A stretch of 64,000 nucleotides of DNA from Phycisphaerales bacterium (GTDB taxonomy: Bacteria; Planctomycetota; Phycisphaerae; Phycisphaerales; UBA1924), in contig JALHNL010000002.1 of assembly GCA_022843545.1 (NCBI GenBank), positions 47,992 to 111,991 of the forward strand, in the 5' to 3' direction. Positions within the stretch are counted from its first letter, which is position 1, and the number at the start of each line of letters is the position of its first letter. Position numbers and translations under genes: made by a program. Below the pieces are notes generated by a model that saw nothing but the letters and a program-made list of their open reading frames with translations, was not told the DNA's origin and did not search any database. Of this stretch, positions 1 to 64,000 are shown one piece after another.

Positions 1-263
1 GCGGCGACGAGTTTGCGATCCTGCTGCCCGAGACCGATGAGCGCAGCGCGCAGACGGTCATCCGCAAACTGCGCGAACGCGTCCAGGAGGCGATGGACAA
101 GCAGGGGTGGCCCGTGACGCTCAGCATGGGCGTGGCGACGTTCGTGGAACCGCCCGAGGCGGCCGATGTGCTGGTGGGCAAGGCCGACCAGCTGCAGTAC
201 GAGGTCAAGCACGCGGGCAAGAACTCGGTGAGGTTCCAGACCATCGGGCGCAAGGCGGCCTGA
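1..263 (+). CDS. GGDEF-domain diguanylate cyclase, C-terminal fragment (5' end outside window)
   Basis: Frame 3 reads GDEFAILLPETDERSAQTVIRKLRERV...LSMGVATF...GKADQLQYEVKHAGKNSVRF. This is the (G)GDEF motif plus the conserved C-terminal segment of GGDEF domains. Stop TGA at 261-263. Confidence 0.8.
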   Translation, partial: GDEFAILLPETDERSAQTVIRKLRERVQEAMDKQGWPVTLSMGVATFVEPPEAADVLVGKADQLQYEVKHAGKNSVRFQTIGRKAA

Positions 264-349
264 AGGGCGGTTTTGCCCGGAACCACCGGGGTCCCGGGGC
301 GGTATAGCCTTGTAACTCCGCTCGTGGTCAACCTTGGCGAGGGTCAGCG

Positions 350-1465
350 ATGAACCGCCGTATTCACTCCGCACTGACCGCCACTGTTCTGACAGCCGCG
401 ATGAGCACGCCGAGCTTGGCGCAGTGCGTGGGCGGGTCGTGCGCCCCTCGTGGGCCCTCGACGCGGGCGTTCTTTCCAGACTCGGCTTCGCGCGTGTTTG
501 ACCCGAGCCGCCCGCCGCAACTGGCGCTTCCCGAGGGCGTCCCGGTGGGCGTGGCGGAGCATGAGCTGACCCCGGAGCAAACGAAGCTGCTCGCGGAGCA
601 CAACAAACGCCGCGTGGAGGGGGAGCGGAAGCTGCGCGTGCTGTGGCGCAATCACTTCGACAACACCAAGAACGCCAAGATTCGCGCCGAGGGCCTGGCG
701 AAGCTGCGCGAGTTTGACGACCCCGCGCTCTACCCGCTGCTCATGACCGTGTTCGACCGCAAGGACCACGAGGTACGCGGCGCGGTGCTGGACCTGCTGG
801 CGGAGCGGCGGTCGTACGAGGCGGACGCCACGCTGGCCTGGGGCGCGATGTTCGACAAGGACGAGTGGTTCCGCGATGAGGCGCAGAAGCGGCTGCTCTC
901 TCGCGTGAAGACCGAGGGTGGCAAGGTCCCCGGCGCGGTCTCGTCGGTCATCGCCTCGGCCTTCCTCACCAGCGACCCGCACACCCACACTCGGGCGGGC
1001 CAGTTGTCCCAGACCCTCGGGCTCATCGAGGCCATCCCCGCGATGATCTCCGCGCAGGCCGGCACGTCGGCCTCGCCCTCGCGGTCCAGCAGTGACGGCA
1101 ACCTGGCCACCATCGTGATCGGGCGGCAGGTCACGTTCATCTCCGACCTCACGCCCGTAGTGGGCGAGAACGCCGTGGGCTTTGATCCTCAGGTGAGCAC
1201 GCTCACCGAGGGCGTGTACATCAACGTCAACGACGCGGTGGTCACGTGGCGGAACGTGGCGCTCAACTCTCAGCTCAAGGCGTGGGCCTCGGCCCTCACC
1301 GGCAAGAACGTGGCCCATCTGGACTTCGACCACAACGCGTGGCGGCGCTGGTACTTCGACGACCTGAAGCCGCAGATGACCCGCCGGTCCCAGCTCGTCG
1401 CCGCGATGGTCGGCGAGCCTGAGTCAGAACTGGCCCCCAGCCGAACGCCCGCCAACGCCCAGTGA
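350..1465 (+). CDS. Hypothetical secreted protein with helical-repeat-like region
   Basis: 371-aa ORF with an N-terminal signal-like segment MNRRIHSALTATVLTAAMSTPSLAQ. The middle part (DDPALYPLLMTVFDRKDHEVRGAVLDLLAERR) looks HEAT-like. No family recognised. Confidence 0.55.
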   Translation: MNRRIHSALTATVLTAAMSTPSLAQCVGGSCAPRGPSTRAFFPDSASRVFDPSRPPQLALPEGVPVGVAEHELTPEQTKLLAEHNKRRVEGERKLRVLWRNHFDNTKNAKIRAEGLAKLREFDDPALYPLLMTVFDRKDHEVRGAVLDLLAERRSYEADATLAWGAMFDKDEWFRDEAQKRLLSRVKTEGGKVPGAVSSVIASAFLTSDPHTHTRAGQLSQTLGLIEAIPAMISAQAGTSASPSRSSSDGNLATIVIGRQVTFISDLTPVVGENAVGFDPQVSTLTEGVYINVNDAVVTWRNVALNSQLKAWASALTGKNVAHLDFDHNAWRRWYFDDLKPQMTRRSQLVAAMVGEPESELAPSRTPANAQ

Positions 1466-1493
1466 CGGGCCGCGGGCGGGGCATCACGTCATC

Positions 1494-3719
1494 TCACTTC
1501 ATCTCGTCGGGCATCCACTCCGGCAGGTCGGCGATGGACCGGTGGGCCTCCTCGCTCGTGGGCACGCCCCACTTCTGGAAGAACGGCCCCAGGTTGCGCC
1601 CCGCGGCGCGGCTGAACCTCACCATCCACTGGTCGCGTTCCTGCTGCTCGCCGCGAGGCCGCTGATTCTGGGGCAGAGCGCGATACTCGGCGAACACCTT
1701 CTTGTACGTTTCCCAGCCGAACGCTTCCTGCAACTGCATGTACATCTCGAGCGCCAGGAACGGGTCGGACTTCCACTTCTCGAACGGCGCGCCCGCGGCC
1801 ATGTGCGTGCGCATCTTCTCAACGCGCTGCGAGCGGTCGTTCACCGCGTCGTGGCCCGTGCGCGGCGGTTTGCCGCAGACGGTCTCGGAGACGTACAGCG
1901 AGAAGAGGTTGCAGGTGACCTCGACCGTGCCGCTGAAGGTCCACATCGCGTCCTGATGGTTGTGCCCCATCTCGTGGAAGAGCCCCCAGTTGCCCGAGGC
2001 CAGTTTGGCCGCGATGACCATGTCGTCGGCGGCATCCAGGTGGGTCATGATGGGGTAGCCCGCGTGCATGTAGCCCGCGGAGATCTGCACATCGGCGACG
2101 TAGCGCTCGGGCCGCGCTCGCTCGCGCGGCATGGCCGCCAGATCGGCGCAGGCGTCCATCACGCGGTCCCAGAGTTCCAGCACGGGGCGAGGGTCGTCGA
2201 TATCCCGGACGTGCTCGCTGGGCACGGTCACGATGACCTTGGACGTGGCGAACTCAGCCCAGGGGCCCGGCGCGTTGCGAAGCCGGCTTCGCCACTCCGC
2301 GGGGTCGGTCTTTCCGAGCACGAAGAGCGGCGCCTCCACCGCGCCCTCAATGCGAACACTCACCTCGCCCTTCGACGGCTTCTCCACGCACACATACACC
2401 AGCCCGCCGAAGGGCGACGCGATCTCCATCTCCTCGTCGCCCGCGCCGGCGGTGACCTCCATCGGCCGACTCAGGGTAATCTCGGGCACACGGCTCCACG
2501 AGTCCTTGTGCCACAGGCGATCGGTGTGACTGCCGATCTGAACCCGCGCTGTGCCGGGCTTGATCGCGCCCCCCGCCGGCCAGGTCAGCCGCACCACCTC
2601 GCCCGGCGCGGCGTACAGCCCCAGGCTGTGCCAGCCCGGTGTGGACAGACTGATCGTGCGCTCCGCGGTGATGCGCGGGGCCTGGCTCGGGACCGCGCCC
2701 GGAAACTCCGCCGCTCGCGGGTCAGCCGCCACCTCAACCGGGGCGAGCGACGCCATGGACTCCACGGCGTACGTCACCAAAGCCCGCTCCGCCGGGCGGT
2801 TTGCCCGCAGCGGGGACTTGGCGCTGATCTTCACCGCGCTTAGCCGATCGCGCACCAGCCCGTCCAGCCGCGTGCGATAGACCATGTCGTCGGGCGGCAA
2901 GAGCCGCGTGCCCATCGCCACCGTAACGCCGGCCTGCGGATCGCGCGTGGCGCTGGCCTGTTCCTGCCCGGCGGGAGGAAACAGCGCATCCATCGCGCGG
3001 TCAAAGCGGAGCAACGCTCCCGGCGTTTCGGTCGCGTCAAATCGCTCGGGCAACTGCGGCGCAACGAAATCGTCCGTCCACGCGATCCCCGCTTCACGCA
3101 GCAGGATGCTCGGCTCATGCGTGCGCATGTCGGCCCCGCCGTTGATCTGCTGCCAACCCCACCCCGTCTGCGCGATGATCAGCCCGCCGCCCTCCTTCAC
3201 GAACTTCGCCACGCGCTCTCGAACGTCCGGGGGCATGGACGAACGCGCGGAGACCACCACGTCCACGCCGCTGAGGTCGGGCCACTTCGCCCCGGCCGCG
3301 CGGGCATCGCCATCATGCTGGTTCAGCCACTCGTGCGCGCGAGAGTCCACCGTCAGCACGCGCGGAGGCCGAATCCCCGCGCTGGCGCTGACTTTGACCG
3401 CCCCCGCCCACGCCACGGCGTTCAGAAGCAACCGCCCGGTGTCGCCCTGATCGAGCGTCGCCGGGTCGAGGTAGCCGCTGTGCCCCAGCGCCACCACTCG
3501 CCCGCGCCCCCAGGTGGAGGCGACCACCACCGCCGCCTTTGCGCTCCCGTCCATCTTGCCCACCACCACGGCCTCAGCCGGCGAAGCCAGCGCGATGACC
3601 GCACCGGGCGAGCCCGGCGCGGCGATCTGCTTCACACCCGCGAGCAGAGCCTCTCGCGGCTCGGCGGGCGGGGCGACGGTGAACACACAGACGACACACG
3701 CGGCGAGATAAGCGAGCAT
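1494..3719 (-). CDS. Peptidase M60-like (enhancin/TCAF-like) zinc metallopeptidase with N-terminal amidotransferase-like domain
   Basis: 741 aa with a short signal-like N-terminus. Has the HEMGHNHQ zincin motif typical of M60-like peptidases (HExxHxxQ). The N-terminal half has a GGGLIIAQTGWGWQQ segment like TCAF-type proteins. Confidence 0.7.
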   Translation of the reverse strand: MLAYLAACVVCVFTVAPPAEPREALLAGVKQIAAPGSPGAVIALASPAEAVVVGKMDGSAKAAVVVASTWGRGRVVALGHSGYLDPATLDQGDTGRLLLNAVAWAGAVKVSASAGIRPPRVLTVDSRAHEWLNQHDGDARAAGAKWPDLSGVDVVVSARSSMPPDVRERVAKFVKEGGGLIIAQTGWGWQQINGGADMRTHEPSILLREAGIAWTDDFVAPQLPERFDATETPGALLRFDRAMDALFPPAGQEQASATRDPQAGVTVAMGTRLLPPDDMVYRTRLDGLVRDRLSAVKISAKSPLRANRPAERALVTYAVESMASLAPVEVAADPRAAEFPGAVPSQAPRITAERTISLSTPGWHSLGLYAAPGEVVRLTWPAGGAIKPGTARVQIGSHTDRLWHKDSWSRVPEITLSRPMEVTAGAGDEEMEIASPFGGLVYVCVEKPSKGEVSVRIEGAVEAPLFVLGKTDPAEWRSRLRNAPGPWAEFATSKVIVTVPSEHVRDIDDPRPVLELWDRVMDACADLAAMPRERARPERYVADVQISAGYMHAGYPIMTHLDAADDMVIAAKLASGNWGLFHEMGHNHQDAMWTFSGTVEVTCNLFSLYVSETVCGKPPRTGHDAVNDRSQRVEKMRTHMAAGAPFEKWKSDPFLALEMYMQLQEAFGWETYKKVFAEYRALPQNQRPRGEQQERDQWMVRFSRAAGRNLGPFFQKWGVPTSEEAHRSIADLPEWMPDEMK

Positions 3720-3760
3720 CCGAGCAGTCTACCACGAGGCCCCGCCGGAGCAACACCGAT

Positions 3761-5752
3761 TCACATCCCCGGCAGGTGCTTCTCGACCCAGTCGTCCTGA
3801 CGGAGCGTCTCGGCGCGGAGTCGGCGGTCGCGGTTCTGGCTTGCGCCCTGGGCGAAGGCGAACAGCCTCAGCGTGGCCGCCCGCTTCCAGCCCGCGAGTT
3901 CGCCCGGCTCGTTGCAGGTCTTTTTGAGCGACGCAGCCGCGGTCTTGGCGTAGAGCGCCAGCAGCTCGTCCTCGAGGCTCAGGAACATCTGGGCCGAGCC
4001 GGGGTCACCCTGCCGCCCGGCGCGCCCGATGAACTGCCGATCAACACGTTTGGCGGCGTGCATCTCGGTGAGAATGACGTGAAGCCCGCCGGCCTGCCGC
4101 GCGTCTTTGTCCAGCTTGATGTCGGTCCCGCGGCCGGCCATGTTGGTGGCGACCACGATCCCCCCCGAGTGCCCGGCCTGCGCGATGATGCCGGCCTCGT
4201 CCTTGTCGAAGTTGGCGTTGAGGACCTTGTGGGGTAGCCGCCGGGCGGTCAGCCGCTCAGCCAGCGTCTGCGAGGCCTCGATGCTGCGCGTGCCGGCGAG
4301 GATCGGTCGCCCCTGCGCGTGCAGCGCGGCGACGCTCTCGGCGACCGCGTCCCACTTGGCGGCGGCGGACCCGAAGGCGCGGACGGGCCACGTCTCGCGG
4401 ATGACCGGGCGGTTGGTGGGGATCACCGTCACGCGGCGCTGGTACGTCTTCTCCATCTCCAGCGTCGCGTCGGCCGCGGTGCCGGTCATGCCGCACATCA
4501 CCGGATAGCTGCGGAAGAACCGCTGGAAGGACATGCGGGCGATGGTCTCGCGGTCGGCGGTGATCTCCAGCCCTTCCTTGGCCTCCACCGCCTGGTGCAG
4601 CCCGTGCTCCCACGAGCGGTCCGGGAGGAACCGGCCGGTGAACTCATCGACGATGACCACCCGCCCGTCGACGATCTGGTACTGCCGACCGTGGTGATAG
4701 CACGTGAGCGCGATGACGGCCTGGCGCACCAGTTCCTCGGCGCGACGAGTGGCCCGCCAGATCGGGTCCGCCCGCTGGACGAACATCGCGGCGCACTTGG
4801 CGCGGCCGGCGCGGGTGAGTTCCGCCTGCTTGCGGAGGGCGTCGACCGTGACGTCGGTGCGGACCTTCAGCTCGCGCGCCATGGCGGCGGCGTCGCGGTA
4901 GATCGCCGCCATCTCGTCGCTCTTGCGGCTCTGGGCGATAATCAGCGGCACCACCGCCTCGTCGATGAGCACCGCGTCGGCCTCGTCCACCATCGCGGCC
5001 CGCAGCCCCGGCACGATTGGCCCCTGGCTGGCGACGCCCTCGCCCCCCAGCATCCGCAGACCGCCCCACGCGCTGCGCAGCGCGCCCAGGCGGATCTGGT
5101 CGCGGAGCCAGTCCGCGACGATCTGCTTGGGCGTGCCGTAGACGATGGGGAGGGCGTAGACGCGAGCGCGCAGCGCGTGCTCCTGCTCCTGCTGGATCGC
5201 GCCCACCTGCAGCATGCAGCGCTCGTAAATGCCGCGTCGGCTGTCGGCGTCGCGCTTGGCGAGATAGTCATTGACGGTGAGGACGTGCAGGTGGCGATGC
5301 TCCCAGGCCAGGAGCGGGGCGGCGATGGAGCCGGTCAGCGTCTTGCCCTCGCCGGTCAGCATTTCGACGATGCGCCCGCGGTACAGGGCCATCGCCGCCA
5401 TGAGCTGCACGACGTACGCCTCTTCCCCGATCTCGCGCCGCGCGTGTTCACGCGTGATGGCCAGCGCCGCGCGGACCACGGCGTCGTCCTGCCGCCCGCG
5501 CAGGAAGGTCTCGCGCACCTCGGCCGTTCGGTCGGCAAGGGCCGCCTCGCCCAGCGACCGCAGACCCGGCGACAGTTCACGGTCGATGGCCTCCGCCTGC
5601 TTGCGGAGCCACGAGAGCGTGTAGCGACCCGTGCGCACCCTCACGCCCAGCCACGCGGCGAGCTTGTCGAGCCCCTTGAGCGGCAGCGGCTTCTTCTGCC
5701 GCGAACGCAACGACTCGAAGAGCGTCGCGTAGTTGGTCAGGGCCTGGCTCAC
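3761..5752 (-). CDS. SecA-like ATPase, truncated (NBD1-PPXD-NBD2 only; no HWD, two-helix finger or C-terminal tail)
   Basis: 663 aa. SecA signature blocks present: EMLTGEGKTL (Walker A), HVLTVNDYLAKRD, MVDEADAVLIDEAVVPLII, TNMAGRGTDIKL, GRAGRQGDPGS. Only 77 aa follow the last block. The GTG start overlaps the stop of the upstream M50 gene (GTGA). Confidence 0.85.
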   Translation of the reverse strand: MSQALTNYATLFESLRSRQKKPLPLKGLDKLAAWLGVRVRTGRYTLSWLRKQAEAIDRELSPGLRSLGEAALADRTAEVRETFLRGRQDDAVVRAALAITREHARREIGEEAYVVQLMAAMALYRGRIVEMLTGEGKTLTGSIAAPLLAWEHRHLHVLTVNDYLAKRDADSRRGIYERCMLQVGAIQQEQEHALRARVYALPIVYGTPKQIVADWLRDQIRLGALRSAWGGLRMLGGEGVASQGPIVPGLRAAMVDEADAVLIDEAVVPLIIAQSRKSDEMAAIYRDAAAMARELKVRTDVTVDALRKQAELTRAGRAKCAAMFVQRADPIWRATRRAEELVRQAVIALTCYHHGRQYQIVDGRVVIVDEFTGRFLPDRSWEHGLHQAVEAKEGLEITADRETIARMSFQRFFRSYPVMCGMTGTAADATLEMEKTYQRRVTVIPTNRPVIRETWPVRAFGSAAAKWDAVAESVAALHAQGRPILAGTRSIEASQTLAERLTARRLPHKVLNANFDKDEAGIIAQAGHSGGIVVATNMAGRGTDIKLDKDARQAGGLHVILTEMHAAKRVDRQFIGRAGRQGDPGSAQMFLSLEDELLALYAKTAAASLKKTCNEPGELAGWKRAATLRLFAFAQGASQNRDRRLRAETLRQDDWVEKHLPGM

Positions 5753-7941
5753 AGCGTGACCTTCCCTTGAACCGCCTTCTGCAGCATCTCCACCGCCTGG
5801 TGCAGGATCGGGCGGCTGGGCAGCGTGAAGCGGATGTAGACGCGCTGGCCCAGCGCCGCATCCGCAAGCTGCGCCGGATCGACATCCACATAGATCGTGA
5901 ACAGATCGGTGGTCGCGACGCGGTGCGAGCGGTCGTCGGGCATCGTGGCGATCTGCCCGCCGCCGGCGTGGCCCAGCGCCGCGTGCGGGAGGATCCGCTG
6001 CCCCGCGGGGATGGCCCGAAGCCCCGTGGCCTCGATCACCTGGTGCACACGCGACACCAACCGGGCCTGCACGCGGTACTCATCCGGGCTCATCTGGAAC
6101 AGCCAGCCCGAGTCGCCCTGGGGCACGCTCGCCGTGATGCGCCGCTGAGAGAGATCCGCCACCTGGCACACCGGCTCACCCGTGCGCTGGAACGCCCCCA
6201 GGAGGTCTCGCGGATTGGCGCCCACGATGGTCCCGTCGTGCGGCGCTCTCACCACCAGAGCCGCCTCGCGCCGCGCGATGTCGCTGAGCTGCTCCTCCAG
6301 CGCGGCAATCCCGCTCTGCGCCACCGCCGCGCCCGCCGGGTCGTCCTTCGAGAACGCCTCGGCGAGCTTGAGCCTGGCATCAGCGATGGAGGCGATAACG
6401 AACTGCCGCTCCGCGGAGAGTTCCGGGCTCGAGAGCGTGAGGATCGGCTCGTCCTTCTTCACGCTCTGCCCGAGGCGGACATGGACGTCGGAAACGAACC
6501 CGTCGGTGCCCTGGAAGACGCCGGTGATGAGCGGGCTGTCCACCACGCCCACGACGCGCCGGTAATCGGGCACGGGCACCAGCCCGATCAGAGCCGCCCC
6601 GACGGCCGCCAGACCCAGCGTGCCCAGGATCGCTCGGGTGCGATACTCGAGCAGTTGCGGGCTGGTGGCCAGCCAGTGGACGAACTTGCCGATGGGCAGG
6701 ATGAACCACATGGCCGCGGTCCACAGCGCCAGGAAGAGCCCGACGAAGAAGAAGATGCCCAGCACATACAGCGTGATGACGACGAACAGGAAGATGCGGT
6801 AGATCAGCGCCAGCACGCCGTAGGTGATCAGGATCGCCACCTCCCCCGGCTGGTTGCTGGGCGGGCGGGCCTGCTTGATGCGGTAGAAGTAGCGCTGGAA
6901 CAGATGCTGCAGCATCTTGTTGGAGCGCATCATGAGGTTGGGCACCTCGATGAGGTCCGAAAGGATGTAGTACCCGTCGAACCGCATGAGCGGGTTGGCG
7001 TTGAACACCACCGTGCTGATGCCCGAGGTGAGCATGACGTAGTACGAGATCTGCTTGGCGAACGAGCCGTCGGGCGAGGCCAGCCACACCAGCGCCGCGA
7101 TCGAGGCGGCGAACAGCTCGAACATCATGCCGCCCGCGCCCACCGCCACACGCTGCCACTTGTTCGGGAACGACCAGCAACTGGAAGCGTCCACGAAAGG
7201 CGAAGGGATGAGCACCAGCAGCATCGCGCCGAACTCGGGCACCTGCCCGCCGAAGCGGTGGCAGATGACGCCGTGCCCGGTCTCGTGCCAGAGTTTGAGC
7301 AGGATGTAGACCAGGATCATCCAGCCCCAGTTGGAGGGGCTGGTGACCGAGTCAAACTGCCCGACCAGGCGCGGCCACTCGGGGATGATCTGGACGAGCG
7401 CGAAGATCAACAGCCCCAGCCACGCCAGGAAGCCCCAGCGGTTGAGCACCGGCCGCAAGATCGGCTCGATGAAGTTCAGGATCGGCGTGGGGTTGAAGAG
7501 CCGCAGCTTGAAGTACATCAGGCCGATGGCCTGCTGCATCACACGCTTCCTCACGCGCTCACGCCCGCGGGTGAGCAGCTGCTCGGTCTCCGGCGAGGCA
7601 TCAGCCGACAGCAGGTTGCTGTTGTAGAGCTGCCCGAGCAGTTCGATGACCTCGTTCTGCGTGGGGGCCATGTCGCCGAACTTGGAAAGGCTGATCTTCC
7701 AGGCTTCCTCAACGGTGCGCGCGCCGTCGAGCAGCCCGATGAGGTCGTAGGCGATGGGCGAGAGGCGGTAGAACTGGTTGCTGGTCGGGTCGTGCGCGAC
7801 ATGCCAGCGCCGCCCGCGGTAGTGCTGCCGGGTGATCTGCACGTGCGGGCGAAGCCGGGGCTTCATCGCGCGGACACGGTGCCAGAACGGGCTGAAGGTG
7901 GGGCGTTCCATGAGAAAGAGAAGGCACTCGGCAGCGGGCAA
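5749..7941 (-). CDS. M50 (site-2 protease family) intramembrane metalloprotease with PqqD/RRE-like N-terminal module and HlyD-like C-terminal periplasmic module
   Basis: 730-aa ORF (alternative start at 7911, MERPTF). Has HETGH plus NANPLMRFDG, the M50 HExxH and NxxPxxxxDG motifs, and multiple TM helices. N-terminal FYRLSPIAYDLIGLLDGARTVEEAWKISLSKFGDMAPTQNEVIELLGQLYNSNLL resembles PqqD-family peptide-binding domains. The C-terminal approx 270 aa look like a barrel-sandwich plus coiled-coil adaptor. Confidence 0.8.
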   Translation of the reverse strand: MPAAECLLFLMERPTFSPFWHRVRAMKPRLRPHVQITRQHYRGRRWHVAHDPTSNQFYRLSPIAYDLIGLLDGARTVEEAWKISLSKFGDMAPTQNEVIELLGQLYNSNLLSADASPETEQLLTRGRERVRKRVMQQAIGLMYFKLRLFNPTPILNFIEPILRPVLNRWGFLAWLGLLIFALVQIIPEWPRLVGQFDSVTSPSNWGWMILVYILLKLWHETGHGVICHRFGGQVPEFGAMLLVLIPSPFVDASSCWSFPNKWQRVAVGAGGMMFELFAASIAALVWLASPDGSFAKQISYYVMLTSGISTVVFNANPLMRFDGYYILSDLIEVPNLMMRSNKMLQHLFQRYFYRIKQARPPSNQPGEVAILITYGVLALIYRIFLFVVITLYVLGIFFFVGLFLALWTAAMWFILPIGKFVHWLATSPQLLEYRTRAILGTLGLAAVGAALIGLVPVPDYRRVVGVVDSPLITGVFQGTDGFVSDVHVRLGQSVKKDEPILTLSSPELSAERQFVIASIADARLKLAEAFSKDDPAGAAVAQSGIAALEEQLSDIARREAALVVRAPHDGTIVGANPRDLLGAFQRTGEPVCQVADLSQRRITASVPQGDSGWLFQMSPDEYRVQARLVSRVHQVIEATGLRAIPAGQRILPHAALGHAGGGQIATMPDDRSHRVATTDLFTIYVDVDPAQLADAALGQRVYIRFTLPSRPILHQAVEMLQKAVQGKVTL

Positions 7942-7968
7942 TGGGCATCAGGTGAGAGACGCGGGACT

Positions 7969-7989
7969 CGGCCATCGGCCATCGCAGAA
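7969..7989. repeat. Heptamer tandem array CGGCCAT x2 followed by CGCAGAA
   Basis: Plus strand reads cggccatcggccatcgcagaa, 27 nt upstream (in transcript sense) of the M50 ORF start. About 20 of 24 positions match the element at 28812-28835 by my hand comparison. Confidence 0.8.
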
Positions 7990-8024
7990 AGGAAGAGATC
8001 GGGGACCACTCCGACGCGGGCGGG

Positions 8025-9983
8025 TCACCACAACCACAGACGAACAGTGTCGATGATCCTCCGCGTCCCGATCTCCAGGAGCGTGCGGCGGCCGGTGTCG
8101 AGGCTGACGCGGCCTTCCATGCCTGGGCGCATCCACGCGGCGGATTCATCGAGCTTGACGCGCACCTCGAAGAGGTTCTTGCCGTCCTTTGCCTCCGCGA
8201 GCGGCACGATCCGCTCGATGGTGACGGGGAACTCGGTGCCGGGGTGGCTGCGGGTCACGATCGCGCCCCTGCCGCCCTCCTTGATGAGGGCGACGTCGCT
8301 CTCATCCACGCGGACGACCGCGATCATCTCGGCGAGCGGCGCGATTTCGAAGAGCCCTTCGCCCAGCTTCACCGTCGAGCCCACGCGGTTCTTCAGGTCG
8401 CCCGAGATCAGCGTGCCGCCGATGGGCGCGACGATCTTCGTCCGCTCCAGCCGCGACTCCAGCAGCGCCAGCCGGGCGCGGGCCTGCTCGATCTGGGCCT
8501 CGGCCTTCTTGGCCTCGCCCGTGTTCTGCTGGGCGCGGGCCGTGTCCAGCGTCTTCTGCGCCACCAGCATCTGCGAGCGCGACTCCTCAGCCTGCAGGCG
8601 CAGTTCGCTGTCATCCAGTTCCGCGAGCAGCTGCCCGGCCTGGATCGACGCCCCGGGCTCGATGCCCGGCATCACCTTCTTGATCACCCCGTCAAAGGGC
8701 ATGGAGAGGGCCCGCTTCTCGCGGGGGCGCAGTTCGGCCCCGGCGCCGATGCGGTACTCCGCGGAGAAGACCGTCACGATGATCATCGCGACGATGAGCG
8801 CGACACCCGCCAGCTTCCACGCCGTGTGCTTCGGGCCCACCAGCCACGCCCCGGTCCACATCATCGAGTCCCACACCCGCAGCGGCAGGATGCGGTCGTC
8901 GGACCGGCGCACCCGCATCACGGGCGACACCAGGTCCATCGTCGCCTGCAGCAGTTCGACGGTCTTGAGGTCCACCCCCGGCGAGTCGGGCGTGGCGCGC
9001 GATTCGATGGTGATCACGCCCAGCACGTCCTCGCCCACGCGCATCGGGATCGAGCACACGTGCAGGTTCTTCTCGCCCGACGCCAGTTCCTTGTGCGCGT
9101 GGCTGATCGCTTGCGACAGCAGCACGTCCTGATCCGCCGGCGGCACCGGATGCACCACCGCCTGGTCCTGGTCCAGGCACTCGTCCATCGCCGCCTGCAT
9201 CTTCTGCACCATCGTCATCCGGCGGTCAAAGTGCTCGGTGTCGCTGATGGCCATGACGCGGACGCTGTTGCCCCTCAGCCAGCCCATCGCGACGCGGTCG
9301 GCGCCCAGGGTCTTGGCCAGGTCGTTCACGGTCTGGATCGCCGCGCCCTTGAACCCCTGCGCGGAGTTGATCGCGCCGATGAGCCGCGTGGCCAGGTCCA
9401 GCGCCCGCGTGCTCTGGGTGTTGCGCTTGAGTTCCTGACGCACCGCGTGCGTGTGCACGTAGCCCGCGATCACCTCCGCCATCGCCAGCGTGCTCTGGAT
9501 CGCCTGGCGCGAGCGCGGCTCGACCAGCAGCGTGATCGCGCCCGCGCTGCGCCCGCCCTCGCCCGGCAGCGCCAGCGAGAGCACATACCCCGCCCCGCTC
9601 GCCCCGTCGTACAGCTCGCTGGCGTCCTCCATCGCAAAGACGTGCGACGATGAACTCTCGAGCGCCGCCAGCGCGGCCCGCTTCACCTCGGGCAGGCTCT
9701 GGATCTGCGCCACGTCGGCCGGCCCGGGCGCCACGCCCGCCGCGGGCGGCGCCCCTACCGCTCCAGCGGGGAACATCGCGATGGGCATCGCCTCGCCCTC
9801 GCCGCCCTGACCGCCGCCCGAGGCGCTGATCGGGACGAAGAGCACCGCCTGGCGCGCGGCGGACACCAGCGTGAGGATCCGCAGCAGCCGGTCCATGAAC
9901 ACGCGGTCGTCGGGCGCGGAACTGGTGAGTTCCGCCACCACGCGCTGCCAGCCCGCCGCCTTCAGATGAGTCGCGTCAATCAC
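8025..9983 (-). CDS. GAF-like (tandem) - TM - HlyD-type membrane-fusion adaptor fusion protein
   Basis: 652 aa. The N-terminal approx 390 aa are cytoplasmic with GAF-like segments (LAKTLGADRVAMGWLRGNSVRVMAISD...VCSIPMRVGEDVLGVITIESRA). One TM helix (WKLAGVALIVAMIIVTVF) follows. Then a lipoyl-like, coiled-coil and beta-barrel pattern (IQAGQLLAELDDSELRLQ...IVAPIGGTLISGDL). Confidence 0.7.
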   Translation of the reverse strand: MIDATHLKAAGWQRVVAELTSSAPDDRVFMDRLLRILTLVSAARQAVLFVPISASGGGQGGEGEAMPIAMFPAGAVGAPPAAGVAPGPADVAQIQSLPEVKRAALAALESSSSHVFAMEDASELYDGASGAGYVLSLALPGEGGRSAGAITLLVEPRSRQAIQSTLAMAEVIAGYVHTHAVRQELKRNTQSTRALDLATRLIGAINSAQGFKGAAIQTVNDLAKTLGADRVAMGWLRGNSVRVMAISDTEHFDRRMTMVQKMQAAMDECLDQDQAVVHPVPPADQDVLLSQAISHAHKELASGEKNLHVCSIPMRVGEDVLGVITIESRATPDSPGVDLKTVELLQATMDLVSPVMRVRRSDDRILPLRVWDSMMWTGAWLVGPKHTAWKLAGVALIVAMIIVTVFSAEYRIGAGAELRPREKRALSMPFDGVIKKVMPGIEPGASIQAGQLLAELDDSELRLQAEESRSQMLVAQKTLDTARAQQNTGEAKKAEAQIEQARARLALLESRLERTKIVAPIGGTLISGDLKNRVGSTVKLGEGLFEIAPLAEMIAVVRVDESDVALIKEGGRGAIVTRSHPGTEFPVTIERIVPLAEAKDGKNLFEVRVKLDESAAWMRPGMEGRVSLDTGRRTLLEIGTRRIIDTVRLWLW

Positions 9984-10047
9984 TCGTCTTCTCCACCGTG
10001 CTCGTCGCCCCCGCCACCCCGCCGCCTACACGCCATCGCCGAGTCGA

Positions 10048-11052
10048 TCACTTCGCCGCCGCCGCGCTCTTGGGCGATTCGCCCTCGACCGGGGGCGAAA
10101 AGCGGACCCGCACCCGCACGCCCGCGGGCCACTCGCGCGGGTTGGGAGCCTCCACACGCACGCGCCGGCTGCCGCTGGTGTCCACCACGCGCGACACGTC
10201 CAGCACCTTCCCCTTCACCACCGCGTCGCTCTCGGGCGCGCCCGGCGCGTCGAACAGCACCCATGCCGAGTCGCCCGCCTTCAGCCCGCGGATCAGCGTC
10301 TCGTCCGTCGGCGTCGGCACGTCGATCCACACCGGATCGATGCTCACCACGCGCACCACCGGGCCCGCCTGCTCAAAGGCCTGCCCCACTTCGCACGCCA
10401 CCGCCTCCACCACGCCGTCAAACGGCGCTTCCAGCCGGTAGCGCTCCAGTTGCTTCTCGAGCTGAACCAGCCGCGCGGCCTCTTCCTTCATGTCGGACTT
10501 GGCGTTCGCCACCGCGGCCTCGGAGCTCTTCACCTGCGCCACGCGCTCGTCGATCTCCGACTGGTTCAGCGCGTCCTTCGCGAACGCCTCCTGCCCCGTG
10601 CGCAGCCGGATCCTCGCCAGTTCCAGCGACGCCTCCGCGTTCTTCACCGGCGCATCGTTCACCGAGCGAACACGCTGAACCTCGATGCTCGCCACCACCT
10701 CCGCGTCGCGACCGCGGATGAGCAGCTCGCCGCGCTTCACCCGCTGCCCCCCCACCACGCGCACCTCCTGGACCTCCATCGGGATGGTGAAGCCCATGAT
10801 GGCGTCTCGGCTCGGACGCGACACCCACTCAAAGCCCCCGAACGCACGCGCCTTGGACTCCCAGTCCTTGCTCGGCGGGATCGGAACAATCTGCGGGCTC
10901 AGAGCGGGGGCCGCGCCGGCGTAGCCGGGGGCCGACTCGCTCGACGCCGCCGGGCCGGGCTGCGCGATCGCCATCGCCCCCAGCGCCAGCCACGAACACA
11001 CGATGATCCACCCCGCTCGGGGTCCAGGCATTCGTCCGGTCATAGTCCGCAT
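10048..11052 (-). CDS. HlyD/RND-type periplasmic adaptor (membrane fusion protein)
   Basis: The ORF runs to 11235, but the plausible start is ATG 11052 (MRTMTGRMPGPRAGWIIVCSWLALGAMAIAQ signal-anchor). Has a lipoyl-like motif (VKRGELLIRGRDAEV), a coiled coil and a beta-barrel C-terminus. Confidence 0.7.
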   Translation of the reverse strand: MRTMTGRMPGPRAGWIIVCSWLALGAMAIAQPGPAASSESAPGYAGAAPALSPQIVPIPPSKDWESKARAFGGFEWVSRPSRDAIMGFTIPMEVQEVRVVGGQRVKRGELLIRGRDAEVVASIEVQRVRSVNDAPVKNAEASLELARIRLRTGQEAFAKDALNQSEIDERVAQVKSSEAAVANAKSDMKEEAARLVQLEKQLERYRLEAPFDGVVEAVACEVGQAFEQAGPVVRVVSIDPVWIDVPTPTDETLIRGLKAGDSAWVLFDAPGAPESDAVVKGKVLDVSRVVDTSGSRRVRVEAPNPREWPAGVRVRVRFSPPVEGESPKSAAAAK

Positions 11053-11256
11053 GATAGTGGTCTCACGCCCCCACACTCCGAGCGCACCCCCCAAGCTCAC
11101 CCCCGGCGCTCTCGACAACTTCCCTACGCGAGCGCCCGCCGCGCGGATCGGGCGACGTCGCGAACACGCCCGTCGGCAACCGGGAACCCGCGGACTTGAA
11201 CATACCTCTGCCGCCCGCCCCCTCCTATCCTCCATCCTCCCCTAGGAGCCCCCGAC

Positions 11257-12453
11257 ATGACGACCACTGCCACCAACCCGACCTCTTCCCGAACCCTGGC
11301 CATGAACGGCGGCACGCCCGTGAGCGCGACGCCCGTGCCCTTCATGCTCCCCGGGCTGGCCGAGGCGGACATCGAGGCGGCGGTGAAGGTCTTGAAGTCA
11401 GGCATGCTCCGCGCGGCCAAGAAGTGCGAGGAGCTCGAGACCCGCATGGGCCAGCTCTCCGGCGCCAAGCACGCCATGACCTGCGCCAACGGCACCTGCG
11501 CCCTCCAACTCGCCTATGAGCCGCTCCTGCAGCCCGGCGACGACGTGCTCGTCCCCGCCTGGTCCTACATCGCCACCGTCAGCATGATCGTCGCACGCGG
11601 GTGCAACCCCATCTTCGTCGACGCCGACCCCAAGACCGGCCAGATCGACCTCACCGACGCCGCCGGTCGCGTCACCGAGAACACCAAGGGCATCGCCGCG
11701 ACGCACATGTACGGCTGCCCCGTGGACATCGACGGCGTGCAGAGCCTCGCCCGCAGCCACGGCCTGAAGGTGATCTACGACGCGGCCCAGGCCCACCTCG
11801 CCACCTGGAAGGGCCAGGGCATCGGCGCGTTCGGCGACGCCGTCACGTATTCCTTCTACGCCACCAAGAACCTGCCCACCGGCGAGGGCGGGATGGTCAC
11901 CTGCAACAACGACGCGCTGGCACGCCAGATCAAGCTCCTGCGCAGCCACGGTGAAACCGAGAAGTACCTGCACGAGCAGGTCGGTTACAACTATCGCCTC
12001 AACGACATCGCCGGCGCGCTGGGCTGCTCGCGGCTCGACCGCCTGCAGAAGGAAACCGACGCGCGGCGCGCCGCCGCGGCCCGATACGGGCAACTGCTCG
12101 CGAACGTCAAGGGCATCACGCCGCTGGGCGTCACCCCCGGCGCGGTCAGCGCGTATCACCTGTACACGGTGACCTTCGACCCCAAGCAGTTCCGCTGCAC
12201 CCGCGACGAGTTCTGCAAGGCCCTGAACGCCGAGGGCGTGCCCACCGCCCTGCACTACCCGCGCTCGCTCCCGCAGCAGCCCGCCTTCGCCCGCTTCATC
12301 GACAACCAAAGGAACTCCTTCGGCGGCTGGCCCGTCGCAGAGCGCCTCGCGAGCACCGTTTTCAGCCTCCCCATGCACCACGGCCTCTCCGAGGCCCACT
12401 TCGCGGTCATGGCCGAAGCGATCGACAAGGTGGCAGCGGCCTACCGGGCCTGA
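11257..12453 (+). CDS. DegT/DnrJ/EryC1/StrS-family PLP-dependent sugar aminotransferase
   Basis: 398 aa. Family-typical blocks: AxTCANGTCALQLA, GDDVLVPAWSYIATV and YSFYATKNLPTGEGGMV (PLP lysine). Confidence 0.85.
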   Translation: MTTTATNPTSSRTLAMNGGTPVSATPVPFMLPGLAEADIEAAVKVLKSGMLRAAKKCEELETRMGQLSGAKHAMTCANGTCALQLAYEPLLQPGDDVLVPAWSYIATVSMIVARGCNPIFVDADPKTGQIDLTDAAGRVTENTKGIAATHMYGCPVDIDGVQSLARSHGLKVIYDAAQAHLATWKGQGIGAFGDAVTYSFYATKNLPTGEGGMVTCNNDALARQIKLLRSHGETEKYLHEQVGYNYRLNDIAGALGCSRLDRLQKETDARRAAAARYGQLLANVKGITPLGVTPGAVSAYHLYTVTFDPKQFRCTRDEFCKALNAEGVPTALHYPRSLPQQPAFARFIDNQRNSFGGWPVAERLASTVFSLPMHHGLSEAHFAVMAEAIDKVAAAYRA

Positions 12454-12560
12454 GTGTGGATTCCACGACAAGGTGTTCGATGGCACGGCGTCCCGCCTGT
12501 GTCCCCCGGCGATCCTGCGCGCAAATGCGAGCACCCCCGGCCCCCACTCTGAGAGAACGC

Positions 12561-12600
12561 CTCCGTCGCTCCACACTTCGTCACTTCGTCACTTCTCCCC
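12561..12600 (-). repeat. Octamer array (sense strand GAAGTGAC GAAGTGAC ...) just 3' of the MFS gene stop
   Basis: Plus strand reads ctccgtcgctccacacttcgtcacttcgtcacttctcccc with 8-nt period. On the minus strand it reads AGAAGTGACGAAGTGACGAAGTGTGG, directly downstream of the stop at 12608-12610. Confidence 0.8.
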
Positions 12601-12607
12601 AGCTCCA

Positions 12608-14158
12608 TCACTTCCCCGGCCAATGCTCCTTGGCCAGGATCGCGTCCACCAGCCCCGTGCGTGCGGCGGGCCGGCGCGGCATCCCGTCCACCTCCGGCGT
12701 GCGCTTGATGAGCATGAACACGCCGGCGACCATGAGCGGCACCGAAAGCACCAGCACCGCCGCCTGAGCGCCGTACCACGCCGCGTCGGCCTTGCCCAGG
12801 TCACTGACCAGCCGGGCCAGGACGATCTCGCCCACGAACCCGCCCAGCAGCACGCCCAGTGCGGTCGCCCCGAATGACGCGGTGTTGGCGATCGCCATCA
12901 CGCGCCCGCGCATCGCGTCGGGCACCAGGTTCTGCATCGCCGCCCACGTCTGGTTGAACGACCAGATCCAGAACACGCCCACCACGAACATGATCGGCCA
13001 GCCCAGCCAGAGCAGCGGGTTGAGCGCAAACGCGGTGATCGCCACGCCCAGACCCGAGAGCGCCATCGGGATGAAGTGGTGCTTGGGGTACCACGCGGGC
13101 AGCCAGCGCAGCGCGATCCCGCCGGTCACCGCGCCCACGCCCTGCACCGCCAGCAGCCACCCCACGATCGATTCGACTGAGGCCTTGCTCGCCCCGAAGG
13201 CGTCGAGTGTGAACTGCGAGAGCAGTCGCACCAGCGGCGCGGCGAACATGCTCGCCACCACCATCGCCAGAAACACCGCCAGCGGGCCGCGGTTGCGCGT
13301 CACAAACTGCCACGCCGACCACAACTGCGCCCGCGCCTTGCGACCATCTTGCGGGGGCGGGGGCGCCGCGGGCGTGCGCGACACCGCCAGCACCACGCCC
13401 AGAAATGTCAGCGTGTTGATCGCGAACAGGGGCGTGGGGCCCGCGGCGTGCATGAGCACCCCGCCCAGGGCCGGGCCCACCACCCGCGCCAGGTTGAACT
13501 GGATGCCGTTGAGCGTGATCGCCTTGGTGAGTTCTTCCCGCGGCACCAGCCGCGGCGTCAGCACCTGCCACGCCGGCATGTTGAACGACATGATCACCGC
13601 GTTGATCGCGCCCAGCCCGATGAGCACCCAGGGCAGCGTCCGCCCCTCGTGAGGCAACAGCGCGCTAGCCAGCGCCACGCACGCCGCCACGCCCATCAGC
13701 ATCACCTGCGTTACGATCAGCAGTTTGCGCCGGTCAACCCGGTCGGCGACCAGCCCGCCGAAGAGCCCCATGAGCAGGATGGGCAGCATCTGGGCCGCGC
13801 CCAGGTACGCCGCCATCTTCAGTTCGCCGGTGATCTTGGCCATCAGCAACTGGACGCCGACCAGTTCCATCCAGCTGCCCACGTTGCTCACAAACGCGGC
13901 GATCCACACGTTGCGGAAGTGCCCGTGCCGCAGAACGCTGCGCTGATACTCCGCCTTCACCGCGCCGACGATCTCGGAATAGCGCCCGCCCGCCGCGCCC
14001 CGCGCCCGCGGCATCGCCGACTGCGCGTCCGCCTCAAACGACGACGCCGCGCCCGTCGCGCTCAGCGAAGCGCGATCACCGTCCGCCTGCGCGTCGGCTT
14101 TGGGAGAGGTTGGCTGTTCAGAGGACACGATCCGGGCTCCGTCCCGCCTTCGTTCCAA
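12608..14158 (-). CDS. MFS transporter (EntS/MFS_3-like)
   Basis: 516-aa ORF with about 12 hydrophobic helices and an MFS motif-A-like GGLVADRVDRRKLL. The N-terminal 60-70 aa are low complexity, so the true start may be internal. Confidence 0.75.
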   Translation of the reverse strand: MERRRDGARIVSSEQPTSPKADAQADGDRASLSATGAASSFEADAQSAMPRARGAAGGRYSEIVGAVKAEYQRSVLRHGHFRNVWIAAFVSNVGSWMELVGVQLLMAKITGELKMAAYLGAAQMLPILLMGLFGGLVADRVDRRKLLIVTQVMLMGVAACVALASALLPHEGRTLPWVLIGLGAINAVIMSFNMPAWQVLTPRLVPREELTKAITLNGIQFNLARVVGPALGGVLMHAAGPTPLFAINTLTFLGVVLAVSRTPAAPPPPQDGRKARAQLWSAWQFVTRNRGPLAVFLAMVVASMFAAPLVRLLSQFTLDAFGASKASVESIVGWLLAVQGVGAVTGGIALRWLPAWYPKHHFIPMALSGLGVAITAFALNPLLWLGWPIMFVVGVFWIWSFNQTWAAMQNLVPDAMRGRVMAIANTASFGATALGVLLGGFVGEIVLARLVSDLGKADAAWYGAQAAVLVLSVPLMVAGVFMLIKRTPEVDGMPRRPAARTGLVDAILAKEHWPGK

Positions 14159-14272
14159 GGGTCGGAGCGGATGCTAGGAGGCGTGAGCAGTGGCGAATCG
14201 GAAATCGGCAGCGGGCCATGGACACTCGCCGTCCCGCGGGGGCTTCTGGCCTGTGGCCTCGTCCTTCCTTCT

Positions 14273-15061
14273 TTATGCCCCACTCCCGTTCTTGCCCCTG
14301 GGCATGTTCGCAAACCGGCACCGTCTCACCGCCACATACACCAGCACCTCAAACACCATCAGCCCCACCAGCCACCCCGCAAAGGGCGCGATGGGCAGGT
14401 GGGCGTCGAACATCAGGTTCCAGAGCGCCACGTCCGAAGTGCCGCCGAGCAGCCACCGCGTATCAGGCCACCGCGCAAGGATCGCAAAGAGCAAACCCCC
14501 GATGATCCAGCCCACACCCGCATGGGCCACCGCCATCATGCCGATGTCCAGCGTCACACGCCACCGCCGCCGCCGCGAGAAGAAGACCACGCCCCGGCGC
14601 TCCACCTCCGATAGCGCCAGCAGCAACACCCACAGCGGGAAGAACAGCCACAGCGCGATCGGCAGGCTTCGCGGATCGGTCTGCAGGTACGGCCGCCCCA
14701 TGGGCAGCGGGAAGAGGTCCACCAGCGCCAGCGCGATCCCGCCCGCGATCAGCCCCGCCCCCAGCAGCGTGTTGATCAGCAGCAGCACCCGGTCGGCCGC
14801 GCGCACGCTCGCCCCGCGGAACATCGCCCCCGGGCTCCTCAGCGCTCGCCACGTCGCCCCGCACCACCCCACGAACCCCGGCGACCGCTGCCAGGGCGTG
14901 CCCGGGCGTCGCTCGGGCAAACTGGCGAAAATCGCCGTCCCGCATTCGGGGCAGGCCGCCGCGGGGGCGTCGATGTCCAGCCCGTCCAGCACATAGCCGC
15001 ACCGCTCGCACAACAGGGTGCGAGGGTGCATGGGGTCGCGTGCAGCGGGCGATGAGCTCAC
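14273..15061 (-). CDS. Zinc-ribbon membrane protein (paralog family A)
   Basis: 262 aa. N-terminal CERCGYVLDGLDIDAPAAACPECGT, then several TM helices. Same CxxC-x-Y-x-L-x-GL...CPECG motif as 24663-24725, 26472-26534 and 56620-56682. Confidence 0.6.
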   Translation of the reverse strand: MSSSPAARDPMHPRTLLCERCGYVLDGLDIDAPAAACPECGTAIFASLPERRPGTPWQRSPGFVGWCGATWRALRSPGAMFRGASVRAADRVLLLINTLLGAGLIAGGIALALVDLFPLPMGRPYLQTDPRSLPIALWLFFPLWVLLLALSEVERRGVVFFSRRRRWRVTLDIGMMAVAHAGVGWIIGGLLFAILARWPDTRWLLGGTSDVALWNLMFDAHLPIAPFAGWLVGLMVFEVLVYVAVRRCRFANMPRGKNGSGA

Positions 15062-15247
15062 GGCGGAGGGTACCCGCGGGGTCTGCCCGGCATGGGCCGA
15101 GCCTCCGCATGACGCGATCAGTCCCGCACCTCGCTTTGGTCACGCAAGACACCAACCCGCCCCCCAACCTCGCCCCCACTTCCCATCCCCCGCCGGCCTC
15201 CCTACCATTGGCCCCCAAACGCAAACCCAATTCGCGAGAGGTTCCCC

Positions 15248-15802
15248 ATGAAGGCGATCGACATGCGGCCCGGCCAGGGCATGAAGTACGAAGGCAAGCT
15301 CTGGGTCATCACCGGCTACGAGTTCCGCAACCCCGGCAACCTCCGCTCGTTCGTCAACCTCAAGATCCGCGACCTGCAGCGCGGCGGCATCATCGAACGC
15401 CGCTTCCAGCCGTCCGAGGATGTCGAGCTCATCGAGATCGACCGCCGCCCGATGGAGTTCCTGTACCCCGAGGGCAAGGACGCGGTCTTCATGGACAGCG
15501 AGAACTACGAGCAGTACACGATCGGCGAGGCGGTGCTCGGGGACACCCTGCTGTATCTCCGCCCCAACGCCTCCGCGACCGTCTCGCTCTATGAAGGTCG
15601 CCCCATTCTGGTCGAGCTTCCGCCCAGCGTGGAACTGGTGGTCCAGGAAACCACCCCGAGCGTGAAGAACGCCACCGTGACGAACGTCATGAAGGACGCC
15701 ACCATGGAAACGGGCCTCAAGACCCGCGTTCCGGACTTCATCGGCGAAGGCGAGACCGTGCGCATCAGCACCGCCGACGGCGCGTACCAGTCCCGCGCCT
15801 GA
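15248..15802 (+). CDS. efp: Translation elongation factor P
   Basis: 184 aa that aligns without gaps to E. coli EF-P (GYEFRNPGNLRSFVNLKIRD versus SEFVKPGKGQAFARVKLRR). GAGAGG lies upstream of the ATG. Confidence 0.95.
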   Translation: MKAIDMRPGQGMKYEGKLWVITGYEFRNPGNLRSFVNLKIRDLQRGGIIERRFQPSEDVELIEIDRRPMEFLYPEGKDAVFMDSENYEQYTIGEAVLGDTLLYLRPNASATVSLYEGRPILVELPPSVELVVQETTPSVKNATVTNVMKDATMETGLKTRVPDFIGEGETVRISTADGAYQSRA

Positions 15803-15849
15803 TCGCTCCCCGCGCACCAGGCCCCGCACCGACCGACGCAACGCACGCG

Positions 15850-16434
15850 ATGGCCTCACCGCCCTCCCCACTTCCGCCCTCGGTGCCGCCGCTGGTCATC
15901 CTCGCCGGTCCGCGCGGCAGCGGCAAGACCCAGGTGGCCGGCCTCCTCTCCGCCGCCCTCGCGCGCCCGTTCATCGACCTCGATGACCGCACCGCCGCCA
16001 CGGCGGGCTTCGCCGCCTGCGCCGATGCCCTGCGCACCTTGGGCGAGCCCCGGTTCCGCGCCGCCGAGTGCGATGCGCTGCGGGCCGTGCTGGCACGCCA
16101 GCTCCCCGCCGGCGCGGTGCTCGCCCTGGGCGGCGGCACGCCCACCTACGCACCGTCGCTCGAACTGCTGCAGGCCGCCCGCGCCCGGTCGCGCGCCGCG
16201 GTGGTCTATCTCCAGGCCTCCGCCGGCGCGCTGCGCGCCCGGCTCAGCGCCACCGATCTCTCCGCCCGCCCGCCGCTGATGGGCGCCGACCCGCTCTCGG
16301 AGATCGAGCAGCTGCTCGCCGCCCGCGAGCCGGTGTACCGCGCCGTCGCCGATCTGGTGCTCAGCACCGAGTCGCTGACGCCGCAGACCGCCGCCGACCA
16401 CATCACAGCATGGCTGCGCCGGGGTCGGGCCTGA
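15850..16434 (+). CDS. aroK: Shikimate kinase
   Basis: 194 aa with Walker A GPRGSGKT, FIDLDD, and LALGGGTP. Confidence 0.8.
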   Translation: MASPPSPLPPSVPPLVILAGPRGSGKTQVAGLLSAALARPFIDLDDRTAATAGFAACADALRTLGEPRFRAAECDALRAVLARQLPAGAVLALGGGTPTYAPSLELLQAARARSRAAVVYLQASAGALRARLSATDLSARPPLMGADPLSEIEQLLAAREPVYRAVADLVLSTESLTPQTAADHITAWLRRGRA

Positions 16435-17581
16435 CGCGATCCAGTTCCGCCTTGAGTTCGTCGAAGAGCGCCAAGTCATCCGCCGCGCTCAGGCGCGTCC
16501 GCAGCCCGCTCAGCATGCCCGCCGCCCGCTCCGGCTGGTTGAACTCCCGCAGGCAGACCATCGCCACCAGCAATCGCACCTGCCGGGCTTCGGGTTCGTC
16601 CCGATACACCTTCGCGAATCGCTCATACGCCAGCACCCCCAGCACACGCTCCCCCGTGGCCATCAGGTGCGTCGCCAATTCGAGCTGAGCCTTCCGCGGC
16701 AGCGTCGTCGCCGCGTCCGCGCCCGCGTGCGCCGCGACCAGTTCCGCATACAGCCTCGCCGCGCCCGCCAGGTCGCGGGCCGCCACACGCTCGCTGATCG
16801 CCGCCCGCCTGAGGGCGATGTCGTTCAGAGCCTGCTCATCCACCGGCGAGACCCGCCTCGACGCCGCCGCGCGCTCACCCTCAGCCACGCTCGCGCGGAA
16901 GGCGCTCTTGCGCCGCCACCGCTCGAACATCGACAACACGTCAAACGGGCTCCGCGGCAACAGGCGCAGCCAGAGCAGCACCAGCGCCGACACGATCCCC
17001 ACGCCATAGCCGCCCAGGTGGGCCCAGGTGGCGATGTTCCCGGCCAGCGCGTGCCCCGGCCCGCTGAGGTACAGGTCCTTCGCGATGTACAGCCCGATCA
17101 GAACCCACGCCGGGATGGGCACCGTCGCCAACGGCACCATCAGTCGCACCGTGGGCCACAGGATCAGGAAAGCCCCGGCCACCGCCGCGATCGCCCCCGA
17201 GGCCCCCACCGCCGGCGCGCCGGTCATCCCGATGTGAGCCAGCGCCGCCCCCACCGCGCCGCACACATACAGCAGCCCGAACCCGATTCGACCCAGCCTC
17301 GCCTCCACCAAGGGTCCGAAAACCATGAGCCCCAGCATGTTGAAGATGAGGTGCATCCACCCCGCATGGATCAGGGCGTGGCTCAGGAGCGTCCACCACC
17401 GCCCCCCCGAAGGGTCCAGCGCCAGTTGCATCGCCGCCGGGCTCGCCCATGGGGGGAACCCCGGCGGGGCCTGACCCGACCACAGGAGCTGCCAGAAAAA
17501 CACCAGCACCGTCAGCGCGATGATCCCCCCGGTCACCACCGGCGGGCTGTGCGATCGGTCGGTGGTTGGGAAGATGGGCAT
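16403..17581 (-). CDS. Rhomboid-family intramembrane serine protease with C-terminal helical (TPR-like) domain
   Basis: 392 aa with HAGWMHLIFNMLGL, GASGAIAAVAGAF (catalytic Ser) and HLGGYGVG (catalytic His). The C-terminal approx 170 aa are soluble and helical. Confidence 0.8.
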   Translation of the reverse strand: MPIFPTTDRSHSPPVVTGGIIALTVLVFFWQLLWSGQAPPGFPPWASPAAMQLALDPSGGRWWTLLSHALIHAGWMHLIFNMLGLMVFGPLVEARLGRIGFGLLYVCGAVGAALAHIGMTGAPAVGASGAIAAVAGAFLILWPTVRLMVPLATVPIPAWVLIGLYIAKDLYLSGPGHALAGNIATWAHLGGYGVGIVSALVLLWLRLLPRSPFDVLSMFERWRRKSAFRASVAEGERAAASRRVSPVDEQALNDIALRRAAISERVAARDLAGAARLYAELVAAHAGADAATTLPRKAQLELATHLMATGERVLGVLAYERFAKVYRDEPEARQVRLLVAMVCLREFNQPERAAGMLSGLRTRLSAADDLALFDELKAELDRVRPDPGAAML

Positions 17582-17770
17582 GGGTGACCGAACACACGGA
17601 GCAACGCCGCAGACCCACGGCTAAAGGGCCGAGCCGGGCAAGGGCGAGGTTACGCCGACCCGAGTTCAGAGACCGCCAATGCTTCGCTCGCCGCACGCGC
17701 GCGTCTATAGTCGGGACCACCCATGAACAGCGCTCCCAACGCTCCCCGCTCAGCTCAGGAATCCACACCC

Positions 17771-18901
17771 ATGACCGCGTACAGCAAGGGCCTCGAAGGC
17801 GTCGTCGCCGCTGAAACCAAGATGTCCTTCATCGACGGGGAGAAGGGCGTGCTCGAGTACGTCGGCATCCCCATCGGCGACCTCGCCAAGAACAGCACCT
17901 TTGAGGAAACCGTCTTCCTGCTGTGGAACGGCCGGCTTCCCAAGGCCGCCGAACTGGCCGCGTTCACCGCCGAGATCCGCAAGCACTACGAGCTCCCCGC
18001 GGGCATGGAGCAGCGTCTGCTGGCGCTCCCGCGCGACGCCAAGCCCATGCACATGATCCGGACGATGGTGTCCGCGCTGTCGATGCACGACCAGAACCCC
18101 GACGCCAACGACGCGCCCTCGCTGCGCGAGCGCGCCATCAGCATCCTCGGGCGCGTCCCCACCCTGCTCGCCTACTTCCACCGCTACCGCTCGGGCATGC
18201 CGCTGGTCCGCCCCGACACCTCGCTGAGTATCGCCGAGAACTTCCTCTACATGCTCAACGCCGCCCGACCCACCGCCACCATGGCCAAGGCCATGGACGT
18301 GTGCCTCGTCCTCCACGCCGACCACGGGCTCAACAACTCCACGTTCTCCGCCCGCAGCGTCATCAGCACCCAGAGCGACATGTACTCCGCCATCACGGCC
18401 GCCATCGGCAGCCTCAAGGGCCCGCTGCACGGCGGCGCCAACGAGGGCGTGATGGTGATGCTCAACGAGATCCCCAGCGTCGAGGCCGCCGAGAAGTACG
18501 TACTCGACAAGCTGTCTCGCAAGGACAAGATCATGGGCTTCGGGCACCGGATCTACAAGTCCTACGACCCCCGCGCGACCCACCTGAAGGTGCTCGCCAA
18601 GCAGCTCGCCTCCGACACCGGCAACATGGCTCTGTACGAGAAGTCCACCGCCATCGAGAAGACGATGGAAACCGCGGTCGCGGCCAAGGGCATCTACCCC
18701 AACGTCGACTTCTACAGCGCGACCACGTATCACTGCATCGGGCTGCCGCTGGACCTGTTCACGCCCGTCTTCGTGATCGCCCGCGTCGGCGGCTGGGCCG
18801 GGCACGTGATCGAGCAGATGGGCGACAACCGCCTCTATCGCCCCGATGTGCTCTACAAGGGCCCCCACAACGCCCCGTACGTGCCGATGGCGCAGCGCTG
18901 A
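17771..18901 (+). CDS. gltA: Citrate synthase
   Basis: Has MTAYSKGLEGVVAAETKMSFIDGEKGVLEYVG..., HADHGLNNSTF and GFGHRIYKSYDPRA. The ORF opens at 17723; ATG 17771 matches usual citrate synthase N-termini better. Confidence 0.9.
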   Translation: MTAYSKGLEGVVAAETKMSFIDGEKGVLEYVGIPIGDLAKNSTFEETVFLLWNGRLPKAAELAAFTAEIRKHYELPAGMEQRLLALPRDAKPMHMIRTMVSALSMHDQNPDANDAPSLRERAISILGRVPTLLAYFHRYRSGMPLVRPDTSLSIAENFLYMLNAARPTATMAKAMDVCLVLHADHGLNNSTFSARSVISTQSDMYSAITAAIGSLKGPLHGGANEGVMVMLNEIPSVEAAEKYVLDKLSRKDKIMGFGHRIYKSYDPRATHLKVLAKQLASDTGNMALYEKSTAIEKTMETAVAAKGIYPNVDFYSATTYHCIGLPLDLFTPVFVIARVGGWAGHVIEQMGDNRLYRPDVLYKGPHNAPYVPMAQR

Positions 18902-19068
18902 TCCGCCGCTTCCCGCGACCCCTTGGCCATCCGGTAGCGGAGCCCCGTGCGCTCAGCATGCTGAGCAGGCTCGGCATCGCACAGGCGAAAGCGAACCAGG
19001 CGAAGCTCCGCAACGAGCCCGCCCTCATGCGGTGGATGAAGATCGCCTCACGCCCCACACACGCTTCC

Positions 19069-19944
19069 CTACCGGAGCGTGCCGTCCCGCTTCATCGACT
19101 CCAGCAGCGGCGCAAACCGCAGGGCCAACTCAACCCGGTTGGACACCCCCAGCAGACGATAGATCTTCTTGACATGATCGTGGACGGTGTGACGACTGCG
19201 GAAGATCCTGGCTGCGATTTCGGCCTCGGAGAGTCCTTCCACCAGAAACGGCAGCAGCGCTCGCTGCGTCTCGCCGAGCTTCTCATAGGCCGCCATCGCC
19301 AGATGCGGGCGACCCTCGCGCGAGGTCGCCGCCTCGCCCTTCAGCATCGCGGGAAGAACGTGCTGATGAGCCAGTTCGATCACGCCGTTCTCAATCGGCC
19401 CGAAGTCGGGAGTGGGAGTTTGACGCGCCAGGGCGAATCCCGCGATCCAGTTGGGCTCGTCGGGAATGGGCTGGAACCCCAGCACGCGCGACGAGATCCC
19501 CAGTTGGCTGACCAGCGAAGGATGGCCCTGGCCCAGGTCCAGCCCGTCGTGGTCGCGGCTGCCCGATCGCGCGTAGAACAAAGCGGGCGTGCGCGCCCGG
19601 CACGCCTTGGCCACCAGAGGATCGCGCATGCTCGGTTCGGCTTGCGAGGTGAGGGCCTCAAGCCACGGAGCGGGACCCTCGAACGCGGCCCATCCGGTCT
19701 GGAAGCACGAGTTGATATCCACCTTTCGGTTCTGCCCCATGTCACGGTGAACAAAGCCGACCCAAACGCACGGACATGGAACCAACCGCTTCAGCCCTAA
19801 TCCCAACGCCTCAGCGGCCTTAGCAAAAGGTTGGCCACGCATGGCGGCCTGTGTCTCGAGCAAGGTGCGTGCATACGCAATCGGGTCCGAGACCGTTGAC
19901 GGTTCTTGAGCATCACCACATTCTGGGTCAGCCATTTCGCTCAC
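19069..19944 (-). CDS. LuxR-family transcriptional regulator (C-terminal HTH)
   Basis: 291 aa with a C-terminal LSEAEIAARIFRSRHTVHDHVKKIYRLLGVSNRVELA GerE/LuxR-type HTH. The N-terminal domain is unassigned. The 5' part of the gene and its upstream spacer are visibly lower in GC. Confidence 0.7.
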   Translation of the reverse strand: MSEMADPECGDAQEPSTVSDPIAYARTLLETQAAMRGQPFAKAAEALGLGLKRLVPCPCVWVGFVHRDMGQNRKVDINSCFQTGWAAFEGPAPWLEALTSQAEPSMRDPLVAKACRARTPALFYARSGSRDHDGLDLGQGHPSLVSQLGISSRVLGFQPIPDEPNWIAGFALARQTPTPDFGPIENGVIELAHQHVLPAMLKGEAATSREGRPHLAMAAYEKLGETQRALLPFLVEGLSEAEIAARIFRSRHTVHDHVKKIYRLLGVSNRVELALRFAPLLESMKRDGTLR

Positions 19945-20144
19945 TCGATCTCTTAGCCATTTTCAATCAGTCCAACGTAACTCTGATTGTGGCGAGATCG
20001 GCGTGACTTTTGACGAAGAAGTGCCCTCGCACTGTCCACGACCACCCACTCAGGCGGTCTGAATGGGAACAAGTACTTAGCGCATTGGGCTGGGAAAGCA
20101 CGGCTGCCAGCTTGTCGATGCGGAGCCCGACACCCACTTGGGCG

Positions 20145-20549
20145 TCACAGCTCGCCGAGCACGGTCAGCACATCCCGCAAGACCAGCTCACTCCGCGTCC
20201 GGTCGCCGAAGGGGGTGAGGTGGATCTCGATCAGCGTCCCCCCCGGCTGGGCGGAGGCGGTGATCTGATACTCCTCAACCACTGACCCGCCAGCGAACCG
20301 GGCGCGGATCCGCGAACGCTCTTCGCTGGTGTATCGCCCAACCAAAACCCAACCACGAGACTCTACCACCTGCTCGGCCGCCGCCTGGACGGTGAGCGGA
20401 TCCACATTCGGGACCAGCGTCCGTGTGACCGCCAGGTCGTAGGTGGCGACCAGCCCCGTGTCGGCGATGGGCTGGGGTGAACCACAGCCCCCAAGGAGGG
20501 CCGGGGCGAGCGAGGCGAGAGCGAGCGTGCGGAGGCGGGACATGCTCAA
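20145..20549 (-). CDS. Hypothetical lipoprotein
   Basis: 134 aa with signal plus lipobox MSMSRLRTLALASLAPALLGGC. Confidence 0.55.
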   Translation of the reverse strand: MSMSRLRTLALASLAPALLGGCGSPQPIADTGLVATYDLAVTRTLVPNVDPLTVQAAAEQVVESRGWVLVGRYTSEERSRIRARFAGGSVVEEYQITASAQPGGTLIEIHLTPFGDRTRSELVLRDVLTVLGEL

Positions 20550-20695
20550 GGAATCGGACCGCGGACGGGCGCCCCGTCAATCCTGGGCGGAATACCCCGA
20601 ATTCACTTGACCTGAGCGGGCGGGCGGGCTTCAGTTGGGGCCCTGAAAACCAACCCGTCCAGGCCTGGGCGGGAACTCTGAAAGGTGAGATTCGA

Positions 20696-20986
20696 ATGGC
20701 GATCCGCGTGAAGTCCCGTAGCGGCGAGTCCGCCGAGCAGATGATGCGCCGGTTCAAGAAGCTCTGCGAGAAGGAGGGCTTGAACAAGGACATCAAGCGG
20801 AAGGAATACTACGAGAAGCCCTCGGAGCGCAACCGCCGCGACCAGCGCAAGGCCATCGCGCGGCGCATCCGCGAGCAGATGGAAGCCTCCGGCGAGCGGC
20901 CCATGCGCATGGGCCGCGGCGGCCCGGGCATGAAGGCCGGCGGCGGTCCGGGCGGGCCCGGCGGTCCGCGCGGCGGGTCGCGCTGA
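20696..20986 (+). CDS. rpsU: 30S ribosomal protein S21 with Gly/Pro-rich C-terminal tail
   Basis: MAIRVKSRSGESAEQMMRRFKKLCEKEGLNKDIKRKEYYEKPSERNRR is classic S21. AAAGGTGAG lies upstream of ATG 20696. Confidence 0.9.
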   Translation: MAIRVKSRSGESAEQMMRRFKKLCEKEGLNKDIKRKEYYEKPSERNRRDQRKAIARRIREQMEASGERPMRMGRGGPGMKAGGGPGGPGGPRGGSR

Positions 20987-21005
20987 AATCAGACTGATCC
21001 TGCTC

Positions 21006-21040
21006 AACCGCCCGCGGATGACGCGGGCGGTTGTCTTTTT
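21006..21040 (+). terminator. Rho-independent terminator after rpsU
   Basis: Stem aaccgcccgcg / cgcgggcggtt with loop gatga, followed by gtcttttt. Confidence 0.7.
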
Positions 21041-21256
21041 GGGGGCCCGGCGGCCGGCGGCGGGACCTTGTGGTCACTTGACGGGTGGGCCGCCCCACGG
21101 CAAACTAGGAACCCTTGTCCCCAAGTCCCTTCCTCTTAGGGGTTTGCGGGGCTACTGTCCGCCCTTCTCTTCGGCACGGCGGGGTCGTGCCGATACTGCC
21201 CCGCAGCCCCATCGTTCGCAAATCGTGCGGTTCTTCTTTGCCCGGAGGCAAACATC

Positions 21257-24124
<2,868 letters not shown>

Positions 24125-24127
<3 letters not shown>

Positions 24128-24168
24128 CGAAATGACGAAGTGACGGAGTGACGGAGTGACGAAGTGAA
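24125..24168 (+). repeat. Octamer array TGACGRAG x5-6, starting with the hppA stop codon
   Basis: Reads tgacgaaa tgacgaag tgacggag tgacggag tgacgaag tgaag. TGA recurs every 8 nt and so falls in all three frames. Confidence 0.9.
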
Positions 24169-24176
24169 GATCAAGA

Positions 24177-24205
24177 CCCCGCCCGGGTGACTGGGCGGGG
24201 TTTTT
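24177..24205 (+). terminator. Rho-independent terminator after hppA
   Basis: Stem ccccgccc / gggcgggg followed by ttttt. Confidence 0.7.
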
Positions 24206-24282
24206 CGTTTGTGGAGTGAAGGTGTCGCGAAGCGCTGCGGGGCGGGTGATGGCGTGCTCGTGTTGCTCGCTACTGTTTGCCC

Positions 24283-24749
24283 ATGCGCGTGTGGCGGAAC
24301 ATGAGGTGGCGGACGCGGACGGCTACCGCCCTCGCCGTGTTCGTCTCCATTTCCTATGCCGCGGCGTCTTTAGGCGAAATCGCCTGGAATCGCGCCGACG
24401 ATCGCCTACTTCTGGCGCTCTCTGAGGGTTCCGTCGGAGGCTCCTATATGGACGGGGCACCACGCTGGCCCATCACAGACACGGGCTGGAGTGCGAAGTG
24501 GAGCCGCTTTCCGAATCGATGGTGGTTCTGGTTCGATCGCACGTCATCGTTCCGAGGCGCACCAGTCGTCTACACAGCGTCAATCCCGCTCTGGGTCCCC
24601 AGCGTCATAACCTGGGGCGCCGCGCTCTGGCTGTGGCGGATCGACCGGCGGCGCTGGGCACTTGCCGCGGCTGCGGCTATAGCCTGCGCGGCCTGCGGCT
24701 CGGCGCGGCGTGCCCGGAGTGCGGGCAGATACCCCGGCCCGCTCCATAG
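24283..24749 (+). pseudogene. Zinc-ribbon membrane protein paralog B, apparently frameshifted
   Basis: The frame from ATG 24283 encodes a membrane-like protein (...VVYTASIPLWVPSVITWGAALWLWRIDRRR). The CRGCGYSLRGLRLGAACPECGQIPRPAP* ribbon lies in the adjacent frame (24663-24749). The switch must fall near 24640-24660. There are more A/T-ending codons than in neighbouring genes. Confidence 0.45.
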
Positions 24750-24851
24750 CCGCATTGCGCGTCTGGCAAGTCTGTCGATGATGACGGCTGAGACGAGATC
24801 GAAGAAGGCAGCAAGCCACGCGGCATCGAGGCATCAAGCCCGAACACTCGA

Positions 24852-24899
24852 CCACTCCGCTACTCCGTCACTCCGTCACTCCGTCACTCCGTCACTTCT
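24852..24899 (-). repeat. Octamer array (sense strand AGTGACGG x4-5) immediately 3' of the nuoD stop
   Basis: Plus strand reads ccactccg ctactccg tcactccg tcactccg tcactccg tcacttct. Minus strand reads GAAGTGACGGAGTGACGGAGTGACGGAGTGACGGAGTAGCGG just after the TAG stop (24902-24904). Confidence 0.9.
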
Positions 24900-24901
24900 T
24901 C

Positions 24902-26188
24902 CTACCGGTCCAGTTCCGCCGCCACCACGTTGATCGAGCCGATGATCGCGACCACGTCGCTGACCAGGTGGCCTTCGGTGAGCTTGCTCATCATGCTGTA
25001 GTTGATGAAGCACGGCGGGCGGACCTTGACGCGCCAGGGGCGGGGGCCGCCGTCGGCGACGATGTAGTAGCCCAGTTCGCCGTTGGGGCTCTCGACCGCG
25101 GCGTAGGCCTCGGCGACCGGGGCCTTCCAGCCGCGGTTGCTCATGATGAGCTCGAAGTGCTGGATGAGGCCTTCGATGGAGCCGTAGACGTCCTTCTTGG
25201 GCGGCTTGACGACCTTGCCGTCGGCGAGGGTGTCGACGGGGCCCTTGGGGATGTTGTCGATGAGTTGGCGGACGATGGAGAGCGACTCGCGCATCTCGTG
25301 AGCGCGCACGAGGTAGCGGGCGTAGCAGTCGCCCTCGGTGGCGATGGGGACCTGGAACTTGACGGCGGGCGCGCCCTGGCCGTCCCAGTTGTCGGCGTAG
25401 CAGAGGTACGGGTTGTCCTTGCGCAGGTCGCGGCGCACGCCGCTGGCGCGGGCCATGGGGCCGCTGAGCGACCAGGCGATCGCGTCCTCCTTGGAGATGA
25501 CGCCGATGCCCTGGGTGCGGTCCATGAAGATGCGGTTGCGGAGCAGGAGCCCGTCCATCTCGTCGACGGTCTTGGCGATGTCGTCGACGGCGCGCTTGAC
25601 GAGGCGCTTGAACATCTCCTCGTCGGGCACGTCCTGCATGAGCCCGCCGACGCGGGTCCAGTCGGGGTGGAAGCGCTGGCCGCTGACGTAGTCGCACAGG
25701 TCGTAGATGAGTTCGCGGCTGTTGAAGCCGTAGATGAACGCGGTGAACGCGCCCAGGTCGAGCCCGGCGGCGCCGCAGCAAAGCAGGTGGTTCTGGATGC
25801 GGCCCAGCTCGAACATGATGGTGCGGAGGGCCTTGCAGCGCGGGGTGATGTCGATGTCGAAGAGGTGCTCGACGGCGTGGTGCCAGGCGATGTCGTTGCA
25901 GATGGGCGAGAGGTAGTCCATCCGCGAGACGACGGTGACGTACTGGTTGTAGTCGTGGTGCTCGGCGAGCTTCTCGAAGCCCGAGTGGAGGTAGCCGATG
26001 TGGGGCGTGCAGCGGACGACGCGCTCGCCGTCGAGCTCGAGCACCAGGCGCAGGGTGGTGTGCGTGGCGGGGTGCTGGGGGCCGAAGTTCAGGACCCAGC
26101 GCTCGCCGGTGTCGACGTGCTGCTTGATGTAGTCGATGCGCTCGACGTCAACGTCGAATCCGTCGTGGGGCTTCAGCGTGAAGGCCAT
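24902..26188 (-). CDS. nuoD: NADH-quinone oxidoreductase subunit D
   Basis: Has MAFTLKPHDGFDVDVERIDYIKQHVDTGERWVLNFGPQHPATHTTLRLVLELDGE and ends ...IGSINVVAAELDR. Start ATG 26188 is preceded by GAGGAG. The upstream ORF extension (26189-26368) is repeat-derived. Confidence 0.9.
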   Translation of the reverse strand: MAFTLKPHDGFDVDVERIDYIKQHVDTGERWVLNFGPQHPATHTTLRLVLELDGERVVRCTPHIGYLHSGFEKLAEHHDYNQYVTVVSRMDYLSPICNDIAWHHAVEHLFDIDITPRCKALRTIMFELGRIQNHLLCCGAAGLDLGAFTAFIYGFNSRELIYDLCDYVSGQRFHPDWTRVGGLMQDVPDEEMFKRLVKRAVDDIAKTVDEMDGLLLRNRIFMDRTQGIGVISKEDAIAWSLSGPMARASGVRRDLRKDNPYLCYADNWDGQGAPAVKFQVPIATEGDCYARYLVRAHEMRESLSIVRQLIDNIPKGPVDTLADGKVVKPPKKDVYGSIEGLIQHFELIMSNRGWKAPVAEAYAAVESPNGELGYYIVADGGPRPWRVKVRPPCFINYSMMSKLTEGHLVSDVVAIIGSINVVAAELDR

Positions 26189-26236
26189 GAACGAAGGCTC
26201 CTCTGCGGGTGAGGCGGAGTGTAGGGCCCGGGGGGG

Positions 26237-26306
26237 AGGGGAGTCGGGAGCTGGCCATCGGGAGTCGGCCATCGGCCATCGGCCATCGGCATCCGGCAAT
26301 CGCCGA
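26237..26306. repeat. Heptamer array, about 10 units of CGGNNNT (core CGGCCAT x3)
   Basis: Reads ggggagt cgggagc tggccat cgggagt cggccat cggccat cggccat cggcatc cggcaat cgccgag. Lies in the divergent spacer between nuoD and 26367. Confidence 0.9.
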
Positions 26307-26366
26307 GAAGAGATGCCGTAACGCTCACCAGACTCTGGCCCGTGGCGCGGATCGGTAGAATGAGGC

Positions 26367-27236
26367 ATGGAGGCTCGATCGATGGTGGGTCATCCCGGGC
26401 TGACGGGCCGCCAGGCGGACACCGCCATCGGCCCGATGGGCCTGGGTGAGGTGATCGAGCTGCCGGTGACGTGCCGGCGCTGCGGGTACCGGCTGGAAGG
26501 CCTTCTGGTGTCGGGCCAGTGCCCCGAGTGTGGGCTGAGCGTCCTGACATCGCTGCGTCGCGGTGAACTGAGGTTCTCCACGCCCGGGCATCGGGCTCGG
26601 CTCTCTCGGGCGTGCCTGTTCATTGAGTACTCGCAGTTCGGCGTGTTCCTCGCGGTGCTCTGTCTAGGGCTGGATGGCGCGATCAGAACGGGGCTCATCA
26701 GCGGTCCACAAGGTTGGCTGAGCGTTCTGGCGGCGCTGCTGGCGCTCACGGGGCAGGTGCTGGGGCTGCTGGGATGGTGGCGACTGGCTACGCCCGACCC
26801 CGCCACGGTCGATGTGCGGGCGGATCGGGTCACCCGCGCGCTGATCCGTGGAGTGGTCGTGCTGCAGTCGGTCGGCGTGATCTGGACGGTGGCGAGTTCG
26901 GTGCTGACCGGCGCGGCGCTGGCCACCGAACCCCGCAGCGCCGCCGGGATGGCATCGGCGACCGGATTGAACTTCGCGGTGCTGCTGGGCGTGGCGACGT
27001 GGGTCGCGGGCGTGGTTGTCGGTCTGGTCTGTCTTTCCCGGATCTTGGCCAGCCTGCCCGCGCCGTGGGCCAGCGTGATGGCCTCGGCTTCCGCGGTGGC
27101 GGTTCCCGCTCTGCTGACGGCCATGTTCTTCAACTCGCTGATGGCACTGGCCATCGGATTGCTGCTAGCCCCGCTCGTTCCGGCGATCTTTGCCGATCGG
27201 TTGCGAGTCTTGCTTCGCGGCGTGAAGTCGTCGTGA
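26367..27236 (+). CDS. Zinc-ribbon membrane protein (paralog family C)
   Basis: 289 aa with CRRCGYRLEGLLVSGQCPECG at residues 36-56, then at least 6 hydrophobic helices. Confidence 0.6.
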   Translation: MEARSMVGHPGLTGRQADTAIGPMGLGEVIELPVTCRRCGYRLEGLLVSGQCPECGLSVLTSLRRGELRFSTPGHRARLSRACLFIEYSQFGVFLAVLCLGLDGAIRTGLISGPQGWLSVLAALLALTGQVLGLLGWWRLATPDPATVDVRADRVTRALIRGVVVLQSVGVIWTVASSVLTGAALATEPRSAAGMASATGLNFAVLLGVATWVAGVVVGLVCLSRILASLPAPWASVMASASAVAVPALLTAMFFNSLMALAIGLLLAPLVPAIFADRLRVLLRGVKSS

Positions 27237-27283
27237 TCAGGCCTGAACCTCCGCAGGGCCGTGGACGGCGCGGCTTCACCCGT

Positions 27284-28795
27284 TCACGGCGCTTGGAACT
27301 CGCGCCACAGATCGCGGTAGGCCTTCTCGCCGTCCTCGATCGCTCGGGCCCACTCTTCGATGACTTTGGCCCGGGCTTTGGCGTCGGGCGAGGGGGCGCC
27401 CGGGCCCTCGGCGGCCCCCCACTGCACGGTGGCGGCGAAGAAGCCCGGGGGCATGGGCTCGTAGAGGTAGGCCTTGGGGATGGCGGAGGCGGCCTGATCG
27501 AGGCGGGCGGCGGGCGAGGTCGGGGCGTTGTCGCCGAAGAGGCCCCAGATGTCGAGCGCGGCTTCGGCGTGGGCGGTCCAGCGCTCGGCGAAGCCCAGCG
27601 TCGTGAGGTAAGCCTCGACCGAGTCCACGCCGCGGAAGTCCTCGCGCAGGGCCAGCAGATGGCCCAGGCGGGCGGGGATCGGCTTGTCGAGGTCGGCGGG
27701 GTCCTTCAGGCCTGACTCCTTGAGGGCCTGCACGTGCCGCTGGGCGTGCGACTCGATCAGCAGGGCCAAGTCCCAGGCTTCTTTCTTGAGTTCGGGCGTG
27801 ACCTCGTGCTCTTCGCCGGGCTTGGCGAGGAAGGCGCAGACGCGGTTCTTGCCGGGCTCGCGCTTGGCTTTGGGGTCGACTTCGAAGCGGCGCAGAATGG
27901 CGCGGGCCATGTGAAAGGCCGGGGGGACGGGAGAGGCCTTGCCGAGCGGGCGCAGCAGGGCTCGCGCGGTGGCCAGGGCCTGGCGCGGGTCGTCGGTCAT
28001 CATCGCGGTGACCCAGTCCACGCAGGGGTTGAGCACGGCGGGGTCGGGGAGCGTGTCGATGCCGGGCAGGCGGCGGAGCATGGCCATGACGTGGCCCTGC
28101 GAGGTGAGGGCGTTGACGGCGTCGAGCGAGAGGGCGTAGGGCGTCTCTTCGTCGGCGGTGCCGTGGGCGAGCACGAGGGGCACGGCCTGCACGCCGCCGG
28201 TCATGGGCATGCCCTCGGCGGTGCCGCTGGCGATGGCGACGACGCCGTCGATGAGTCTGGGGAACGCCCCGGCGAAGAGGACGGCGAACCGCGCGCCCTG
28301 GCGGTAGCCGACGAGGATGATGCGATTGGTGGGGAAGCGGCGCGAGGCTTCGAGGATGAAGTCGCGCATCACGACGGCGTCGGCGTTGTCGAGGCGGAAG
28401 ATCCGCATGGCGTCGTCGGCTTCGGAGGTGCCGTCGACGCACACGACGATGTCGGCGGGACGGAAGGCCCCGGGGGCCAGGCGGGCGTGGCCCCAGCGGT
28501 AGTCGACGCCCAGGCCGTGCAGGACGATGACGAGGTTGCGGGGCTCGTCGGGCTTGAAGCCCTCGGGGAGCGCGAAGGTGTAGCGGAGGGGCGCGACGCG
28601 GGCGCGGACGGTGGAGAGGCCCTTGGTCTCGGCGACGGCGCGGTAGACCACGCCGGGCTTGGCGTTATCGAGGCCCTCAGCGGGGTTGAGTTGCTGGATG
28701 GTCTGCGGATCAGGGAGCGGGGGCTGGGCGGAGGCGGAGGCGGCGGCACCGAGCGCGATGGCGAGAGTCGCGATGAGGGCGGCGAGGGAGGGCAT
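27284..28795 (-). CDS. Secreted alpha/beta-hydrolase-fold (phospholipase/carboxylesterase-like) protein with C-terminal helical domain; nucleophile position is Arg
   Basis: Start ATG 28795 (MPSLAALIATLAIALGAAASASAQ signal). Has LVIVLHGLG, ILVGYRQGARFA (where the family has GFSQGG) and LAHGTADEETP. Confidence 0.6.
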   Translation of the reverse strand: MPSLAALIATLAIALGAAASASAQPPLPDPQTIQQLNPAEGLDNAKPGVVYRAVAETKGLSTVRARVAPLRYTFALPEGFKPDEPRNLVIVLHGLGVDYRWGHARLAPGAFRPADIVVCVDGTSEADDAMRIFRLDNADAVVMRDFILEASRRFPTNRIILVGYRQGARFAVLFAGAFPRLIDGVVAIASGTAEGMPMTGGVQAVPLVLAHGTADEETPYALSLDAVNALTSQGHVMAMLRRLPGIDTLPDPAVLNPCVDWVTAMMTDDPRQALATARALLRPLGKASPVPPAFHMARAILRRFEVDPKAKREPGKNRVCAFLAKPGEEHEVTPELKKEAWDLALLIESHAQRHVQALKESGLKDPADLDKPIPARLGHLLALREDFRGVDSVEAYLTTLGFAERWTAHAEAALDIWGLFGDNAPTSPAARLDQAASAIPKAYLYEPMPPGFFAATVQWGAAEGPGAPSPDAKARAKVIEEWARAIEDGEKAYRDLWREFQAP

Positions 28796-28811
28796 GAGGG
28801 AAGGCGGTGGG

Positions 28812-28830
28812 CGGCAATCGGCAATCGCAG
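28812..28830. repeat. Heptamer array CGGCAAT x2 followed by CGCAG(AA)
   Basis: Reads cggcaatcggcaatcgcag, 16 nt upstream (transcript sense) of the 28795 start. Related to 7969-7989 and to the end of 26237-26306. Confidence 0.8.
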
Positions 28831-28859
28831 AAGCGTAAACGAGGGATGCCCGGTGGATG

Positions 28860-28884
28860 CTCAGCACTCAGCACTCAGCACTCA
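28860..28884 (-). repeat. Heptamer array (sense strand TGAGTGC x3) starting with the stop codon of 28882..30384
   Basis: Plus strand reads ctcagca ctcagca ctcagca ctca. Sense strand reads TGAGTGCTGAGTGCTGAGTGCTGAG, with TGA every 7 nt, covering all three frames. Confidence 0.9.
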
Positions 28885-30384
28885 CTTCCCCTCGCCCCGC
28901 ACCGCGTGCTGCAGGGCGACAAGGGAGTAGGCGCTGATGAGGATGGGGTTGTTCTCCATCCAGCGGTCGTCGATGGAGCGGAAGGAGCCGTCGGGGTTCT
29001 GCAGGCGGGCGAACTGTTCGATCATGTCGTCGCGCCAGTTGCGGGATTGGGGGACATCGGGGTTGTTGGTCATGGAGGCGATGATGGGCTTGCCCTTGAA
29101 GTCCACGCCGTCGAGGGCCTTGGTCGCCGCCTGGGCCTTGTCTTCAGAGCCGAAGTAGGCGAAGGCGAAGGATCGCGCGGGCTTGATGGGCGGGCCGGGC
29201 CACACGAGGACGGCCTGGGCGTCCTTGAGCGCGTCGAGCGTGCGCAGGTCGGCCTCGCTGGTGCCTTCGGGCATGCCAGCGATCCACACCACGCCGCGGT
29301 ACGGCGCAAAGCGCGTGACCTCGATCGAGTCCAGGCCCGAGGAGTTCAGGGCGCGGGCCATGGCGATCAGGAAGTAGTAGTACCCGTCGGTGCCCATGCC
29401 CGGGTTCTCGGCGAGCGTGTAGTTGCCGCGGATCCAGTCCATCGCGGCGACCACGCGCGGGTCGCTCGGGCTCAGGCCCGCGTAGATGTACGACTTGAAG
29501 CCGATGTAGGTCGTCGAGCCGTACGCGCGGAGCTTGGAGACGTTGCTGCCGTCGTCCATGGACTCCTCGATGGTGCCGGCGAAGGACTGGCCCTTGCCGG
29601 CGGTCTGGTCGTTCTCGCCGGTGGCGTAGATGAAGCCGCCCTGCTTGGAGCCCTTGGCGTAGGGCAGGTCGTTGACGACCGTGCCGTCGGGGGCCTTCTC
29701 CAGCATCTGGCAGCGCTGCAGGAAGACGATGGCGCGCTGGAAGGCGGGGTCGTCGGTGGGCAGGCCCGTGTCGTGCCAGGCCTGGATGGCGAAGGCGAGG
29801 TTGGACAGGTCCGGACGCCCGCGGTTGCCGTAGCCCAGACCGCCGTAGAACGGATGGTCGCGGCTCACGGCGGCGGGGGTTTCGGTGCCGTGCGGGCCCG
29901 CGGCCTTCATGCCCACGGGCGTGGCGGAGCCCCACTGCTGGTTCTTGAGGAAGTCCTGCGCGGGCTTGATCCTGGCCTGCGCCTCGGGCGTGTTCACACG
30001 CGCGAGGGCCGAGAGGGAGATGGCGGTGTTGTACGACGGGAGGGCCGAGTCGTAGATCCCGCCGTCGGGCTGCGCGTGAGAGAGGAGGTAGCGGACGCCC
30101 GCGGCGACGGCGGGGTCCTTCTCATCAACGCCCGGCTGCAAAAGCAGGCCGTTCAGGACCAGGCCGGAGATGGCGGGGTAGTTGGGGATGCCCTTGCCCG
30201 GCGGGGGCACGGCCCAGCCGCCGGAGTCCTTGTCCTGCTGGGCGCGGAGGTAGGCGATGGCCTTGTCGATCATCTCCTCGCCCTGCTTCCGACGCTCGGG
30301 GCTGGGCCCGGCGAACGCGGCCAGCGGGGCGGCGAGGGACAGGACGAAGCAAGCGAGACGGCGGGGGATGGGGAGCATGGGCAA
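28882..30384 (-). CDS. Secreted prenyltransferase/squalene-oxidase-repeat (alpha/alpha toroid-like) protein with inserted RRM-like module
   Basis: 500 aa with a signal peptide MPMLPIPRRLACFVLSLAAPLAAFA. Repeats of the type AIAYLRAQQDKDSGGW, GVRYLLSHAQPDGGI and FARLQNPDGSF. The insert at residues 364-437 has RNP-like VVWIAGMP and RSFAFAYF. Confidence 0.6.
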   Translation of the reverse strand: MPMLPIPRRLACFVLSLAAPLAAFAGPSPERRKQGEEMIDKAIAYLRAQQDKDSGGWAVPPPGKGIPNYPAISGLVLNGLLLQPGVDEKDPAVAAGVRYLLSHAQPDGGIYDSALPSYNTAISLSALARVNTPEAQARIKPAQDFLKNQQWGSATPVGMKAAGPHGTETPAAVSRDHPFYGGLGYGNRGRPDLSNLAFAIQAWHDTGLPTDDPAFQRAIVFLQRCQMLEKAPDGTVVNDLPYAKGSKQGGFIYATGENDQTAGKGQSFAGTIEESMDDGSNVSKLRAYGSTTYIGFKSYIYAGLSPSDPRVVAAMDWIRGNYTLAENPGMGTDGYYYFLIAMARALNSSGLDSIEVTRFAPYRGVVWIAGMPEGTSEADLRTLDALKDAQAVLVWPGPPIKPARSFAFAYFGSEDKAQAATKALDGVDFKGKPIIASMTNNPDVPQSRNWRDDMIEQFARLQNPDGSFRSIDDRWMENNPILISAYSLVALQHAVRGEGK

Positions 30385-30457
30385 GCGTAGAACGGGGTGG
30401 GGAACCGGGGGCTGAGGGTGAATTCGTCTTTGGGCGGGGAGGCGGTTGCGAAGGAGG

Positions 30458-30486
30458 CAAAAGAAAACGCCCGCGGGGCGGGCGTT
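30458..30486 (-). terminator. Rho-independent terminator after rpoA
   Basis: Minus strand reads acgcccg ccccg cgggcgt followed by tttcttttg. Confidence 0.65.
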
Positions 30487-30532
30487 GTGGAGTGGTGAGT
30501 TATGGGGGAGGAGCCGGCCGGATGAGCGGGCC

Positions 30533-31534
30533 TTACTTGGTGAGGCTCACGCCCTCGGGGAGGGACATGCCCAGCTGGAGGTTGAGGTCCTCGAGCTTCT
30601 TCTTGACCTCGCGGAGCGAGGTGCGGCCGAAGGAGCGGACCTTGAGCAGATCCGACTCGGTGCGCGTGACCAGGTCGGCGACGGTGACGATGCGGGCCGA
30701 CTCCAGGCAGTTGCTGGCGCGGACCGAGAGGTCCATGTCGGTGATCGGCATGTTGAGCTTGCGGATGAGCTCTTCGTCGACGCTGGCGGCGGCGGCGGCC
30801 TCCTGCGAGACGCGGTCCTGGCCCAGCTCGAAGTACTGCAGGAAGACGTTGAGGTGCTTGCGGAGGATCTTGGCGGCCTCGACCAGCGCCATCTCGGGCG
30901 TGATCGTGCCGTTGGTCCAGATCTCCATGATGAGCTTGTCGTAGTTGGTCTTCTGGCCGACGCGGGTCTCTTCGACGAAGTAGCGCACGCGCTGGACGGG
31001 GCTGAAGGCGGCGTCGAGCGGGATGACGCCGATCTCCTGCTCCTCACCCTTGTTGTAGCGCTCGGCGGCGGGGACGTAGCCGCGGCCCTTCTCGACCTTC
31101 ATCTCCATCTCGAAGTCCACCTTGTCGGTGAGCGTCGCGAGGACCAGGTCCTTGTTGATGATGCTGACGGCCGGGTCGGCCTCGACCATGTCGCAGGCGA
31201 CCTCGCCCGGGCCGCGGCAGAGCAGCTTGATGGTCTTGGCCTCGTCGCCCTCGAGCTTGACGATCATGCTCTTGACGTTGAGGATGATGTCCGTCACATC
31301 CTCGAGCACGCCGGGGACCGTGCTGAACTCGTGCTGCACGCCCTTGATCTTGACGCTGGTGAGCGCCGCGCCCTCGAGCGACGAGAGCAGGATCCGCCGG
31401 AGACTGTTGCCCACGGTGGTGCCCATGCCGCGCTCGAAGGGCTCGATCGCGAAGCGACCGAACGTGCCCGACTTGAAGCGGGGATCGGCGGAAATCTTGG
31501 ACGGAAGTTCCAGACCGCGCCAGCGAATGCGCAT
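30533..31534 (-). CDS. rpoA: DNA-directed RNA polymerase subunit alpha
   Basis: 333 aa with FAIEPFERGMGTTVGNSLRRILLSSLEGAA plus a C-terminal domain (DLSVRASNCLESARI). Confidence 0.95.
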   Translation of the reverse strand: MRIRWRGLELPSKISADPRFKSGTFGRFAIEPFERGMGTTVGNSLRRILLSSLEGAALTSVKIKGVQHEFSTVPGVLEDVTDIILNVKSMIVKLEGDEAKTIKLLCRGPGEVACDMVEADPAVSIINKDLVLATLTDKVDFEMEMKVEKGRGYVPAAERYNKGEEQEIGVIPLDAAFSPVQRVRYFVEETRVGQKTNYDKLIMEIWTNGTITPEMALVEAAKILRKHLNVFLQYFELGQDRVSQEAAAAASVDEELIRKLNMPITDMDLSVRASNCLESARIVTVADLVTRTESDLLKVRSFGRTSLREVKKKLEDLNLQLGMSLPEGVSLTK

Positions 31535-31659
31535 GATGTACCCTCACATGTGCGGCGTGCCAGGGTGAGCAAGCCCGACCGGGTATCGAGAAGCGACCAG
31601 GAACGCCGCGGTCCTGGGGGTCTCTGCTGTCCGGGGGCGGGGACGACCAGAAAGCGAAA

Positions 31660-32037
31660 TCAGACGCGGCGGCGCTTGGTGGGGCGGCAGCCGTTGTGCG
31701 GGACCGGGGTGTGGTCCTCGATGGCGGTGACGCGCATGCCGGTGGAGACCAGCCCGTTGACGGCGGCCTCGCGGCCGGCGCCGGCGCCCTTGATGCGGAC
31801 CTCGAGCTCCGAGACGCCCAGCTTGCGGGCCTTCTGGCCGCACTCTTCGCCCGCGCGGGTGGCGGCGAAGGGCGTGCTCTTGCGGGTGCCCTTGAAGCCG
31901 ATGGTGCCGGCGGAGGCCCAGGCGAGGGCCTCGCCGTTCATGTCGGTGATGGTGACCATCGTGTTGTTGTTGCTCGCCTTGATATGGGCGATGCCACGCA
32001 CGACGTTCTTGCGGACTTTCTTGACCTTCTTCGACAT
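31660..32037 (-). CDS. rpsK: 30S ribosomal protein S11
   Basis: Reads [45 protein letters not shown]. Confidence 0.95.
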
Positions 32038-32142
32038 AGGTGGCTCGGCTGGAGGCTGGGGACTTGAGGCGAAAGACGGGGGGCGTGAGACCGAAGACGC
32101 GGGGCGGGGCGGGTCGCTGAGCCGGAGACCGGCTCAGGCGGC

Positions 32143-32520
32143 TTAGCCCTTGACGCCCTTCTTGCCGGCGACGGTCTTGCGCTTGCCCTTGCGGGTGCGG
32201 CTGTTGGACCGGGTGCGCTGACCGCGGACGGGGAGGCCCTTGCGGTGGCGCTCGCCGCGATAGGCGCGGATGTCCTTGAGGCGCTGGATGTTCTGGCTGA
32301 CCTGGCGACGCAGGGCGCCCTCGACGAGGAAGCCCGCGTCGATGATCGCGTTGATGCGGGCGAGGGCCTGCTCGTCCACCTGGCCGGCGCGCAGGTCGGG
32401 GTTGACCTCGGCCTGGGCGAGGATGTCCTTGGCGAACTTGGCCCCGATGCCGTGGATGTACTGCATCGCGAAGAGGATCTTCTTCTTCTCGGGCACGTCG
32501 ATACCGGCGATACGCGGCAT
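32143..32520 (-). CDS. rpsM: 30S ribosomal protein S13
   Basis: Reads MPRIAGIDVPEKKKILFAMQYIHGIG... Confidence 0.95.
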   Translation of the reverse strand: MPRIAGIDVPEKKKILFAMQYIHGIGAKFAKDILAQAEVNPDLRAGQVDEQALARINAIIDAGFLVEGALRRQVSQNIQRLKDIRAYRGERHRKGLPVRGQRTRSNSRTRKGKRKTVAGKKGVKG

Positions 32521-32567
32521 GGCTTTCCTCGTTCACGGGCCCCGATTGGGCCCGGCTTGGTGCTTGA

Positions 32568-32684
32568 TCAGCCCTGGACCTGCTTGTGCTTGGGATCGGC
32601 CTTGCAGATCACGCGGACCTTGTTCTTGCGGCGGACGATCTGGCAGTCCTTGCACATTCTCTTGACGCTGGCTCGAACCTTCAC
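32568..32684 (-). CDS. rpmJ: 50S ribosomal protein L36
   Basis: Not in the ORF track because it is under 60 aa. GTG start; my translation is [38 protein letters not shown]. The Cys/Cys/Cys/His zinc ligands are present. Confidence 0.9.
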
Positions 32685-32772
32685 GGGACGCCCTTTCGCA
32701 GAAATCCGGGTGAACAACCCGGGTCGAGATAATAGGCCGGGAGTAAGGGAAAGAGAAGTGCGGGAATGCCGG

Positions 32773-32994
32773 TCAGTGACGGAAGGTGATTCGGGCTTTG
32801 GTCAGGTCGTAGGGGGACATCTCGACGGTGACGCGGTCGCCGGGGAGGATGCGGATGTAGTTCATCCGCATCTTGCCGCTGACGTAGCCCAGGACGGTGA
32901 CGTTGTTGGGGAGCTTGACGCGGAACATGGCGTTGGGCAGGGCCTCAACCACCTCGGCTTCCATCGTCAGTTTGTCGGAGTCGGCTTTGGCCAT
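32773..32994 (-). CDS. infA: Translation initiation factor IF-1
   Basis: Reads [61 protein letters not shown]. Confidence 0.95.
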
Positions 32995-33015
32995 AAGGGG
33001 ATCAGATGTGCGGGG

Positions 33016-34401
33016 CTAGTACATGGACCGGGCGGACTGGATGCGCGGGCCGCGGCCCTCGTCACCCGAGAGGAACCCGGCGTAGTTGCGCATGAGCAGG
33101 TTGGCCTCGACACGCTGGATGAAGTCCAACACGACCGAGACCACGATGAGCAGGCCCGTGCCGCCCAGGAACTGGGTGACCATCATGTCCACGCCCATGG
33201 CGCGGCTGACGATCATGGGGAGCACGGCGATGGCGGCGAGGAAGGCGGCGCCGACGTAGGTGATGCGGTCCATCACCGCCTGGAGATAGTCACGGGTGCG
33301 GGGGCCGGGGCGCAGACCGGGGATGAACGCGCCCGTGTCGCGGAGCTGCTTGCTCATCTCCTCGGGGTTGAACTGCACGGTGATCCAGAAGTAGCTGAAG
33401 AAGTAGATCATCAGCACTTCGCAGAGGATGTAGGGGAACTCGCCGTAGGAGAACTGATTGTGCAGCCAGCTCACCACCGGGCCGGCGAACGTTTCCTGCG
33501 TCACCGAGTCGAGCATGCCGAAGATGGTGACGGGGAAGATCATCAGCGAGCTGGCGAAGACCACCGGCATGACGCCGGCGTGATTCAGGCGGAGGGGCAG
33601 GTAGGAGCGCTGCCCGCCGTAGACCTTGCGGCCGCGGGTGTGCTTGGCCTGCTGGATGGGGATGCGACGCTGAGCGACGGTGAGGAGCACCGCGCCCGCG
33701 ACGACCACCACGAAGCCGGCGACGAGCGAGAGCACGGCGGGCACGCCCAGCTTGGCCGGGTCGCTGGGGTCGAAGTTGCCGTACACGGTCTGGATGGCGC
33801 CGGGCATCTGCGAGAGGATGCCGGCCATGATGATCATGGAGATGCCGTTGCCGATGCCGAAGCGGTCGATCTGCTCACCGATCCACATGAGGAAGACGCA
33901 GCCGGCGGTGAGCGCGGCGATCGCCATGACCCACCACATGGGGTTGGTGGTGTACTCGGCGTAGAGAATGCCCTGGGAGTTGGCGATGCCCAGGTACGTC
34001 CAGCCCTGGAAGATGGAGAGGGCGATGGTGGCGTATCGGGTCCACTGCTGGATCTGCTGGCGACCGGTGGGCCCCTCCTCTTGGAGCTTCTTGAGCGCCG
34101 GGAGGACGGTCATGAGCAACTGGAAGATGATGCCCGCGGTGATGTATGGCATGACGCCCAGGCCGAAGATGGTGGAGTGGGAGAAAGACCCGCCCGACAT
34201 CATGGCCACGAACTGGCCGACAGCGGCGAGGGTGCCGCCTTCCTGCTGGGACTTGGCGAAGGTCTCGGCGATCTTGTCCTGGTTCACGCCCGGAAGGGGG
34301 ATCCAGTGGCCGATGCGGAACACCGCCAGCATAGCGATGGTGAAGAGGATCTTGTTCCGGAGTTCCGGGATCTTCCAGACATTGATGAACGCTTGGAGCA
34401 T
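33016..34401 (-). CDS. secY: Preprotein translocase subunit SecY
   Basis: 461 aa, polytopic, with KIPELRNKILFT and GISMIIMAGI. Sits between rplO and infA. Confidence 0.95.
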   Translation of the reverse strand: MLQAFINVWKIPELRNKILFTIAMLAVFRIGHWIPLPGVNQDKIAETFAKSQQEGGTLAAVGQFVAMMSGGSFSHSTIFGLGVMPYITAGIIFQLLMTVLPALKKLQEEGPTGRQQIQQWTRYATIALSIFQGWTYLGIANSQGILYAEYTTNPMWWVMAIAALTAGCVFLMWIGEQIDRFGIGNGISMIIMAGILSQMPGAIQTVYGNFDPSDPAKLGVPAVLSLVAGFVVVVAGAVLLTVAQRRIPIQQAKHTRGRKVYGGQRSYLPLRLNHAGVMPVVFASSLMIFPVTIFGMLDSVTQETFAGPVVSWLHNQFSYGEFPYILCEVLMIYFFSYFWITVQFNPEEMSKQLRDTGAFIPGLRPGPRTRDYLQAVMDRITYVGAAFLAAIAVLPMIVSRAMGVDMMVTQFLGGTGLLIVVSVVLDFIQRVEANLLMRNYAGFLSGDEGRGPRIQSARSMY

Positions 34402-34550
34402 GGACAGGGGGTCCTACCGCGGGCCGTTCCGGGCGATTCGCGGGGGGAGAGTCTAGGCGAACGGGGATGGGGTGGTAGAAGGTGAAGGATGAAGACGAAG
34501 GCCCGACTCAAGGAGCCGGGGCACCCACACGACCCGGGGAACACCCCGGA

Positions 34551-35186
34551 TCACTCGGCGGGCGTGCCCTTGCCCTTGGCCTCGGGCTTGGCGGGCTCGG
34601 CGTCCCCCACTGCGACGGGCTTGGCGCCGGCCTTGCGGCCGCGCTTGAGCTTCTTGGTGAGGTTCTTGGGGGTGCGGTCTTCGCTGTTGCGATCCACGCC
34701 GCGGTTCTTGTCGCGGAGGGTGCCGACCTCATTGACCGAGCCGCCGGCATCGACGATGGCCTTGCGGGCGGAGGCGGAGAGGCGCGCGACCTCGACGGTG
34801 AACTTGGCCTTGAGGGTCTTGGCCTCGCCCAGATCGCCCAGGATCTTCACATCGCGCGAGTCGTCGCGGATGAGACCCGCGGCGGCGAGCGACTCGGTGT
34901 TCACCTTGCCGCCCTTGGCAAACGCCGGGTGCGACACGATGTCCATGAGGTTCACGATCCAGAACTCCGTCGCGAAGCGGGCGTTGCTGAACCCGAACTT
35001 GCGGATGCGGCGGAAGAGCGGCATCTGGCCGCCTTCGAAGGCCTTCTTGCGGGCGGTGCCGGAGCGCGAGCCCGCGCCCTTCTGGCCGCGGCCGGAGGTC
35101 TTGCCAAGACCGGAGCCCTTGCCGCGGCCGACGCGGGTGCGGCGGCGGTGAGGACCGGCGAGAGCGGTGACTTCGTGGATCATCAT
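34551..35186 (-). CDS. rplO: 50S ribosomal protein L15 with approx 60-aa basic C-terminal extension
   Basis: Has RVGRGKGSGLGKTSGRGQKG...EGGQMPLFRRIRKFGF. The tail reads RTPKNLTKKLKRGRKAGAKPVAVGDAEPAKPEAKGKGTPAE. Confidence 0.95.
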   Translation of the reverse strand: MMIHEVTALAGPHRRRTRVGRGKGSGLGKTSGRGQKGAGSRSGTARKKAFEGGQMPLFRRIRKFGFSNARFATEFWIVNLMDIVSHPAFAKGGKVNTESLAAAGLIRDDSRDVKILGDLGEAKTLKAKFTVEVARLSASARKAIVDAGGSVNEVGTLRDKNRGVDRNSEDRTPKNLTKKLKRGRKAGAKPVAVGDAEPAKPEAKGKGTPAE

Positions 35187-35227
35187 GGCGGGGACTCGGG
35201 AAGAAGGGACAGGGAACTGGGAAGACC

Positions 35228-35259
35228 GGTGTCGAGGTGACGGGGTGACGAGGTGTCGA
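35228..35259. repeat. Octamer array GGTGWCGR x4
   Basis: Reads ggtgtcga ggtgacgg ggtgacga ggtgtcga. It is the inverted partner of the array at 35283-35330. Confidence 0.85.
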
Positions 35260-35282
35260 GAACTGGCGATGCTGGAGGCTAC

Positions 35283-35330
35283 TTCGTCACTGCGTCACAT
35301 CGTTACTTGGTGACTGGGTAACTGGGAATC
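35283..35330 (-). repeat. Octamer array (plus strand NNNGTNAC x6; sense strand GTGACGNA-like) just 3' of the rpsE stop
   Basis: Reads ttcgtcac tgcgtcac atcgttac ttggtgac tgggtaac tgggaatc. Confidence 0.85.
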
Positions 35331-35336
35331 TTCGGA

Positions 35337-36041
35337 TCAGGCCTTGGGGGCTTCGCCGGCGGGGGCGTCGCCCGACTGCTGGACAACGACCTGATCGCGG
35401 CGCGGGCCACGACCGGGACCGCCGCGACCGCCGCGGCCGCCCTTGCCGCCGCGCTCGTTGCCGACGGTGTTGACGGGGCCCTTGGGCTTGTCGCCCTTCT
35501 TGACGGGGGCGGCGAACTGCTTGCCGCGCTCGATCTTCTGGGCGATTTCGGTCATTTCGAGGGTCTGCGACCGCAGCTCGGCGATGTGCCCGGGGGTGCG
35601 GAGCTTCTCGATGGCGTTGAAGACGGCCTTGAGCACGTTCTGCGGGTTGGTGGACCCGTAGCACTTGGTGAGGCAGTCGGCGATGCCGGCGAGCTCGAGC
35701 ACGGCGCGGACGACGGTGCCCGCGACGACGCCGGTGCCCGGGGAGGCGGGGATCAGCCGCACCTTGGTGGAGGAGAAGCGACCCTCGACCTCGTGGTGGA
35801 TGGTGGTGCCGATGCGGGTGAGCTTGATGATGTTGCGCTGGCCGTCCTTCTGGGACTTCTCGATGGCCTGCGGAACCTCACCGCCCTTGGCGTAGCCAAA
35901 GCCGACCTCGCCGTTGCGATTGCCGACGACGACGAGGGCGCCGAAGCTGAAGCGGCGACCACCCTTCACCGTGGCGGACGTGCGGTACACGCCGATGGTG
36001 GTGGACTCGATACTGGAACGTTCGTCAAGCAACTCGGGCAT
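35337..36041 (-). CDS. rpsE: 30S ribosomal protein S5 with Gly/Arg/Lys-rich C-terminal extension
   Basis: Has RTSATVKGGRRFSFGALVVVGNRNGEVGFGYAKG. The tail reads ...KKGDKPKGPVNTVGNERGGKGGRGGRGGPGRGPRRDQ... Confidence 0.95.
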   Translation of the reverse strand: MPELLDERSSIESTTIGVYRTSATVKGGRRFSFGALVVVGNRNGEVGFGYAKGGEVPQAIEKSQKDGQRNIIKLTRIGTTIHHEVEGRFSSTKVRLIPASPGTGVVAGTVVRAVLELAGIADCLTKCYGSTNPQNVLKAVFNAIEKLRTPGHIAELRSQTLEMTEIAQKIERGKQFAAPVKKGDKPKGPVNTVGNERGGKGGRGGRGGPGRGPRRDQVVVQQSGDAPAGEAPKA

Positions 36042-36142
36042 GGGAGGGTCTCGGATGGCGGTCGAGGCGGGTGACGTGATCTAGAGGCGTGAGGCGTTGG
36101 CGGCGGGAACCGGCTTATTCAGCCGGGATACCCACGGCCCGG

Positions 36143-36505
36143 TCAGAACTTGAGGCCGGCCTTGCGGGCGGCGTCGGCGAGGGCCTTGACGCGGCCGTGG
36201 TACTTGAACCCGGCGCGGTCGAAGGCGACGGCGGAGACGCCCTTGGCGATGGCGCGCTTGGCGAGCAGCTCGCCGACGGCGGCGGCGGCCTGAGCGTTGC
36301 CGGTCTTGGGCAGCTTCAGGTCCTTGTCCATCGTGGAGGCCTGGGCGATGGTGCCGCCCTTGAGGTCGTCGATGACCTGGGCGTACATGTGGGCCAGGCT
36401 CTTGTACACGCACAGACGCGGGCGAGAGCCGGTGCCCTCGACCTTCTTGCGGATGCCGATGTGCCGGCGGGCGCGGCGGACTTGCTTGTGCTTGGCGGTG
36501 TCCAT
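36143..36505 (-). CDS. rplR: 50S ribosomal protein L18
   Basis: Reads [20 protein letters not shown]...[26 protein letters not shown]. Confidence 0.95.
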
Positions 36506-36514
36506 GGTTGTCTC

Positions 36515-36549
36515 GGGAGTCTTGAGTCGCGAATCGCGAATCGTGTCTG
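36515..36549. repeat. Heptamer array (NNGARTC x4-5; core GCGAATC x2) in the rplF-rplR spacer
   Basis: Reads gggagtc ttgagtc gcgaatc gcgaatc gtgtctg. Confidence 0.8.
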
Positions 36550-36591
36550 CGGGTGGAAAGTCCTGAGCCGGATGCTCGGCCCGGGGGTGTC

Positions 36592-37149
36592 TCAGGCGGT
36601 GCCGAAGGCCTTGCCGCTCTTGCGCTTGATGACCTCGCCGAAGTACTTGACACCCTTGCCGTTGTAGGGCTCGGGCTTGCGCTTGGAGCGCATGTCGGAG
36701 GCGAACTGCCCGACCATGCGCTTGTCCGGGCCCTGGATCTTGACGAGCTGCTTGTCGACGGTGACCTTCAGCGAGTCGGGGATGGGCATGGAGATCTTGT
36801 TGGCGAAGCCCAGGACCATCTCGAGGGACTTGCCCTTGATGGCGGCCGTCCAGCCGACGCCGACGACTTCCATCTGCTTCTCGAAGCCCTTGGTGACGCC
36901 CTCGATGCTGGTCTGGATGAGAGCGCGGGTGGTGCCCCAGAGCGCGCGGACGGCGCGGTTCTCGCCGAACTTGCTCTCGTCGATGGCGACGTGCACTTCC
37001 TTCTTGGCCTGGTCCACGTTCACCTGGACCTCGGGCTTGAAGGGGGTCTTGAGCTCGCCCAGGGGGCCCTTGACGGTGACGACATGATTCGCCACCGAAA
37101 CGGTGACCTTGTCGGGGACGGCGATGGGTTTGCGGCCGATACGGGACAT
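36592..37149 (-). CDS. rplF: 50S ribosomal protein L6
   Basis: Reads [19 protein letters not shown]...[10 protein letters not shown]. Confidence 0.95.
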
Positions 37150-37191
37150 GTTCGAATCCTCAGGGGTGAGGTGGAATCTCGGGAAGCCGAA

Positions 37192-37590
37192 TCACTCGAC
37201 GATGCAGAGCAGCTCGCCGCCGACCTTCTGGGTGCGGCACTTGCGGTCGCTGAGCACGCCCTTGCTGGTGCTGACGACGGCGATGCCCAGGCCCTGCACG
37301 GGGCGGGGCAGTTCGCCGACCTTCTTGTACACGCGGCGTCCGGGCTTGGACGAGCGGGTGACGTTGGTGATGACCTGCTCGCCGCGCGGGCCGTACTTGA
37401 GGGCGACGCGGAGCTTGCCGCCGCGGCCGTCGTCGACGACGGAGTAGCTCTCGATGTAGCCCTCGTCGCGGAGGACGTCGGCGATGCCGCGGCACACGCG
37501 GGAGTTGATGCAATCCACCGACTTGGCCTTGTTGGCCAGGGCGTTGCGGAGCCTGGTGACCATGTCGCTGATGGGGTCGTTGACTGCCAT
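37192..37590 (-). CDS. rpsH: 30S ribosomal protein S8
   Basis: Reads DPISDMVTRLRNALANKAKSVD...VLRDEGYI...GIAVVSTSKGVLSD. Confidence 0.95.
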   Translation of the reverse strand: MAVNDPISDMVTRLRNALANKAKSVDCINSRVCRGIADVLRDEGYIESYSVVDDGRGGKLRVALKYGPRGEQVITNVTRSSKPGRRVYKKVGELPRPVQGLGIAVVSTSKGVLSDRKCRTQKVGGELLCIVE

Positions 37591-37696
37591 GGGTCGTCTT
37601 CTCGTGAGAGGGAACTCTGTCGGTCTTCGGTCGTCGATGGTCGGTGTTGATCCCGGTCAACGCGGGCGGGTGGCCCGCGGCGCCGGGGCACGTGGG

Positions 37697-37882
37697 TTAC
37701 CAGGAGGCCTTGCGCATGCCGGGGATCTTGCCCTCAAGCGCGAGCTTGCGGAGCATGATGCGGCTGATGCGGAACTTGCGGTACACGCCGTGGGCGCGGC
37801 CGGTGAGTTCGCAGCGGCGGACGGTGCGCGTCGAGAACTTGGGGGTGCGCTTGGAGCGGGCGGTCTGGGCTTTGGTGGCCAT
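37697..37882 (-). CDS. rpsN: 30S ribosomal protein S14, short (61 aa) form lacking three of four zinc-ligand cysteines
   Basis: Reads [61 protein letters not shown], versus the CxxC...CxxC pattern of type-Z S14. Confidence 0.9.
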
Positions 37883-37903
37883 AAGAGTCTCGTGTGTGCG
37901 TGG

Positions 37904-37931
37904 TGCCTGTTCTTCGAATGCCTGATGCCTC
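37904..37931. repeat. Heptamer array (ATGCCTG ATGCCTC; TGCC family) abutting the rplE stop
   Basis: Reads tgcctgt tcttcga atgcctg atgcctc, followed by tta (the rplE stop on the minus strand). Confidence 0.7.
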
Positions 37932-38669
37932 TTACTTCTTCCCGCCCTTGGTCTCTTCGGGCTTGCGGAACGGGAACCCCAGTTCGGACAGGATGAAGCG
38001 GCTGAGCTTGGGGCTGCTCTTCTTGAAGCCGATGGAGATGTTCATGCCGTGGGTGAAGGTGGCCTCGGCCATGTTGATCTCGGGGAACACGCCCTGCTCG
38101 GTGAGGCCGCAGCCGTAGTTGCCCTGCTTGTCGAAGGCCTCGTCGTTCAGACCGCGGAAGTCCTTGATACGCGGGCAGGCGAGGTTGATGAAGCGGTCGA
38201 GGAAGTGCCACATGCGGTCGCGGCGGAGGGTGACCATGGCGGCGGTCTCGACGCCCTCGCGGACCTTGAAGTTCGACACGCTCTTCTTGGCCTTGAGGAC
38301 GACGGGCTTCTGACCGGTGACCTTGACGATCGTGTCAAGCACGGTCTGCTTCACGTTCGCGGGGATCTTGGTCCCCTCGAGGTGGCGGCCCATGTTGATG
38401 TTCACGATGATCTTCTCGAGGCGGGGCTGCTGCATGGGGTTGCGCAGGCCAAGCTCGTCGGCCAGCTTCTGGCGGACGTGGGTCTTGAACCGCGTCTGGA
38501 GGCGCGGCTCAACCCGCGGCTCGGTGGACGCGTCGGGGGCGTCGGCGTGCTTGGGCTTGCCGGAGCCGCCCTTGGGCTTGCCGCCGCCGGCGCCTTCGGG
38601 GCGGCCGCCCTTCTGGGGGCCGTCCTTCTTGGGCTGCTGGTCGGGCTTGTTCTTCTTGTCGTCGGCCAT
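37932..38669 (-). CDS. rplE: 50S ribosomal protein L5 with approx 55-aa Lys/Gly/Pro-rich N-terminal extension
   Basis: The L5 core begins [39 protein letters not shown]. The leader reads [41 protein letters not shown]... Confidence 0.95.
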
Positions 38670-38723
38670 GGCTGAGTCTCGTGGTCTGGGCGTCGCGCGG
38701 GTGCGGACGCGGATGGGCGGTCT

Positions 38724-39071
38724 TTAGCGGGCGCCGCTGACGGCGCCGAGTTCCTTGAGTTCCTTCTTCCCGCGGGTGGCGACGCGGACCTTGCTCCCGT
38801 CGCTGTTGATCTTGAACCGCACGCGGCAGGGCTTGCCGTCGACGACGGGCGAAACCTTGGACATGTGCAGCGGGGCCTCGCGGGTGACGACGGCGCCCTG
38901 GGGGTTCACGCGGGTGGGCCGCATGTGCTTGGTCACCAGGTTCACGCCCTTGATGAACACGCGGCTGTTCTTGGTGTCCACGCGCATGATCACGCCGGTC
39001 TGACCCTTGAGGTCGCCCGAGCGGATGATCACGGTGTCACCTTTGCGGATGTGACGAGCCATATCAGACAA
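38724..39071 (-). CDS. rplX: 50S ribosomal protein L24
   Basis: Reads [25 protein letters not shown]. The alternative start at 39062 (MARHI) would remove the 8-nt overlap with rplN. Confidence 0.95.
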
Positions 39072-39450
39072 CCTCCGGAGCGAGGGAAACGATCTTCATG
39101 TAGTTCTTGTCACGCAGCTCGCGCGCCACCGGCCCGAAGATGCGGGTGCCCTTGGGGTTCCCGTCGTCCTGGATCAGGACCACGGCGTTGGCGTCGAACT
39201 TCACGTACGAGCCGTCGGCGCGGCGGGTGGCCTTGGTGGTGCGCACGACCACGGCCTTGCTCATGTCGCCGGCCTTCACGTCGGCGCCGGGAAGAGCCTT
39301 CTTCACCGAGACGAACACCCGGTCGCCGATGTTGGCGATGCGGCGGGTGAACTTGCCGGTGGCGGTGGACCCGCCGTACACGCGGATGACGTAGGCGATC
39401 TTCGCCCCGCTGTTGTCCGCGACTTCGCACCTGGTTTCTTGTTGCAGCAT
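39064..39450 (-). CDS. rplN: 50S ribosomal protein L14
   Basis: Reads [17 protein letters not shown]...[11 protein letters not shown]. Confidence 0.95.
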
Positions 39451-39497
39451 GGTCTACCTCGTATCGGGCGCGGGCCCGGGGAAGCGAGCGGAACGAA

Positions 39498-39824
39498 TCA
39501 GGCCTTGGCCTCGTCCTTGCCGGGGGCCTCGATGCCTTCGAACTTCATGGACGCGCCCTTGCGCACCACGCGGACCAGAGCCCAGCTCTTGGTCTTGCTC
39601 ACGGGGTTGCACGGGGCGATCTCCACCAGGTCGCCGGTGCGCGACACGTTCTTCTCGTCGTGAACGTTCAGCACCGTCTTGCGGCGGATGATCTTGCCGT
39701 ACTTGGGGTGGATCTGCTCGTTGGGCAGCACCACCTTGCGGGTCTTGGAGCGCTTGTCCCCGTCGACGAGCCCGATGCGGGTCGCCTGGGTCTTCTTCGC
39801 CTTGTCCTTGGTCGTCGTGGCCAT
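39498..39824 (-). CDS. rpsQ: 30S ribosomal protein S17
   Basis: Reads KIIRRKTVLNVHDEKNVSRTGDLVEIAPCNPVSKTKSWALVRVV. Confidence 0.95.
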   Translation of the reverse strand: MATTTKDKAKKTQATRIGLVDGDKRSKTRKVVLPNEQIHPKYGKIIRRKTVLNVHDEKNVSRTGDLVEIAPCNPVSKTKSWALVRVVRKGASMKFEGIEAPGKDEAKA

Positions 39825-39876
39825 GGGTGTCTCGGGGGAGTTCTTGAGTCAGGGTTCGTCGGTCGTCGCGGGGCGA

Positions 39877-40200
39877 TCAGGCCTTCTTGGCGGCCTTGGC
39901 GGGCTTGGAGGTCTTGGCGGGCTTGGCCGTCTTGGCGGCGGCGGGCTTGGAGGCCTTGGCCTTGGCGGCGGGCGCCGTCTTGGGGGCCGAGGTCTGGACG
40001 ACCTTCTGCCCGGAGATGCGCCGCGCGCTGGCCTCGGTGTTCAGGCGGGCGATGTCCTTGCGGATCTTCGCGATCGCCGACGTGTCCTCCACCTTCTCGG
40101 TGGTCTTCTGGATCCGCAGTTCAAAGAGCTTCTCGCGGAGCTTCTTGGTCTCCGCGGTGATCTCTTCGCTGGTCATCTTCTTGACTTCTTCACCGGTCAT
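39877..40200 (-). CDS. rpmC: 50S ribosomal protein L29 with Ala/Lys/Pro-rich C-terminal tail
   Basis: Reads MTGEEVKKMTSEEITAETKKLREKLFELRIQK... with tail APKTAPAAKAKASKPAAAKTAKPAKTSKPAKAAKKA. The track ORF extends to a GTG at 40248 that lies inside the repeat array, so ATG 40200 is preferred. Confidence 0.9.
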   Translation of the reverse strand: MTGEEVKKMTSEEITAETKKLREKLFELRIQKTTEKVEDTSAIAKIRKDIARLNTEASARRISGQKVVQTSAPKTAPAAKAKASKPAAAKTAKPAKTSKPAKAAKKA

Positions 40201-40242
40201 GTCTGACTCCGATTGCTCGCTGCTCTGGCCTTCATCATCCTG

Positions 40243-40281
40243 GATCACTGATCACCGATCATTGATCACGTCTTGGATCAC
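40243..40281 (-). repeat. Heptamer array (sense strand GTGATCN x4-5) starting at the rplP stop codon
   Basis: Plus strand reads gatcact gatcacc gatcatt gatcacg tcttg gatcac. Sense strand reads TGATCCAAGACGTGATCAATGATCGGTGATCAGTGATCC, with TGA every 7 nt. Confidence 0.9.
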
Positions 40282-40697
40282 ACCACCACGCGCCGGCCGA
40301 CCATGCGGGTCTGGCAGGGCATCTTGTTCGCCACGCGGGCGAAGACCTGCTTCGCGACCGCCTCGCTCACGCCGGCGATCTCGAAGAGCATGGTGCCGGG
40401 CTTCACGCGGGCCGCCCAGTATTCCACTTCGGCCTTGCCGGTACCCATTCGGGTTTCCAGGGGCTTCTTGGAGATGGGCTTGTCCGGGAAGACGCGGATG
40501 AAGAGCTTGCCCTCGCGCTTCATGAAGTGCTGAGCGGCGATACGCCCGGCCTCGATCACGCGGCCCGGGAGCCACACCGACTCCAGCGACTGCAGGCCGA
40601 AGTCGCCGAACGCGACGTAGTTGCCCTTCGTCGCCTTGCGCGGGCGGACGCGCCGCATCTCCTTGCGGAACTTGACTCGTTTGGGCATCAGCGCCAT
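40278..40697 (-). CDS. rplP: 50S ribosomal protein L16
   Basis: Reads MALMPKRVKFRKEMRRV...GNYVAFGDFGLQ. Confidence 0.95.
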   Translation of the reverse strand: MALMPKRVKFRKEMRRVRPRKATKGNYVAFGDFGLQSLESVWLPGRVIEAGRIAAQHFMKREGKLFIRVFPDKPISKKPLETRMGTGKAEVEYWAARVKPGTMLFEIAGVSEAVAKQVFARVANKMPCQTRMVGRRVVV

Positions 40698-40774
40698 GGC
40701 TTGCTCCGTCGATCTTCGTCAGGCGGCCCAGGCCGCCAAGGGTGCAGGGAAAGGGAACGCGGGAACAGGTCTGA

Positions 40775-41485
40775 TCAGCGACGACCGCGGGCGCGGCTGC
40801 GTCCGCCGGCGGCCACCGGCTCGGTGGTCTCGGGCGCGGGGGCCTCGGCCTCGTACAGGCCCTTGTAGATCCACACCTTCACGCCGATCACGCCGTAGGA
40901 CATGACCGCCTCGGCCACGTTGTAGTCGATGTTGGCCTGGAGGGTGGACAGGGGGAGAGAGCCCTGGCGGACTTCGGCGGTACGGGACATTTCGGCCCCG
41001 CCCAGGCGACCGGCCATGACGATCCAGACGCCCTTGGCGCCGGCGGCCATGACCGCGTCGGCCTTCATCTTCATCGCGCGGCGGAAGGCGACGCGCTTGC
41101 GGATCTGCTCGGCGACGCCCTCGGCGACGAGCTTGGCGTCGACGTCGGGGTTCTTGATCTCCATGATGGAGATGGCGACCTTGCGCCCGGTCATGTACTG
41201 GAGCTCTTCGGTGAGACGCTCCACCTCGGCGCCCTTGGGGCCGATGACTAGGCCCGGGCGGGCCGACTTGATGATGACCTTGAGCTCCTCGCGGGTGCGC
41301 TCGATGTGAACATCGGCGACGGCCGCGAAGGGGGGCTTGCGGTTGAGCCGCTGGTCGATGAAGTTGCGGATCTTGTAGTCCTCGACGAGCAGCTCGCCGA
41401 ACAGCGCCTTGGGCGCGTACCAGCGGCTCTTGTGGGGCTCGGTGATCCCGACTCGCATTCCGTATGGATGTGTCTTCTGGCCCAT
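40775..41485 (-). CDS. rpsC: 30S ribosomal protein S3
   Basis: Reads MGQKTHPYGMRVGITEPHKSRWYA... Confidence 0.95.
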   Translation of the reverse strand: MGQKTHPYGMRVGITEPHKSRWYAPKALFGELLVEDYKIRNFIDQRLNRKPPFAAVADVHIERTREELKVIIKSARPGLVIGPKGAEVERLTEELQYMTGRKVAISIMEIKNPDVDAKLVAEGVAEQIRKRVAFRRAMKMKADAVMAAGAKGVWIVMAGRLGGAEMSRTAEVRQGSLPLSTLQANIDYNVAEAVMSYGVIGVKVWIYKGLYEAEAPAPETTEPVAAGGRSRARGRR

Positions 41486-41543
41486 GGCGTTCTCGTGGTG
41501 GTGGTCGCTGCGGTGCAGTCTGGTCGGGGGCGGGGGGTCGGGG

Positions 41544-42089
41544 TTAGATCTTCTCGGCGAGGCTGACGCGGAGGTGGCTCATGCGCTTGAGGATGGCGTG
41601 AGCGCGGCCGCGGTCCTTGGGCTGGATGCGCTTCATCACCGGGCCCTTGTCCGCCGAGGCTTCGATGACGATGAGGTTGGTGAGGTCAACGTTGGCCTGC
41701 TCCGCGTCGGCGACGGCGGAGAGCAGGGCCTTCTTCACGTCCACCGCCGCCTTCTTGATGTTGAAGGAGAGCAGGTTGGTGGCGGTGTCCATGTCCTTGC
41801 CGCGGATGAGGTCCACCAGCAGCTTGGCCTTGCGGGGAGACCCGCGGTGGAAGCGGAAGATGCAGGTGAACTTGGCGATCTTGCCCGCGTCGACGCCCAA
41901 AGCGTCGGCCATCTTGCGGATGTCGTCGGCCTTGCAGCGCGGGTGGTCGGAGCCGCGCATCCAGTTCTTGACGGCGCTGACCGCCTTCTTGCCGCGGAGC
42001 CCGTCGCGCTCGATGACGCGCGCCAGATCCTCGGCGGTGGCCTTCTTGGCTTCGGCGGTCTTGCTCAGTCGTTGGGCGTCGATTCTCAC
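41544..42089 (-). CDS. rplV: 50S ribosomal protein L22 with approx 75-aa N-terminal HTH-like extension
   Basis: The L22 core reads FRFHRGSPRKAKLLVDLIRGKDMDTATNLLSF...RIQPKDRGRAHAILKRMSHLRVSLAEK. A GTG at 42089 is preceded by AGAGGA. The extension keeps strong GC3 codon bias and so appears coding. The ORF-track entry runs far upstream across rpsS in another frame. Confidence 0.85.
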   Translation of the reverse strand: MRIDAQRLSKTAEAKKATAEDLARVIERDGLRGKKAVSAVKNWMRGSDHPRCKADDIRKMADALGVDAGKIAKFTCIFRFHRGSPRKAKLLVDLIRGKDMDTATNLLSFNIKKAAVDVKKALLSAVADAEQANVDLTNLIVIEASADKGPVMKRIQPKDRGRAHAILKRMSHLRVSLAEKI

Positions 42090-42151
42090 GGCGAGGTCCT
42101 CTGCTGGGGCCGACCGCGGATGGGTCGGCCGATGGAGTCGTGCGGAAGGGG

Positions 42152-42469
42152 TTACTTCTTGGGGGCCGGGGCGGGAGCGGCGCCCTTGGCGCCGTCGGCG
42201 ATGCCTTCCTTCTTGTTCGTGTGCCCCTTGAACGTGCGGGTCGGCGAGAACTCGCCGAGCTTGTGCCCGACCATGTCCTCGGTCACGAACACGTCGATGA
42301 AGGCGCGACCGTTGTGCACCTTGAAGCTGTGACCCACGAACTCGGGCACGATCGTGCAGGCCCGACGCCAGGTCTTCATCGCTTCCTTCTTGCCCATCTG
42401 GTTCAGACGCTCCACCCGGCGGTAGAGACGCTCGTCGACAAACGGGCCTTTCTTGCTGCTGCGGCTCAT
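42152..42469 (-). CDS. rpsS: 30S ribosomal protein S19
   Basis: Reads [15 protein letters not shown]...[38 protein letters not shown]. Confidence 0.95.
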
Positions 42470-42550
42470 GCGTTGGTTCTCGTGGGTTCTCGTGCCTGCT
42501 GGGCGACTTCTCTGCTCTGGCCTGGTGCCGGTTGACGGCTGCCTTGGGGA

Positions 42551-43411
42551 TTACTTGCTCACCAACCCGTAACGCTGGCTCATGCGCCGGCGGATGATCA
42601 GCTTGGTGGAGTGCTTCTTCTTGTTGCGGGTGCGGCCGCCCTTGGCCAGCACGCCGGTGGGCGAGCAGGGCGGACGGTTGCCCTTGCTGCGGCCCGAGCC
42701 GCCGCCCAGCGGGTGGGCGTTGTGGCTCTTGGCGACGCCGCGGGTGATGGGGCGACGCCCCAGGTACCGCATGCGGCCGGCCTTGCCCCAGCGGACGTTC
42801 TGCTGGTCGGGGTTGCCGACTTCGCCGATCGTCGCGCGACACTCGACGTGCACCATGCGGATTTCGCCCGACGGGAGCACGAGGGTGGCGTACTGGCCTT
42901 CCTTGTTGGACAGGCGGGCGTAGTTGCCCGCGCTGCGGCAGAGCTGCGCGCCCTTGCCCGGGGTCATCTCGATGCAGTGCACCGCGAGACCGGTGGGGAT
43001 GTTCTTGAGCGGCATGTTGTTGCCGGGCTTGGGGTCCACCGACTCGGTGGCGCTGCTCACCACCGTCTGCCCGACCTGGAGGTCGCGCGGGGCGATGATG
43101 TAGCGCTTCACGCCGTCGGTGTACTGGATCAGCGCGACGTGGGCGGTGCGGTTGGGGTCATACTCGATGCCCACGACCTTGCCCTGGACGCCGTCGCGGT
43201 CATAGCGGCGGAAGTCCACGAGGCGGTAGAGGCGCTTGGCGCCGCCGCCGCGGCCGCGCGAGGTGATCTTGCCGCTGTGGTTGCGACCGCCCTTCTTGGG
43301 CAGCGGGCGCAGGAGCGACTTCTCGGGCTTGGTCTTGGTGACCTCGGCGTTGAGGTTCACCGAGCTGAAGCGACGCCCGGCGCTGGTCTTGTCGTAGATG
43401 CGGATCGGCAT
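42551..43411 (-). CDS. rplB: 50S ribosomal protein L2
   Basis: Reads [22 protein letters not shown]...[20 protein letters not shown]. Confidence 0.95.
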
Positions 43412-43437
43412 GGTGTGCTCTCTTTACGGTCTTCCGG

Positions 43438-43470
43438 GCCCAGTGCCTGTTGCCCGATGCCTGATGCCTT
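43438..43470. repeat. Heptamer array (plus strand CCNNNTG x4; sense strand GGCATCA GGCATCG GGCAACA GGCACTG) in the rplW-rplB spacer
   Basis: Reads cccagtg cctgttg cccgatg cctgatg ccttc. Confidence 0.8.
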
Positions 43471-43477
43471 CGTGTTC

Positions 43478-43759
43478 TTAGAACAACTCGATCTTCTGAC
43501 CTTCGGCCACGCGGACCAGGGCGTGCTTGGTGATCTTGCCCGGGACGCGGCCGTAGCGCAGGGTGCGCTCGCGGGCCTTGCGGACCTGGGTGTTGATCTT
43601 GACGACCTGGACCTTGTACAACTGCTCCACCGCGGCCTTGATGTCCTTCTTCGTGGCGCGAAGATCGACCTCGAAGGCGTAGCGATTCTGCTCGCTGGAC
43701 GCGAACGTGTTCTTCTCGGTGAGCAGAGGCTTCTTGATGACGTAAACGGGGTCGATCAT
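43478..43759 (-). CDS. rplW: 50S ribosomal protein L23
   Basis: Reads IKKPLLTEKNTFASSEQNRYAFEVDLRATKKDIKAAVEQLYKVQV. The ATG overlaps the rplD stop (ATGA). Confidence 0.95.
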   Translation of the reverse strand: MIDPVYVIKKPLLTEKNTFASSEQNRYAFEVDLRATKKDIKAAVEQLYKVQVVKINTQVRKARERTLRYGRVPGKITKHALVRVAEGQKIELF

Positions 43760-44448
43760 GCGGCCACCTCGTTCTTCTTAGCGGCGCCCTTGGGGGACAC
43801 CTTGGCGTCCTTGCCGGTCTGGCTGGACGGGCCGGTGAGCCACGCCTCCAGATCGGCGCGCCCGATCACCAGGTAGCGGTGATTGAGCATCTCGAACAGG
43901 TTCATCTGCTCGGGGCGGGTGAGCGAGACGTTGTCGAGGTTGCGGGCGGCCAGACGGGCGTTGCGCTCGTCGGCCTTCACCGCGATCAGCGCGGTCTTGT
44001 CGATCTTGAGCGCCTCGAGCACCGTCTGCAGGTCGCGCGTCTTGGGCGACGACAGCTTCAGGTCGTCCACCACGCGCACCTCGTTATCCACGAGCTTGCT
44101 GAGCAGCGCGTTGCGGTTGGCCTTGCGGCGCATCTTCTTGGGCATGTCCAGGCGGTAGTCCTCGCGGGTCCGCTTCTTGGAGTGCGCGTGACCGCCGCCC
44201 TTCATCAGATTGGCCTTCCGGTCGCCGTGACGGGCGTTGCCGGTGCCCTTCTGCTTGTAGAGCTTCTTGGTCGAGCCCTCGACCTCTTTGCGGTTCTTGG
44301 TTCGGCTGGAGCCCTGGCGCAGGTTGGCGTGGTAACGCACATACGCCTGCTTGATGAGGGCGGGGATCACTTCGCCGCCGAGCGACTGCTCGTCGATAGT
44401 GATCTGGCCCACCTGGGAGCCTTGCTTGTTATAGACGGGGACTTGCAT
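43756..44448 (-). CDS. rplD: 50S ribosomal protein L4
   Basis: Reads KKLYKQKGTGNARHGDRKANLMKGGGHAH. Confidence 0.95.
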   Translation of the reverse strand: MQVPVYNKQGSQVGQITIDEQSLGGEVIPALIKQAYVRYHANLRQGSSRTKNRKEVEGSTKKLYKQKGTGNARHGDRKANLMKGGGHAHSKKRTREDYRLDMPKKMRRKANRNALLSKLVDNEVRVVDDLKLSSPKTRDLQTVLEALKIDKTALIAVKADERNARLAARNLDNVSLTRPEQMNLFEMLNHRYLVIGRADLEAWLTGPSSQTGKDAKVSPKGAAKKNEVAA

Positions 44449-44783
44449 CAGTCTGCTCTCGTCTGGACGCCTCGTGATCGCCCCTCGTGTTCCCCAGGCC
44501 CATGTGCCGGGGGGTGAGGGGCGCCCTCGCCTATCCGCTCGCTCGTTTCGCCCGGGCTTTCGCTTGGGGCCGCCCGGACCATCCGGACGCGAGACGAGTC
44601 GGAATCGACTCGGCTGTCTCGCGGCGGGGGTCGGAGTTCAGCCCTTGCCCGCCGCGCTTTCGCCTTGTTCTCGCCCGGTGGTTGTCTTTCGACCCTTCCG
44701 AGCGGCCGGGGTGATCCGCGGACCACCCAAGCTTCTGACCATCACTCGTTCACTTCCTCAATCCGTCAGTCTGTCAAAGTCTC
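44449..44783 (-). other. 335-nt non-coding spacer inside the S10 operon; candidate structured RNA element
   Basis: rplC and rplD are normally adjacent. The sense strand has four CGAAAG/CGAAAC GNRA-type loop motifs and a strong hairpin at 44588-44623 (cgcgagacgagtcg gaat cgactcggctgtctcgcg). The only ORF here has poor codon bias. Confidence 0.4.
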
Positions 44784-45467
44784 TTACTCGGTCTTGCCGG
44801 CGGCGATCCGCGCCTTGGGCTTGTACAGCCGCGTGGCGGGGCGGATCATCACCATGCCGCGCTTGCCGCCGGGCACGGAGCCCTTCACCAGAAGCAGGCC
44901 CTTCTCAGCATCTATGCGGACCAGGTCCAGCGAGCGGCAGGTGACGCGGACGTCACCCATGTGCCCGGCCATGCGCTTGCCCTTCTTCAGACCGCCGCCG
45001 TAACCGCGGTTGGAGCAGAGCGAGCCGATGGAGCCCGGCGAGCGGTGCTTACGCTCGGTGCCGTGGCTGGCGAACATGCCCTTGAAGTGGTGGCGCTTCA
45101 TCGTGCCCTGGAAGCCCTTGCCCTTGGACCGGCCGATGACGTCAACAAACTTGACGCCCTCCAGGTCCTTGGCGCTGAGCTCCTGGCCGGGCGAGAACTT
45201 GCCCGCCACCTCGGGCGTGCAGCGGAACTCGCGGTGATGACGCTTGGGGCCCGTGCCCGCCTTGAAGTCGTGGGCGATGATGGGCTGCGTGCTGCGACGG
45301 GCCTTGATGTCGCCGGCGCCGACCTGAACGGCGGAATAGCCGTCCTTGTCGAGCGAGCGGATCTGCGTCACAACGTTCTTGCTCACCTGGATGACGGTGA
45401 CGGGGAGCGAAACGCCCTCGGCGTTGAACACTCGCGTCATCCCCAGTTTGGTTCCCATCAGCAGCAT
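44784..45467 (-). CDS. rplC: 50S ribosomal protein L3
   Basis: Reads MGTKLGMTRVFNAEGVSLPVTVI...KGKGFQGTMKRHHF. Confidence 0.95.
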   Translation of the reverse strand: MLLMGTKLGMTRVFNAEGVSLPVTVIQVSKNVVTQIRSLDKDGYSAVQVGAGDIKARRSTQPIIAHDFKAGTGPKRHHREFRCTPEVAGKFSPGQELSAKDLEGVKFVDVIGRSKGKGFQGTMKRHHFKGMFASHGTERKHRSPGSIGSLCSNRGYGGGLKKGKRMAGHMGDVRVTCRSLDLVRIDAEKGLLLVKGSVPGGKRGMVMIRPATRLYKPKARIAAGKTE

Positions 45468-45576
45468 GTTCTCAAGTCCTTTGCGAGCGTGGGTCCGTCA
45501 CTTGTCCGTCCCAGAGGCTCGATGTCTACTTCAGTTTCCGCGAGTGACCGGAGCCGCTTGCGCGACGCCGGGAATT

Positions 45577-45885
45577 TCAAGCCTTGATCTTAATGAACAC
45601 GCCCGCAGGGACGACGAGGCGGTTCAGGGCCTCGACGGTGCGGGCGTTGGGCTCGACGATGTCGATGATGCGCTTGTGCGTGCGGATCTCAAACTGCTCG
45701 CGCGACTTCTTGTCGATGAACGGCGAACGCAGCACGGTGTACCGCTCCACGCGCGTCGGAAGCGGGATCGGGCCCGCAACTTTGGCGTTGGTGCGCTTGG
45801 CGTGGTCCACGATCTCCTTGGCGCTGGCGTCCAGAGCCATGTGGTCGTAGGCCTCCATCCGAATTCGAATCCGGCCGCCCTGCAT
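45577..45885 (-). CDS. rpsJ: 30S ribosomal protein S10
   Basis: Reads [47 protein letters not shown] 45885 is preceded by AGGAAG. The track ORF extends to 45957. Confidence 0.93.
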
Positions 45886-46122
45886 GCGTCGTCTTCCTGT
45901 TGCTTCCGTCGCCATCTCTCGCGAACCAGCCGATTTGACCGCCGTGCCCGGATTCACAACCGGGTCACGACTCTCGATCGCAGAGGCTTCGCGTCCTCAG
46001 GCCGAAGAATTCCGGCCCGACCTGCACAGCCCAAGCTCTCAACCGCCCGGCTCCGCCGGACCGTGTCCCACGCACAAGGCGCACGCGCACGCCGCCCGCT
46101 GGTCAAGCGGACGGGGAAGGGA

Positions 46123-46150
46123 AGGGTAGACACCTCCCGGAGATTGTCAA
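46123..46150 (-). promoter_or_regulatory. Candidate sigma70-type promoter of the S10-spc-alpha superoperon
   Basis: Minus strand reads TTGACA, a 16-nt spacer (atctccgggaggtgtc), then TACCCT. This would give an approx 230-nt leader before rpsJ. Confidence 0.35.
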
Positions 46151-46242
46151 CTGCTCTTCACGGTTGGGGTCGAGGTGTGGATGAACCGCGGCCATCTTTC
46201 GCCCACCCTCCCCCACTTCTCCGGTCCCTATCCTGCGGTCCC

Positions 46243-47808
46243 ATGCCGCCACTTCCGAAGTTCTGCCTCGGCTTCACTTTACTCCTGTGCCTAGTCTCCG
46301 CGGCGTCGGGCCAGCCGGGCAACCGCGAGCCGAGGGTCGCCCGCCCAGGCGGAGCGACGGCGCCGGCCGGCGCACAGCCCTCTCAGAGTCCAAGTTCGCC
46401 CAAGGCCGGCGATGGCATCCCCTATTTTGAGGGATATCCAACCCTGCTCTCCGATGAGTGGGTTGATGTTCCTGAGGCCGATGCCCGGCTGCGCTTGCCG
46501 GCGGAGGCCCTGGCCACCCGCACCCAGAACGGGGGAGTGTCCACCATCGACCTCCGCGCATCCACCGGGCGGTGGACGCTGAAAGTCAGTTCCATCCGCG
46601 GGAGCACCCCGGCGGCGACGGTGAGCGAGGTGCTGGACGCCGCGCTGCTGGACCTGGCCAAGCGGGCCGGTGTCCTCGTGGATCCCAAGACGCGCAAGCC
46701 GTTTGCCACACCGGTGCGGTTTGTGGAGCCGGCGCCGGGGGCATCGCGGGCGATCCGCCTGCGCGGCGCGACGGGGCCGGCGGAGCGGGTGGTGGTGGCG
46801 GTGCCCGAAGAAGACGGGCAGGGCGCGATCCGCGGGATCGCGCTGGTGCGCGCCACGGGCGATCGCTTTGTGCTGGTCGATCTGTTCACGTCCGAGGCGA
46901 ACCTCGACGAAGGGCGGCGAGTGTTTGACGCGGTGCTGGCGAGCATCGTGATCCGCAGCGGCGCGGAGGCGAGCGCGGAGCGCCAGCGCCTGATCGCGAC
47001 GGGCGACGCGCTGCTGCGCCGCTGGTCCGGCGGCGAGCTCGCGGGCGCGCTGCCCGAGAAGCAGGAGTGGTTCCGGCTCTACTCGCCCGCGGGCGAAGAC
47101 GGCGCGGAGAAGGAGCACGGCTATCGCGGCGTGAGGGGCTGGACGGGCAAGCGGAGCGAACTGGGCCTGGGCAACCCCGGCGGCGAGGACCCCAGCGGCT
47201 ACCTGGCGGAGATCGTGGCACGCGTGGTGCAGCCCACGGGCGGCGAGGACAAGGCCTGGTTCATCACCGACACGCGCGCGGTGTTCTTTCTCTCCACGGA
47301 CCGTCGCGAGGAGGCCTGGTCGGTGATGACCACGGCGCGCGACTCGCGGGTGACCAAGGGTCAGACGTACTCTGAACTGGGCGCGCGTTCCGGCGGCAGC
47401 ATGAGCGTGCAGCTCTCGCAGCCGGGTCGGCCCATGCGGCAGATCAAGCCCACCGTACCGCCCGAGGGATTCCTGAGCCAGCTCGAGACGATCGTCTTGC
47501 CCAGGCTGCTGGTCAAGACGGGCGCGGAAGCCGAGGCGGGCTTCTACGCGTATCGCTCGGACGCCGAGGCGGTGACGATGCGGCGCGACACGCTGAAGCG
47601 CGACGCGGCGGGCGCGTGGGAGCTCACCAGCACGTTCCGCGAGGGCGAGCCCGCGCAGACCAGCACGCTCGGGGCCGACGGGGCGATCACCCAAACACGC
47701 TTGTTCGACGGGCGACGCTGGGCCCCCACCACGCTTGATGAACTCACCGCGCTGTGGAAGCGGCAGGGGCTGCCGACCACCGGCGACGCGGCCTCAGGCT
47801 CGCGCTGA
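46243..47808 (+). CDS. Hypothetical secreted protein
   Basis: ATG 46243 gives MPPLPKFCLGFTLLLCLVSAASGQ, a signal peptide; 521 aa. The upstream part of the 820-aa track ORF is antisense to rpsJ/rplC and is not credible. No family recognised. Confidence 0.6.
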   Translation: MPPLPKFCLGFTLLLCLVSAASGQPGNREPRVARPGGATAPAGAQPSQSPSSPKAGDGIPYFEGYPTLLSDEWVDVPEADARLRLPAEALATRTQNGGVSTIDLRASTGRWTLKVSSIRGSTPAATVSEVLDAALLDLAKRAGVLVDPKTRKPFATPVRFVEPAPGASRAIRLRGATGPAERVVVAVPEEDGQGAIRGIALVRATGDRFVLVDLFTSEANLDEGRRVFDAVLASIVIRSGAEASAERQRLIATGDALLRRWSGGELAGALPEKQEWFRLYSPAGEDGAEKEHGYRGVRGWTGKRSELGLGNPGGEDPSGYLAEIVARVVQPTGGEDKAWFITDTRAVFFLSTDRREEAWSVMTTARDSRVTKGQTYSELGARSGGSMSVQLSQPGRPMRQIKPTVPPEGFLSQLETIVLPRLLVKTGAEAEAGFYAYRSDAEAVTMRRDTLKRDAAGAWELTSTFREGEPAQTSTLGADGAITQTRLFDGRRWAPTTLDELTALWKRQGLPTTGDAASGSR

Positions 47809-48903
47809 GTCGCTCTGGCCCACCGGGTCGAGCCAAGGGACGACCATCCGGACCCGCGGCGCGGGCGGGTTTTGGATCGCGTCCAGCAGCGGGCCGGGCT
47901 CGAGCGTGGCGATGATGTTCGCGTCGGGGCGGTCGGATGCGGCGCACTCGGCGATACCGACTTCGAAGGCGGCCTGGCGCACGGCCCACGCGCCGGGCCC
48001 GGGCTGCACGAACGCGGCGCGGTCGATCAAGCCTTGCTGCTGCGCGGACTCCATCGCCTGGCGGGCTTGGTGAAGGCCTGTGACGCGGTCCCACCAGGCT
48101 CGCGGCAGGGGGCGGCGCACCTGACGGGCCCGGGTCACCATGAGGTCGGCGATGGCCTGGTCGTAGCCCACCATCGCGTGCTCGTGGGCGGCGGTGGTCC
48201 GCAGCGAGGCCAGCGCGTGCTCGACGTGCCAGTCGATCTGGTCCGCGGGGGCGTAGCGCTGGATCGTCCACACGGTGTTGCGGACAAGCCGGCGGATGTC
48301 GGCGACCACGTCTGTCCCGCCCGCCCGGCGGTGCATCACGGCGAAGCGGCGATCCAGTTGCACCCGACGGCCAGCCAGAATGATCCGGGCGCACAGGTCG
48401 GCGGCCTCGCCGCCACGCTCCATCGCGGCGTCGTAGCCCCCCACCGCCAGGAACAGATCGCGCCGCACCGCGCCGGCGCAGGAAGCGAAGACCTCGGGGA
48501 GCCCGCCGGAGTCATGCCGTGGGGCGTCGTCGGGTGCGGGGCGGAAGACTTCCGCGGCGATCGCGCCGGTCTCGTCGTGCGCTTCGCGCAAGGCGGCGAA
48601 GAGCCCCTCGTGCAGCGGGTGGGCGTCGTCGTGGAGCAGGACCAGCCAGTCCGACCGAGGGTCCGCAGTTCGCGCGGCGGCGTTGCACGCGGCGGCGGGC
48701 GACGGCCCCGCGTCGCGGATGACCTTCACCGGCACGCCCGAAGGCAGGGCCGGCCCGACGGTGACGGGCTGGGCGGAGGCATGGTCGGCGACGATGACCT
48801 CGGCCCCACCCACCTCCGCGTGAACCCCCAGCCGGTGGATGGCCTCGAGCGTCCAGGCCAGTTCGGCGGGTCGGTCACGGGTTGTGATGACGTAGGAGAT
48901 CAT
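47794..48903 (-). CDS. Glycosyltransferase family 2-like
   Basis: Start ATG 48903 (MISYVITTRDRPAELAWTLEAI), with VIVADHASAQP and a LVLLHDDAHP (DxD-like) motif. Confidence 0.65.
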   Translation of the reverse strand: MISYVITTRDRPAELAWTLEAIHRLGVHAEVGGAEVIVADHASAQPVTVGPALPSGVPVKVIRDAGPSPAAACNAAARTADPRSDWLVLLHDDAHPLHEGLFAALREAHDETGAIAAEVFRPAPDDAPRHDSGGLPEVFASCAGAVRRDLFLAVGGYDAAMERGGEAADLCARIILAGRRVQLDRRFAVMHRRAGGTDVVADIRRLVRNTVWTIQRYAPADQIDWHVEHALASLRTTAAHEHAMVGYDQAIADLMVTRARQVRRPLPRAWWDRVTGLHQARQAMESAQQQGLIDRAAFVQPGPGAWAVRQAAFEVGIAECAASDRPDANIIATLEPGPLLDAIQNPPAPRVRMVVPWLDPVGQSDSARA

Positions 48904-48990
48904 TCGGCGTGAATCGGCGGGATCGAACACCGGGGTTATCGGCAGGGCGGGGCGGGCACGATTCAGAATGAGCGGCGGGATTATCGGTCC

Positions 48991-49350
48991 GTGCGGCTCA
49001 ACCGGGCCGTCCCGAGGTCCGATACGGAGATCATGGAACACGACCGCCGCCTGCACCCTCGCGTCCAGATTCAGAAGCCGGTCAAGGTGTACATCCCGTC
49101 GACGCGCCAGTACGTGGGCGGGGCGACAGGGGACGTCTCGATCGGGGGCGTGCTGCTGGAACTGCACAGCGCCCGCCCGCTGAACGTGGGCGACCGCATC
49201 GACGTGGGCGTGGCCTGGACCGGCGCGCCGATCCTGGCGGGCGAGCGCCTCATCCCCAGCCGCGTGGTGCGCGTTCATGCGCGGCGCGACGGCGTGCAGA
49301 GGCTCGCGCTGTCGTTCATGGAGCGGCAGGCGCTGGCGGCGGCGGCCTGA
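48991..49350 (+). CDS. PilZ-domain protein (putative c-di-GMP receptor)
   Basis: Has DRRLHPRV (RxxxR) and GDVSIGGV (D/NxSxxG) with the usual spacing. The likely start is ATG 49033 (MEHDRRL). Confidence 0.7.
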   Translation: MRLNRAVPRSDTEIMEHDRRLHPRVQIQKPVKVYIPSTRQYVGGATGDVSIGGVLLELHSARPLNVGDRIDVGVAWTGAPILAGERLIPSRVVRVHARRDGVQRLALSFMERQALAAAA

Positions 49351-49368
49351 TCCATCGCACTTCGGCGA

Positions 49369-51102
49369 TCACGCGAAGAACCGGTCGGCGCCGAGCACCA
49401 CCGAGGACAGATGCGAGAAGTCCGCGGGCTGGGAGCTCGCGTGGGCGAACGCCGAGAGGCTCAACTTGAGTTCGACCTTGGGCTGCGTGCCCTGATCCGA
49501 AGCCAGTTCGGCATCGCGGGCGCGGGCCGAGCGGACGTTGAAGCGGACCTGGACATTCTGGGCCTGCGACTGCGCGCCCGAGGGGTCCACGGCCTTGATG
49601 CTGAAGGCGGTGACGGTGCCGCTGCGGACCGGGGAGGTCCAGGTGAAATTCGTGCCCGGGGTGATGAGCACCTCGCCGCGGATGCGCTTGCCGTTGAGCA
49701 TGCCCACGCCGCGCTTGACGGTGAGCTGATAGGAGAGGGTGTCGCCGTCGGCGTCGAAGTCGCTCGCCGCGGCGTCGAGCACGGCGTGTGAGAAGACGAT
49801 GCGCTGGCTGCGCTGGTTGACGGCGATGGGGTCGACGCCGGTGAGCGTGGGCGCGTCGTTGATGTCGGGGTTGCCCGCGGGGGGCGGGTCGGCGGGCGGG
49901 TTGGCGGGGGGAGAAGGGTTGGCCGGCGCGCCCATGGCGGCGATCGCGGAGGCCATCGCGAGCATGTCCACCCGCTTGTACGAGGCGTTCGTGTTCACCA
50001 CGTTGTCGTTCTCGTCGTCGCCGTCCTGGATGACCGCGGCGGTGGTGGTGAGCACCTGGCGGAACTCGCTGACGGAGAGCTTGCGACCCAGGAACTGGAT
50101 CGCGACCTGCTGGGCGAGCACCGCCGCGCCGGCGATGATGGGCGAGGCCATCGACGTGCCGGCCATGCTGACGAAGCCCGAGCCCGACTTGGCGGCGCCG
50201 GAGAGGAACGCGCCGGGGGCGAAGATGTCCATGTTCGAGGATCGCTGCGAGAAGGGCGCGATCACGTTGGGCGCGCTGGAGTGCGCCGTGGAGTTGCTGA
50301 AGCCCACCGGGCCGTAGTTCGCCGCGAAGGTGGCCCCCACCGCGATGGTGTTGGGGTCGGCGGCGGGATAGGCCAGGCCCGGGGTGTTGAACGAGCCGTA
50401 CGAATTGCCCGCGGCGGCGGCGACGATCACGCCCATGCCGGCCAGGGCGGAGAGTTCATCGGCGAGCCCGAATCGACCGGCGCGGGTGGTGTAGTTGCCG
50501 CCGTCGCCCAGAGACATGTTCACCGAGGCGATGTTGTACGCGGCGGCGTTGGCGACGCACCACTGGAGCGCGGCCTCGATGGCGGCGAAGGAGCCCGCGC
50601 CGCTGTTGTCCAGCACCTTGAGCGCGATGATGTTTGCGCCCGGAGCCACGCCGGGGAAGGACGAACCGCCGCCCGCGACGAGGCTGGCGACGTGCGAGCC
50701 GTGACCATGGGCGTCGCCGGCGAGTGCCGCGCCGGAGGTGAAGTCGCGCTGGAAGACGATGCGATCGGCGATGCCGTTGGCGTTGGCGTCGGGCCCGAAG
50801 ACGGGGTGGCTGCTGTTGATGCCGGTGTCGATGATGACCGTCGAGAAGCCCTGCCCGATCATGTTCCCGAAGCGGGCGTCGGCGCGGAAGCCGCCCAGGT
50901 TGATGGCGGTGTGGGCGGCGATGCCCGAACTCCCGCCGGCGGACACGATGATCGGCGGCAGCGAGGCGACGGCGCTGGACGCGGTGGTCGTCAGCCCGCC
51001 CATGAGATCGCTGACCGAAGCGACGGCCAGCAGCGCGCGGGGTTCGAGCGCCTCGAAGGCCTCGGGGGGCGTGCCTGGCTGACGGGCGATGAACTTGGGC
51101 AC
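49369..51102 (-). CDS. Subtilisin-like (S8) serine protease with cadherin-like C-terminal domain
   Basis: Has VIIDTGINSSHPVF (Asp), HGHGSHVASLVAG (His) and GTSMASPIIAGAAVL (Ser). The C-terminus has DINDAPTLTG...DADGDTLSY. The N-terminus reads FEALEPRALLA. Confidence 0.85.
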   Translation of the reverse strand: MPKFIARQPGTPPEAFEALEPRALLAVASVSDLMGGLTTTASSAVASLPPIIVSAGGSSGIAAHTAINLGGFRADARFGNMIGQGFSTVIIDTGINSSHPVFGPDANANGIADRIVFQRDFTSGAALAGDAHGHGSHVASLVAGGGSSFPGVAPGANIIALKVLDNSGAGSFAAIEAALQWCVANAAAYNIASVNMSLGDGGNYTTRAGRFGLADELSALAGMGVIVAAAAGNSYGSFNTPGLAYPAADPNTIAVGATFAANYGPVGFSNSTAHSSAPNVIAPFSQRSSNMDIFAPGAFLSGAAKSGSGFVSMAGTSMASPIIAGAAVLAQQVAIQFLGRKLSVSEFRQVLTTTAAVIQDGDDENDNVVNTNASYKRVDMLAMASAIAAMGAPANPSPPANPPADPPPAGNPDINDAPTLTGVDPIAVNQRSQRIVFSHAVLDAAASDFDADGDTLSYQLTVKRGVGMLNGKRIRGEVLITPGTNFTWTSPVRSGTVTAFSIKAVDPSGAQSQAQNVQVRFNVRSARARDAELASDQGTQPKVELKLSLSAFAHASSQPADFSHLSSVVLGADRFFA

Positions 51103-51345
51103 GGCGACACTCCCCGGCGGTCGGCGCCTGTCCCCACGAGGGCGCGGCCGACACCAGAGCGTGCGATTGAGACCGTTTGCATGCCCGGCGCGTGAAGCGG
51201 GGCGAAGTGAAGGGGTGCGGGCGGGAGGGGTGGGGCAAAGGGCGGGCGGTTATGGGGCGGGGGGGCGGCACGAGGGCAGGGGCCGGGGTGACGCATTGTT
51301 GACAGTTCTGCATCCATTTGCCAACGGTGGGCATATCATGGCGAG

Positions 51346-52056
51346 ATGCCGATGGGTCGTGAAGAGCGTGTGAGGCTGATGACGCCGGACAAGTGGCGGG
51401 TGATGCTGTCGCCCGTGCGCGCGGACCTGTCCGAGAATCTGCGGTCCATCGGCCCGTGCTCCATCGCGGAAATCGCGGCGATGATCGGGCGCCGCCCGGA
51501 CACGCTGTATCGGCATGTGGCGACGCTGATTAGGGCGGGGTTCGTGAAGCCGGCGGGCTATCGCAAGAACGGGCGGCACGTCGAGCAGTTGATTGACGCG
51601 ACGGCCGACGACTTCATGATCGACCTTGGCCGCCACGGCGACGTGGATGAGGGCAACGAGGGCGTCGCGGCGACGGCGGCGGGCTTCCTGAAGAGCGCGG
51701 CGCGGACCATCGTGAGGGCCTCCGAGGCGCGGATGCTGCGGCTGACCCCGCACGACCGCAACGTGACGGTGCTCTACGAGCAGAGCCGGCTGACTCCGCA
51801 GAAGTTCAAGCGCGTGAGGGAACTGCTGTTTGAGGCCAAAAGGATCATGGACGAGTGCAAGGGCTCGCCCGAGGGCCAGTTGTACATGCTGGTCATGGCG
51901 GCATCGCCCGTGCCGCTGGGATCACGCCAGCGCCCGCGGAACAAGCCAGCGCCTCACCGCACCGCCGGGAACCGCGGGCTGCAACAGCCCAAGGCCGCCC
52001 GCGCGCCCAAACGACGCGACCTTCGCTCAGGCCCCCGCGCGGAGGTCGCACCATGA
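51346..52056 (+). CDS. Winged-helix (ArsR/MarR-like) transcriptional regulator with basic C-terminal tail
   Basis: Reads GPCSIAEIAAMIGRRPDTLYRHVATLIRAGFVKPAGYRKNGR. Confidence 0.6.
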   Translation: MPMGREERVRLMTPDKWRVMLSPVRADLSENLRSIGPCSIAEIAAMIGRRPDTLYRHVATLIRAGFVKPAGYRKNGRHVEQLIDATADDFMIDLGRHGDVDEGNEGVAATAAGFLKSAARTIVRASEARMLRLTPHDRNVTVLYEQSRLTPQKFKRVRELLFEAKRIMDECKGSPEGQLYMLVMAASPVPLGSRQRPRNKPAPHRTAGNRGLQQPKAARAPKRRDLRSGPRAEVAP

Positions 52057-52229
52057 GGCCCTAGCGACCGGACCAGCCAACCCGAGCCACCGGCCGGGCG
52101 TGCCGAGCGGGGTGTTCCCATCGGCACGCCCGATTTTTTTGCCCGGGGCGAGCGGGCCTGGTGACGGCGGCGGGCACGCCGACCTCCCCCACTCCGCTCC
52201 GCCGGGCCGGGCGCACGGTACCATGCGGC

Positions 52230-53303
52230 ATGCCCGAGGCCGGAACACACGATGCGCCGGTGCTGCTCCCGCGGCGGGTGCTGATCATCCGCCCCAGCGC
52301 GCTTGGCGACGTGTGCCGGTCGGTGCCTCTGGCGGCGAGCCTTCGTGCGGCGTGGCCGCAGGCGCGGATCGAGTGGCTGGTGCAGGACACGTTTGCGCCC
52401 GCGGTGAGCGCCCACCCGGCGGTGGACGAGGTGGTGCCGTTCCCGCGTTCGCGGCTGTCGCGGCTGTGGGTGCCAGGGGTGGCGAAGGAGGCGTTCTCGT
52501 TCCTGCGCGGGCTGGGCGAACCGGGCTACGACGTGGTGATCGACGCGCAGGGCCTCTTGCGGAGCGGGCTGTTCACGTTCGCGACACGGGCGAAGATCCG
52601 CGTGGGCTACGCCAATGCTCAGGAACTGGGCTGGCTGGGGTGCAACGTCCGCGTCACGGCCCCGCGCGGGGCGCACGCGGTGGACCGGATGCTCAAACTG
52701 CTGGAGCCGCTGGGGGTGCCCGAGGTGCGCGACCTGCGGCTCTATGCGCCCTCGCCCGAGCGCGAGGCCGCCGCACGCGACGAGCGGCTGTCGGGGCCCT
52801 TTGCGCTGCTTTCGCCCACGAGCCGCTGGCCGGGCAAGCGGTGGGCGGCGGGGCGGTTTGCGCAGTTGGCGCGCCGGCTGCTCGACGCGGGCGCGGTGCA
52901 GCGCGTGGTGGTGGTGGGCGGCAAGTCGGAGCGCGATCAGTGCGGCCCGCTGCTGGACATGGCCTCGGGCGACCGGCGCGTGGTGGACCTGATCGGGGCG
53001 ACCTCCGTGGGCGGGCTGATGGCGGCGGTTGAGCGGGCGGCGGTGGTGATCGCCAACGACAGCGCGGTGCTGCACATGGCGGTGGGGTTTGACCGCCCGA
53101 TGGTCGGGCTCTACGGCCCCACGGACGTGGCCCGCGTGGGCCCGTATGGGCGGAGCGACCGGGTGATCCAGCACGTGGGCGTGGGCGAGAGGCTGGACCA
53201 CAAGGACGAGGACCTGGGGCGCGGGTACATGGACCGCATCACCGTGGACGAGGTGGAGGCGATGGCGCTGCAGTCGCTGCGGCCGGCCGCCAGCAACGCC
53301 TGA
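52230..53303 (+). CDS. Glycosyltransferase family 9 (heptosyltransferase-like)
   Basis: Has RVLIIRPSALGDVCRSVPL, IDAQGLLRSG, SRWPGKRW and ANDSAVLHMAVGF. The ORF opens at GTG 52161; ATG 52230 is preferred. Confidence 0.8.
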   Translation: MPEAGTHDAPVLLPRRVLIIRPSALGDVCRSVPLAASLRAAWPQARIEWLVQDTFAPAVSAHPAVDEVVPFPRSRLSRLWVPGVAKEAFSFLRGLGEPGYDVVIDAQGLLRSGLFTFATRAKIRVGYANAQELGWLGCNVRVTAPRGAHAVDRMLKLLEPLGVPEVRDLRLYAPSPEREAAARDERLSGPFALLSPTSRWPGKRWAAGRFAQLARRLLDAGAVQRVVVVGGKSERDQCGPLLDMASGDRRVVDLIGATSVGGLMAAVERAAVVIANDSAVLHMAVGFDRPMVGLYGPTDVARVGPYGRSDRVIQHVGVGERLDHKDEDLGRGYMDRITVDEVEAMALQSLRPAASNA

Positions 53304-53377
53304 AACGAGAAGCGGCGACGGCGTGGTGCGCCGTCGCCGCGGGTGATGGTCTGCGTGCGCGCCGGTCGGCGCGGGGT

Positions 53378-55177
53378 TCAGCGGAACAGGATGACGCTGG
53401 GGCTGACCAGCAACACCGGCTCGCGGTGGAGCTGGATCATCGCGTCAAGGTGCGTCTGCACGGAGCGCCAGTGGTCGGGCCCGATGAGCTGCTGCCCGAT
53501 GGCGGAGATGTCGCGCATGGGCCCGGTGAGCGAGCCGCCGACCGACGGCGCCGCGGCATGGCCCATCATCTCCTCGAGCATCTCGGCGAAGGACTTGGGC
53601 GCGGGGTAGTCGAGCACGTCGTAGGACCCCGACGAGAGGCCAACCTTGGCGGCGAGGTCGCCGATGGCGTCCTGATAGGTGCCGATCTCGTCGGCCATCT
53701 TGAGGTCGACGGCCTTCTTGCCGGTGAAGAGGCGGCCCGCGGCGGTCTTGTCGAGGTCGATGCCGGGACGACCCGCGGTGACGCGCGAGGTGAACTGGTC
53801 GTAGGTCTGGGTCATCTTCTGACGCACCAGGGCCTTGTCCTGCTCGTTCCACGGCTTGGCCATGGACATCATGTCGGCCCGCGGCCCGCGCGAGCGCGAG
53901 ACCACGTTGACCTTCACCATGTCCATGAGCCCGCCCAGGGCGAGCTTGCCGCCCACCACGCCAATGGAGCCCACGATCGACGACGGGTTGACGTAGATCT
54001 TCTCGCCCGAGACGGCGATGTAGTACCCGCCCGAGGCGGCCATGGAGCCCACGCTGACCCAGACAGGCTTCTTGGCGGCGACGCGCTTGACGCCGCGCCA
54101 GATGACCTCCGACGCGATGGCCGAACCGCCGGGGGAGTCGATGCGGATGACGACGCCCTTGATCTTGTCCTCATCCTCGATGGCCGCGAGGGCCTTGCGG
54201 ACGGTGCGCGAGCCGACGCTGCCCTCGCCGCCGAAGAGGCCGCCGCCGGTGGAGTCACCGTCGACGATCGCGCCGTCGATGTGGAGGACCGCGATGGTGT
54301 CGCGCTTGGGGGCGCGGTTGGGCGTTTCGCCCAGCATGCGGAAGATGGCGAAGGGGTTGCCCATGTCCATCTCGCGCTTGGCGCTGGGCAGCACGTTGTT
54401 GTTCCAGTTCACATCGGAGGCGGAGTGCGCCTTCTTGATGTGCGCCTCGAGGTCGGGCAGGTCCACCGCGGAGTCGACCAGGCCCACCTTCACCGCCTCG
54501 TCGGCGTCGGCCATCCACGCCACCTTCATCGCCTCATCGAGCTTGGCGTCGTCCATGCCGCGGCCGGCCTTCAGTTCGTCGCGGAGCACGCCGTACATGG
54601 AGTCGAGGAGCTGGTTGATGTTCTCGTCCCAGGCCTTGCTGGGCTTGCTGTTGGCCATCATCTCGCTGGCGCCCTTGTAGTCGCCCACCTGCACGAAGTC
54701 GGGGGAGATGCCGACCCACTTGAGCATGTCGGCCAGGAACATCTCGTCCATGTGCATGCCCGGGAGCGAGACCGCGCCGCCGGCCTGCACGATCACCTCG
54801 TCGGCGTAGGAGCCCAGGCGGAGTTCGCCGGTGTCGAAGAGTTCGGAGAAGAGGTGGACCTTCTTGCCGGAGGCGCGGAAGTCCTTGAGGGCGGCGCCGA
54901 TCTCCTCGATCTGCGCGCCGTTCATGCTCGCGTCGCGGAGGCGGATGAGCAGGGCGTCCACCTTGTCGTCGGTCTTGGCCCGCTCGATGGCGCGGACCAG
55001 GTCGCGCAGCGAGATGCCCGAAGAGCTGCCGAAAAGCGACTGCTCGGGGGCGCGGTCGTTGACCGAGCCCTTGAGCTCGATGACGCCCACGTCGAGAGGC
55101 CCGCTCGCGGAGGCGGAACCCGCGAGCGCGGCGAGGGTGAGCGTGGACAGGGCGGCGAGGCGGGAGAACGTACGCAT
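53378..55177 (-). CDS. sppA: Signal peptide peptidase SppA, 67K type (S49)
   Basis: 599 aa with a signal peptide and two S49 repeats, including SMAASGGYYIAVSGEKIYVNPSSIVGSIGV. Confidence 0.85.
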   Translation of the reverse strand: MRTFSRLAALSTLTLAALAGSASASGPLDVGVIELKGSVNDRAPEQSLFGSSSGISLRDLVRAIERAKTDDKVDALLIRLRDASMNGAQIEEIGAALKDFRASGKKVHLFSELFDTGELRLGSYADEVIVQAGGAVSLPGMHMDEMFLADMLKWVGISPDFVQVGDYKGASEMMANSKPSKAWDENINQLLDSMYGVLRDELKAGRGMDDAKLDEAMKVAWMADADEAVKVGLVDSAVDLPDLEAHIKKAHSASDVNWNNNVLPSAKREMDMGNPFAIFRMLGETPNRAPKRDTIAVLHIDGAIVDGDSTGGGLFGGEGSVGSRTVRKALAAIEDEDKIKGVVIRIDSPGGSAIASEVIWRGVKRVAAKKPVWVSVGSMAASGGYYIAVSGEKIYVNPSSIVGSIGVVGGKLALGGLMDMVKVNVVSRSRGPRADMMSMAKPWNEQDKALVRQKMTQTYDQFTSRVTAGRPGIDLDKTAAGRLFTGKKAVDLKMADEIGTYQDAIGDLAAKVGLSSGSYDVLDYPAPKSFAEMLEEMMGHAAAPSVGGSLTGPMRDISAIGQQLIGPDHWRSVQTHLDAMIQLHREPVLLVSPSVILFR

Positions 55178-55261
55178 TCGGGGGCTCCTCTAAGGTTGCC
55201 AAGGATATTGCCAGCGTTCGCGGCGGTTGCGGGCTGAAGGACCGGGCGGGCCATGGGCGGC

Positions 55262-55681
55262 TCAGCCGTAGCCCAGCTCCTCAAGATCGTCCTCATCCAG
55301 CCCGAAATGGTGCCCGATCTCGTGCAGGAGCGTGATGCGGATCTCCTCGTAGACCTCGCCGTCGGCGTGCTCCTGGTCCCACCCGCCGGCGAACTCCACG
55401 ATCGCCTCGCGGAAGACGTGGATGGTGCCCGGCAACTGGACCGGCCCGTCCACCGAGGCCTCGGTGATCGCCACCCCGCTGTGCAGGCCCATGAGCGCGT
55501 CGTCGGGATCGGCCCCCGGCTCGATCAGCCCGTCGCGCTTCAGTTCGGCCATCATCTTCTCGTCGGGCGTGTCCACCACGATCACGGGCACCTCGGCGAT
55601 GACGTCGTGGGCCGCGGGCGGAAGCGATTCGAGCACATCTTCGAGCAGGCGGTCGAAGCGTTGTTGGAGATCGGGGGACAT
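55262..55681 (-). CDS. Small zinc metallopeptidase-family protein (HExxH)
   Basis: Start ATG 55681 (MSPDLQQRF), with LLHEIGHHFGLDEDDLEELGY at the C-terminus. Confidence 0.7.
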   Translation of the reverse strand: MSPDLQQRFDRLLEDVLESLPPAAHDVIAEVPVIVVDTPDEKMMAELKRDGLIEPGADPDDALMGLHSGVAITEASVDGPVQLPGTIHVFREAIVEFAGGWDQEHADGEVYEEIRITLLHEIGHHFGLDEDDLEELGYG

Positions 55682-55751
55682 CGGGGGAGGGTAGAGGTGT
55701 GAGGCCGAAGGATGAAGGATGAGGGCCAGGTTCGTGTGGGCACTCTGCGAA

Positions 55752-55800
55752 TGCCGGGTGCCTGATGCCGAGTGCCCGATGCTTGTTGCCCGTTGCCCCA
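55752..55800. repeat. Heptamer array TGCCNNN x7
   Basis: Reads tgccggg tgcctga tgccgag tgcccga tgcttgt tgcccgt tgcccca. Nearby, 55706-55724 reads gaaggat gaaggat gagggcc. Confidence 0.85.
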
Positions 55801-55815
55801 CGCCTCACCACTCGC

Positions 55816-56871
55816 TCACTCGCTCTTGGTTCCTCTTCCCACGCCCAGCACCCGGCCCAGCCCAGGCGCGGGGGCCATGACGGCGCGGGCGATACGGGCG
55901 GCGTCAACCGCCGAGCCGATCAGCCCGATGAGCAGGAGGATCGCCCCGATGATCATGAGGCCCATGCCGAAGATGAAGCAGAACTCAGCGAGCAGCCCCC
56001 CCACGAAGAGCGTGAGCAGGGTGATGAGGTCGCCCAGAATGAGCAGGGCCACCGCGGCGCACATCGCGAGCATGGTCTGCCGATCCACCCGTCCGGTGCG
56101 GAGGGCCAGCGACCGCGCGACGAGCAGGCGGGCGTTGGGGCGCAGCCCGATCAGAATCCCCAGCACCAGCCCGAAGGCGGTGAGCCGCCAGATCGTGTGC
56201 TCGACGATCGGGGCCACGCCCACCACCGCGCCGGCGCGGGCGGACTCCGCCGCCAGGTCGCCCAGGTGCAGCACGACGAGCCCGAGCGGGACATAGAGCA
56301 CGACCGCGGCGGCCGCCATCAGGCGATGCCGCAGCGAGATGCCTTCGTGAGGCCGCACGAGCATGACCGCGCCCAGGCCTGAGAGCCAGACGCACGCCGC
56401 CACCGCGCGGGACGAGAGCAGCCACTCGGCGGGCACCAGCCCCAGCGTGCCCGCGCCGGCCCAGTCGCGGGCGACCGACGCGCACACGATGGTCATCGCG
56501 AACAGCGCCCCCACCACCCAGACGATGAGCCCCAGCGCCACGCCCCAGCGTGATCGGATGGGCTGCAGTTCCGCCGCGTGCGGGTCCACCACCGCCAGGA
56601 TCGTCGCCCGCACCGCGGTCCCGCACTCCGGGCACACGCCCAGGATCGACAGGCCCTTGAGGTCATAGCGGCAACTGACGCAGGGCAGAGGGCCGGCCAG
56701 CGACCGCTCGATCAGAGCGGCCATCTTCATGGCCTCAGATGCATCGACCGGGCTGTGGTCATCCCCGACCGGGCCCGGCCCCACGGCGTCCGTCATGCCA
56801 TGACGATATCCGAAGCGGAGCGCCGGCGCACGCCGTAGGGCGGTTGCCCAGGTTCCCACGACCTGGCCCAC
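55816..56871 (-). CDS. Zinc-ribbon membrane protein (paralog family D)
   Basis: Has CVSCRYDLKGLSILGVCPECGT followed by at least 7 hydrophobic helices. The true start is probably internal (M26 or M49/M51). Confidence 0.6.
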   Translation of the reverse strand: MGQVVGTWATALRRAPALRFGYRHGMTDAVGPGPVGDDHSPVDASEAMKMAALIERSLAGPLPCVSCRYDLKGLSILGVCPECGTAVRATILAVVDPHAAELQPIRSRWGVALGLIVWVVGALFAMTIVCASVARDWAGAGTLGLVPAEWLLSSRAVAACVWLSGLGAVMLVRPHEGISLRHRLMAAAAVVLYVPLGLVVLHLGDLAAESARAGAVVGVAPIVEHTIWRLTAFGLVLGILIGLRPNARLLVARSLALRTGRVDRQTMLAMCAAVALLILGDLITLLTLFVGGLLAEFCFIFGMGLMIIGAILLLIGLIGSAVDAARIARAVMAPAPGLGRVLGVGRGTKSE

Positions 56872-56898
56872 GCAGGGCCACCACGCCGTGCGTGATGG

Positions 56899-57552
56899 TC
56901 AGGGCTTCAGCGCGTCTCGCCCGCGCGGAATCTCGAAGCGATCGCGGGTGGTGCAGTACGACGCACCGCCCAGGCGGCCGATGGCGTCGAGCAGGGCCGG
57001 GTCAACGTGGTTGCGTGCATTGACCAGCCCGTCGCGTGCGTGGATGCGCACCACGCGCCCGATCACGATGTTCCCGCCGTCGGGCACGCCGGGAGCCAGG
57101 CGCAACACCTGCATCGTCCGGCACTCAAAGGCGAGGGGGGCCTCGGCGACGCGCGGCGGCTTCACCGCGCTGGACGGCGCGGGGGTCAGGCCGGCGAAAT
57201 CAAACTCGCTCTCGCCGTAGGGCAGGGGCTCCGCCGTGGCGGACATGCGCGTGCCCAGGTCCGCCGAGACCATGTTCACGACGAACTCGCCGGTGCCCGA
57301 GAGCCCGGGCACGCCGACGGACGGGGCGGCGTTCTTGAGGGTGTCCTTGGGCTCGCCATCGCCCTTGTTGGCTGGGCAGAAGAGGAGGGCCATGGGCTCG
57401 GAGCCCACGCCGCTGAAGAAGGAGAACGGGGCGAGATTGAGTCGTCCATCGGGCGAGATGGTGGAGACCCAGGAGATGGGGCGCGGCACGATCGCGCCGA
57501 TCATGAGTTTGTAGCGGTCGGCCTGGCTGATCGACTGCGGGTCAAGATCCAT
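56899..57552 (-). CDS. Flavin reductase-like (FMN-binding split-barrel) protein
   Basis: Start ATG 57552 (MDLDPQSISQADRYKLMIGAIVPRPISWVSTISPDGRLNLAPFSFF). The longer track ORF extends upstream into low-complexity sequence. Confidence 0.7.
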   Translation of the reverse strand: MDLDPQSISQADRYKLMIGAIVPRPISWVSTISPDGRLNLAPFSFFSGVGSEPMALLFCPANKGDGEPKDTLKNAAPSVGVPGLSGTGEFVVNMVSADLGTRMSATAEPLPYGESEFDFAGLTPAPSSAVKPPRVAEAPLAFECRTMQVLRLAPGVPDGGNIVIGRVVRIHARDGLVNARNHVDPALLDAIGRLGGASYCTTRDRFEIPRGRDALKP

Positions 57553-57619
57553 GGGAGATGGGTAGCCCGCCCGCACGGGCCCCAGCGGCGCGGATGCCGG
57601 GGGCGTCCTACACCTCTGC

Positions 57620-58432
57620 ATGCCTAAACAGCCCGCCGAACTGCCCGATGTCACCTGGGCCGCGCTGCTTGCGAAGTGGACCACGCTCGCCAAGGCCTCG
57701 GCGGCGCTGCCGCGTACGCCCTCGGGCGAACGCTGGCGGGCGGCCGTGCCCGCGGTGATCTCGCTGCAGGCGGTGACGCTGGCGCTGCGCGACTTGTCCG
57801 CGCTGTCGGGCGATGAGCGGGCGCTGGCGCAGACCAAGGCCGGCGTGCTGATCCGCAAGGACGCGGGCACGCTCAACGGTCTGTGGCGGGGCGAGCCGAT
57901 GCCCGAGGAAGTGGATCTGCTGATCACCGACGCACGCGAGGCCCTGCGGATCGCGGGCGAGTCGGGCGTGGAGTGGCTGGTGGGTTCGGAGGCTCTGGAC
58001 GCGCCGGAGTGGGGCCCGGTGATGGACGCGCTGGGCGACCCGGGGGCGCTGGGGCTGGTCATGCTGCCCGCGCCCGGGGAGACGCTCTTGCCCGGCACGC
58101 CCATGATTTTCGTGCGCGGGCGGTTCGGCGGAGGCCCGGGCGCGGAGGCTCAGGCCCGGGTGAGCGCGGCTCTGGGCGGGCTCGCCTTCGCCGAAGCCAG
58201 CGGGCCGCGGCAGGTGTACCGCCAGAACAACCCCGAGACGGGCGGCGTGGCGCGTGATGTGGTCGCGCCGATGGCCACGGTGATCGTCGCGGGCCGGCCT
58301 CTGTTGCATGAAGCGCTGGTTGACGGGGTAGCGCGGGAAACGCCCGCCCGGGCCAAGTCGCGCCGGGCCCAGTTGGCGACCGTGGGGACGTGGCGGGTGG
58401 TGGTGCAGAACGCGCCGGAGGAAGGGCGATGA
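57620..58432 (+). CDS. Hypothetical protein
   Basis: 270-aa ORF with good GC3 bias. Its stop overlaps the start of the next gene (ATGA). No family recognised. Confidence 0.5.
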   Translation: MPKQPAELPDVTWAALLAKWTTLAKASAALPRTPSGERWRAAVPAVISLQAVTLALRDLSALSGDERALAQTKAGVLIRKDAGTLNGLWRGEPMPEEVDLLITDAREALRIAGESGVEWLVGSEALDAPEWGPVMDALGDPGALGLVMLPAPGETLLPGTPMIFVRGRFGGGPGAEAQARVSAALGGLAFAEASGPRQVYRQNNPETGGVARDVVAPMATVIVAGRPLLHEALVDGVARETPARAKSRRAQLATVGTWRVVVQNAPEEGR

Positions 58433-58929
58433 ACGTGGAACGACTGGTGCCCGACGATGCCCCGCTGTTCGTCGCACTGCGGCGCGAGATGCTGCTGGAC
58501 ACCCCCCACGCCTTCGGGGCCGACCCCGCCACCGACCGCGGCAGCGACGAGGCCAACGTGCGGGCCCAGCTTGGCCGCGACGGCTACGCGATCTTCGCGG
58601 TGCGTGAGGGCGGGCGGCTGGTCGCCAGCGCGGGGCTGAAGCGCGAGGAGTCGCCCAAGGCGGCGCACCTCGCGGTCATCTGGGGCGTGTACGTCACCCC
58701 GTCGCGCCGCAAGAAGGGCCTTGCCCGCGCGGTCGTGAACGCGGCGATCCGGCATGCCCACACGTGGCCCGACCTGCTCAGCCTGCGTCTGAGCGTGAAC
58801 GCCGCCTCGCCTCACGCTCAGGGGCTGTACGAGAGCCTCGGATTCCGCGTGTATGGCAAAGACCCCGGCGCTCTTCGCGTCGCCGGGGTCTTGTATGACG
58901 AAGTCATGATGTACCGACCGATGACCTGA
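58429..58929 (+). CDS. GNAT-family N-acetyltransferase
   Basis: Has VIWGVYVTPSRRKKGLARAVVNAAI (Q/RxxGxG/A-like acetyl-CoA site) and LYESLGFRVYG. Confidence 0.75.
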   Translation: MNVERLVPDDAPLFVALRREMLLDTPHAFGADPATDRGSDEANVRAQLGRDGYAIFAVREGGRLVASAGLKREESPKAAHLAVIWGVYVTPSRRKKGLARAVVNAAIRHAHTWPDLLSLRLSVNAASPHAQGLYESLGFRVYGKDPGALRVAGVLYDEVMMYRPMT

Positions 58930-58932
58930 AGA

Positions 58933-59646
58933 TCAGGCCCGGCGCCGGCGCGACGCCAGCAGACCGCCCAGGCCCAGCAGCGCCGCGGCGCCCGGCGAGG
59001 GCACGAAGCCCTCGTCATCCGGCTCGTCGAGGGCGGTGCCATACTGGACCTTCACCGCCACGATCCGAGACAGGCTGAAGCCGCTGGGCAACCCGCCGAG
59101 GGTGAACGTGACGGAGTTCTTGATGAGCGGCGTCATGATGCCGCCGTTGCCCGTCGCGGGGTTGTCTCCCGCGGTGGTGATGCCGTACTCGAGGCCGTTC
59201 ACGTTGGTGGGCGGATGAAGGTCATTGCCCGGGAAGCGGTCGCCAGGGCCGAAGACGCCCAAGCCGGCGGAACTGATGCCGTGGTTCATGCCCTTGACAC
59301 TGAGGGCGCCCTTGTAGGCCCATTCGCCGCCGACCACGTTGCCGGGATCAACCCCGCCGCCGAGGGTGACCGACGAACCGGCGGTCAGGACGGCCGAAGT
59401 GCGCGACAGCGTCACGCCCGGGCCGTCGATCATGAAGAACACGCCCGTGATCACGTCGATCGGCACCATGGCGTCGATCGTGGAGGTGTTCGTGAGAACC
59501 ACCTTCAGCGATGACCCCGTGATGTCAAAGGACACCGACGCGGCGCGGCCGTTGGTTCCGGTGCTGTTGAAGACAAGGGGGGTCGCGAGGGCCGGGGTGG
59601 CCGAAGCGGCGACGATCAGACAAGCGATGGCTGCACGGACAGTCAT
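58933..59646 (-). CDS. PEP-CTERM sorting-domain protein
   Basis: Start ATG 59646 after GAGGAGGAGAGG. Signal peptide MTVRAAIACLIVAASATPALA. The C-terminus reads VPSPGAAALLGLGGLLASRRRRA. Confidence 0.8.
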   Translation of the reverse strand: MTVRAAIACLIVAASATPALATPLVFNSTGTNGRAASVSFDITGSSLKVVLTNTSTIDAMVPIDVITGVFFMIDGPGVTLSRTSAVLTAGSSVTLGGGVDPGNVVGGEWAYKGALSVKGMNHGISSAGLGVFGPGDRFPGNDLHPPTNVNGLEYGITTAGDNPATGNGGIMTPLIKNSVTFTLGGLPSGFSLSRIVAVKVQYGTALDEPDDEGFVPSPGAAALLGLGGLLASRRRRA

Positions 59647-59908
59647 TCCTCTCCTCCTCAAGTTGGTCGCTTGGTCGATGCCGCTCGGTACTCGCAGAGT
59701 GGGCGAGTCTGGAGAGAGAGGCGTGAACCAGCGATGGATCATTCCGGACGGGAATCTCGACATTGTCAAAGGTAATCCACAGACCCCGGAACAACCACAG
59801 GAGAAGCATAGAAAACTGTGAAATCCCACGGGTTGGGGTGCAAGATTTATCGAACCAACTTGCAGCAATCCCCCATCTTACCAGCCATCGCCCTTACCGG
59901 ACCGTAAC

Positions 59909-60658
59909 TCACCGCCCGCGCCGGCGGGAGGTGAGCACCAAGCCCCCCAGCAGGGCCAGCGCCCCCGCCCCTGGGGTGGGCACCAGCATGGTGATCTGAT
60001 CCTGCACGCCCTCGGCCCGCAGCAGCACGAGCGACACCTGAGGGCCGGGCAGGTCGACCTGATCGAGCATGGTCTGGGCCAGCGAGTTGATGGCGTTGTT
60101 CAGCCCGGTGTTCATGCGCGAGGTGTTGTCGAAGAGGTTCAGCGCGCCCGACTTGGACTCAAAGGCGATCTTCCACTGCGCGACCTGGAAGGCCGCGGCG
60201 TACGTCTGGTCGGTCCAGACCTTGGACATGTCCACCCCGGCCCACAGCCGCTCCAGCCGCTGAGTGCGCAGCCCATCGAAGGTGGTGATGCCCGTGGTGG
60301 CGGCGCTGGTGGTTGACGCGCCCAGCAGCGGGATGACGTCGAAGAGGTACTTGGTGCCTCCCGCGCCGTTGACGCTCACGCCGATGTTCTCGCTCACCTC
60401 GACACAGAACGACAGGAACGTGCTGTCGATGCCGGCGAACTCGCCGGGGCCGATGGGCATGTCCTGGCGCATGCCCTTGATGGACACGGCCGGCACGCTC
60501 AGGGTGATGAGCGACGAGGAGCCCGCGGGCAGGAACGAGAACGACGTGTTGTTGCCCGGGTTCCAGGGGATGCTGAACTTCGCGGAGATGGTGTCGCCCA
60601 TCGCGGCGGAACCGGCAGCGAGCGAAAGAGCGGCGGCGAGGGCGATGCGGGTCTTCAC
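59909..60658 (-). CDS. PEP-CTERM sorting-domain protein
   Basis: Likely GTG 60658 after AGGAGA (VKTRIALAAALSLAAGSAAMG signal). The C-terminus reads VPTPGAGALALLGGLVLTSRRRGR. Confidence 0.75.
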   Translation of the reverse strand: MKTRIALAAALSLAAGSAAMGDTISAKFSIPWNPGNNTSFSFLPAGSSSLITLSVPAVSIKGMRQDMPIGPGEFAGIDSTFLSFCVEVSENIGVSVNGAGGTKYLFDVIPLLGASTTSAATTGITTFDGLRTQRLERLWAGVDMSKVWTDQTYAAAFQVAQWKIAFESKSGALNLFDNTSRMNTGLNNAINSLAQTMLDQVDLPGPQVSLVLLRAEGVQDQITMLVPTPGAGALALLGGLVLTSRRRGR

Positions 60659-60792
60659 GGTGCGTCTCCTGAGTTGGGCGGGCGTCGAATCGCCCGCTGG
60701 AGACACCGTGCGATTCAAAGCCGCGACGCACCCAGGGCGTTGGGCCGCGGGTTGAGTTCCAGGACCTCAGGATCGTGCGGGATCGCCCGGAT

Positions 60793-61452
60793 TCACACGC
60801 TTCGCAGGGCCGAGGCGATCAGCCGGGCCGCCGCGCCGCGGTGAGAGCGGGCGTTCTTCTCGGACTCGGCGAGTTCCGCGCCGGTGCGGACGAAATCGGG
60901 GGCGACGAGGAAGAGCGGGTCGTAGCCGAAGCCATGCGATCCGCGGGGCACCTGGCCGGGAAGACCGATCCGCCCCTCAAACTCGCCGCGGCGCTGAAGA
61001 ACCACGCGCCCCTCGGGATCGGCGATGGACATGACGCACACGAATCGGGCGGCGCGGCGCTCGGGGGGCACGCCCTGGAGCTCGCGGAGCACTCGGGCGT
61101 TGTTGGCCGCGTCGCGCTCGGCCCGCGCGGCTCCGGTCTCACGCCCGTCGGTGCTGTAGTGCGAACTGATCACGCCGGGGCGGCCGCCCAGCGCGTCGAT
61201 CTCCAGCCCGGAGTCGTCGGCGAGGCACCACATGCCGGTGCGGCGTGCGTACCACGCGGCCTTGAGCGCGCTGTTGGCCTCGAAGGTGTCGCCCGTCTCG
61301 GCGGGCTCGGGGATCGGCCCGCCGGCGGTCAGGTCAGCCAGCCCGATGATGGGGATTCTGAGATCGGCGAAGATCGCCCGCATCTCCTGCACCTTGTGCG
61401 GGTTGCCCGTGGCCAGCGCGAGCGTGGTGCCCGGGGGAAGCGGCGAGTTCAC
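60793..61452 (-). CDS. rdgB: Non-canonical purine NTP pyrophosphatase (RdgB/HAM1 family)
   Basis: Has LATGNPHKVQEMRAIF, GRPGVISSHY and GSHGFGYDPLF. The GTG start overlaps the kinase stop (GTGA). Confidence 0.85.
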   Translation of the reverse strand: MNSPLPPGTTLALATGNPHKVQEMRAIFADLRIPIIGLADLTAGGPIPEPAETGDTFEANSALKAAWYARRTGMWCLADDSGLEIDALGGRPGVISSHYSTDGRETGAARAERDAANNARVLRELQGVPPERRAARFVCVMSIADPEGRVVLQRRGEFEGRIGLPGQVPRGSHGFGYDPLFLVAPDFVRTGAELAESEKNARSHRGAAARLIASALRSV

Positions 61453-63155
61453 GACAAGCCCCTCTGATCGCGCGGCTCGGCCGACGCGGCGGCCGGCGTC
61501 GCGGCGGGCCTGCCCGGGCCGGGCTCGATCGCGATCGGCAGCAGCACGCTGAACATCGCGCCGCGGTTGAGGTCCGAGTCCACCATGATCTCCCCTTGCA
61601 GCAGCGTGGTGAGCTGCTTGCAGATGTACAGCCCAAGCCCCGTGCCGGCGTGGCGGCGGGTGATCCCGCTGTCGAGCTGCGTGAACTTCTCGAAGATGCG
61701 CTTGTGGTCCTCGGGCGCGATGCCCGGGCCCGTGTCCAGGACGCTGATGCGGACGCGCTCGGCATCCGCGGAGCCGGGGCGCAGGTGCTCAACCCGCAGC
61801 GTCACCAGCGCGGAGCGGGCCTGGGCGCCGGGAGACACGTTGTCCAGCGCGGCCTGCGCCATGGCCGCCGCGCGGGCCGCATCGGCGGCGTCGGCGGTGA
61901 ACTTCACCGCGTTGGAGAGCAGGTTGAAGAGGATCTGTTTGAGCTTGTCGGGGTCGGTGAAGATCGTCGGCAGTTCCGCCGGAGCCTCCAGGCGGATCTC
62001 CACCGAGCGCTTGTCGGCCATCGGCTTCATCAGCGCGGCCTGAAGCTCGGCGAGGGCCCGCAGGTCGGTGGGCTTGACCTTCAGTTCCGAGCGCCCCGCC
62101 TCCATCTTGGCCATTTCGAGCAGGTTGTTGATGAGTTCCAGCAGCCGCTTGCCCTCGGACAGGATGTTCTCGACATAGCGGCGGCGCTTGGTGAGGCGGA
62201 CGGCGTCGTAGTCGGTGCCTTCGTCCTTCTGCACCTGCTCTTCGAGCAGTTCGGCGAAGCCCAGCACGCTGTTCATGGGCGTGCGCAGCTCGTGGGTGAC
62301 GCTCGCGAGGAACTCGTCCTTGATGCGAGAGGCCTCGTACAGCGCGATGTTGCGCTCCGCCAGTTCGTTCACCTGCTCGTCCAGCGAGGTGTTGATGCGC
62401 CGCAACTGGTCCTGGCTGTCGGCCAGACCCTGCACCATGTGGTTGAAGGTCTCGGCGAGCTCCTCGAACTCGTCGCCGGTGGCGATGTCGGACCGGATCG
62501 CCAGGTCGCCCTGCTGCACCGACTCGGCGGTCTCGCGCAGGGCGCGCACGGGCGAGAGGATGATCCGGCTGGTGATGAGGTAGAAGACCAGCACGGCGAG
62601 GCCCAGAGCCACGAAGCCCGCGCTGAAGAGATAGATCGTGTTGCGCCACACGCTCCAGGCGGCGTCGGAACTGGCCCGGCGGAGCAGGATCACGCCCTCC
62701 AGCGCGCCCGTCTCGTCGCGCACGGCCCGGGCGAACTCGTACTCGCGCTGCGTGAATGACCACGACGCCCTCGCGTGCTCGCCCGCGTCGGGGTCGCGCT
62801 CAAACTTCGCCCATGCCTCGGCCAGGAAGCGGTCCTGCGCCGCCCGTTCCCGCACCTCGTCGGTCATCATCACGTTCAGCATCGCCCCGCCGGGGAGGGC
62901 CCGCTGCTCCGGGCGCAGGGGCGTGGTGGTGGTCGGGGGCGGCGAGTCCGGGGCGGGTGGCGTGGCGGCGGGCGGTGCGCGCCGGGCCATGCGATCAAAG
63001 ACCCCCACCATCTGGCGAGAGATCGCCACCTCGGCGTCGTCCACCATCGCGTTCATGCGCAGCCAAGGCACCGCCAGCGCGGCGATGATGATGAGCACGA
63101 CCGCCAGGCCGAACAGGATCAGGCACTTGTTGGCCAGCGAGATCCGCCCCAGCAT
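61449..63155 (-). CDS. Sensor histidine kinase (TM - periplasmic-like - TM - HAMP - HisKA - HATPase_c)
   Basis: Has FLASVTHELRTPMNSVLGFAELL (H-box), LLSNAVKFT (N-box), and DTGPGI with GTGLGLYICK (G-boxes). No response regulator lies adjacent. Confidence 0.85.
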   Translation of the reverse strand: MLGRISLANKCLILFGLAVVLIIIAALAVPWLRMNAMVDDAEVAISRQMVGVFDRMARRAPPAATPPAPDSPPPTTTTPLRPEQRALPGGAMLNVMMTDEVRERAAQDRFLAEAWAKFERDPDAGEHARASWSFTQREYEFARAVRDETGALEGVILLRRASSDAAWSVWRNTIYLFSAGFVALGLAVLVFYLITSRIILSPVRALRETAESVQQGDLAIRSDIATGDEFEELAETFNHMVQGLADSQDQLRRINTSLDEQVNELAERNIALYEASRIKDEFLASVTHELRTPMNSVLGFAELLEEQVQKDEGTDYDAVRLTKRRRYVENILSEGKRLLELINNLLEMAKMEAGRSELKVKPTDLRALAELQAALMKPMADKRSVEIRLEAPAELPTIFTDPDKLKQILFNLLSNAVKFTADAADAARAAAMAQAALDNVSPGAQARSALVTLRVEHLRPGSADAERVRISVLDTGPGIAPEDHKRIFEKFTQLDSGITRRHAGTGLGLYICKQLTTLLQGEIMVDSDLNRGAMFSVLLPIAIEPGPGRPAATPAAASAEPRDQRGLS

Positions 63156-63194
63156 GGGGGCAGTCTAGCGGACATCCGGGATACACCGCGCGGC

Positions 63195-64000
63195 TCAGGC
63201 GGGCAGGGCGGCCAGATCGTCGGCGACCTGCTTCCAGGTGCGCTCGATCTTGGACGGGGAGAAGTCAAAGTCCAGCCCCGCGGCTCGGAAGAGCTCGGGC
63301 AGCGGACGCGAGCCGCCCAGGGTGAGGGCCTTCTTGTAGTCGCGGATGGCGGCGGCGCGATCGCGCTTGTAGTTGCCGTAAAGCTGGATCGCGCCGAGCT
63401 GCGCGATGCCGTACTCGATGTAGTAGAACGCGCTGGTGTACAGGTGGCCCTGGCGCTGCCACATGGCGTCGCGGGCGTTCTCGATCCCCGAGAAGTCGAC
63501 GCCGGGGTAGAAGCGGTCCATCAGCGAGTTCCACGCGCGGGTGCGCTCGTCGGCGGTGTGACCGGGGTTGAGGTACACCCAGTGCTGGAACTGGTCGATG
63601 GTGGCGATCCACGGCAGGATGCTGGCGATGCCCTCCAGGTGCTTGCGCTTGGCGCGCTGGGCCTGCTCGGGGGTGTAGAACTCGTCCAGGAACGGGTGCG
63701 ACGTGAGTTCCATCGACATCGAGGCCACCTCGCAGAACTCGATGGGCACCTCGCTGCGGTAGGCCAGCAGGTTCTCCGCCCGGCACAAAAGCGAGTGGAA
63801 GGCGTGCCCCGCCTCGTGCACCATCGTCTCCACGTCGCGCTGCAGGCCGGCGGCGTTCATGAAGATGAAGGGCATGCGCTGGCGGTCACGCGTGGCCTGG
63901 TAGCCGCCCGGGGCCTTGCCCTTGCGCGAGTCCAGATCAAGGCACCCGCCGGAACGCATGCTCTTGAAGAGTTCGCCCAGCGACGGGTCCATGCGCTCAA
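63195..64000 (-). CDS. M3-family oligoendopeptidase (PepF-like), C-terminal part; 5' end outside window
   Basis: Has MVHEAGHAFH (HExxH) with a downstream EVASMSMEL. The reading frame stays open to the window edge. Confidence 0.8.
   Translation of the reverse strand, partial: ERMDPSLGELFKSMRSGGCLDLDSRKGKAPGGYQATRDRQRMPFIFMNAAGLQRDVETMVHEAGHAFHSLLCRAENLLAYRSEVPIEFCEVASMSMELTSHPFLDEFYTPEQAQRAKRKHLEGIASILPWIATIDQFQHWVYLNPGHTADERTRAWNSLMDRFYPGVDFSGIENARDAMWQRQGHLYTSAFYYIEYGIAQLGAIQLYGNYKRDRAAAIRDYKKALTLGGSRPLPELFRAAGLDFDFSPSKIERTWKQVADDLAALPA

Follow-up and report, generated by a model that had tools for sequence, protein, structure and literature searches.

A locus of this kind has been described in several phyla by Kamneva, Poudel and Ward (PLoS One 2015; PMC4452313), who grouped a secondary SecA_DEAD protein with M50, GAF and HlyD proteins and proposed that it works like a T1SS, the SecA paralog supplying the ATPase and the M50 protein possibly the membrane pore. 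The description was computational and left the function unassigned; the secondary SecA clade was placed beside actinobacterial SecA2, and in the only cited expression data, those from Methylobacterium, the GAF gene alone was expressed, with hardly any expression of the SecA, M50 and HlyD genes (PMC4452313). PqqD/RRE, DUF3467, SapC, giant neighbours and a cargo signal are absent from that account (PMC4452313). The operon studied here, which lies in a 64-kb stretch of DNA (the window), is a further member of the Kamneva-type locus with nothing essential different: its four genes encode the protein types of that locus (a SecA_DEAD protein devoid of wing and scaffold, M50-HlyD, GAF-HlyD and HlyD/biotin-lipoyl), the phyla overlap and include Planctomycetes, and an OEP gene is sometimes found alongside. 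The composition, for which the original prediction knew of no characterised system, had thus been described already, in exactly this locus. New here is a candidate cargo link, suggested by giant neighbouring genes whose products carry the LEPR-XLL motif.

Among better known machines, T1SS with an N-terminal leader (bacteriocin C39 ABC exporters with MFP and TolC) have in common with the module an N-terminal leader signal, as proposed for its cargo, a leader peptidase that is part of the inner-membrane component, the use of MFP adaptors, and an outer factor of TolC type, such as adjoins the module in relatives. LapA- and SiiE-type T1SS have a giant adhesin-like cargo gene beside the machine, as do relatives of the module. 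In contrast to the N-terminal-leader systems, the module has no ABC transporter and its ATPase is a SecA paralog, its peptidase is an intramembrane M50 protease with an RRE instead of a C39 cysteine protease, and it has three distinct adaptors instead of one. From gene neighbourhood and domain content, we consider it somewhat better than an even chance (roughly 55%) that the operon encodes a T1SS-like envelope-spanning export and processing machine for LEPR-XLL proteins, in which the SecA paralog replaces the ABC transporter. The features of the window on which the argument draws are as follows.

1494..3719, minus strand: M60 (enhancin-like) metallopeptidase (Pfam Peptidase_M60, 3.6e-80)
3761..5752, minus strand: short SecA paralog, 663 aa (Pfam, alignment, AF2)
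5749..7911, minus strand: RRE(PqqD)-M50-MFP fusion, 720 aa (Pfam, NCBIfam, AF2, Foldseek)
8025..9983, minus strand: GAF-TM-HlyD adaptor, 652 aa (Pfam, NCBIfam, hydropathy)
10048..11052, minus strand: HlyD1 adaptor, 334 aa (Pfam HlyD_D23 and HlyD_3; RND_mfp 1.4e-25)
11257..12453, plus strand: DegT/DnrJ/EryC1 aminotransferase, divergent from the operon (Pfam, 6.5e-100)
33016..34401, minus strand: canonical secY in a ribosomal-protein cluster (Pfam SecY, 6.5e-103)
49369..51102, minus strand: S8 subtilase with a Big_9/cadherin-like domain, candidate cargo (motif scan; Pfam Peptidase_S8 and Big_9)

The four co-directional minus-strand ORFs of the operon, as originally predicted, were recovered in the ORF check, and a Pfam search upheld the proposed domain make-up of their products. 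GC3 ranges from 0.87 to 0.94 across the four ORFs, and the intergenic gaps measure 41-83 nt. The M50 stop and the SecA start do overlap in GTGA, but the co-translation read into this overlap reduces to a possible translational coupling; the overlap is not conserved, and locus L001 has a 25-nt gap at this junction instead. The neighbourhood itself is conserved across phyla. Carriers of the M50 fusion number at least 596 species, and the gene order recurs in every one of the 80 loci fetched, which represent more than 10 phyla. The full order of GAF-HlyD, M50 fusion and short SecA was found in 70 of the 76 evaluable loci, again from more than 10 phyla; the short SecA gene lies immediately downstream of the M50 fusion in the same proportion (70/76, 92%), with no adjacent copy in the other six, and a GAF-HlyD gene precedes the M50 gene in nearly all of the 80. 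This arrangement is well beyond chance. The gene order of the window is also that of its close relatives (L001, L002 and L009-L020), and in Alphaproteobacteria the module resides on plasmids and chromids.

The short SecA paralog matched SecA_DEAD (3.5e-78), SecA_PP_bind (5.7e-23) and P-loop_SecA (3.5e-51) in Pfam, with no match to SecA_SW (wing/scaffold). Like canonical SecA it has NBD1, a PPXD (aa 282-390, 4583-4909), NBD2 and all ATPase motifs, namely TGEGKTL (Walker A, aa 133-139, 5336-5356), VDEAD, GMTGT, TNMAGRGTDI and GRAGRQGDPG. Unlike canonical SecA it extends only as far as the first scaffold helix and lacks a wing domain (HWD), two-helix finger and C-terminal Zn/SecB tail: its alignment to B. 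subtilis SecA is limited to residues 15-553 (E 1.7e-112), and its AF2 model ends in a single helix (622-659). Its start codon is GTG. Its shortness is consistently characteristic of the family and does not stem from a wrong gene call, since 61 cross-phylum homologues measure 614-676 aa; the family comprises more than 150 clusters at 50% identity (640-690 aa). In the 61 sequences, conservation is 95% or higher for Walker A, DEAD, TNMAGRGTDI and GR..RQGDPG. The protein falls below the cutoff of every NCBIfam model for SecA (NF009538, 509 against 814; TIGR00963, 506 against 800) and for SecA2 (TIGR03714, 398/930; TIGR04221, 385/725; TIGR04397, 464/1085; NF012136, 351/1100). No full-length secA was found within the 64-kb window; a separate canonical secA elsewhere in the genome would be in keeping with the plasmid and chromid location of the module in Alphaproteobacteria and with the uniformly short length of the family. 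Similar SecA domains occur in giant proteins of Omnitrophota and Actinobacteria, which embed SecA DEAD and PPXD with no scaffold or wing as a proposed aid to self-export (bioRxiv 10.1101/2023.11.21.568195). There, too, scaffold- and wing-less SecA domains are tied to giant, probably surface-exposed proteins (bioRxiv 10.1101/2023.11.21.568195), whereas here a protein of its own, 660 aa long, makes up the SecA-like part, encoded in an operon together with M50 and MFP genes; the likeness is one of domain content.

The canonical secY in the window indicates that the organism has an ordinary Sec translocon. With SecY present, and with the PPXD and both NBDs kept by the paralog, the short SecA might act like SecA2 in an accessory Sec route that brings certain proteins, perhaps those with LEPR-XLL, to SecYEG; the M50 fusion would then be a dedicated signal peptidase, and the adaptors would serve the leg from periplasm to outer membrane alone. 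The helical wing, the two-helix finger/IRA1 and the scaffold are parts of SecA that contact and insert into SecY, and the paralog lacks the first two and most of the third. Its low scores with all SecA2 models speak against this route, as does the absence of SecY2 and Asp genes from the module neighbourhoods. Unlike SecA and SecA2, it is partnered with M50 and MFP proteins and not with SecYEG, SecY2 or Asp, and the tight, near-universal linkage of its gene is with those of the M50 and MFP proteins and not with those of Sec. Although its clade adjoins actinobacterial SecA2 in the work of Kamneva et al. (PMC4452313), we regard such a route as unlikely.

For the M50 fusion, the TTG at 7941 taken as start in the original prediction should probably be replaced by the ATG at 7911, which gives 720 aa, in line with homologues of 720-727 aa. 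Pfam detected PqqD (3.4e-6; 27.7 bits, gathering cutoff 23.4) and HlyD_D23 (3.9e-11), with a weak Peptidase_M50 match. In the AF2 model (mean pLDDT 81), an N-terminal beta3-alpha3 RRE-like module (about aa 20-100, 7612-7854) is followed by about seven membrane helices (aa 158-444) and by a C-terminal adaptor module of MFP fold (aa 446-720, 5752-6576), for which Foldseek returned MacA, MexA and AcrA at about E 1e-11. With an odd number of helices, the RRE lies on the cytoplasmic side of the membrane and the adaptor on the periplasmic side. The protease motifs HETGH (aa 209-213, 7273-7287) and NANPLMRFDG (aa 304-313, 6973-7002) belong to the patterns HE.GH and FN.NPL..FDGY, which are at least 95% conserved among 83 M50 fusion loci.

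The RiPP RRE-M50 peptidases (daptide MpaP, NF041824; YydH/LiaK) have the same order of PqqD/RRE and polytopic HExxH/NPDG protease, and the daptide intramembrane metalloprotease model daptide_HExxH (NF041824) was the best NCBIfam match of the fusion (1.3e-48, 362 of 379 profile positions). The fusion might thus mature a small ribosomal peptide, as MpaP and YydH do, which the adaptors would export, and PGAP names its homologues 'PqqD family peptide modification chaperone'. However, the NF041824 score of 166 is far under the family cutoff of 300 (for NF058609, 30 against 225), and the fusion differs from these peptidases by its additional periplasmic adaptor and its probably large substrates. Genes for a RiPP precursor or for modifying and tailoring enzymes are absent from the operon, where the narrow intergenic gaps leave no space for a precursor gene, and no such family recurs among the neighbours; the recurrent neighbours are giant proteins instead. 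A small peptide would also need no SecA-type polypeptide motor, and we hold RiPP maturation to be quite improbable.

Three MFP (periplasmic adaptor) modules are encoded in the operon, as judged by Pfam and NCBIfam. HlyD1 has an N-terminal signal or anchor helix (aa 13-31, hydropathy); its ORF could be extended to 11235, and the ATG at 11052 agrees with the homologue lengths of 320-351 aa. The GAF-TM-HlyD adaptor gave Pfam matches to GAF (5.8e-8), HlyD_3 (4.8e-15) and HlyD_D23 (about 4e-15) and scored slightly above the cutoff of the NCBIfam model RND_mfp (4e-27). Hydropathy indicates a single TM helix (aa 391-409, 8757-8813) between a cytoplasmic N-terminal region and a periplasmic MFP module (8028-8756). 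A tandem GAF region had been proposed; one GAF domain was detected (aa 217-353, 8925-9335) and a second was not, which leaves the tandem unverified. Site-2 proteases have a classical role in signalling, and with a GAF domain in the operon one may ask whether the GAF domain senses a ligand and the M50 protein cleaves a membrane regulator by regulated intramembrane proteolysis, with no transport at all. The expression of the GAF gene alone in Methylobacterium (PMC4452313) would fit. Yet there is no recurrent anti-sigma, sigma or transcription-factor partner, and the three periplasmic adaptor modules, the adjacent TolC genes and the SecA-type motor would be left unexplained, so that signalling is the least credible of the readings considered, with only a very small probability.

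The prediction had further held that both a pump and an outer channel were lacking. As regards the pump this stands: the operon contains no ABC, RND or MFS transporter, no such family recurs near the module in 85 loci, and the MFS_3 gene of the window has no counterpart among relatives. As regards the channel it does not, because about 11 of the 80 related loci, and Methylosinus as well, have a TolC-type (OEP) gene next to the module, and the system thus looks tripartite and T1SS-like, not channel-free. The 64-kb window itself holds no OEP/TolC gene; genes for T1SS outer factors are often located elsewhere. No established protein-conducting channel is found among the module components. These TolC genes, the three bona fide MFP folds and the RTX repeats on some neighbouring giants, such repeats being typical of T1SS cargo, would also suit the adaptors of an ordinary tripartite efflux pump or classical T1SS with its ABC or RND pump encoded elsewhere, and with the SecA-like and M50 proteins accessory or unrelated. 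Against this stand the want of a recurrent ABC, RND or MFS family when short SecA is present in 92% of evaluable loci, the fusion of adaptors to M50 and to GAF in every lineage, and a 62-kb plasmid with essentially a giant gene and the module alone. An ordinary pump is accordingly improbable in our judgement.

The preferred reading, export of LEPR-XLL proteins by the module, owes its cargo to loci outside the window's clade, where the module is directly adjoined by large or giant genes coding for up to about 12,900 aa. In 17 of 68 loci (the fetched loci excluding the close Phycisphaerales clade), an ORF longer than 1,000 aa and in the same orientation ends just upstream of the module, and in several further loci one begins just downstream. 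Genes of 38.7, 31.8, 31.5, 26.5 and 24.4 kb and one of at least 34 kb abut it on annotated plasmids. In Proteobacteria, Nitrospirota and other phyla the recurrent neighbour is usually one giant adhesin-like protein. All six readable giant N-termini carry the LEPR-XLL motif (NCBIfam; equivalent to Planc_extracel of Pfam). For one of them the motif was predicted before it was read, as the N-terminus lies upstream of a mis-annotated start, and for the sixth (L090) the LEPR-XLL name was assigned by PGAP. NF012209 was above cutoff for the 3 plasmid giants tested and for 6 of 8 flanking ORFs from genome loci. The motif is short and non-hydrophobic, a basic stretch followed by (F/L)E.LEPR.LL(S/A), and the cargo N-termini have no hydrophobic Sec signal. 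LEPR-XLL is held to be an orphan export signal and is enriched on the longest planctomycete proteins (PMC8567305). Its presence on giant genes beside relatives of the module suggests that proteins bearing this tag are exported by it. The giants with RTX repeats could also be exported by way of a C-terminal signal of classical T1SS type and an ABC transporter encoded elsewhere.

Within the window's own clade (the window, L001, L002 and L009-L020) no cargo gene adjoins the module, and the cargo link is therefore extrapolated from other lineages. The only motif protein of the window, 38 kb from the operon, is the S8 subtilase, whose N-terminus carries AFEALEPRALLA (LEPRALL at 51028-51048); the literal FEALEPRALLA agrees with the LEPR-XLL consensus. 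It was the sole significant window match of a custom LEPR HMM (E 0.0014), and searches with E limits of 1 and 10 gave no match to NF012209 (cutoff 17 bits) or to PF07595 (cutoff 25.5 bits). Hydropathy showed neither a TM nor a Sec-type signal helix. Among 120 homologues, 25 have a strict LEPRxLL and many more an N-terminal E.LE.R..L, with the motif at the same position. On these sequence features, the subtilase is a candidate cargo only. The M60 gene, on the strand of the operon, begins 41 nt past the end of the SecA-like gene, with no terminator detected between them, and may be co-transcribed with it; its product has a Sec signal peptide (helix aa 1-19). M60 homologues adjoin the module in two other loci alone (L073 and L061), and the gene is outside the conserved core. 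A homologue of the divergent aminotransferase gene occupies the same position in 11 close loci and is a conserved neighbour solely within the window's Phycisphaerales clade.

The order of events in the original prediction (leader recognition by the RRE, M50 cleavage, SecA drive, passage through the adaptors) fits these findings, with LEPR-XLL as a candidate leader. The N-terminal motif observed on the putative cargo would be its targeting signal and would be bound by the cytoplasmic RRE/PqqD module of the M50 fusion. The short SecA may then bind the unfolded chain and feed it, driven by ATP, into a conduit made up of the M50 domain, with its about seven TM helices, or built around it, and the conserved HExxH/NPDG site may remove the leader within the membrane. 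HlyD1, GAF-HlyD and the C-terminus of the M50 fusion, all of adaptor fold, could assemble as a periplasmic tube docking on a TolC-type outer-membrane channel, which in the window's genome would be encoded elsewhere, and the cytoplasmic GAF region might be a gate or scaffold. In the Phycisphaerales lineage, a stand-alone module would serve dispersed motif proteins such as the S8 subtilase.

Our literature search found no paper connecting the module with the LEPR-XLL signal. In our estimate the chances are about even that the module is the missing exporter for the orphan planctomycete extracellular/LEPR-XLL signal, a Sec-independent, TolC-coupled system of at least 596 species in more than 10 phyla. 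If this is true, the RRE-M50 fusion would be both signal receptor and leader peptidase, three different adaptors would form the periplasmic duct, and the cargo would run from secreted enzymes of ordinary kind up to adhesin-like giants longer than 10,000 aa.

The four open reading frames at 3761-11235 of the window, all on the minus strand and strongly coding (GC3 0.87-0.94), form a real operon as the original prediction had claimed, and its domain calls were confirmed by Pfam and NCBIfam:

10048-11052, minus strand: HlyD1, an adaptor (HlyD/MFP) with N-terminal anchor helix (Pfam, NCBIfam)
8025-9983, minus strand: GAF-HlyD, with GAF domain (aa 217-353), one TM helix (aa 391-409) and MFP module (Pfam/NCBIfam domains)
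5749-7911, minus strand: M50 fusion, with PqqD/RRE module, polytopic M50 core and C-terminal HlyD_D23/HlyD_3 (Pfam/NCBIfam)
3761-5752, minus strand: short SecA paralog, with SecA_DEAD, SecA_PP_bind and P-loop_SecA, without the wing/scaffold domain SecA_SW (Pfam)

The GAF region had been described as tandem, but a single GAF domain is detectable. The PqqD/RRE module of the M50 fusion exceeds the Pfam gathering score with 27.7 bits, the M50 core carries HETGH and NANPLMRFDG, and the most likely start of the gene is the ATG at 7911. Its stop codon overlaps the GTG start of the short SecA (GTGA) as predicted, which suggests translational coupling; the further claim of co-translation goes too far. 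The overlap is not kept in relatives. The other intergenic gaps measure 64-83 nt, and a promoter and terminator scan of 1200-12700 gave no signal exceeding shuffles. Upstream, a divergent DegT/DnrJ/EryC1 sugar aminotransferase (11257-12453), which may share the promoter region 11053-11256 with the operon, is a conserved neighbour across the Phycisphaerales clade to which the window belongs (11 related loci, e.g. L001:3317-4504 and L009:5511-6881; L-numbers denote fetched homologous loci).

Although the interpretation in the original prediction is broadly sensible, the composition is not novel, since Kamneva, Poudel and Ward (PLoS One 2015; PMC4452313) described the same locus: "secondary SecA_DEAD domain proteins" without wing/scaffold domain, with Peptidase_M50/HlyD, GAF/HlyD and HlyD/biotin-lipoyl proteins and sometimes an OEP gene as conserved partners. 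Their paper (PMC4452313) suggests that the locus is functionally related to a T1SS, the SecA paralog serving as its ATPase and M50 possibly as a pore in the membrane, and terms its biological role "completely unknown". No later experimental or computational follow-up of the module was found in the literature. The window's operon is a further member of this published, uncharacterised module, and what is added here is a specific hypothesis on its cargo, which can be tested and which brings two orphan observations together.

The second of these is the N-terminal motif Planc_extracel (PF07595) or LEPR-XLL (NF012209), a non-Sec 'export signal' known since 2004, which occurs in surface proteins of planctomycetes and in many of the largest proteins of bacteria. 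We know of no translocon for this signal. PF07595 matches the LEPR-XLL motif, scoring 27.7 bits for the N-terminus of one subtilase and 17 bits for the giant protein of Pseudosulfitobacter. Mahajan et al. (2021; PMC8567305) gave the consensus RRLxxExLExRxLLA and reported the motif on 52 Tuwongella proteins, including eight of the ten longest (4,016-10,566 aa), and named no export machinery; a link between motif and SecA-like module was not found in the searchable literature. In the best-supported reading, to which we give a probability of roughly 0.55, the module works like a T1SS, exporting LEPR-XLL proteins and cleaving off their leaders, with the SecA paralog supplying the power.

When an alignment of the M50 fusion was scanned against one genome per species, at least 596 species were matched, and the best 80 of these loci were analysed. 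They fall into Phycisphaerae, other Planctomycetota, Verrucomicrobiota and Lentisphaerae; Alpha-, Beta- and Gammaproteobacteria, Desulfobacterota, Myxococcota and Nitrospirota; and Rokubacteria, Methylomirabilia, Acidobacteriota, Spirochaetota and one Flavobacteriales MAG. Among them GAF-HlyD lies upstream of the M50 fusion almost everywhere. Of the 76 loci with enough sequence downstream of the fusion, 70 have the short SecA there, either adjoining it or separated from it by a SapC gene. The neighbourhood is conserved across many phyla. The window shares the order HlyD1, GAF-HlyD, M50, SecA with L001, L002 and L009-L020 of its Phycisphaerales clade; elsewhere the order is (DUF3467), GAF-HlyD, M50, (SapC), SecA, HlyD1. 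Clustering of all neighbouring ORFs showed DUF3467 (25 loci), TolC/OEP (about 10-11 loci) and SapC (eight loci) as recurrent families, of which no homologue was found within the window, and no recurrent ABC, RND or MFS transporter; an MFS_3 gene near the window's operon is without counterpart in relatives. Therefore a pump is not always co-encoded, the case in which this would have been an ordinary tripartite system. A conventional pump with a distant transporter would account for the adaptors, and appears quite doubtful beside a conserved SecA-type ATPase. The absence of an outer-membrane channel, also predicted, is correct for the window and does not extend to the family, where an outer-membrane factor is clearly part of the system in some lineages.

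Neither the window nor its close relatives encode DUF3467, a small protein of about 100-130 aa; in many lineages its gene stands between the giant cargo gene and GAF-HlyD (e.g. L004:3512-3817, L005:4409-4729, L090:7443-7724, L023:1371-1835), a position that suggests a chaperone or adaptor. Comparison of its profile with PDB sequences for a SecB-like relationship gave a chance match only (E 0.22). The SapC-family gene, mostly in Rhodobacterales, lies between M50 fusion and short SecA or nearby (L003:7968-8789 and seven other loci; L093:1258-2055). SapC is named after the S-layer type I secretion operon of Campylobacter fetus, which would fit a secretion context.

The cargo hypothesis comes from the neighbours of the module. 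A tblastn search of plasmids detected short SecA copies with 41-45% identity in Alphaproteobacteria, and in each annotated case the module lies directly 3' of a giant gene:

Pseudosulfitobacter: 38.7 kb, named LEPR-XLL by PGAP
Mesorhizobium ciceri: 31.5 kb
Methylosinus: 26.5 kb, then DUF3467, module and TolC
Pontibrevibacter: 31.8 kb, named LEPR-XLL by PGAP, then DUF3467 and module
Alisedimentitalea: 24.4 kb
Pseudohalocynthiibacter: ORF of at least 11,500 aa, spanning the origin of a 62-kb plasmid record

All six giants carry the LEPR-XLL motif. In five, an N-terminal ..(F/L)E.LEPR.LLSAD.. was read directly after a basic, non-hydrophobic stretch, and for Pontibrevibacter the evidence is the PGAP name. 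NF012209 (model LEPR-8K) gave 29-34 bits against a cutoff of 17 on the giants of Pseudosulfitobacter, Mesorhizobium ciceri and Methylosinus. For Alisedimentitalea the motif was predicted ahead of reading and found just upstream of a mis-annotated start: the annotated ATG of the 24.4-kb 'calcium-binding protein' gene on the A. scapharcae plasmid (L093:926-1100, NZ_CP123586.1) is too far downstream, and the in-frame sequence before it encodes ..RRRFIRNSRASESRGKQAVVEQLEPRLLLAAD.., a LEPR-XLL leader. On plasmid pRR4-35_6 (NZ_CP049043.1), L094:8980-36084 joined to L092:1-7491 gives one uninterrupted reading frame of ≥11,500 aa, a frame that the gene table omits because it crosses the origin of the record; this plasmid holds essentially replication/partition genes, the giant gene and the secretion module. 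Among the best 80 loci, a co-directional ORF of >1,000 aa ends right before the module in 17 of the 68 outside the close Phycisphaerales clade (16 of the 17 extend past the 10-kb flank), and in several more such an ORF begins right after it. The motif was detected within the first ~120 residues of nine flanking ORFs, with NF012209 above cutoff on six of the eight tested, examples being a 1,574-aa protein of Nitrospira (cadherin/Big_9/RTX) and one of Phycisphaera (amidase/dockerin). A RiPP system, to which the PqqD/RRE module might point, is very improbable beside neighbours of this size.

In the window's Phycisphaerales clade no cargo gene adjoins the module, the window's neighbours being the divergent, clade-conserved aminotransferase and, downstream, an M60 peptidase whose signal peptide is of the ordinary kind. 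Exactly one ORF of the 64-kb window bears the motif, an S8 subtilase with Big_9/cadherin-like domain (49369-51102), whose N-terminus ..PPEAFEALEPRALLAVASV.. is without hydrophobic signal and matched neither NF012209 nor PF07595. Strict LEPRxLL is kept in 25 of 120 homologues, and by eye many of the remainder show an E.LE.R..L variant, at the N-terminus of an otherwise unconserved leader. The signal is therefore seen as tagging many ordinary-sized secreted enzymes in Planctomycetota, and the module would be a general pathway instead of a one-cargo device. The M60 peptidase with its motif-like 'AEPREALLAG' was rejected as cargo, because its homologues have ordinary signal peptides and the stretch aligns with their mature N-terminal domain. 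M60/enhancin-like metallopeptidases with Sec signal peptides adjoin the module in three distant lineages (window 1494-3719, Phycisphaerales; L073:5370-7811 and L061:14024-16318, a Planctomycetaceae and a Verrucomicrobiota MAG), which may be chance or a link to the processing of secreted glycoprotein cargo.

The short SecA matches residues 15-553 of B. subtilis SecA (NBD1, PPXD, NBD2; E 1.7e-112), its alignment with C. difficile SecA2 reaches ~residue 610 at most, and its AF2 model terminates in one long helix (622-659). In SecA structures the part beyond holds the helical wing domain, the two-helix finger/IRA1 and the C-terminal tail, which the paralog therefore lacks. The truncation is a family trait and not an artefact: 61 cross-phylum homologues from genome loci measure 614-676 aa, and a full-library HMMER search gave >150 separate 50%-identity clusters, nearly all of 640-690 aa. 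As Walker A, DEAD, GMTGT, TNMAGRGTDI and GR..RQGDPG are ≥95% conserved in the 61 homologues, the protein is, judged by sequence, a catalytically competent and deliberately short paralog. A SecA2-like feeder to SecYEG, for which a normal secY is present in the window (33016-34401), is an unlikely role; the protein scores under the cutoff of every NCBIfam SecA and SecA2 equivalog. Its residues 1-45 form a clade-conserved extension ahead of the SecA-alignable region, of low AF2 confidence, which might be a docking element for membrane partners; Y8, G27, D29, L49 and R50 are invariant in 26 close homologues. PGAP/RefSeq labels vary between 'prepilin peptidase', 'DEAD/DEAH box helicase', 'preprotein translocase subunit SecA' and 'hypothetical protein' (L003:8782-10806, L005:8887-10803, L004:8905-10866, L090:11719-13704, L092:11878-13884). 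These proteins have ~640-675 aa and align over their full length with the window's short SecA, so 'prepilin peptidase' is a misannotation, with consequences for PGAP naming.

AF2 modelling of the M50 fusion (mean pLDDT 81) gave an N-terminal beta-beta-beta-alpha-alpha-alpha module of RRE/PqqD topology (aa 25-97), ~7 membrane helices (aa 158-444) with HExxH in the second, and a C-terminal domain with helical hairpin (aa 496-550), similar by Foldseek to MacA, MexA and AcrA (about E 1e-11). The adaptor domain dominated this whole-protein search, which therefore gave no independent structural support for the RRE and M50 cores. The odd number of modelled helices fits a cytoplasmic RRE and a periplasmic adaptor. 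In 83 homologues HE.GH, FN.NPL..FDGY and several N-terminal Arg and Trp residues are ≥95% conserved. To a signalling protease, which the M50 core by itself would allow, we give the least credence, as three adaptor modules and a SecA-type motor would be left unexplained.

Elsewhere in the window, the GC skew changes sign at 18000-24000: it is about -0.15 over 1-20 kb and about +0.14 over 24-40 kb, with mostly minus-strand genes on either side. An origin near 20 kb was rejected, as no DnaA-box cluster was found, and a likely cause is the codon usage of the ribosomal operon with its high expression. The H+-pyrophosphatase (21257-24127) has an unusual length of 956 aa, and its match to the Pfam profile of 645 positions stretches across residues 82-910; a NuoD-like protein of 488 aa (24902-26368) with an N-terminal extension of about 200 aa is possibly a NuoC-D fusion.

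Shown here are the domain content, the conserved catalytic motifs, the predicted topology, the synteny, the adjacency of the putative cargo genes and the presence of the motif; from these we infer for the proposed exporter that the RRE would bind the LEPR-XLL leader, the short SecA would thread the polypeptide chain, M50 would cleave the leader, the adaptors and a TolC-type channel would form the duct, and the GAF region would regulate. The inner-membrane conduit is the weakest point of this reading. The orphan 'secondary SecA + M50 + HlyD' locus and the orphan export signal may be one problem. Culturable carriers of the module, such as Methylobacterium extorquens AM1, rhizobial and roseobacter plasmids and Planctopirus, make the export hypothesis directly testable. 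If the module exports LEPR-XLL proteins, a tripartite secretion system in which a SecA-type polypeptide motor stands in for the ABC transporter would be new, and the route of some megadalton adhesins to the surface would be explained.

Follow-up and report, generated by a model that had tools for sequence, protein, structure and literature searches.

What could a SecA motor drive once it has lost the C-terminal parts of the protein? This question is raised by a gene in a 64,000 nucleotide stretch (the window) of a contig from a Phycisphaerales bacterium. The gene encodes a SecA paralog, here SecA-short, that stops soon after the last motor motif and is surrounded by genes for membrane and periplasmic proteins. 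The family, its locus and the idea that an M50 peptidase is its partner have already been published (Kamneva, Poudel & Ward 2015, PLoS One, PMC4452313). The hypothesis put forward there is that the ATPase stands in place of an ABC transporter in a type I-like system, with the M50 protein as its membrane partner (PMC4452313). Expression in M. extorquens was low (PMC4452313), and a literature search found no experimental follow-up of this work.

Taken alone, SecA-short is a further member of this family known from comparative genomics. The context brings together three loose ends, namely an orphan SecA motor, an N-terminal signal of planctomycetes and the giant LEPR-XLL proteins. New relative to the 2015 study (PMC4452313) are the PqqD/RRE domain, the finding that the catalytic motifs are invariant, the exact stop point and the terminal motifs, as well as members from Phycisphaerae, Fibrobacterota, Spirochaetota, Kiritimatiellota and Methylomirabilota. 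Cargo (RTX, giant and LEPR proteins) is absent from that study, and the candidate cargo link is new here. The 2015 publication itself, the RRE and adaptor domains of the M50 protein, the two additional operon adaptors and the TolC genes of other phyla are aspects that the original prediction for this gene did not cover.

A SecA paralog with a conserved truncation

SecA-short retains the complete motor. All five signatures expected from the original prediction were located in the translation: MLTGEGKTL (residue 131), VLTVNDYLAKRD (157), VDEADAVLIDEAVVPLII (255), TNMAGRGTDIKL (536) and GRAGRQGDPGS (576-586). Walker A, the DEAD box and the arginine finger are unchanged in all 29 sequences compared. 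Pfam matches comprise SecA_DEAD at 46-433 (3.5e-78), P-loop_SecA (3.5e-51) and SecA_PP_bind at 282-390 (5.7e-23), the last of which identifies the PPXD-like insert (the preprotein cross-linking domain) that had been proposed (Table 1). The NCBIfam SecA equivalogs are below cut-off (NF009538, 509 vs 814 bits; TIGR00963, 506 vs 800 bits), as are the SecA2 equivalogs TIGR04221 (385/725), TIGR03714 (398/930), TIGR04397 (464/1085) and NF012136 (351/1100). In a structure search with the model, the top TM-scores (TMq 0.77-0.78) belonged to the SecY-bound SecA structures 6itc and 5eul. No second, canonical secA was found by tblastn within the 64-kb window, and scans of it for tRNAs and Rfam families gave no hit.

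The count of 77 residues between GRAGRQGDPGS and the stop proved exact, and the end corresponds to about residue 659 of the 901 of E. coli SecA. BLASTP places SecA-short 45-654 on E. coli 17-650 with 35% identity. The tail from residue 634, AQGASQNRDRRLRAETLRQDD, aligns to the E. coli scaffold as anticipated, but it is more than the first scaffold turns: the AlphaFold2 model finishes in a single 39-residue helix (621-659) whose end lies near that of the scaffold helix, so SecA-short retains the greater part of the long scaffold helix. Absent are the scaffold end, the helical wing, the two-helix finger (IRA1) and the C-terminal (Zn-binding) linker. Comparison with E. coli SecA puts the loss at approximately 240 residues, not the 300 first estimated. 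That wing, finger and linker are missing agrees with the lack of any wing/scaffold Pfam match in SecA-short, with the end of the E. coli alignment at residue 650 and with the conservation of the truncation. All of the missing parts had been taken to insert into SecY; in SecA-SecYEG structures this is true of the two-helix finger alone.

The stop point is a property of the family. Relatives from about ten phyla end 0-11 residues from it, and among the best 150 relatives (representatives after 50% clustering) nearly all have approximately 590-720 aa, most of them 626-702, while three are distinctly shorter and just two are longer than 1000 aa. Almost all of more than 120 relatives at 62-98% identity have the length of SecA-short, and so do, when clustered at 50% identity, at least about 145 clusters. 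Only 41 nt beyond the gene, the next one encodes an M60-like peptidase that bears a signal peptide of its own, which excludes a hidden continuation. A frameshift was rejected on the same ground and because of the common stop across phyla, in line with the original prediction. Supply of the missing domains by a neighbouring protein was likewise rejected, a wing/scaffold match being present in 0 operon proteins. These results confirm SecA-short as a naturally shortened SecA paralog with a conserved truncation. The M60-like peptidase was also considered as cargo or partner and was set aside, as it lies near the module in one related locus only (L053), on the opposite strand.

Both ends of SecA-short carry features specific to the family. 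Alignments to canonical SecA begin at residue 45, and the extension of residues 1-44 has no canonical counterpart. Within it, Y8 and G27-L-D29 are kept across phyla. The C-terminus has the family motif AQxxAxxxxxxxRxxVLRxDxWLxExLxF, with D653 conserved in 29/29 sequences and W655 and L660 each in 25/29; pLDDT over the final residues is 58, then 41. Relatives at 35-46% identity, from Verrucomicrobia, Proteobacteria and other groups, have the same stop point, the same N- and C-terminal motifs and the same gene context.

Table 1. Positions of SecA-short, its segments, the operon genes and the candidate cargo gene in the window
Feature	Position	Strand	Description
SecA-short gene	3761..5752	-	663 aa, GTG start; DEAD-type motor (NBD1 + NBD2) and PPXD; ends inside the long scaffold helix
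C-terminal helix 621-659 and last four residues	3764..3892	-	corresponds to E. coli SecA ~617 to ~659
PPXD (preprotein cross-linking domain)	4571..4936	-	roughly residues 273-394; PF01043 at 282-390, 5.7e-23
N-terminal extension, residues 1-44	5621..5752	-	two modelled helices (2-19, 28-41)
RRE(PqqD)-site-2-protease-adaptor (M50) fusion	5749..7941	-	730 aa as listed; true start probably M11, 7911
GAF-TM-adaptor protein	8025..9983	-	652 aa; cytoplasmic GAF, TM helix ~391-409, periplasmic HlyD/RND-type adaptor; in 74 loci
Small membrane-fusion (adaptor) protein, first gene of the operon	10048..11235	-	in 65 loci; true start probably M62-M68 (about 11034-11052), just ahead of the signal-anchor segment
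S8 (subtilisin-like) peptidase, candidate cargo	49369..51102	-	577 aa; N-terminus MPKFIARQPGTPPEAFEALEPRALLAVASV with LEPRxLL-type motif

The operon and its conservation across phyla

The M50/HlyD, GAF/HlyD and HlyD/biotin-lipoyl genes all lie directly upstream of SecA-short. The M50 protein is a fusion of a cytoplasmic RRE-like region (~35-107), a polytopic M50 core (~168-453) and a periplasmic MacA/AcrA-like adaptor (~456-725) with an alpha-hairpin at 506-560. The RRE region, modelled as three strands and helices, matches PqqD (PF05402) above the cut-off (27.7 vs 23.4 bits). The core has the metal-binding motifs HExxH (H219, E220, H223) and NxxPxxxxDG (N314-G323), both of which occur in 35/35 M50 fusion sequences across phyla. 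Residues 28-413 match the profile of an RRE-fused daptide protease (NF041824) almost end to end (1.3e-48), but the score is below the cut-off (166 vs 300 bits). Foldseek assigned the C-terminal part to the MacA/MexA/AcrA fold. All Foldseek matches of the fusion were to adaptor proteins and none was to a site-2 fold, so the site-2 assignment rests on motifs and profiles. Databases name the protein 'putative peptide zinc metalloprotease' (KEGG/JGI) or 'PqqD family peptide modification chaperone' (NCBI).

Altogether the operon proteins contain three adaptor domains, with alpha-hairpins of the type that docks onto TolC. The search for a TolC/OEP gene within the 64-kb window found none. Such a gene is present in the operon at 16 of about 34 loci outside Phycisphaerae and on a Methylosinus plasmid.

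The order of these genes is conserved. Of 72 informative loci from about ten phyla, 68 have SecA-short as the next gene after the M50 fusion, and the fusion is preceded by the GAF adaptor gene in 67/74. Culturable carriers of the module include Methylobacterium extorquens AM1 (META1p2399-2402), Mesorhizobium ciceri R30, Methylosinus sp. C49 and Planctopirus or Gemmata strains. Only four genes (small adaptor, GAF adaptor, M50 fusion and SecA-short) are conserved at the locus across phyla. The adjoining order supports the M50 fusion as the best partner candidate for SecA-short, as had been proposed; docking of the two proteins is a prediction from the gene order. The 4-nt overlap behind the description of the pair as co-translated is particular to the window; at other loci the spacing varies from -21 to 211 nt. 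In two Cellvibrio loci (L073 and L079) the M50 module occurs with an ORF bearing the LEPR motif (giant in L079) and SecA-short is absent nearby; these bacteria may have the motor gene at another site or do without it.

Other expected companions were sought. Neither the operon of the window nor the flanks examined at two loci (L062 and L054) contain an ABC transporter gene, and the related loci have no secY2 or other Sec gene. A search of 83 loci at two stringencies found no conserved short precursor ORF or RiPP modification enzyme near the module. It yielded shadow ORFs of real or neighbouring genes (DegT, OEP), low-complexity noise, clusters from few loci and a single genuine small gene, DUF3467.

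LEPR-motif proteins near the module

Genes for giant proteins (up to ~13,000 aa) with a LEPR-XLL start adjoin the module in Alphaproteobacteria, Verrucomicrobiota, Kiritimatiellota and Beta-/Gammaproteobacteria. In 5/5 annotated loci on alphaproteobacterial plasmids a giant gene (~8,100-12,900 aa) lies directly upstream on the same strand, and each of these proteins opens with h-[ED]-x-[LM]EPRx[LM][LF]. The same motif starts a giant ORF, or one cut by a contig end, at L056, L059, L064, L066, L070, L073, L079, L080, L082 and L083. NF012209 ('LEPR-8K') scored above its cut-off in 7/8 tested ORFs with the motif. RTX repeats are found in the neighbouring giant proteins of Fibrobacter and Spirochaetota. 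Outside Phycisphaerae, no more than about 10-17 of 34 loci have an adjacent giant or LEPR gene, though many flanks are cut by contig ends.

The extended LEPR motif occurs once in the window, in the S8 peptidase, and in 0 of 30 shuffles. The FEALEPRALL of this protein equals the FEALEPRLLL of Mesorhizobium at 9/10 positions, and the extended motif is found close to the N-terminus in 23/120 homologues. Inspection by eye revealed no obvious classical signal peptide on the S8 peptidase, and NF012209 was not reported for its ORF at E <= 0.01. In Phycisphaerae the genes with the LEPR motif lie apart from the module, at a distance of 45 kb in the window. Linkage of S8 genes with a LEPR leader to the module was considered for this class and rejected, the genes being unlinked at both of the two genomic places examined.

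A closely similar motif, Planc_extracel, has been proposed by planctomycete workers as an orphan export signal. This N-terminal signal came to notice in 2004, in Rhodopirellula, and was met once more in 2021, in Tuwongella; its machinery is not known. It was found on 8/10 of the longest proteins of Tuwongella (PMC8567305). PF07595 and NF012209 may describe one motif or two. The LEPR-XLL symbiosis proteins of Chlorobium chlorochromatii (20,000-36,000 aa) have no known transport signal according to a 2026 preprint; the same species has a horizontally acquired 'secA', Cag_1676.

A candidate exporter and its relation to known systems

Gene context favours, with a probability of roughly 0.55, the reading that the SecA-short module exports and processes proteins with a LEPR leader, driven by ATP and in the manner of a type I secretion system. 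SecA-short would be the cytoplasmic ATPase of an envelope-spanning machine and would stand where a type I system has its ABC transporter. The other putative parts are the RRE-site-2-protease-adaptor fusion, the GAF adaptor protein, the small adaptor protein and a TolC-type outer-membrane channel, which is operon-encoded in many non-planctomycete lineages and is presumably encoded elsewhere in this genome. The N-terminal leader of the cargo (LEPR-XLL or 'ExLExRxLL') would be bound by the RRE domain. The unfolded chain could then be gripped in the PPXD clamp and fed at the expense of ATP into the inner-membrane assembly, onto which SecA-short may dock through its N- and C-terminal family motifs, these taking the place of the wing and two-helix finger. 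The leader would be removed or processed at the M50 active site, and the chain would cross the periplasm and outer membrane through the three adaptor proteins and TolC. The GAF domain may gate or regulate the machine. In Planctomycetota the predicted cargo would consist of enzymes and other proteins of the cell surface encoded at dispersed sites, the S8 peptidase of the window among them; in Proteobacteria and Verrucomicrobiota it would usually be one adjacent giant protein of 8,000-13,000 aa.

Some features sit uneasily with an exporter. Site-2 proteases have no known role as protein-conducting pores. In canonical SecA the two-helix finger is credited with pushing the chain, so its absence means that threading would need another mechanism. 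Also counting against an exporter of LEPR proteins are the distance between LEPR-motif genes and the module in Phycisphaerae, the operon of the window lacking TolC, the S8 ORF for which NF012209 was not reported, the limited share of loci with an adjacent giant or LEPR gene, and the Cellvibrio loci with no SecA-short nearby. RTX repeats are usually paired with C-terminal type I signals, and the giant proteins could therefore travel by a separate classical system. The wider proposal puts the odds slightly below even that the module constitutes a distinct and widespread secretion pathway of Gram-negative bacteria, with an RRE-recognised LEPR-XLL/Planc_extracel leader and a SecA motor devoid of its SecY-inserting parts, which exports planctomycete surface proteins and giants of 8,000 to >30,000 aa. 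If true, this would be a new secretion route and an example of a SecA motor re-wired to a non-SecY channel, and the surface proteome of Planctomycetota and Verrucomicrobiota would become predictable.

Among the alternatives, an unlikely one is ATP-dependent regulated intramembrane proteolysis or quality control, in which SecA-short unfolds or extracts substrates for the site-2 protease, the GAF domain is the sensor and the role is signalling or degradation. Points in its favour are the invariant M50 catalytic motifs, the GAF sensor domain of an operon protein, the classical role of site-2 proteases in signalling cascades and the lack of an evident pore-forming transporter. However, three periplasmic adaptor domains and an operon TolC in many lineages are difficult to account for unless a conduit spans the envelope, and this applies also to the adjoining giant proteins of extracellular type.

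Maturation and export of a small RiPP or bacteriocin is rather improbable. Here the RRE-M50 protein would remove a daptide-like leader, SecA-short would replace an ABC exporter and the precursor would be encoded elsewhere. The layout of RRE and site-2 protease, which matches the daptide leader peptidase profile, and the peptide-type names given by KEGG/JGI and NCBI are what one would expect of such a system. The 83 loci lack a conserved small ORF or modification enzyme, however, while giant proteins are recurrent neighbours, and a motor of the SecA type that has a PPXD is well fitted to long chains in the unfolded state.

We regard as still more improbable that SecA-short is an accessory ATPase of the SecA2 kind, acting at the housekeeping SecYEG to export a subset of proteins, with the neighbouring genes acting after translocation. 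The 35-37% identity to SecA, the fold match over the full motor and PPXD, and the SecY-bound SecA among the top structural matches are consistent with it, and most of the long scaffold helix, which touches SecY in complex structures, is kept. Against this, the two-helix finger, wing and linker are missing, every SecA2 cut-off is far above the SecA-short score, the order with the M50 fusion gene is held in 68/72 loci, secY2 and other Sec genes are absent from the related loci, and the laboratory truncation SecA-N68 (5k9t) is reported to hydrolyse ATP without translocation. The position of the clade beside actinobacterial SecA2 in the 2015 tree (PMC4452313) speaks for SecYEG. Finally, a pseudogene, frameshift or assembly artefact of a normal secA has shortness alone in its favour and a negligible chance of being correct, given the relatives of like length, the common stop across phyla, the conserved C-terminal motif and the next gene 41 nt on with its own signal peptide.

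The secondary SecA_DEAD proteins described in 2015 (PMC4452313) resemble SecA-short in having SecA_DEAD and PPXD with the wing/scaffold (SecA_SW) absent or fragmentary. Their loci encode Peptidase_M50/HlyD, GAF/HlyD, HlyD/biotin-lipoyl and sometimes OEP proteins, as the window does apart from the last, and SecA-short, a Phycisphaerales member, shows no difference in kind from that family (PMC4452313). Canonical SecA shares NBD1, PPXD, NBD2 and all catalytic motifs at 35-37% identity, but SecA-short has approximately 240 fewer C-terminal residues and adds the 44-residue N-terminal extension and the DxWLxExLxF end. SecA2 of mycobacteria, Clostridioides and Bacillus is likewise a second, C-terminally reduced paralog with particular cargo. 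Unlike SecA-short, it has 760-790 aa, keeps the scaffold and two-helix finger, partners SecYEG or SecY2 and occurs in another gene context. SecA-N68 (PDB 5k9t) has a nearly equal domain content of motor and PPXD, and it reportedly has deregulated ATPase activity and does not translocate. It is artificial, whereas SecA-short is natural, conserved, ~40-50 residues longer and equipped with terminal motifs of its own.

The daptide protease MpaP (NF041824), an RRE-dependent intramembrane peptidase to which leader removal has been assigned, resembles the M50 fusion in its N-terminal RRE, M50 core and conserved metal-binding motifs. The fusion differs by its additional C-terminal periplasmic adaptor and by the absence of RiPP enzymes and short precursors nearby. 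Type I and peptidase-containing ABC exporters (HlyBD-TolC, CvaAB-TolC) share with the module an adaptor, a cytoplasmic ATPase, a putative leader protease and, in other lineages, an operon TolC and giant RTX-type neighbours. In place of their ABC transporter the module has a SecA-derived ATPase, together with an M50 intramembrane protease with an RRE, three different adaptors and a putative N-terminal signal.

SecA-short and its conserved ends

The shortened SecA paralog of the window (SecA-short; see table) carries all five motor signatures named in the original prediction, at residues 131, 157, 255, 536 and 576, and exactly 77 residues follow GRAGRQGDPGS. Pfam recognises the SecA_DEAD domain, the preprotein cross-linking domain (PPXD), which lies between the motor motifs as proposed, and the SecA P-loop domain, and finds no wing/scaffold domain. 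Matches to the NCBIfam SecA and SecA2 models (760-814 positions long) break off at about position 600, and all scores are far under the curated cut-offs. Residues 45-654 align with E. coli SecA residues 17-650 at 35% identity, so the protein ends at about residue 659 of the 901 in E. coli. By this alignment, and as expected, the scaffold helix lacks its end, and wing, two-helix finger and zinc-binding linker are absent. The missing part is nearer 240 residues than the roughly 300 first estimated. The tail was also thought to hold only the first turns of the scaffold helix, but most of the long helix is retained as a single terminal 39-residue helix (621-659) in the AlphaFold2 model (pLDDT 80, pTM 0.74). 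The best structural matches of the model are SecA chains, with the top TM-scores for SecY-bound SecA (6itc and 5eul). There is no concealed continuation or frameshift, since the 41 nt 3' of the ORF run straight into the gene of an M60-like peptidase bearing its own signal peptide.

A search of 5.8 billion proteins gave over 120 relatives with 62-98% identity, mostly in metagenome-assembled Phycisphaerales genomes and almost all 653-693 aa long. Searched exhaustively with HMMER, 1.84 billion cluster representatives yielded 18,544 SecA-like proteins. Nearly all of the best 150 are ~590-720 aa (most 626-702), with three clearly shorter and only two above 1000 aa. Homologues in the loci fetched from other phyla all end 0-11 residues past the equivalent of residues 660-663. 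BLAST alignments that end early, near residue 600, are followed by a tail of comparable size, 53-70 residues. Judged from these sequences, the shortness is no accident.

The ATPase motifs are invariant in 29/29 diverse family members. Two further segments are found in the short family alone, where they are conserved across phyla. These are the N-terminal extension (residues 1-44, with Y8 and G27-L-D29) and a C-terminal motif, AQ...R..VLR.D.WL.E.L.F (D653 in 29/29, W655 in 25/29). The final residues have low confidence in the AlphaFold2 model, from which we infer a C-terminal end that may fold only upon a partner.

RefSeq annotation of the family is inconsistent. The protein is named 'prepilin peptidase' in Methylosinus sp. 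C49 (L086, 11887-13803) and Pseudosulfitobacter (L087, 13782-15806), and 'DEAD/DEAH box helicase' in Mesorhizobium and Pontibrevibacter. The corresponding position in Oceanospirillum (L077, 12082-13905) holds a degenerate gene with a 607-aa ORF; beyond the PPXD and the end of the DEAD domain, no part of it can be recognised any longer.

The operon and its distribution

Three genes lie upstream of SecA-short on the same strand and encode a small adaptor, a GAF-TM-adaptor and an M50 fusion; with SecA-short they constitute the module. The M50 fusion begins with a PqqD-like RiPP recognition element (RRE; residues ~35-107, PF05402 over cut-off), modelled as three strands plus helices. A polytopic site-2-protease core follows (~168-453), in which HExxH and NxxPxxxxDG are invariant in 35/35 sequences from many phyla. 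The remainder (~456-725) is a periplasmic adaptor with an alpha-hairpin and structurally resembles MacA, MexA and AcrA. Homologues begin at MERPTFSPF, so translation probably starts at M11 (nt 7911), the listed start at 7941 being too far upstream. The listed start of the small adaptor (11034..11235) is probably also too far upstream, with the true start at M62-M68, ahead of the signal anchor.

Features of the window discussed in the text
Feature	Position	Strand	Remarks
M60-like (enhancin/SslE-type) zinc peptidase	1494..3719	-	signal peptide; 41 nt downstream of SecA-short
SecA-short	3761..5752	-	ORF, 663 residues
M50 fusion	5749..7941	-	stop overlaps SecA-short start by 4 nt
GAF-TM-adaptor protein	8025..9983	-	
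Small adaptor protein	10048..11235	-	HlyD_D23 and biotin-lipoyl matches
DegT/DnrJ-type aminotransferase	11257..12453	+	divergent from operon
MFS_3 transporter	12608..14158	-	ordinary gene
H+-translocating pyrophosphatase	21257..24127	+	ordinary gene
S8 (subtilisin/mycosin-like) peptidase	49369..51102	-	N-terminus MPKFIARQPGTPPEAFEALEPRALLAVASV, contains FEALEPRALL

A weak terminator-like hairpin lies between the GAF-adaptor and M50 fusion genes (7998..8015, minus strand); such hairpins are no more numerous in the region than in shuffled sequence. For M. extorquens, Kamneva et al. (PMC4452313) inferred that a terminator follows the GAF gene inside the operon. tRNA and Rfam scans of the entire window gave no match.

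A scan for the M50 fusion, with one genome per species, identified at least 578 loci. The 80 that were fetched come from Phycisphaerae, Tepidisphaerales, Methylomirabilota, Verrucomicrobiota, Kiritimatiellia, Spirochaetota, Fibrobacterota, Magnetococcales, and Beta- and Gammaproteobacteria. Of 72 informative loci, 68 have SecA-short as the next gene after the M50 fusion, and the GAF adaptor directly precedes the fusion in 67/74. When all ORFs of the fetched loci were clustered, only the four operon genes were conserved across phyla. A TolC/OEP gene is present within the operon in 16 of ~34 non-Phycisphaerae loci. The DegT/DnrJ-type aminotransferase occupies the same place in 31 loci, all of them from Phycisphaerae, a pattern that suggests synteny within the lineage more than a link in function. 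The M60 peptidase is near the module in a single related locus (L053), on the opposite strand, and is therefore probably not a module part.

Both the finding of a SecA paralog of this form and its interpretation repeat a published bioinformatic result (Kamneva, Poudel, Ward 2015, PMC4452313). That study described 'secondary SecA_DEAD domain proteins' without all or most of the wing/scaffold, forming their own clade apart from the hosts' canonical SecA. Their conserved locus encodes Peptidase_M50/HlyD, GAF/HlyD, HlyD/biotin-lipoyl and sometimes OEP proteins. The authors proposed a type I-like system in which the ATPase takes the place of the ABC transporter and the M50 membrane protein may form the pore. 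PqqD, HExxH, RTX, adhesins and any cargo are unmentioned, and no experimental follow-up was found in the literature.

LEPR-motif giant proteins beside the module

A tblastn search of plasmids located the module on alphaproteobacterial replicons. All five annotated plasmid loci have a giant gene directly upstream of the module on the same strand, in Mesorhizobium ciceri (~10,500 aa), Methylosinus sp. C49 (~8,800 aa), Pseudosulfitobacter (~12,900 aa), Pontibrevibacter (~10,600 aa) and Alisedimentitalea (~8,100 aa). RefSeq names two of the five 'LEPR-XLL domain-containing protein', and h-[ED]-x-[LM]-E-P-R-x-[LM]-[LF], the LEPR motif, opens every one, 20-60 residues from the start. In the Alisedimentitalea 'calcium-binding protein' the motif VEQLEPRLLLAADF lies in frame just 5' of the annotated Met (L095, ~2025-2130, minus strand), and the annotated start seems too far downstream.

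Motif-opened ORFs also lie just downstream of SecA-short in six loci of Verrucomicrobiota and Kiritimatiellia (L056, L059, L064, L066, L070, L083). In Cellvibrio L073 and L079 (8867-13759), GAF adaptor, M50 fusion and small adaptor are present, with a motif-opened ORF (giant in L079) after the small adaptor. Close variants of the motif open an ORF beside the module in L080 and L082. Given a flank of sufficient length, the module-adjacent motif ORFs run for >1,290 to >2,900 aa up to the locus edge; the exceptions are three ended by contig ends and one of just ~480 aa. NCBIfam NF012209 ('LEPR-8K') is over cut-off in seven of eight tested. In L062, L072, L075, L077 and L088 the module is likewise flanked by giant ORFs, the N-termini of which fall outside the fetched DNA. 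RTX repeats occur in those of Fibrobacter (L062, L072) and in a giant ORF of Spirochaetota L054 on the opposite strand.

Seven proteobacterial loci have a gene for a DUF3467 protein (~100 aa), which may be a cargo chaperone. The gene separates the giant gene from the adaptor genes (L085, L086, L089, L074, L075, L077) or lies downstream of SecA-short (L071), and is absent from the window. Five other proteobacterial loci (L087, L088, L095, L080, L078), none of which has DUF3467, carry a SapC-family gene within the module or next to it. Both are small accessory genes that recur close to the giant ones.

The extended motif occurs once in six frames of the window (0 in 30 shuffles), at the N-terminus of the S8 peptidase. 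There FEALEPRALL, of the LEPR-XLL or planctomycete 'extracellular' type, replaces an obvious signal peptide. The motif is near the N-terminus of 23/120 homologous S8 peptidases. Tuwongella has 52 genes with the planctomycete motif, including eight of its ten longest proteins (Mahajan et al., PMC8567305); that report names no machinery for it and does not mention SecA. In Chlorobium chlorochromatii, proteins of 36,806 and 20,647 aa have N-terminal LEPRxLL domains, and their genes are flanked by sapC and tolC (2026 preprint). The same preprint describes these giants as without known transport signals and notes a horizontally acquired secA. No link of the motif to the SecA-short/M50 module was found in the literature searched.

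A candidate export route

From domain anatomy and gene context we propose that the LEPR-type leader would be bound by the RRE domain. The unfolded chain would be clamped by the PPXD of SecA-short and driven with ATP, the terminal motifs docking the motor on the cytoplasmic side of the M50 and GAF proteins and not on SecY. The leader would then be processed at the M50 site, the three adaptor proteins and TolC would provide the periplasmic and outer-membrane conduit, and the GAF domain would regulate the machine.

This mechanism has weak points. Site-2 proteases are not known to act as pores, and the two-helix finger is missing. In Phycisphaerae, at both genomic sites checked, the LEPR-motif genes of the candidate cargo show no linkage with the module, and no TolC gene lies within the 64-kb window. 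SecA-short was not found within 10 kb of the module in either Cellvibrio locus. The NCBIfam profile search did not report NF012209 for the S8 ORF of the window, and that NF012209 and PF07595 (Planc_extracel) describe one motif is an assumed identity.

The original interpretation, with the M50 protein as docking partner, is right in thrust, was published in 2015 and is unproven. New here are the RRE/site-2-protease reading of that partner, the conserved motifs at both ends of SecA-short and the repeated occurrence of LEPR-XLL giants next to the module. Together they join a module and a signal, both so far orphans, in one testable hypothesis. Among known systems, the M50 fusion resembles the daptide RRE-fused intramembrane protease, whose NCBIfam profile its residues 28-413 match nearly end to end (1.3e-48), though below the cut-off. 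In the daptide pathway, leader removal is assigned to the RRE-dependent intramembrane peptidase (daptide paper).

Follow-up and report, generated by a model that had tools for sequence, protein, structure and literature searches.

An RRE-like domain, an M50 protease core and a periplasmic adaptor fused in one protein of a putative export cassette from a Phycisphaerales bacterium

A gene on the minus strand of the window, a 64,000-nucleotide stretch of a Phycisphaerales bacterium contig, encodes a 720-residue protein in which a cytoplasmic PqqD/RRE-like domain, a seven-helix M50 membrane core and a periplasmic HlyD-like adaptor are joined in a single chain. The gene is the third of a four-gene cassette, HlyD / GAF-HlyD / RRE-M50-MFP fusion / truncated SecA paralog. 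We propose, with belief and doubt about evenly balanced, that four proteins make up a type-1-like export machine with the fusion protein as its inner-membrane core, in which a LEPR-XLL-type leader is captured by the RRE and cut by the M50 domain. As substrates of the fusion protein, exported proteins are more likely than a small natural-product peptide.

Architecture and topology of the fusion protein

The open reading frame spans 5749-7941 when read from a TTG at 7941. Because all homologues begin MERPTFSPFW or MDRPTFS, and one that is 98% identical (P0001) is itself 720 aa long, sequence comparison places the start at the ATG at 7911 and makes the TTG an upstream in-frame artefact. The gene thus occupies 5749..7911 (minus strand; stop at 5749-5751), and the region that a sequence-only reading had numbered 33-112 therefore becomes residues 23-102. 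That reading had seen an RRE, an M50 protease and a HlyD-like part in one chain, an arrangement confirmed by Pfam, NCBIfam, AlphaFold and Foldseek. The protein aligns colinearly with 20 diverse homologues and is no isolated oddity: its family comprises 4038 clusters at 50% identity (E<=1e-30), whose members are named 'PqqD family peptide modification chaperone' by NCBI and 'putative peptide zinc metalloprotease' by JGI.

The PqqD/RRE-like winged-helix domain comprises residues 18-101 (7609..7860, minus strand). Pfam PqqD (PF05402) matched residues 37-101 of the whole protein with 27.8 bits (E 3e-6), above the gathering score of 23.4 bits, and the domain searched alone scored 31.1 bits; the profile also matched 16 of 19 diverse family members. 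AlphaFold2 modelled residues 11-100 with pLDDT >90 as a beta3-alpha3 fold, with strands at 25-31, 34-41 and 46-50 followed by helices at 52-60, 67-81 and 85-97. The proposed N-terminal PqqD-family RRE was in this way upheld by both profile and fold. Comparison of the model with known structures using Foldseek returned the lasso-peptide RREs TbiB1 (5v1u/5v1v) and TfuB1 (6jx3), both leader-bound, with TM scores of 0.72-0.75 (normalised to the target) and probability 1.0, as well as LynD (4v1t). E-values for the RRE matches were modest (0.015-0.09), the best match was GdmN, a carbamoyltransferase outside RiPPs, and no RRE was recovered when PDB sequences were searched with a profile. In solved RRE-leader complexes, strand 3 and helix 3 form the leader-binding groove. 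An alignment of homologues showed residues R28, R32, G33, R49 (strand 3), W71 and Q85/L91/Q94 (helix 3) to be invariant, and the four on the groove side (R49; Q85/L91/Q94) are unchanged among homologues 30-98% identical.

Residues 158-444 (6580..7440, minus strand) form the M50, or site-2-protease, membrane domain, as indicated by AlphaFold2, charge distribution and NCBIfam. The full-length model (mean pLDDT 86) contains seven transmembrane helices, at 158-184, 192-219, 251-278, 284-304, 355-386, 388-416 and 424-444. The zinc-binding and catalytic HExxH motif, H209-E-T-G-H213 (7273..7287, minus strand), lies towards the cytoplasmic end of TM2; its residues H209, E210 and H213 are invariant in two alignments (A1 and A2) of 20-45 diverse homologues, 30-98% identical. 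A second M50 motif, N304-A-N-P-L-M-R-F-D312-G313 (6973..7002, minus strand), supplies Asp as the third zinc ligand; N304, N306, P307, L308 and D312 are invariant in both alignments, and G313 in A2 only. The Pfam M50 profile itself scored 21.8 bits, below its threshold of 27.2.

The adaptor, a membrane-fusion-protein (HlyD/MexA-like) domain, covers residues 445-720 (5752..6579, minus strand) and consists of beta-barrel, lipoyl and alpha-hairpin subdomains, the hairpin being formed by helices 496-521 and 525-550. It matched Pfam HlyD_D23 (43 bits, above the gathering score) and HlyD_3 (34.6 bits), its fold resembled MexA, MacA and AcrA (Foldseek E 7e-12 to 1e-9), and it matched PDB entry 4dk1 at the sequence level. 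The K/R-rich loops of the protein all lie on the N-terminal side, with no K or R in the three short opposite loops, which puts the RRE on the cytoplasmic side of the membrane and the adaptor on the periplasmic side. The predicted topology is thus N-in, C-out, in agreement with the cytoplasmic RRE and periplasmic HlyD-like part anticipated from the sequence. It is very likely that leader recognition, cleavage and export are coupled in one chain, as had been suggested; the binding of a leader by the RRE and its cleavage are steps that we infer.

The four-gene cassette and its conservation

Immediately upstream of the fusion gene, in the window and in 88 loci, lies a gene for a 652-aa GAF-TM-HlyD protein (8025..9983, minus strand; Pfam and NCBIfam), with a cytoplasmic GAF domain at 217-353, a transmembrane helix at 389-408 and a periplasmic MFP domain at 409-640. 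The next gene (10048..11052, minus strand) encodes a small membrane-anchored HlyD/RND-type adaptor, matched by Pfam HlyD_D23 and HlyD_3 and by RND_mfp at 90 bits, slightly under the 94.9-bit cut-off. Its reading frame reaches 11235; the start is probably the ATG at 11052 (MRTMTGRM...), and tblastn alignments to homologues begin roughly 80-130 residues into the long frame. Downstream, its start overlapping the fusion-gene stop by 4 nt, is a 663-aa truncated SecA paralog (3761..5752, minus strand), kept in this position in 75 loci. Pfam identified its SecA_DEAD, preprotein cross-linking and P-loop domains, and the ATPase motifs are intact (Walker A GEGKT at residue 134, VDEAD at residue 255). 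Pfam gave no SecA_SW match for a wing/scaffold domain, alignment with solved SecA structures stops at about residue 550-610 of 780-840, and the protein scores far under every SecA and SecA2 equivalog cut-off in NCBIfam.

Among 127 fetched loci (1.69 Mb), clustered cassette members numbered 101 for the fusion, 88 for GAF-HlyD, 75 for the SecA paralog and 54 for HlyD, and the order GAF > fusion > SecA was nearly invariant wherever the contig reached. About 10 loci have TolC-like OEP genes in or beside the cassette. Outside Phycisphaerae, a TolC-like gene or DUF3467 is added in some loci. Conservation of a divergently placed DegT-type aminotransferase is limited to Phycisphaerae.

The M50 core is of the site-2-protease type, and these enzymes classically work in signalling. 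Regulated intramembrane proteolysis, in which the M50 domain would cut a membrane-anchored regulator in the manner of RseP or SpoIVFB and receive its signal through the GAF protein or the periplasmic domain, would also account for a GAF sensor domain as a constant partner and for the ECF-type sigma genes a few kb upstream in two loci (L002 and L045). However, sigma genes were not found as conserved neighbours across the related loci, neither a PDZ domain nor an anti-sigma partner is present, and known pathways of this kind make no use of three periplasmic domains with the adaptor fold, of a SecA-type motor or of TolC-like genes. We regard this explanation as very improbable.

The three modules, the RRE fold and the topology stand. 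Maturation of a RiPP, for which the sequence-only reading had argued, is favoured by a PqqD/RRE domain that exceeds its Pfam threshold. The NCBIfam daptide_HExxH profile (NF041824) spans the RRE and M50 units (residues 18-403, 362 of 379 profile positions, E 1e-48), and M50 proteases are already known to remove RiPP leaders (PMC10885120). Under such a scheme the leader of a small peptide encoded elsewhere would be recognised and cut and the product exported, as for MpaP or YydH/EpeP. In contrast, no short precursor gene was conserved beside the cassette in the 127 loci, nor was any modifying enzyme, whether radical SAM, YcaO or a dehydrogenase, aminotransferase or methyltransferase set, the DegT-type gene being confined as described. 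The NF041824 score of 166 bits falls below the 300-bit equivalog cut-off, and that of the YydH/LiaK profile is 30 against 225. The conserved partners are instead the SecA paralog, adaptors and TolC-like genes, and in some loci the products of neighbouring genes range from 1,200 to more than 2,900 aa. Classical RiPP maturation thus appears unlikely. The neighbours in other phyla, namely TolC-like outer-membrane factors and RTX and LEPR-XLL giants, point to large exported proteins as the probable substrates over small RiPPs.

Candidate leader and substrates

In five to seven loci the adjacent gene encodes a giant protein beginning with the NCBIfam LEPR-XLL motif (FxLExLEPRxLLSAD). N-terminal matches to its profile (NF012209, cut-off 17 bits) flank the cassette at L063 (38.4 bits), L090 (24.7), L100 (28.7), L109 (31.1) and L120 (31.5), with borderline neighbours at L106 (16.1) and L055 (12.9). 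All bona fide instances in the 1.69 Mb adjoin the cassette, with at most one small called ORF between. Two observations count against the proposed export machine: such a neighbour occurs in just 4-6 of the 26 loci outside Phycisphaerae that have sufficient sequence downstream, and neither a LEPR-XLL nor an OEP gene adjoins the cassette in the window or in about 40 Phycisphaerae loci.

The window does encode a subtilase (Peptidase_S8 and Big_9; 49369..51102, minus strand) with a LEPR-XLL-like N-terminal motif, FEALEPRALLA (51025..51057, minus strand), and no obvious Sec signal peptide, which we consider a candidate substrate. It carries the sole six-frame match in the window to LE.R.[LMVI][LMF], for which we estimate a chance expectation of about one or two bare matches in 64 kb. 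The motif scores a sub-threshold 13.7-14.1 bits on NF012209 and lies 41 kb from the cassette. Among subtilase homologues, 39 of 120 carry the motif inside the first 90 residues; four that were tested scored 20-32 bits, and homologues from Phycisphaerae/Planctomycetes have bona fide LEPR-XLL N-termini.

An independent hint comes from Chlorobium chlorochromatii, where LEPRxLL giants flank a TolC, 'lack known signals for transport' and share their expression with a secA gained by horizontal transfer. The daptide leader motif ELExMEAP, in which L(-7) and M(-4) are essential (PMC10036551), has the core L-E-x-[L/M]-E in common with LEALEPR. This five-residue likeness could be coincidence, and the mutagenesis was read through the MpaB RRE, not the protease RRE (PMC10036551).

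In L046, L083 and L104 a giant RTX (HemolysinCabind) protein is encoded directly upstream of the cassette, and related giants, outside the Pfam scan, occupy this position in L073, L099 and L112. The N-termini of upstream giants are lost at the contig end in L046, L073, L083, L099, L112 and L117, and no N-terminal LEPR-XLL motif was found in that of L104; the RTX giants may use C-terminal signals. Alternatively, the machine could be a T1SS-like exporter whose RRE-like domain serves only as a structural element or as a dock for the SecA paralog or the GAF domain. The M50 domain would then be mainly the membrane channel, RTX-type substrates would be recognised by C-terminal signals, and the LEPR-XLL adjacency would be incidental. 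Winged-helix domains often mediate contacts between proteins, the best Foldseek match, GdmN, is not a RiPP protein, and the M50 domain was proposed as a pore by Kamneva et al. (PMC4452313). However, the family-wide invariance of the HExxH and NxxPxxxxDG residues argues for retained protease activity, the invariant RRE residues are concentrated in strand 3 and helix 3, where the leader binds in solved complexes, and LEPR-XLL genes are immediate neighbours in the independent loci listed above. We consider this exporter possible, although doubtful.

In the export machine that we favour, the cytoplasmic RRE would capture a short N-terminal substrate leader, the best candidate being LEPR-XLL, F-x-L-E-x-L-E-P-R-x-L-L-S-A-D, and the M50 active site at the cytoplasmic end of TM2 would remove it. 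The SecA paralog, without the wing/scaffold that canonical SecA uses with SecYEG, would provide ATP-driven pushing and take the place that an ABC transporter has in a classical T1SS. The adaptor domains of the fusion, the GAF-HlyD protein and the small HlyD protein, three in all, would build the periplasmic conduit, the GAF domain would gate or regulate the system, and in other phyla a TolC-like outer-membrane factor would join it.

Comparison with known systems

Among characterised proteins, the nearest relative is MpaP, the RRE-site-2-protease of daptides (PMC10036551), which has a homologous RRE and M50 unit in identical order and presumably the same logic, a leader bound by the RRE and removed by the M50 domain. 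MpaP lacks the C-terminal adaptor. The window locus has no daptide cluster (precursors, MpaB/C/D/M); the partners there are the SecA paralog and adaptors. The proposed precedent, YydH/EpeP (LiaK family) of Bacillus subtilis, thought to cut and export a RiPP (PMC10885120), proved far more distant: its profile matches the M50 core weakly (residues 190-338, E 3e-7), outside the RRE and adaptor regions, and the radical-SAM epimerase and ABC genes of its locus are missing from the cassette.

The adaptor fold is common to classical T1SS and tripartite efflux systems (HlyB-HlyD-TolC, MacAB-TolC), and a TolC-like partner and RTX neighbours also occur at some cassette loci. PCAT bacteriocin exporters, with their C39 leader peptidase domain, likewise carry a leader-cleaving domain on the exporter itself. 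Unlike all of these, the cassette includes no ABC, RND or MFS transporter, and energy would presumably come from the SecA-type motor. Three different adaptor proteins are present, the one in the fusion being joined to an M50 membrane domain, and the candidate signal lies at the N-terminus, not at the C-terminus. Accessory SecA2 of Gram-positives and mycobacteria is likewise a second SecA-family ATPase for a subset of substrates, and Clostridioides difficile SecA2 (6t4h) aligns with residues 60-657 of the paralog. However, SecA2 partners SecY or SecY2 and largely retains the scaffold, whereas the truncated paralog shares its operon with adaptors and the M50 protein instead of SecY2/Asp proteins.

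The cassette was first described by Kamneva, Poudel & Ward (2015, PLoS One, PMC4452313), whose conserved 'secondary SecA_DEAD' locus with T1SS-related proteins unites its four gene families in an operon: SecA_DEAD without wing/scaffold, Peptidase_M50/HlyD, GAF/HlyD and HlyD/biotin-lipoyl, with OEP sometimes nearby. Its distribution (Planctomycetes, Verrucomicrobia and others) agrees with that of the cassette. Their paper regards the M50 portion as a potential pore, names no substrate class, does not mention Phycisphaerae and contains 0 occurrences of a PqqD/RRE domain.

The three modules of the fusion protein

The gene lies on the minus strand, in an open reading frame that runs from 7941 (TTG) to 5749. 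Homologues all begin at the position equivalent to an ATG at 7911 (MERPTFSPFW...), and a metagenome protein with 98% identity is exactly 720 amino acids long. Given these homologue starts, residues were numbered from 7911, so that residues 33 to 112 of the sequence-only reading become 23 to 102. The G+C content of the region is approximately 68 to 70%, and the GC3 of the frame is 0.92, as is usual for real genes in the window.

The N terminus had been assigned to the PqqD-type RiPP recognition elements (RREs), and this identity was borne out. Residues 37 to 101 matched PF05402 (PqqD) with 27.8 bits in the whole protein, against a gathering score of 23.4, and the isolated N terminus cleared the same threshold with 31.1 bits. 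PF05402 was matched by 16 of 19 diverse family members, with a best E value of 2.4e-9. An AlphaFold2 model of residues 1 to 150, built from 45 sequences, had a pLDDT above 90 across residues 11 to 100 and placed strands at 25 to 31, 34 to 41, and 46 to 50, followed by helices at 52 to 60, 67 to 81, and 85 to 97, the three strands and three helices of an RRE-type winged helix-turn-helix. Searching PDB sequences with the whole protein and with an N-terminal-domain profile found no RRE, and MacA alone was matched, by the C terminus. RREs are too divergent for such a search; therefore, folds were compared with Foldseek. The top match in the PDB was GdmN, and the matches included the cyanobactin heterocyclase LynD and the lasso-peptide RREs TbiB1 (5v1u and 5v1v) and TfuB1 (6jx3). 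For TbiB1 and TfuB1, whose matched structures were solved with leader peptide bound, the target-normalized TM score was 0.70 to 0.75, with an rmsd of 2.8 to 4.0 Å, a probability of approximately 1.0, and modest E values (0.015 to 0.09). RREs bind the precursor leader as an extra strand alongside strand 3 and helix 3. Invariant residues of the domain in a 45-sequence alignment of the family include R49 in strand 3 and Q85, L91, and Q94 in helix 3.

The central part carries an M50/site-2-protease motif, with HExxH (H209, E210, and H213) in a transmembrane helix spanning residues 192 to 219 and a downstream NxxPxxxxDG that supplies the third zinc ligand. In alignments of 20 and of 45 homologues, reaching down to approximately 30% identity, the three HExxH residues do not vary, nor do N304, N306, P307, and D312; for G313 this holds in the 45-sequence alignment only. 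The match to PF02163 (M50) fell below threshold, at 21.8 bits against a gathering score of 27.2; many homologues have a precomputed match to this family. Judged by its sequence, the protein is a divergent branch of M50. The C-terminal 275 residues matched HlyD_D23 with 43.1 bits (threshold, 30), and the full-length AlphaFold2 model had a mean pLDDT of 86. Foldseek aligned the C-terminal part with MexA, MacA, and AcrA over approximately 260 to 290 columns with an E value of 7e-12 (of the order of 1e-11). Pfam, Foldseek, and topology together thus identify a periplasmic HlyD-family adaptor with lipoyl, beta-barrel, and alpha-hairpin elements, the hairpin helices being residues 496 to 521 and 525 to 550.

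Topology was predicted from the AlphaFold2 helices and the positive-inside rule. The model contains seven long hydrophobic helices (158 to 184, 192 to 219, 251 to 278, 284 to 304, 355 to 386, 388 to 416, and 424 to 444). With the N terminus inside, the cytoplasmic side receives the loops bearing lysine or arginine, along with such residues at the ends of adjoining helices; 23 of these residues are in the N-terminal segment and none in the three short outside loops. This distribution predicts a cytoplasmic RRE and a periplasmic adaptor, as the sequence-only reading had expected, and in the model HExxH is near the cytoplasmic end of TM2. The three-part fusion proposed in that reading is therefore supported by both fold and topology.

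The secondary-SecA cassette

Four co-directional, closely packed minus-strand genes make up the cassette, encoding in order a small HlyD adaptor (10048-11052), a GAF-TM-HlyD protein (8025-9983), the fusion protein (5749-7911), and a 663-residue SecA paralog identified with Pfam (3761-5752), whose start overlaps the stop of the fusion gene by 4 nt. Pfam matches in the SecA paralog are limited to SecA_DEAD, SecA_PP_bind, and P-loop_SecA. It retains the motor and preprotein-binding domains with the GEGKT and VDEAD motifs, Pfam detected no wing/scaffold (SecA_SW) domain, and its alignment to solved SecA ends at approximately residue 550 to 610 of 780 to 840. SecY is encoded at 33016-34401; canonical SecY is thus present approximately 25 kb from the SecA paralog, with genes for a rhomboid protease (16403-17581) and an H+-pyrophosphatase (21257-24127) lying between them. 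SecY belongs to a core housekeeping block (30533-44448) that also includes RpoA (30533-31534) and approximately 19 further open reading frames, mostly small and on the minus strand, which up to 44448 are probably a ribosomal-protein operon.

The cassette is widely conserved. In tblastn searches, most of 42 Phycisphaerae loci had all four genes. Clustering of open reading frames from 127 fetched related loci and the window recovered the fusion gene at 101 loci, GAF-HlyD at 88, the SecA paralog at 75, and HlyD at 54, absences being mostly due to truncated contigs or failures of open reading frame calling. In a sequence library reduced to 50%-identity clusters, the fusion family comprises 12,491 representatives at an E value of 1e-3 or below and 4,038 at 1e-30 or below; the best 150 matches are nearly all colinear and approximately 715 residues long. 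Members are named "PqqD family peptide modification chaperone," "site-2 protease family protein," or "biotin/lipoyl-binding protein" by NCBI and "putative peptide zinc metalloprotease protein" by JGI. We consider it very probable that the protein is an RRE-M50-adaptor fusion belonging to this secondary-SecA cassette. A site-2-protease motif would also suit a signaling protease; for a protein joined to an adaptor and encoded beside a SecA paralog, we regard such a role as very improbable.

Scanning genome contigs with the fusion protein returned Phycisphaerae only, so more distant contexts were taken from metagenome contigs, many of them short. In a divergent Phycisphaerae subgroup with 40 to 42% identity (loci L032, L037, and L043), the SecA paralog does not follow the fusion gene. 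Proteins of 2,075 to 2,119 residues, which are hydrophobic in their N- and C-terminal segments and have no Pfam match, are found instead (L032:8133-14492, L037:15844-22071, and L043:12429-18788), directly 3' of the fusion gene in L032 and L043 and approximately 3.7 kb downstream in L037. At a Verrucomicrobia locus (L045:9196-9793), a PIN-domain gene and a 60-residue open reading frame, probably a toxin-antitoxin pair, lie on the opposite strand between GAF-HlyD and the fusion gene.

Neighboring genes and candidate substrates

A search for short precursor genes tied to the operon had been suggested by the sequence-only reading. No conserved precursor or tailoring genes were found at the cassette in related loci. 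The intergenic gaps of the 42 Phycisphaerae loci contained sporadic PF05635-like four-helix-bundle genes alone, and clustering of 30- to 150-residue open reading frames within 3 kb of the cassette returned only out-of-frame shadows of the DegT and SecA genes. The proposal that one chain couples leader recognition, cleavage, and export is supported for its three-module architecture but not for its RiPP context. A small-peptide RiPP role, for which the PqqD/RRE match would speak, is improbable in these surroundings. The four-helix-bundle genes, of the "23S rRNA intervening sequence protein" type, have no conserved position (L002:9633-9923, L006:3694-4167, L007:9565-9810, L009:4981-5376, L009:7584-8012, L021:9565-9927, and L038:12240-12602); the L002 copy is a weak PF05635 match, and the others are alike by eye.

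The genes flanking the cassette vary among loci, with the exception of a clade-specific divergent aminotransferase of the DegT/DnrJ/EryC1 type (11257-12453, plus strand, in the window), an arrangement found in approximately 24 of the 42 Phycisphaerae loci and not kept outside the clade. On the strand of the cassette, 42 nt downstream of the SecA paralog gene, lies a gene for an M60-like (enhancin-type) metallopeptidase whose N-terminal region is ThuA/DUF4350-like (1494-3719, minus strand). The enzyme was weighed as a dedicated substrate but rejected as a conserved partner, as it adjoins the cassette in no related locus.

Outside Phycisphaerae, the neighbors include genes for TolC-like outer-membrane factors (OEPs), DUF3467 genes, and very large genes. 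Of 80 metagenome loci, 15 (L054, L055, L061, L065 [7268-7642], L069, L072, L075, L078, L084, L098, L105, L108, L112, L117, and L122) have a DUF3467 (PF11950) gene of approximately 120 codons next to the cassette, directly upstream of GAF-HlyD wherever gene order is visible; neither the window nor the Phycisphaerae loci have one. Its product, probably with a SecB-like fold, may be a chaperone-like accessory. The greedy open reading frame caller produced spurious antisense "giants" in high-GC loci (clusters 4, 6, and 7); therefore, giants were counted only when on the same strand, in lower-GC loci, and checked with Pfam or NCBIfam. Giants directly upstream of GAF-HlyD on the same strand were seen at L046:1-7786, L083:1-8703, and L104:251-6385 and also in L073, L099, L112, and L117, most of their N termini being lost at a contig end. 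RTX (HemolysinCabind) proteins were confirmed at L046, L083, and L104; in the L104 giant, of 2,044 residues, eight stretches matched HemolysinCabind repeats, alongside a P-domain and a metalloprotease. These RTX neighbors suggest that signals of another kind may be used by some substrates.

Giants encoded directly after the SecA paralog share the N-terminal motif F-x-L-E-x-L-E-P-R-x-L-L-S-A-D, which is the 24-residue N-terminal "LEPR-XLL domain" of NCBIfam (NF012209; cutoff, 17 bits). The giants scored 38.4 bits at L063, 31.5 at L120, 31.1 at L109, 28.7 at L100, and 24.7 at L090, with borderline scores of 16.1 at L106 and 12.9 at L055. The regular expression LE.R.[LMVI][LMF] is not significant alone, as 5 of its 12 matches in the loci were unrelated and internal; only N-terminal, NF012209-confirmed instances were counted. 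Across the fetched loci, 1.69 Mb in all, every bona fide LEPR-XLL instance adjoins the cassette, with at most one small called open reading frame between. For the 26 non-Phycisphaerae loci whose sequence extends 1.5 kb or more past the SecA paralog, we examined the next gene. It encoded a LEPR-XLL giant in four (five or six counting L055 and L063), an OEP in four, and an HlyD protein in four.

In the window and its close relatives, the cassette has neither a LEPR-XLL gene nor an OEP gene next to it. The sole six-frame match to the core motif in the window is FEALEPRALLA (51025-51057, minus strand), at the N terminus of an S8 subtilase (Peptidase_S8 plus Big_9; 49369-51102, minus strand) without an obvious Sec signal peptide; this subtilase is a candidate substrate. 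One LEPR-XLL peptide reads FRLEALEPRLLLSADG and the window version reads PPEAFEALEPRALLAVAS; the window motif scored 13.7 to 14.1 bits with NF012209, below the cutoff. The motif occurs in the first 90 residues of 39 of 120 subtilase homologues, chiefly from Phycisphaerae and Planctomycetes, and the four tested (P0397, P0400, P0426, and P0503) scored 20.4 to 32.5 bits. The window also encodes an XDD4-family exosortase-dependent surface protein (58933-59868, minus strand; 216 bits) with a PEP-CTERM/MYXO-CTERM-like tail, which implies an exosortase sorting system in the genome.

Proposed export route and comparison with known systems

We propose a route in which the cytoplasmic RRE would bind an N-terminal leader, most likely LEPR-XLL, the fused M50 protease would cleave it, the SecA paralog would push the substrate, the adaptors and TolC would conduct it, and the GAF domain would regulate the system; we give this scheme an even chance. 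The same genes would accommodate an exporter whose RRE serves as a docking module only; alongside an invariant M50 motif, this appears unlikely. Tentatively, and with the balance somewhat against it, LEPR-XLL could be the leader of a new type of secretion, a SecA-paralog-powered, TolC-dependent pathway with N-to-C export through three adaptors, in which the RRE reads the leader and M50 removes it. At present, LEPR-XLL is only an annotation label, borne by giant and secreted proteins described as having "no known transport signal." A 2026 Chlorochromatium preprint describes LEPRxLL N termini on Cag_663 (36,806 residues) and Cag_665 (20,647 residues), which are co-expressed with Cag_1676, a secA gained by horizontal transfer; these symbiosis giants were recently said to be without a known export signal.

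If true, the hypothesis would establish a new secretion type across Planctomycetota, Verrucomicrobiota, and Latescibacterota, as well as the Proteobacteria, Nitrospirae, and Chlorobi of Kamneva 2015 (PMC4452313), and would assign a function to a very large orphan family, which at 50% identity forms over 4,000 clusters. RREs, so far tied to RiPP biosynthesis, would gain a role in protein secretion. LEPR-XLL giants, including the 20,000- to 36,000-residue Chlorochromatium proteins, would gain an export route, and the motif would become a searchable signal for Planctomycetes and Verrucomicrobia secretomes.

Among characterized proteins, the best NCBIfam match is the daptide protease (NF041824; 166.1 bits, E value of 1.3e-48, residues 18 to 403), which spans RRE and M50 together. 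The score is below the 300-bit equivalog cutoff, so the protein is a homologue but not an equivalog. Daptide leader removal was attributed to the protease MpaP by Ren et al. (PMC10036551). No set of neighboring daptide genes (for Thr-terminated precursors, the MpaB DUF-RRE, a decarboxylase, an aminotransferase, and a methyltransferase) was found in the window or in related loci. Daptide leaders carry the motif ELExMEAP, of which L(-7) and M(-4) are essential (PMC10036551), although that mutagenesis was read out via a different RRE, not that of the protease. The L-E-x-[L/M]-E core common to ELExMEAP and LEALEPR, a short motif, is no more than suggestive. YydH, put forward in the sequence-only reading, proved not to be a close precedent: YydH/LiaK (NF058609) matched the M50 core only, with 30.3 bits against a 225-bit cutoff, and no radical-SAM or ABC neighbors of the yydFGHIJ kind were found at the cassette.

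Unlike canonical type 1 secretion, the cassette and the conserved neighbor clusters of related loci have no ABC energizer. OEP genes lie in or beside the cassette in approximately 10 other loci; none was found among the 25 larger window open reading frames scanned, and one may be encoded elsewhere in the genome.

The closest counterpart is the locus of Kamneva 2015 (PMC4452313), which comprises a secondary SecA_DEAD protein without wing/scaffold, M50/HlyD, GAF/HlyD, and HlyD, sometimes with an OEP nearby, in Proteobacteria, Nitrospirae, and one Chlorobi species, among others; META1p2399-2402 of Methylobacterium extorquens AM1 is an instance named there. That study, which does not mention PqqD or RRE, suggested a machine like that of type 1 secretion, with SecA in place of the ABC ATPase and M50 as the pore, and called its biological role "completely unknown"; no experimental test of the cassette was found in the literature searched, nor a paper linking RRE, M50, and HlyD (or SecA-like, MFP, S2P, and RTX proteins). 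The window shares the SecA_DEAD protein without SecA_SW (3761-5752) and contiguous minus-strand M50/HlyD, GAF/HlyD, and HlyD genes. What is added here is a verified fold and topology, assignment of the gene to the cassette of 2015, and a testable hypothesis on LEPR-XLL substrates, which appears to be unpublished in the literature searched. The kind is known bioinformatically and to annotation pipelines, and the gene is a new but ordinary member of the cassette described bioinformatically in 2015.
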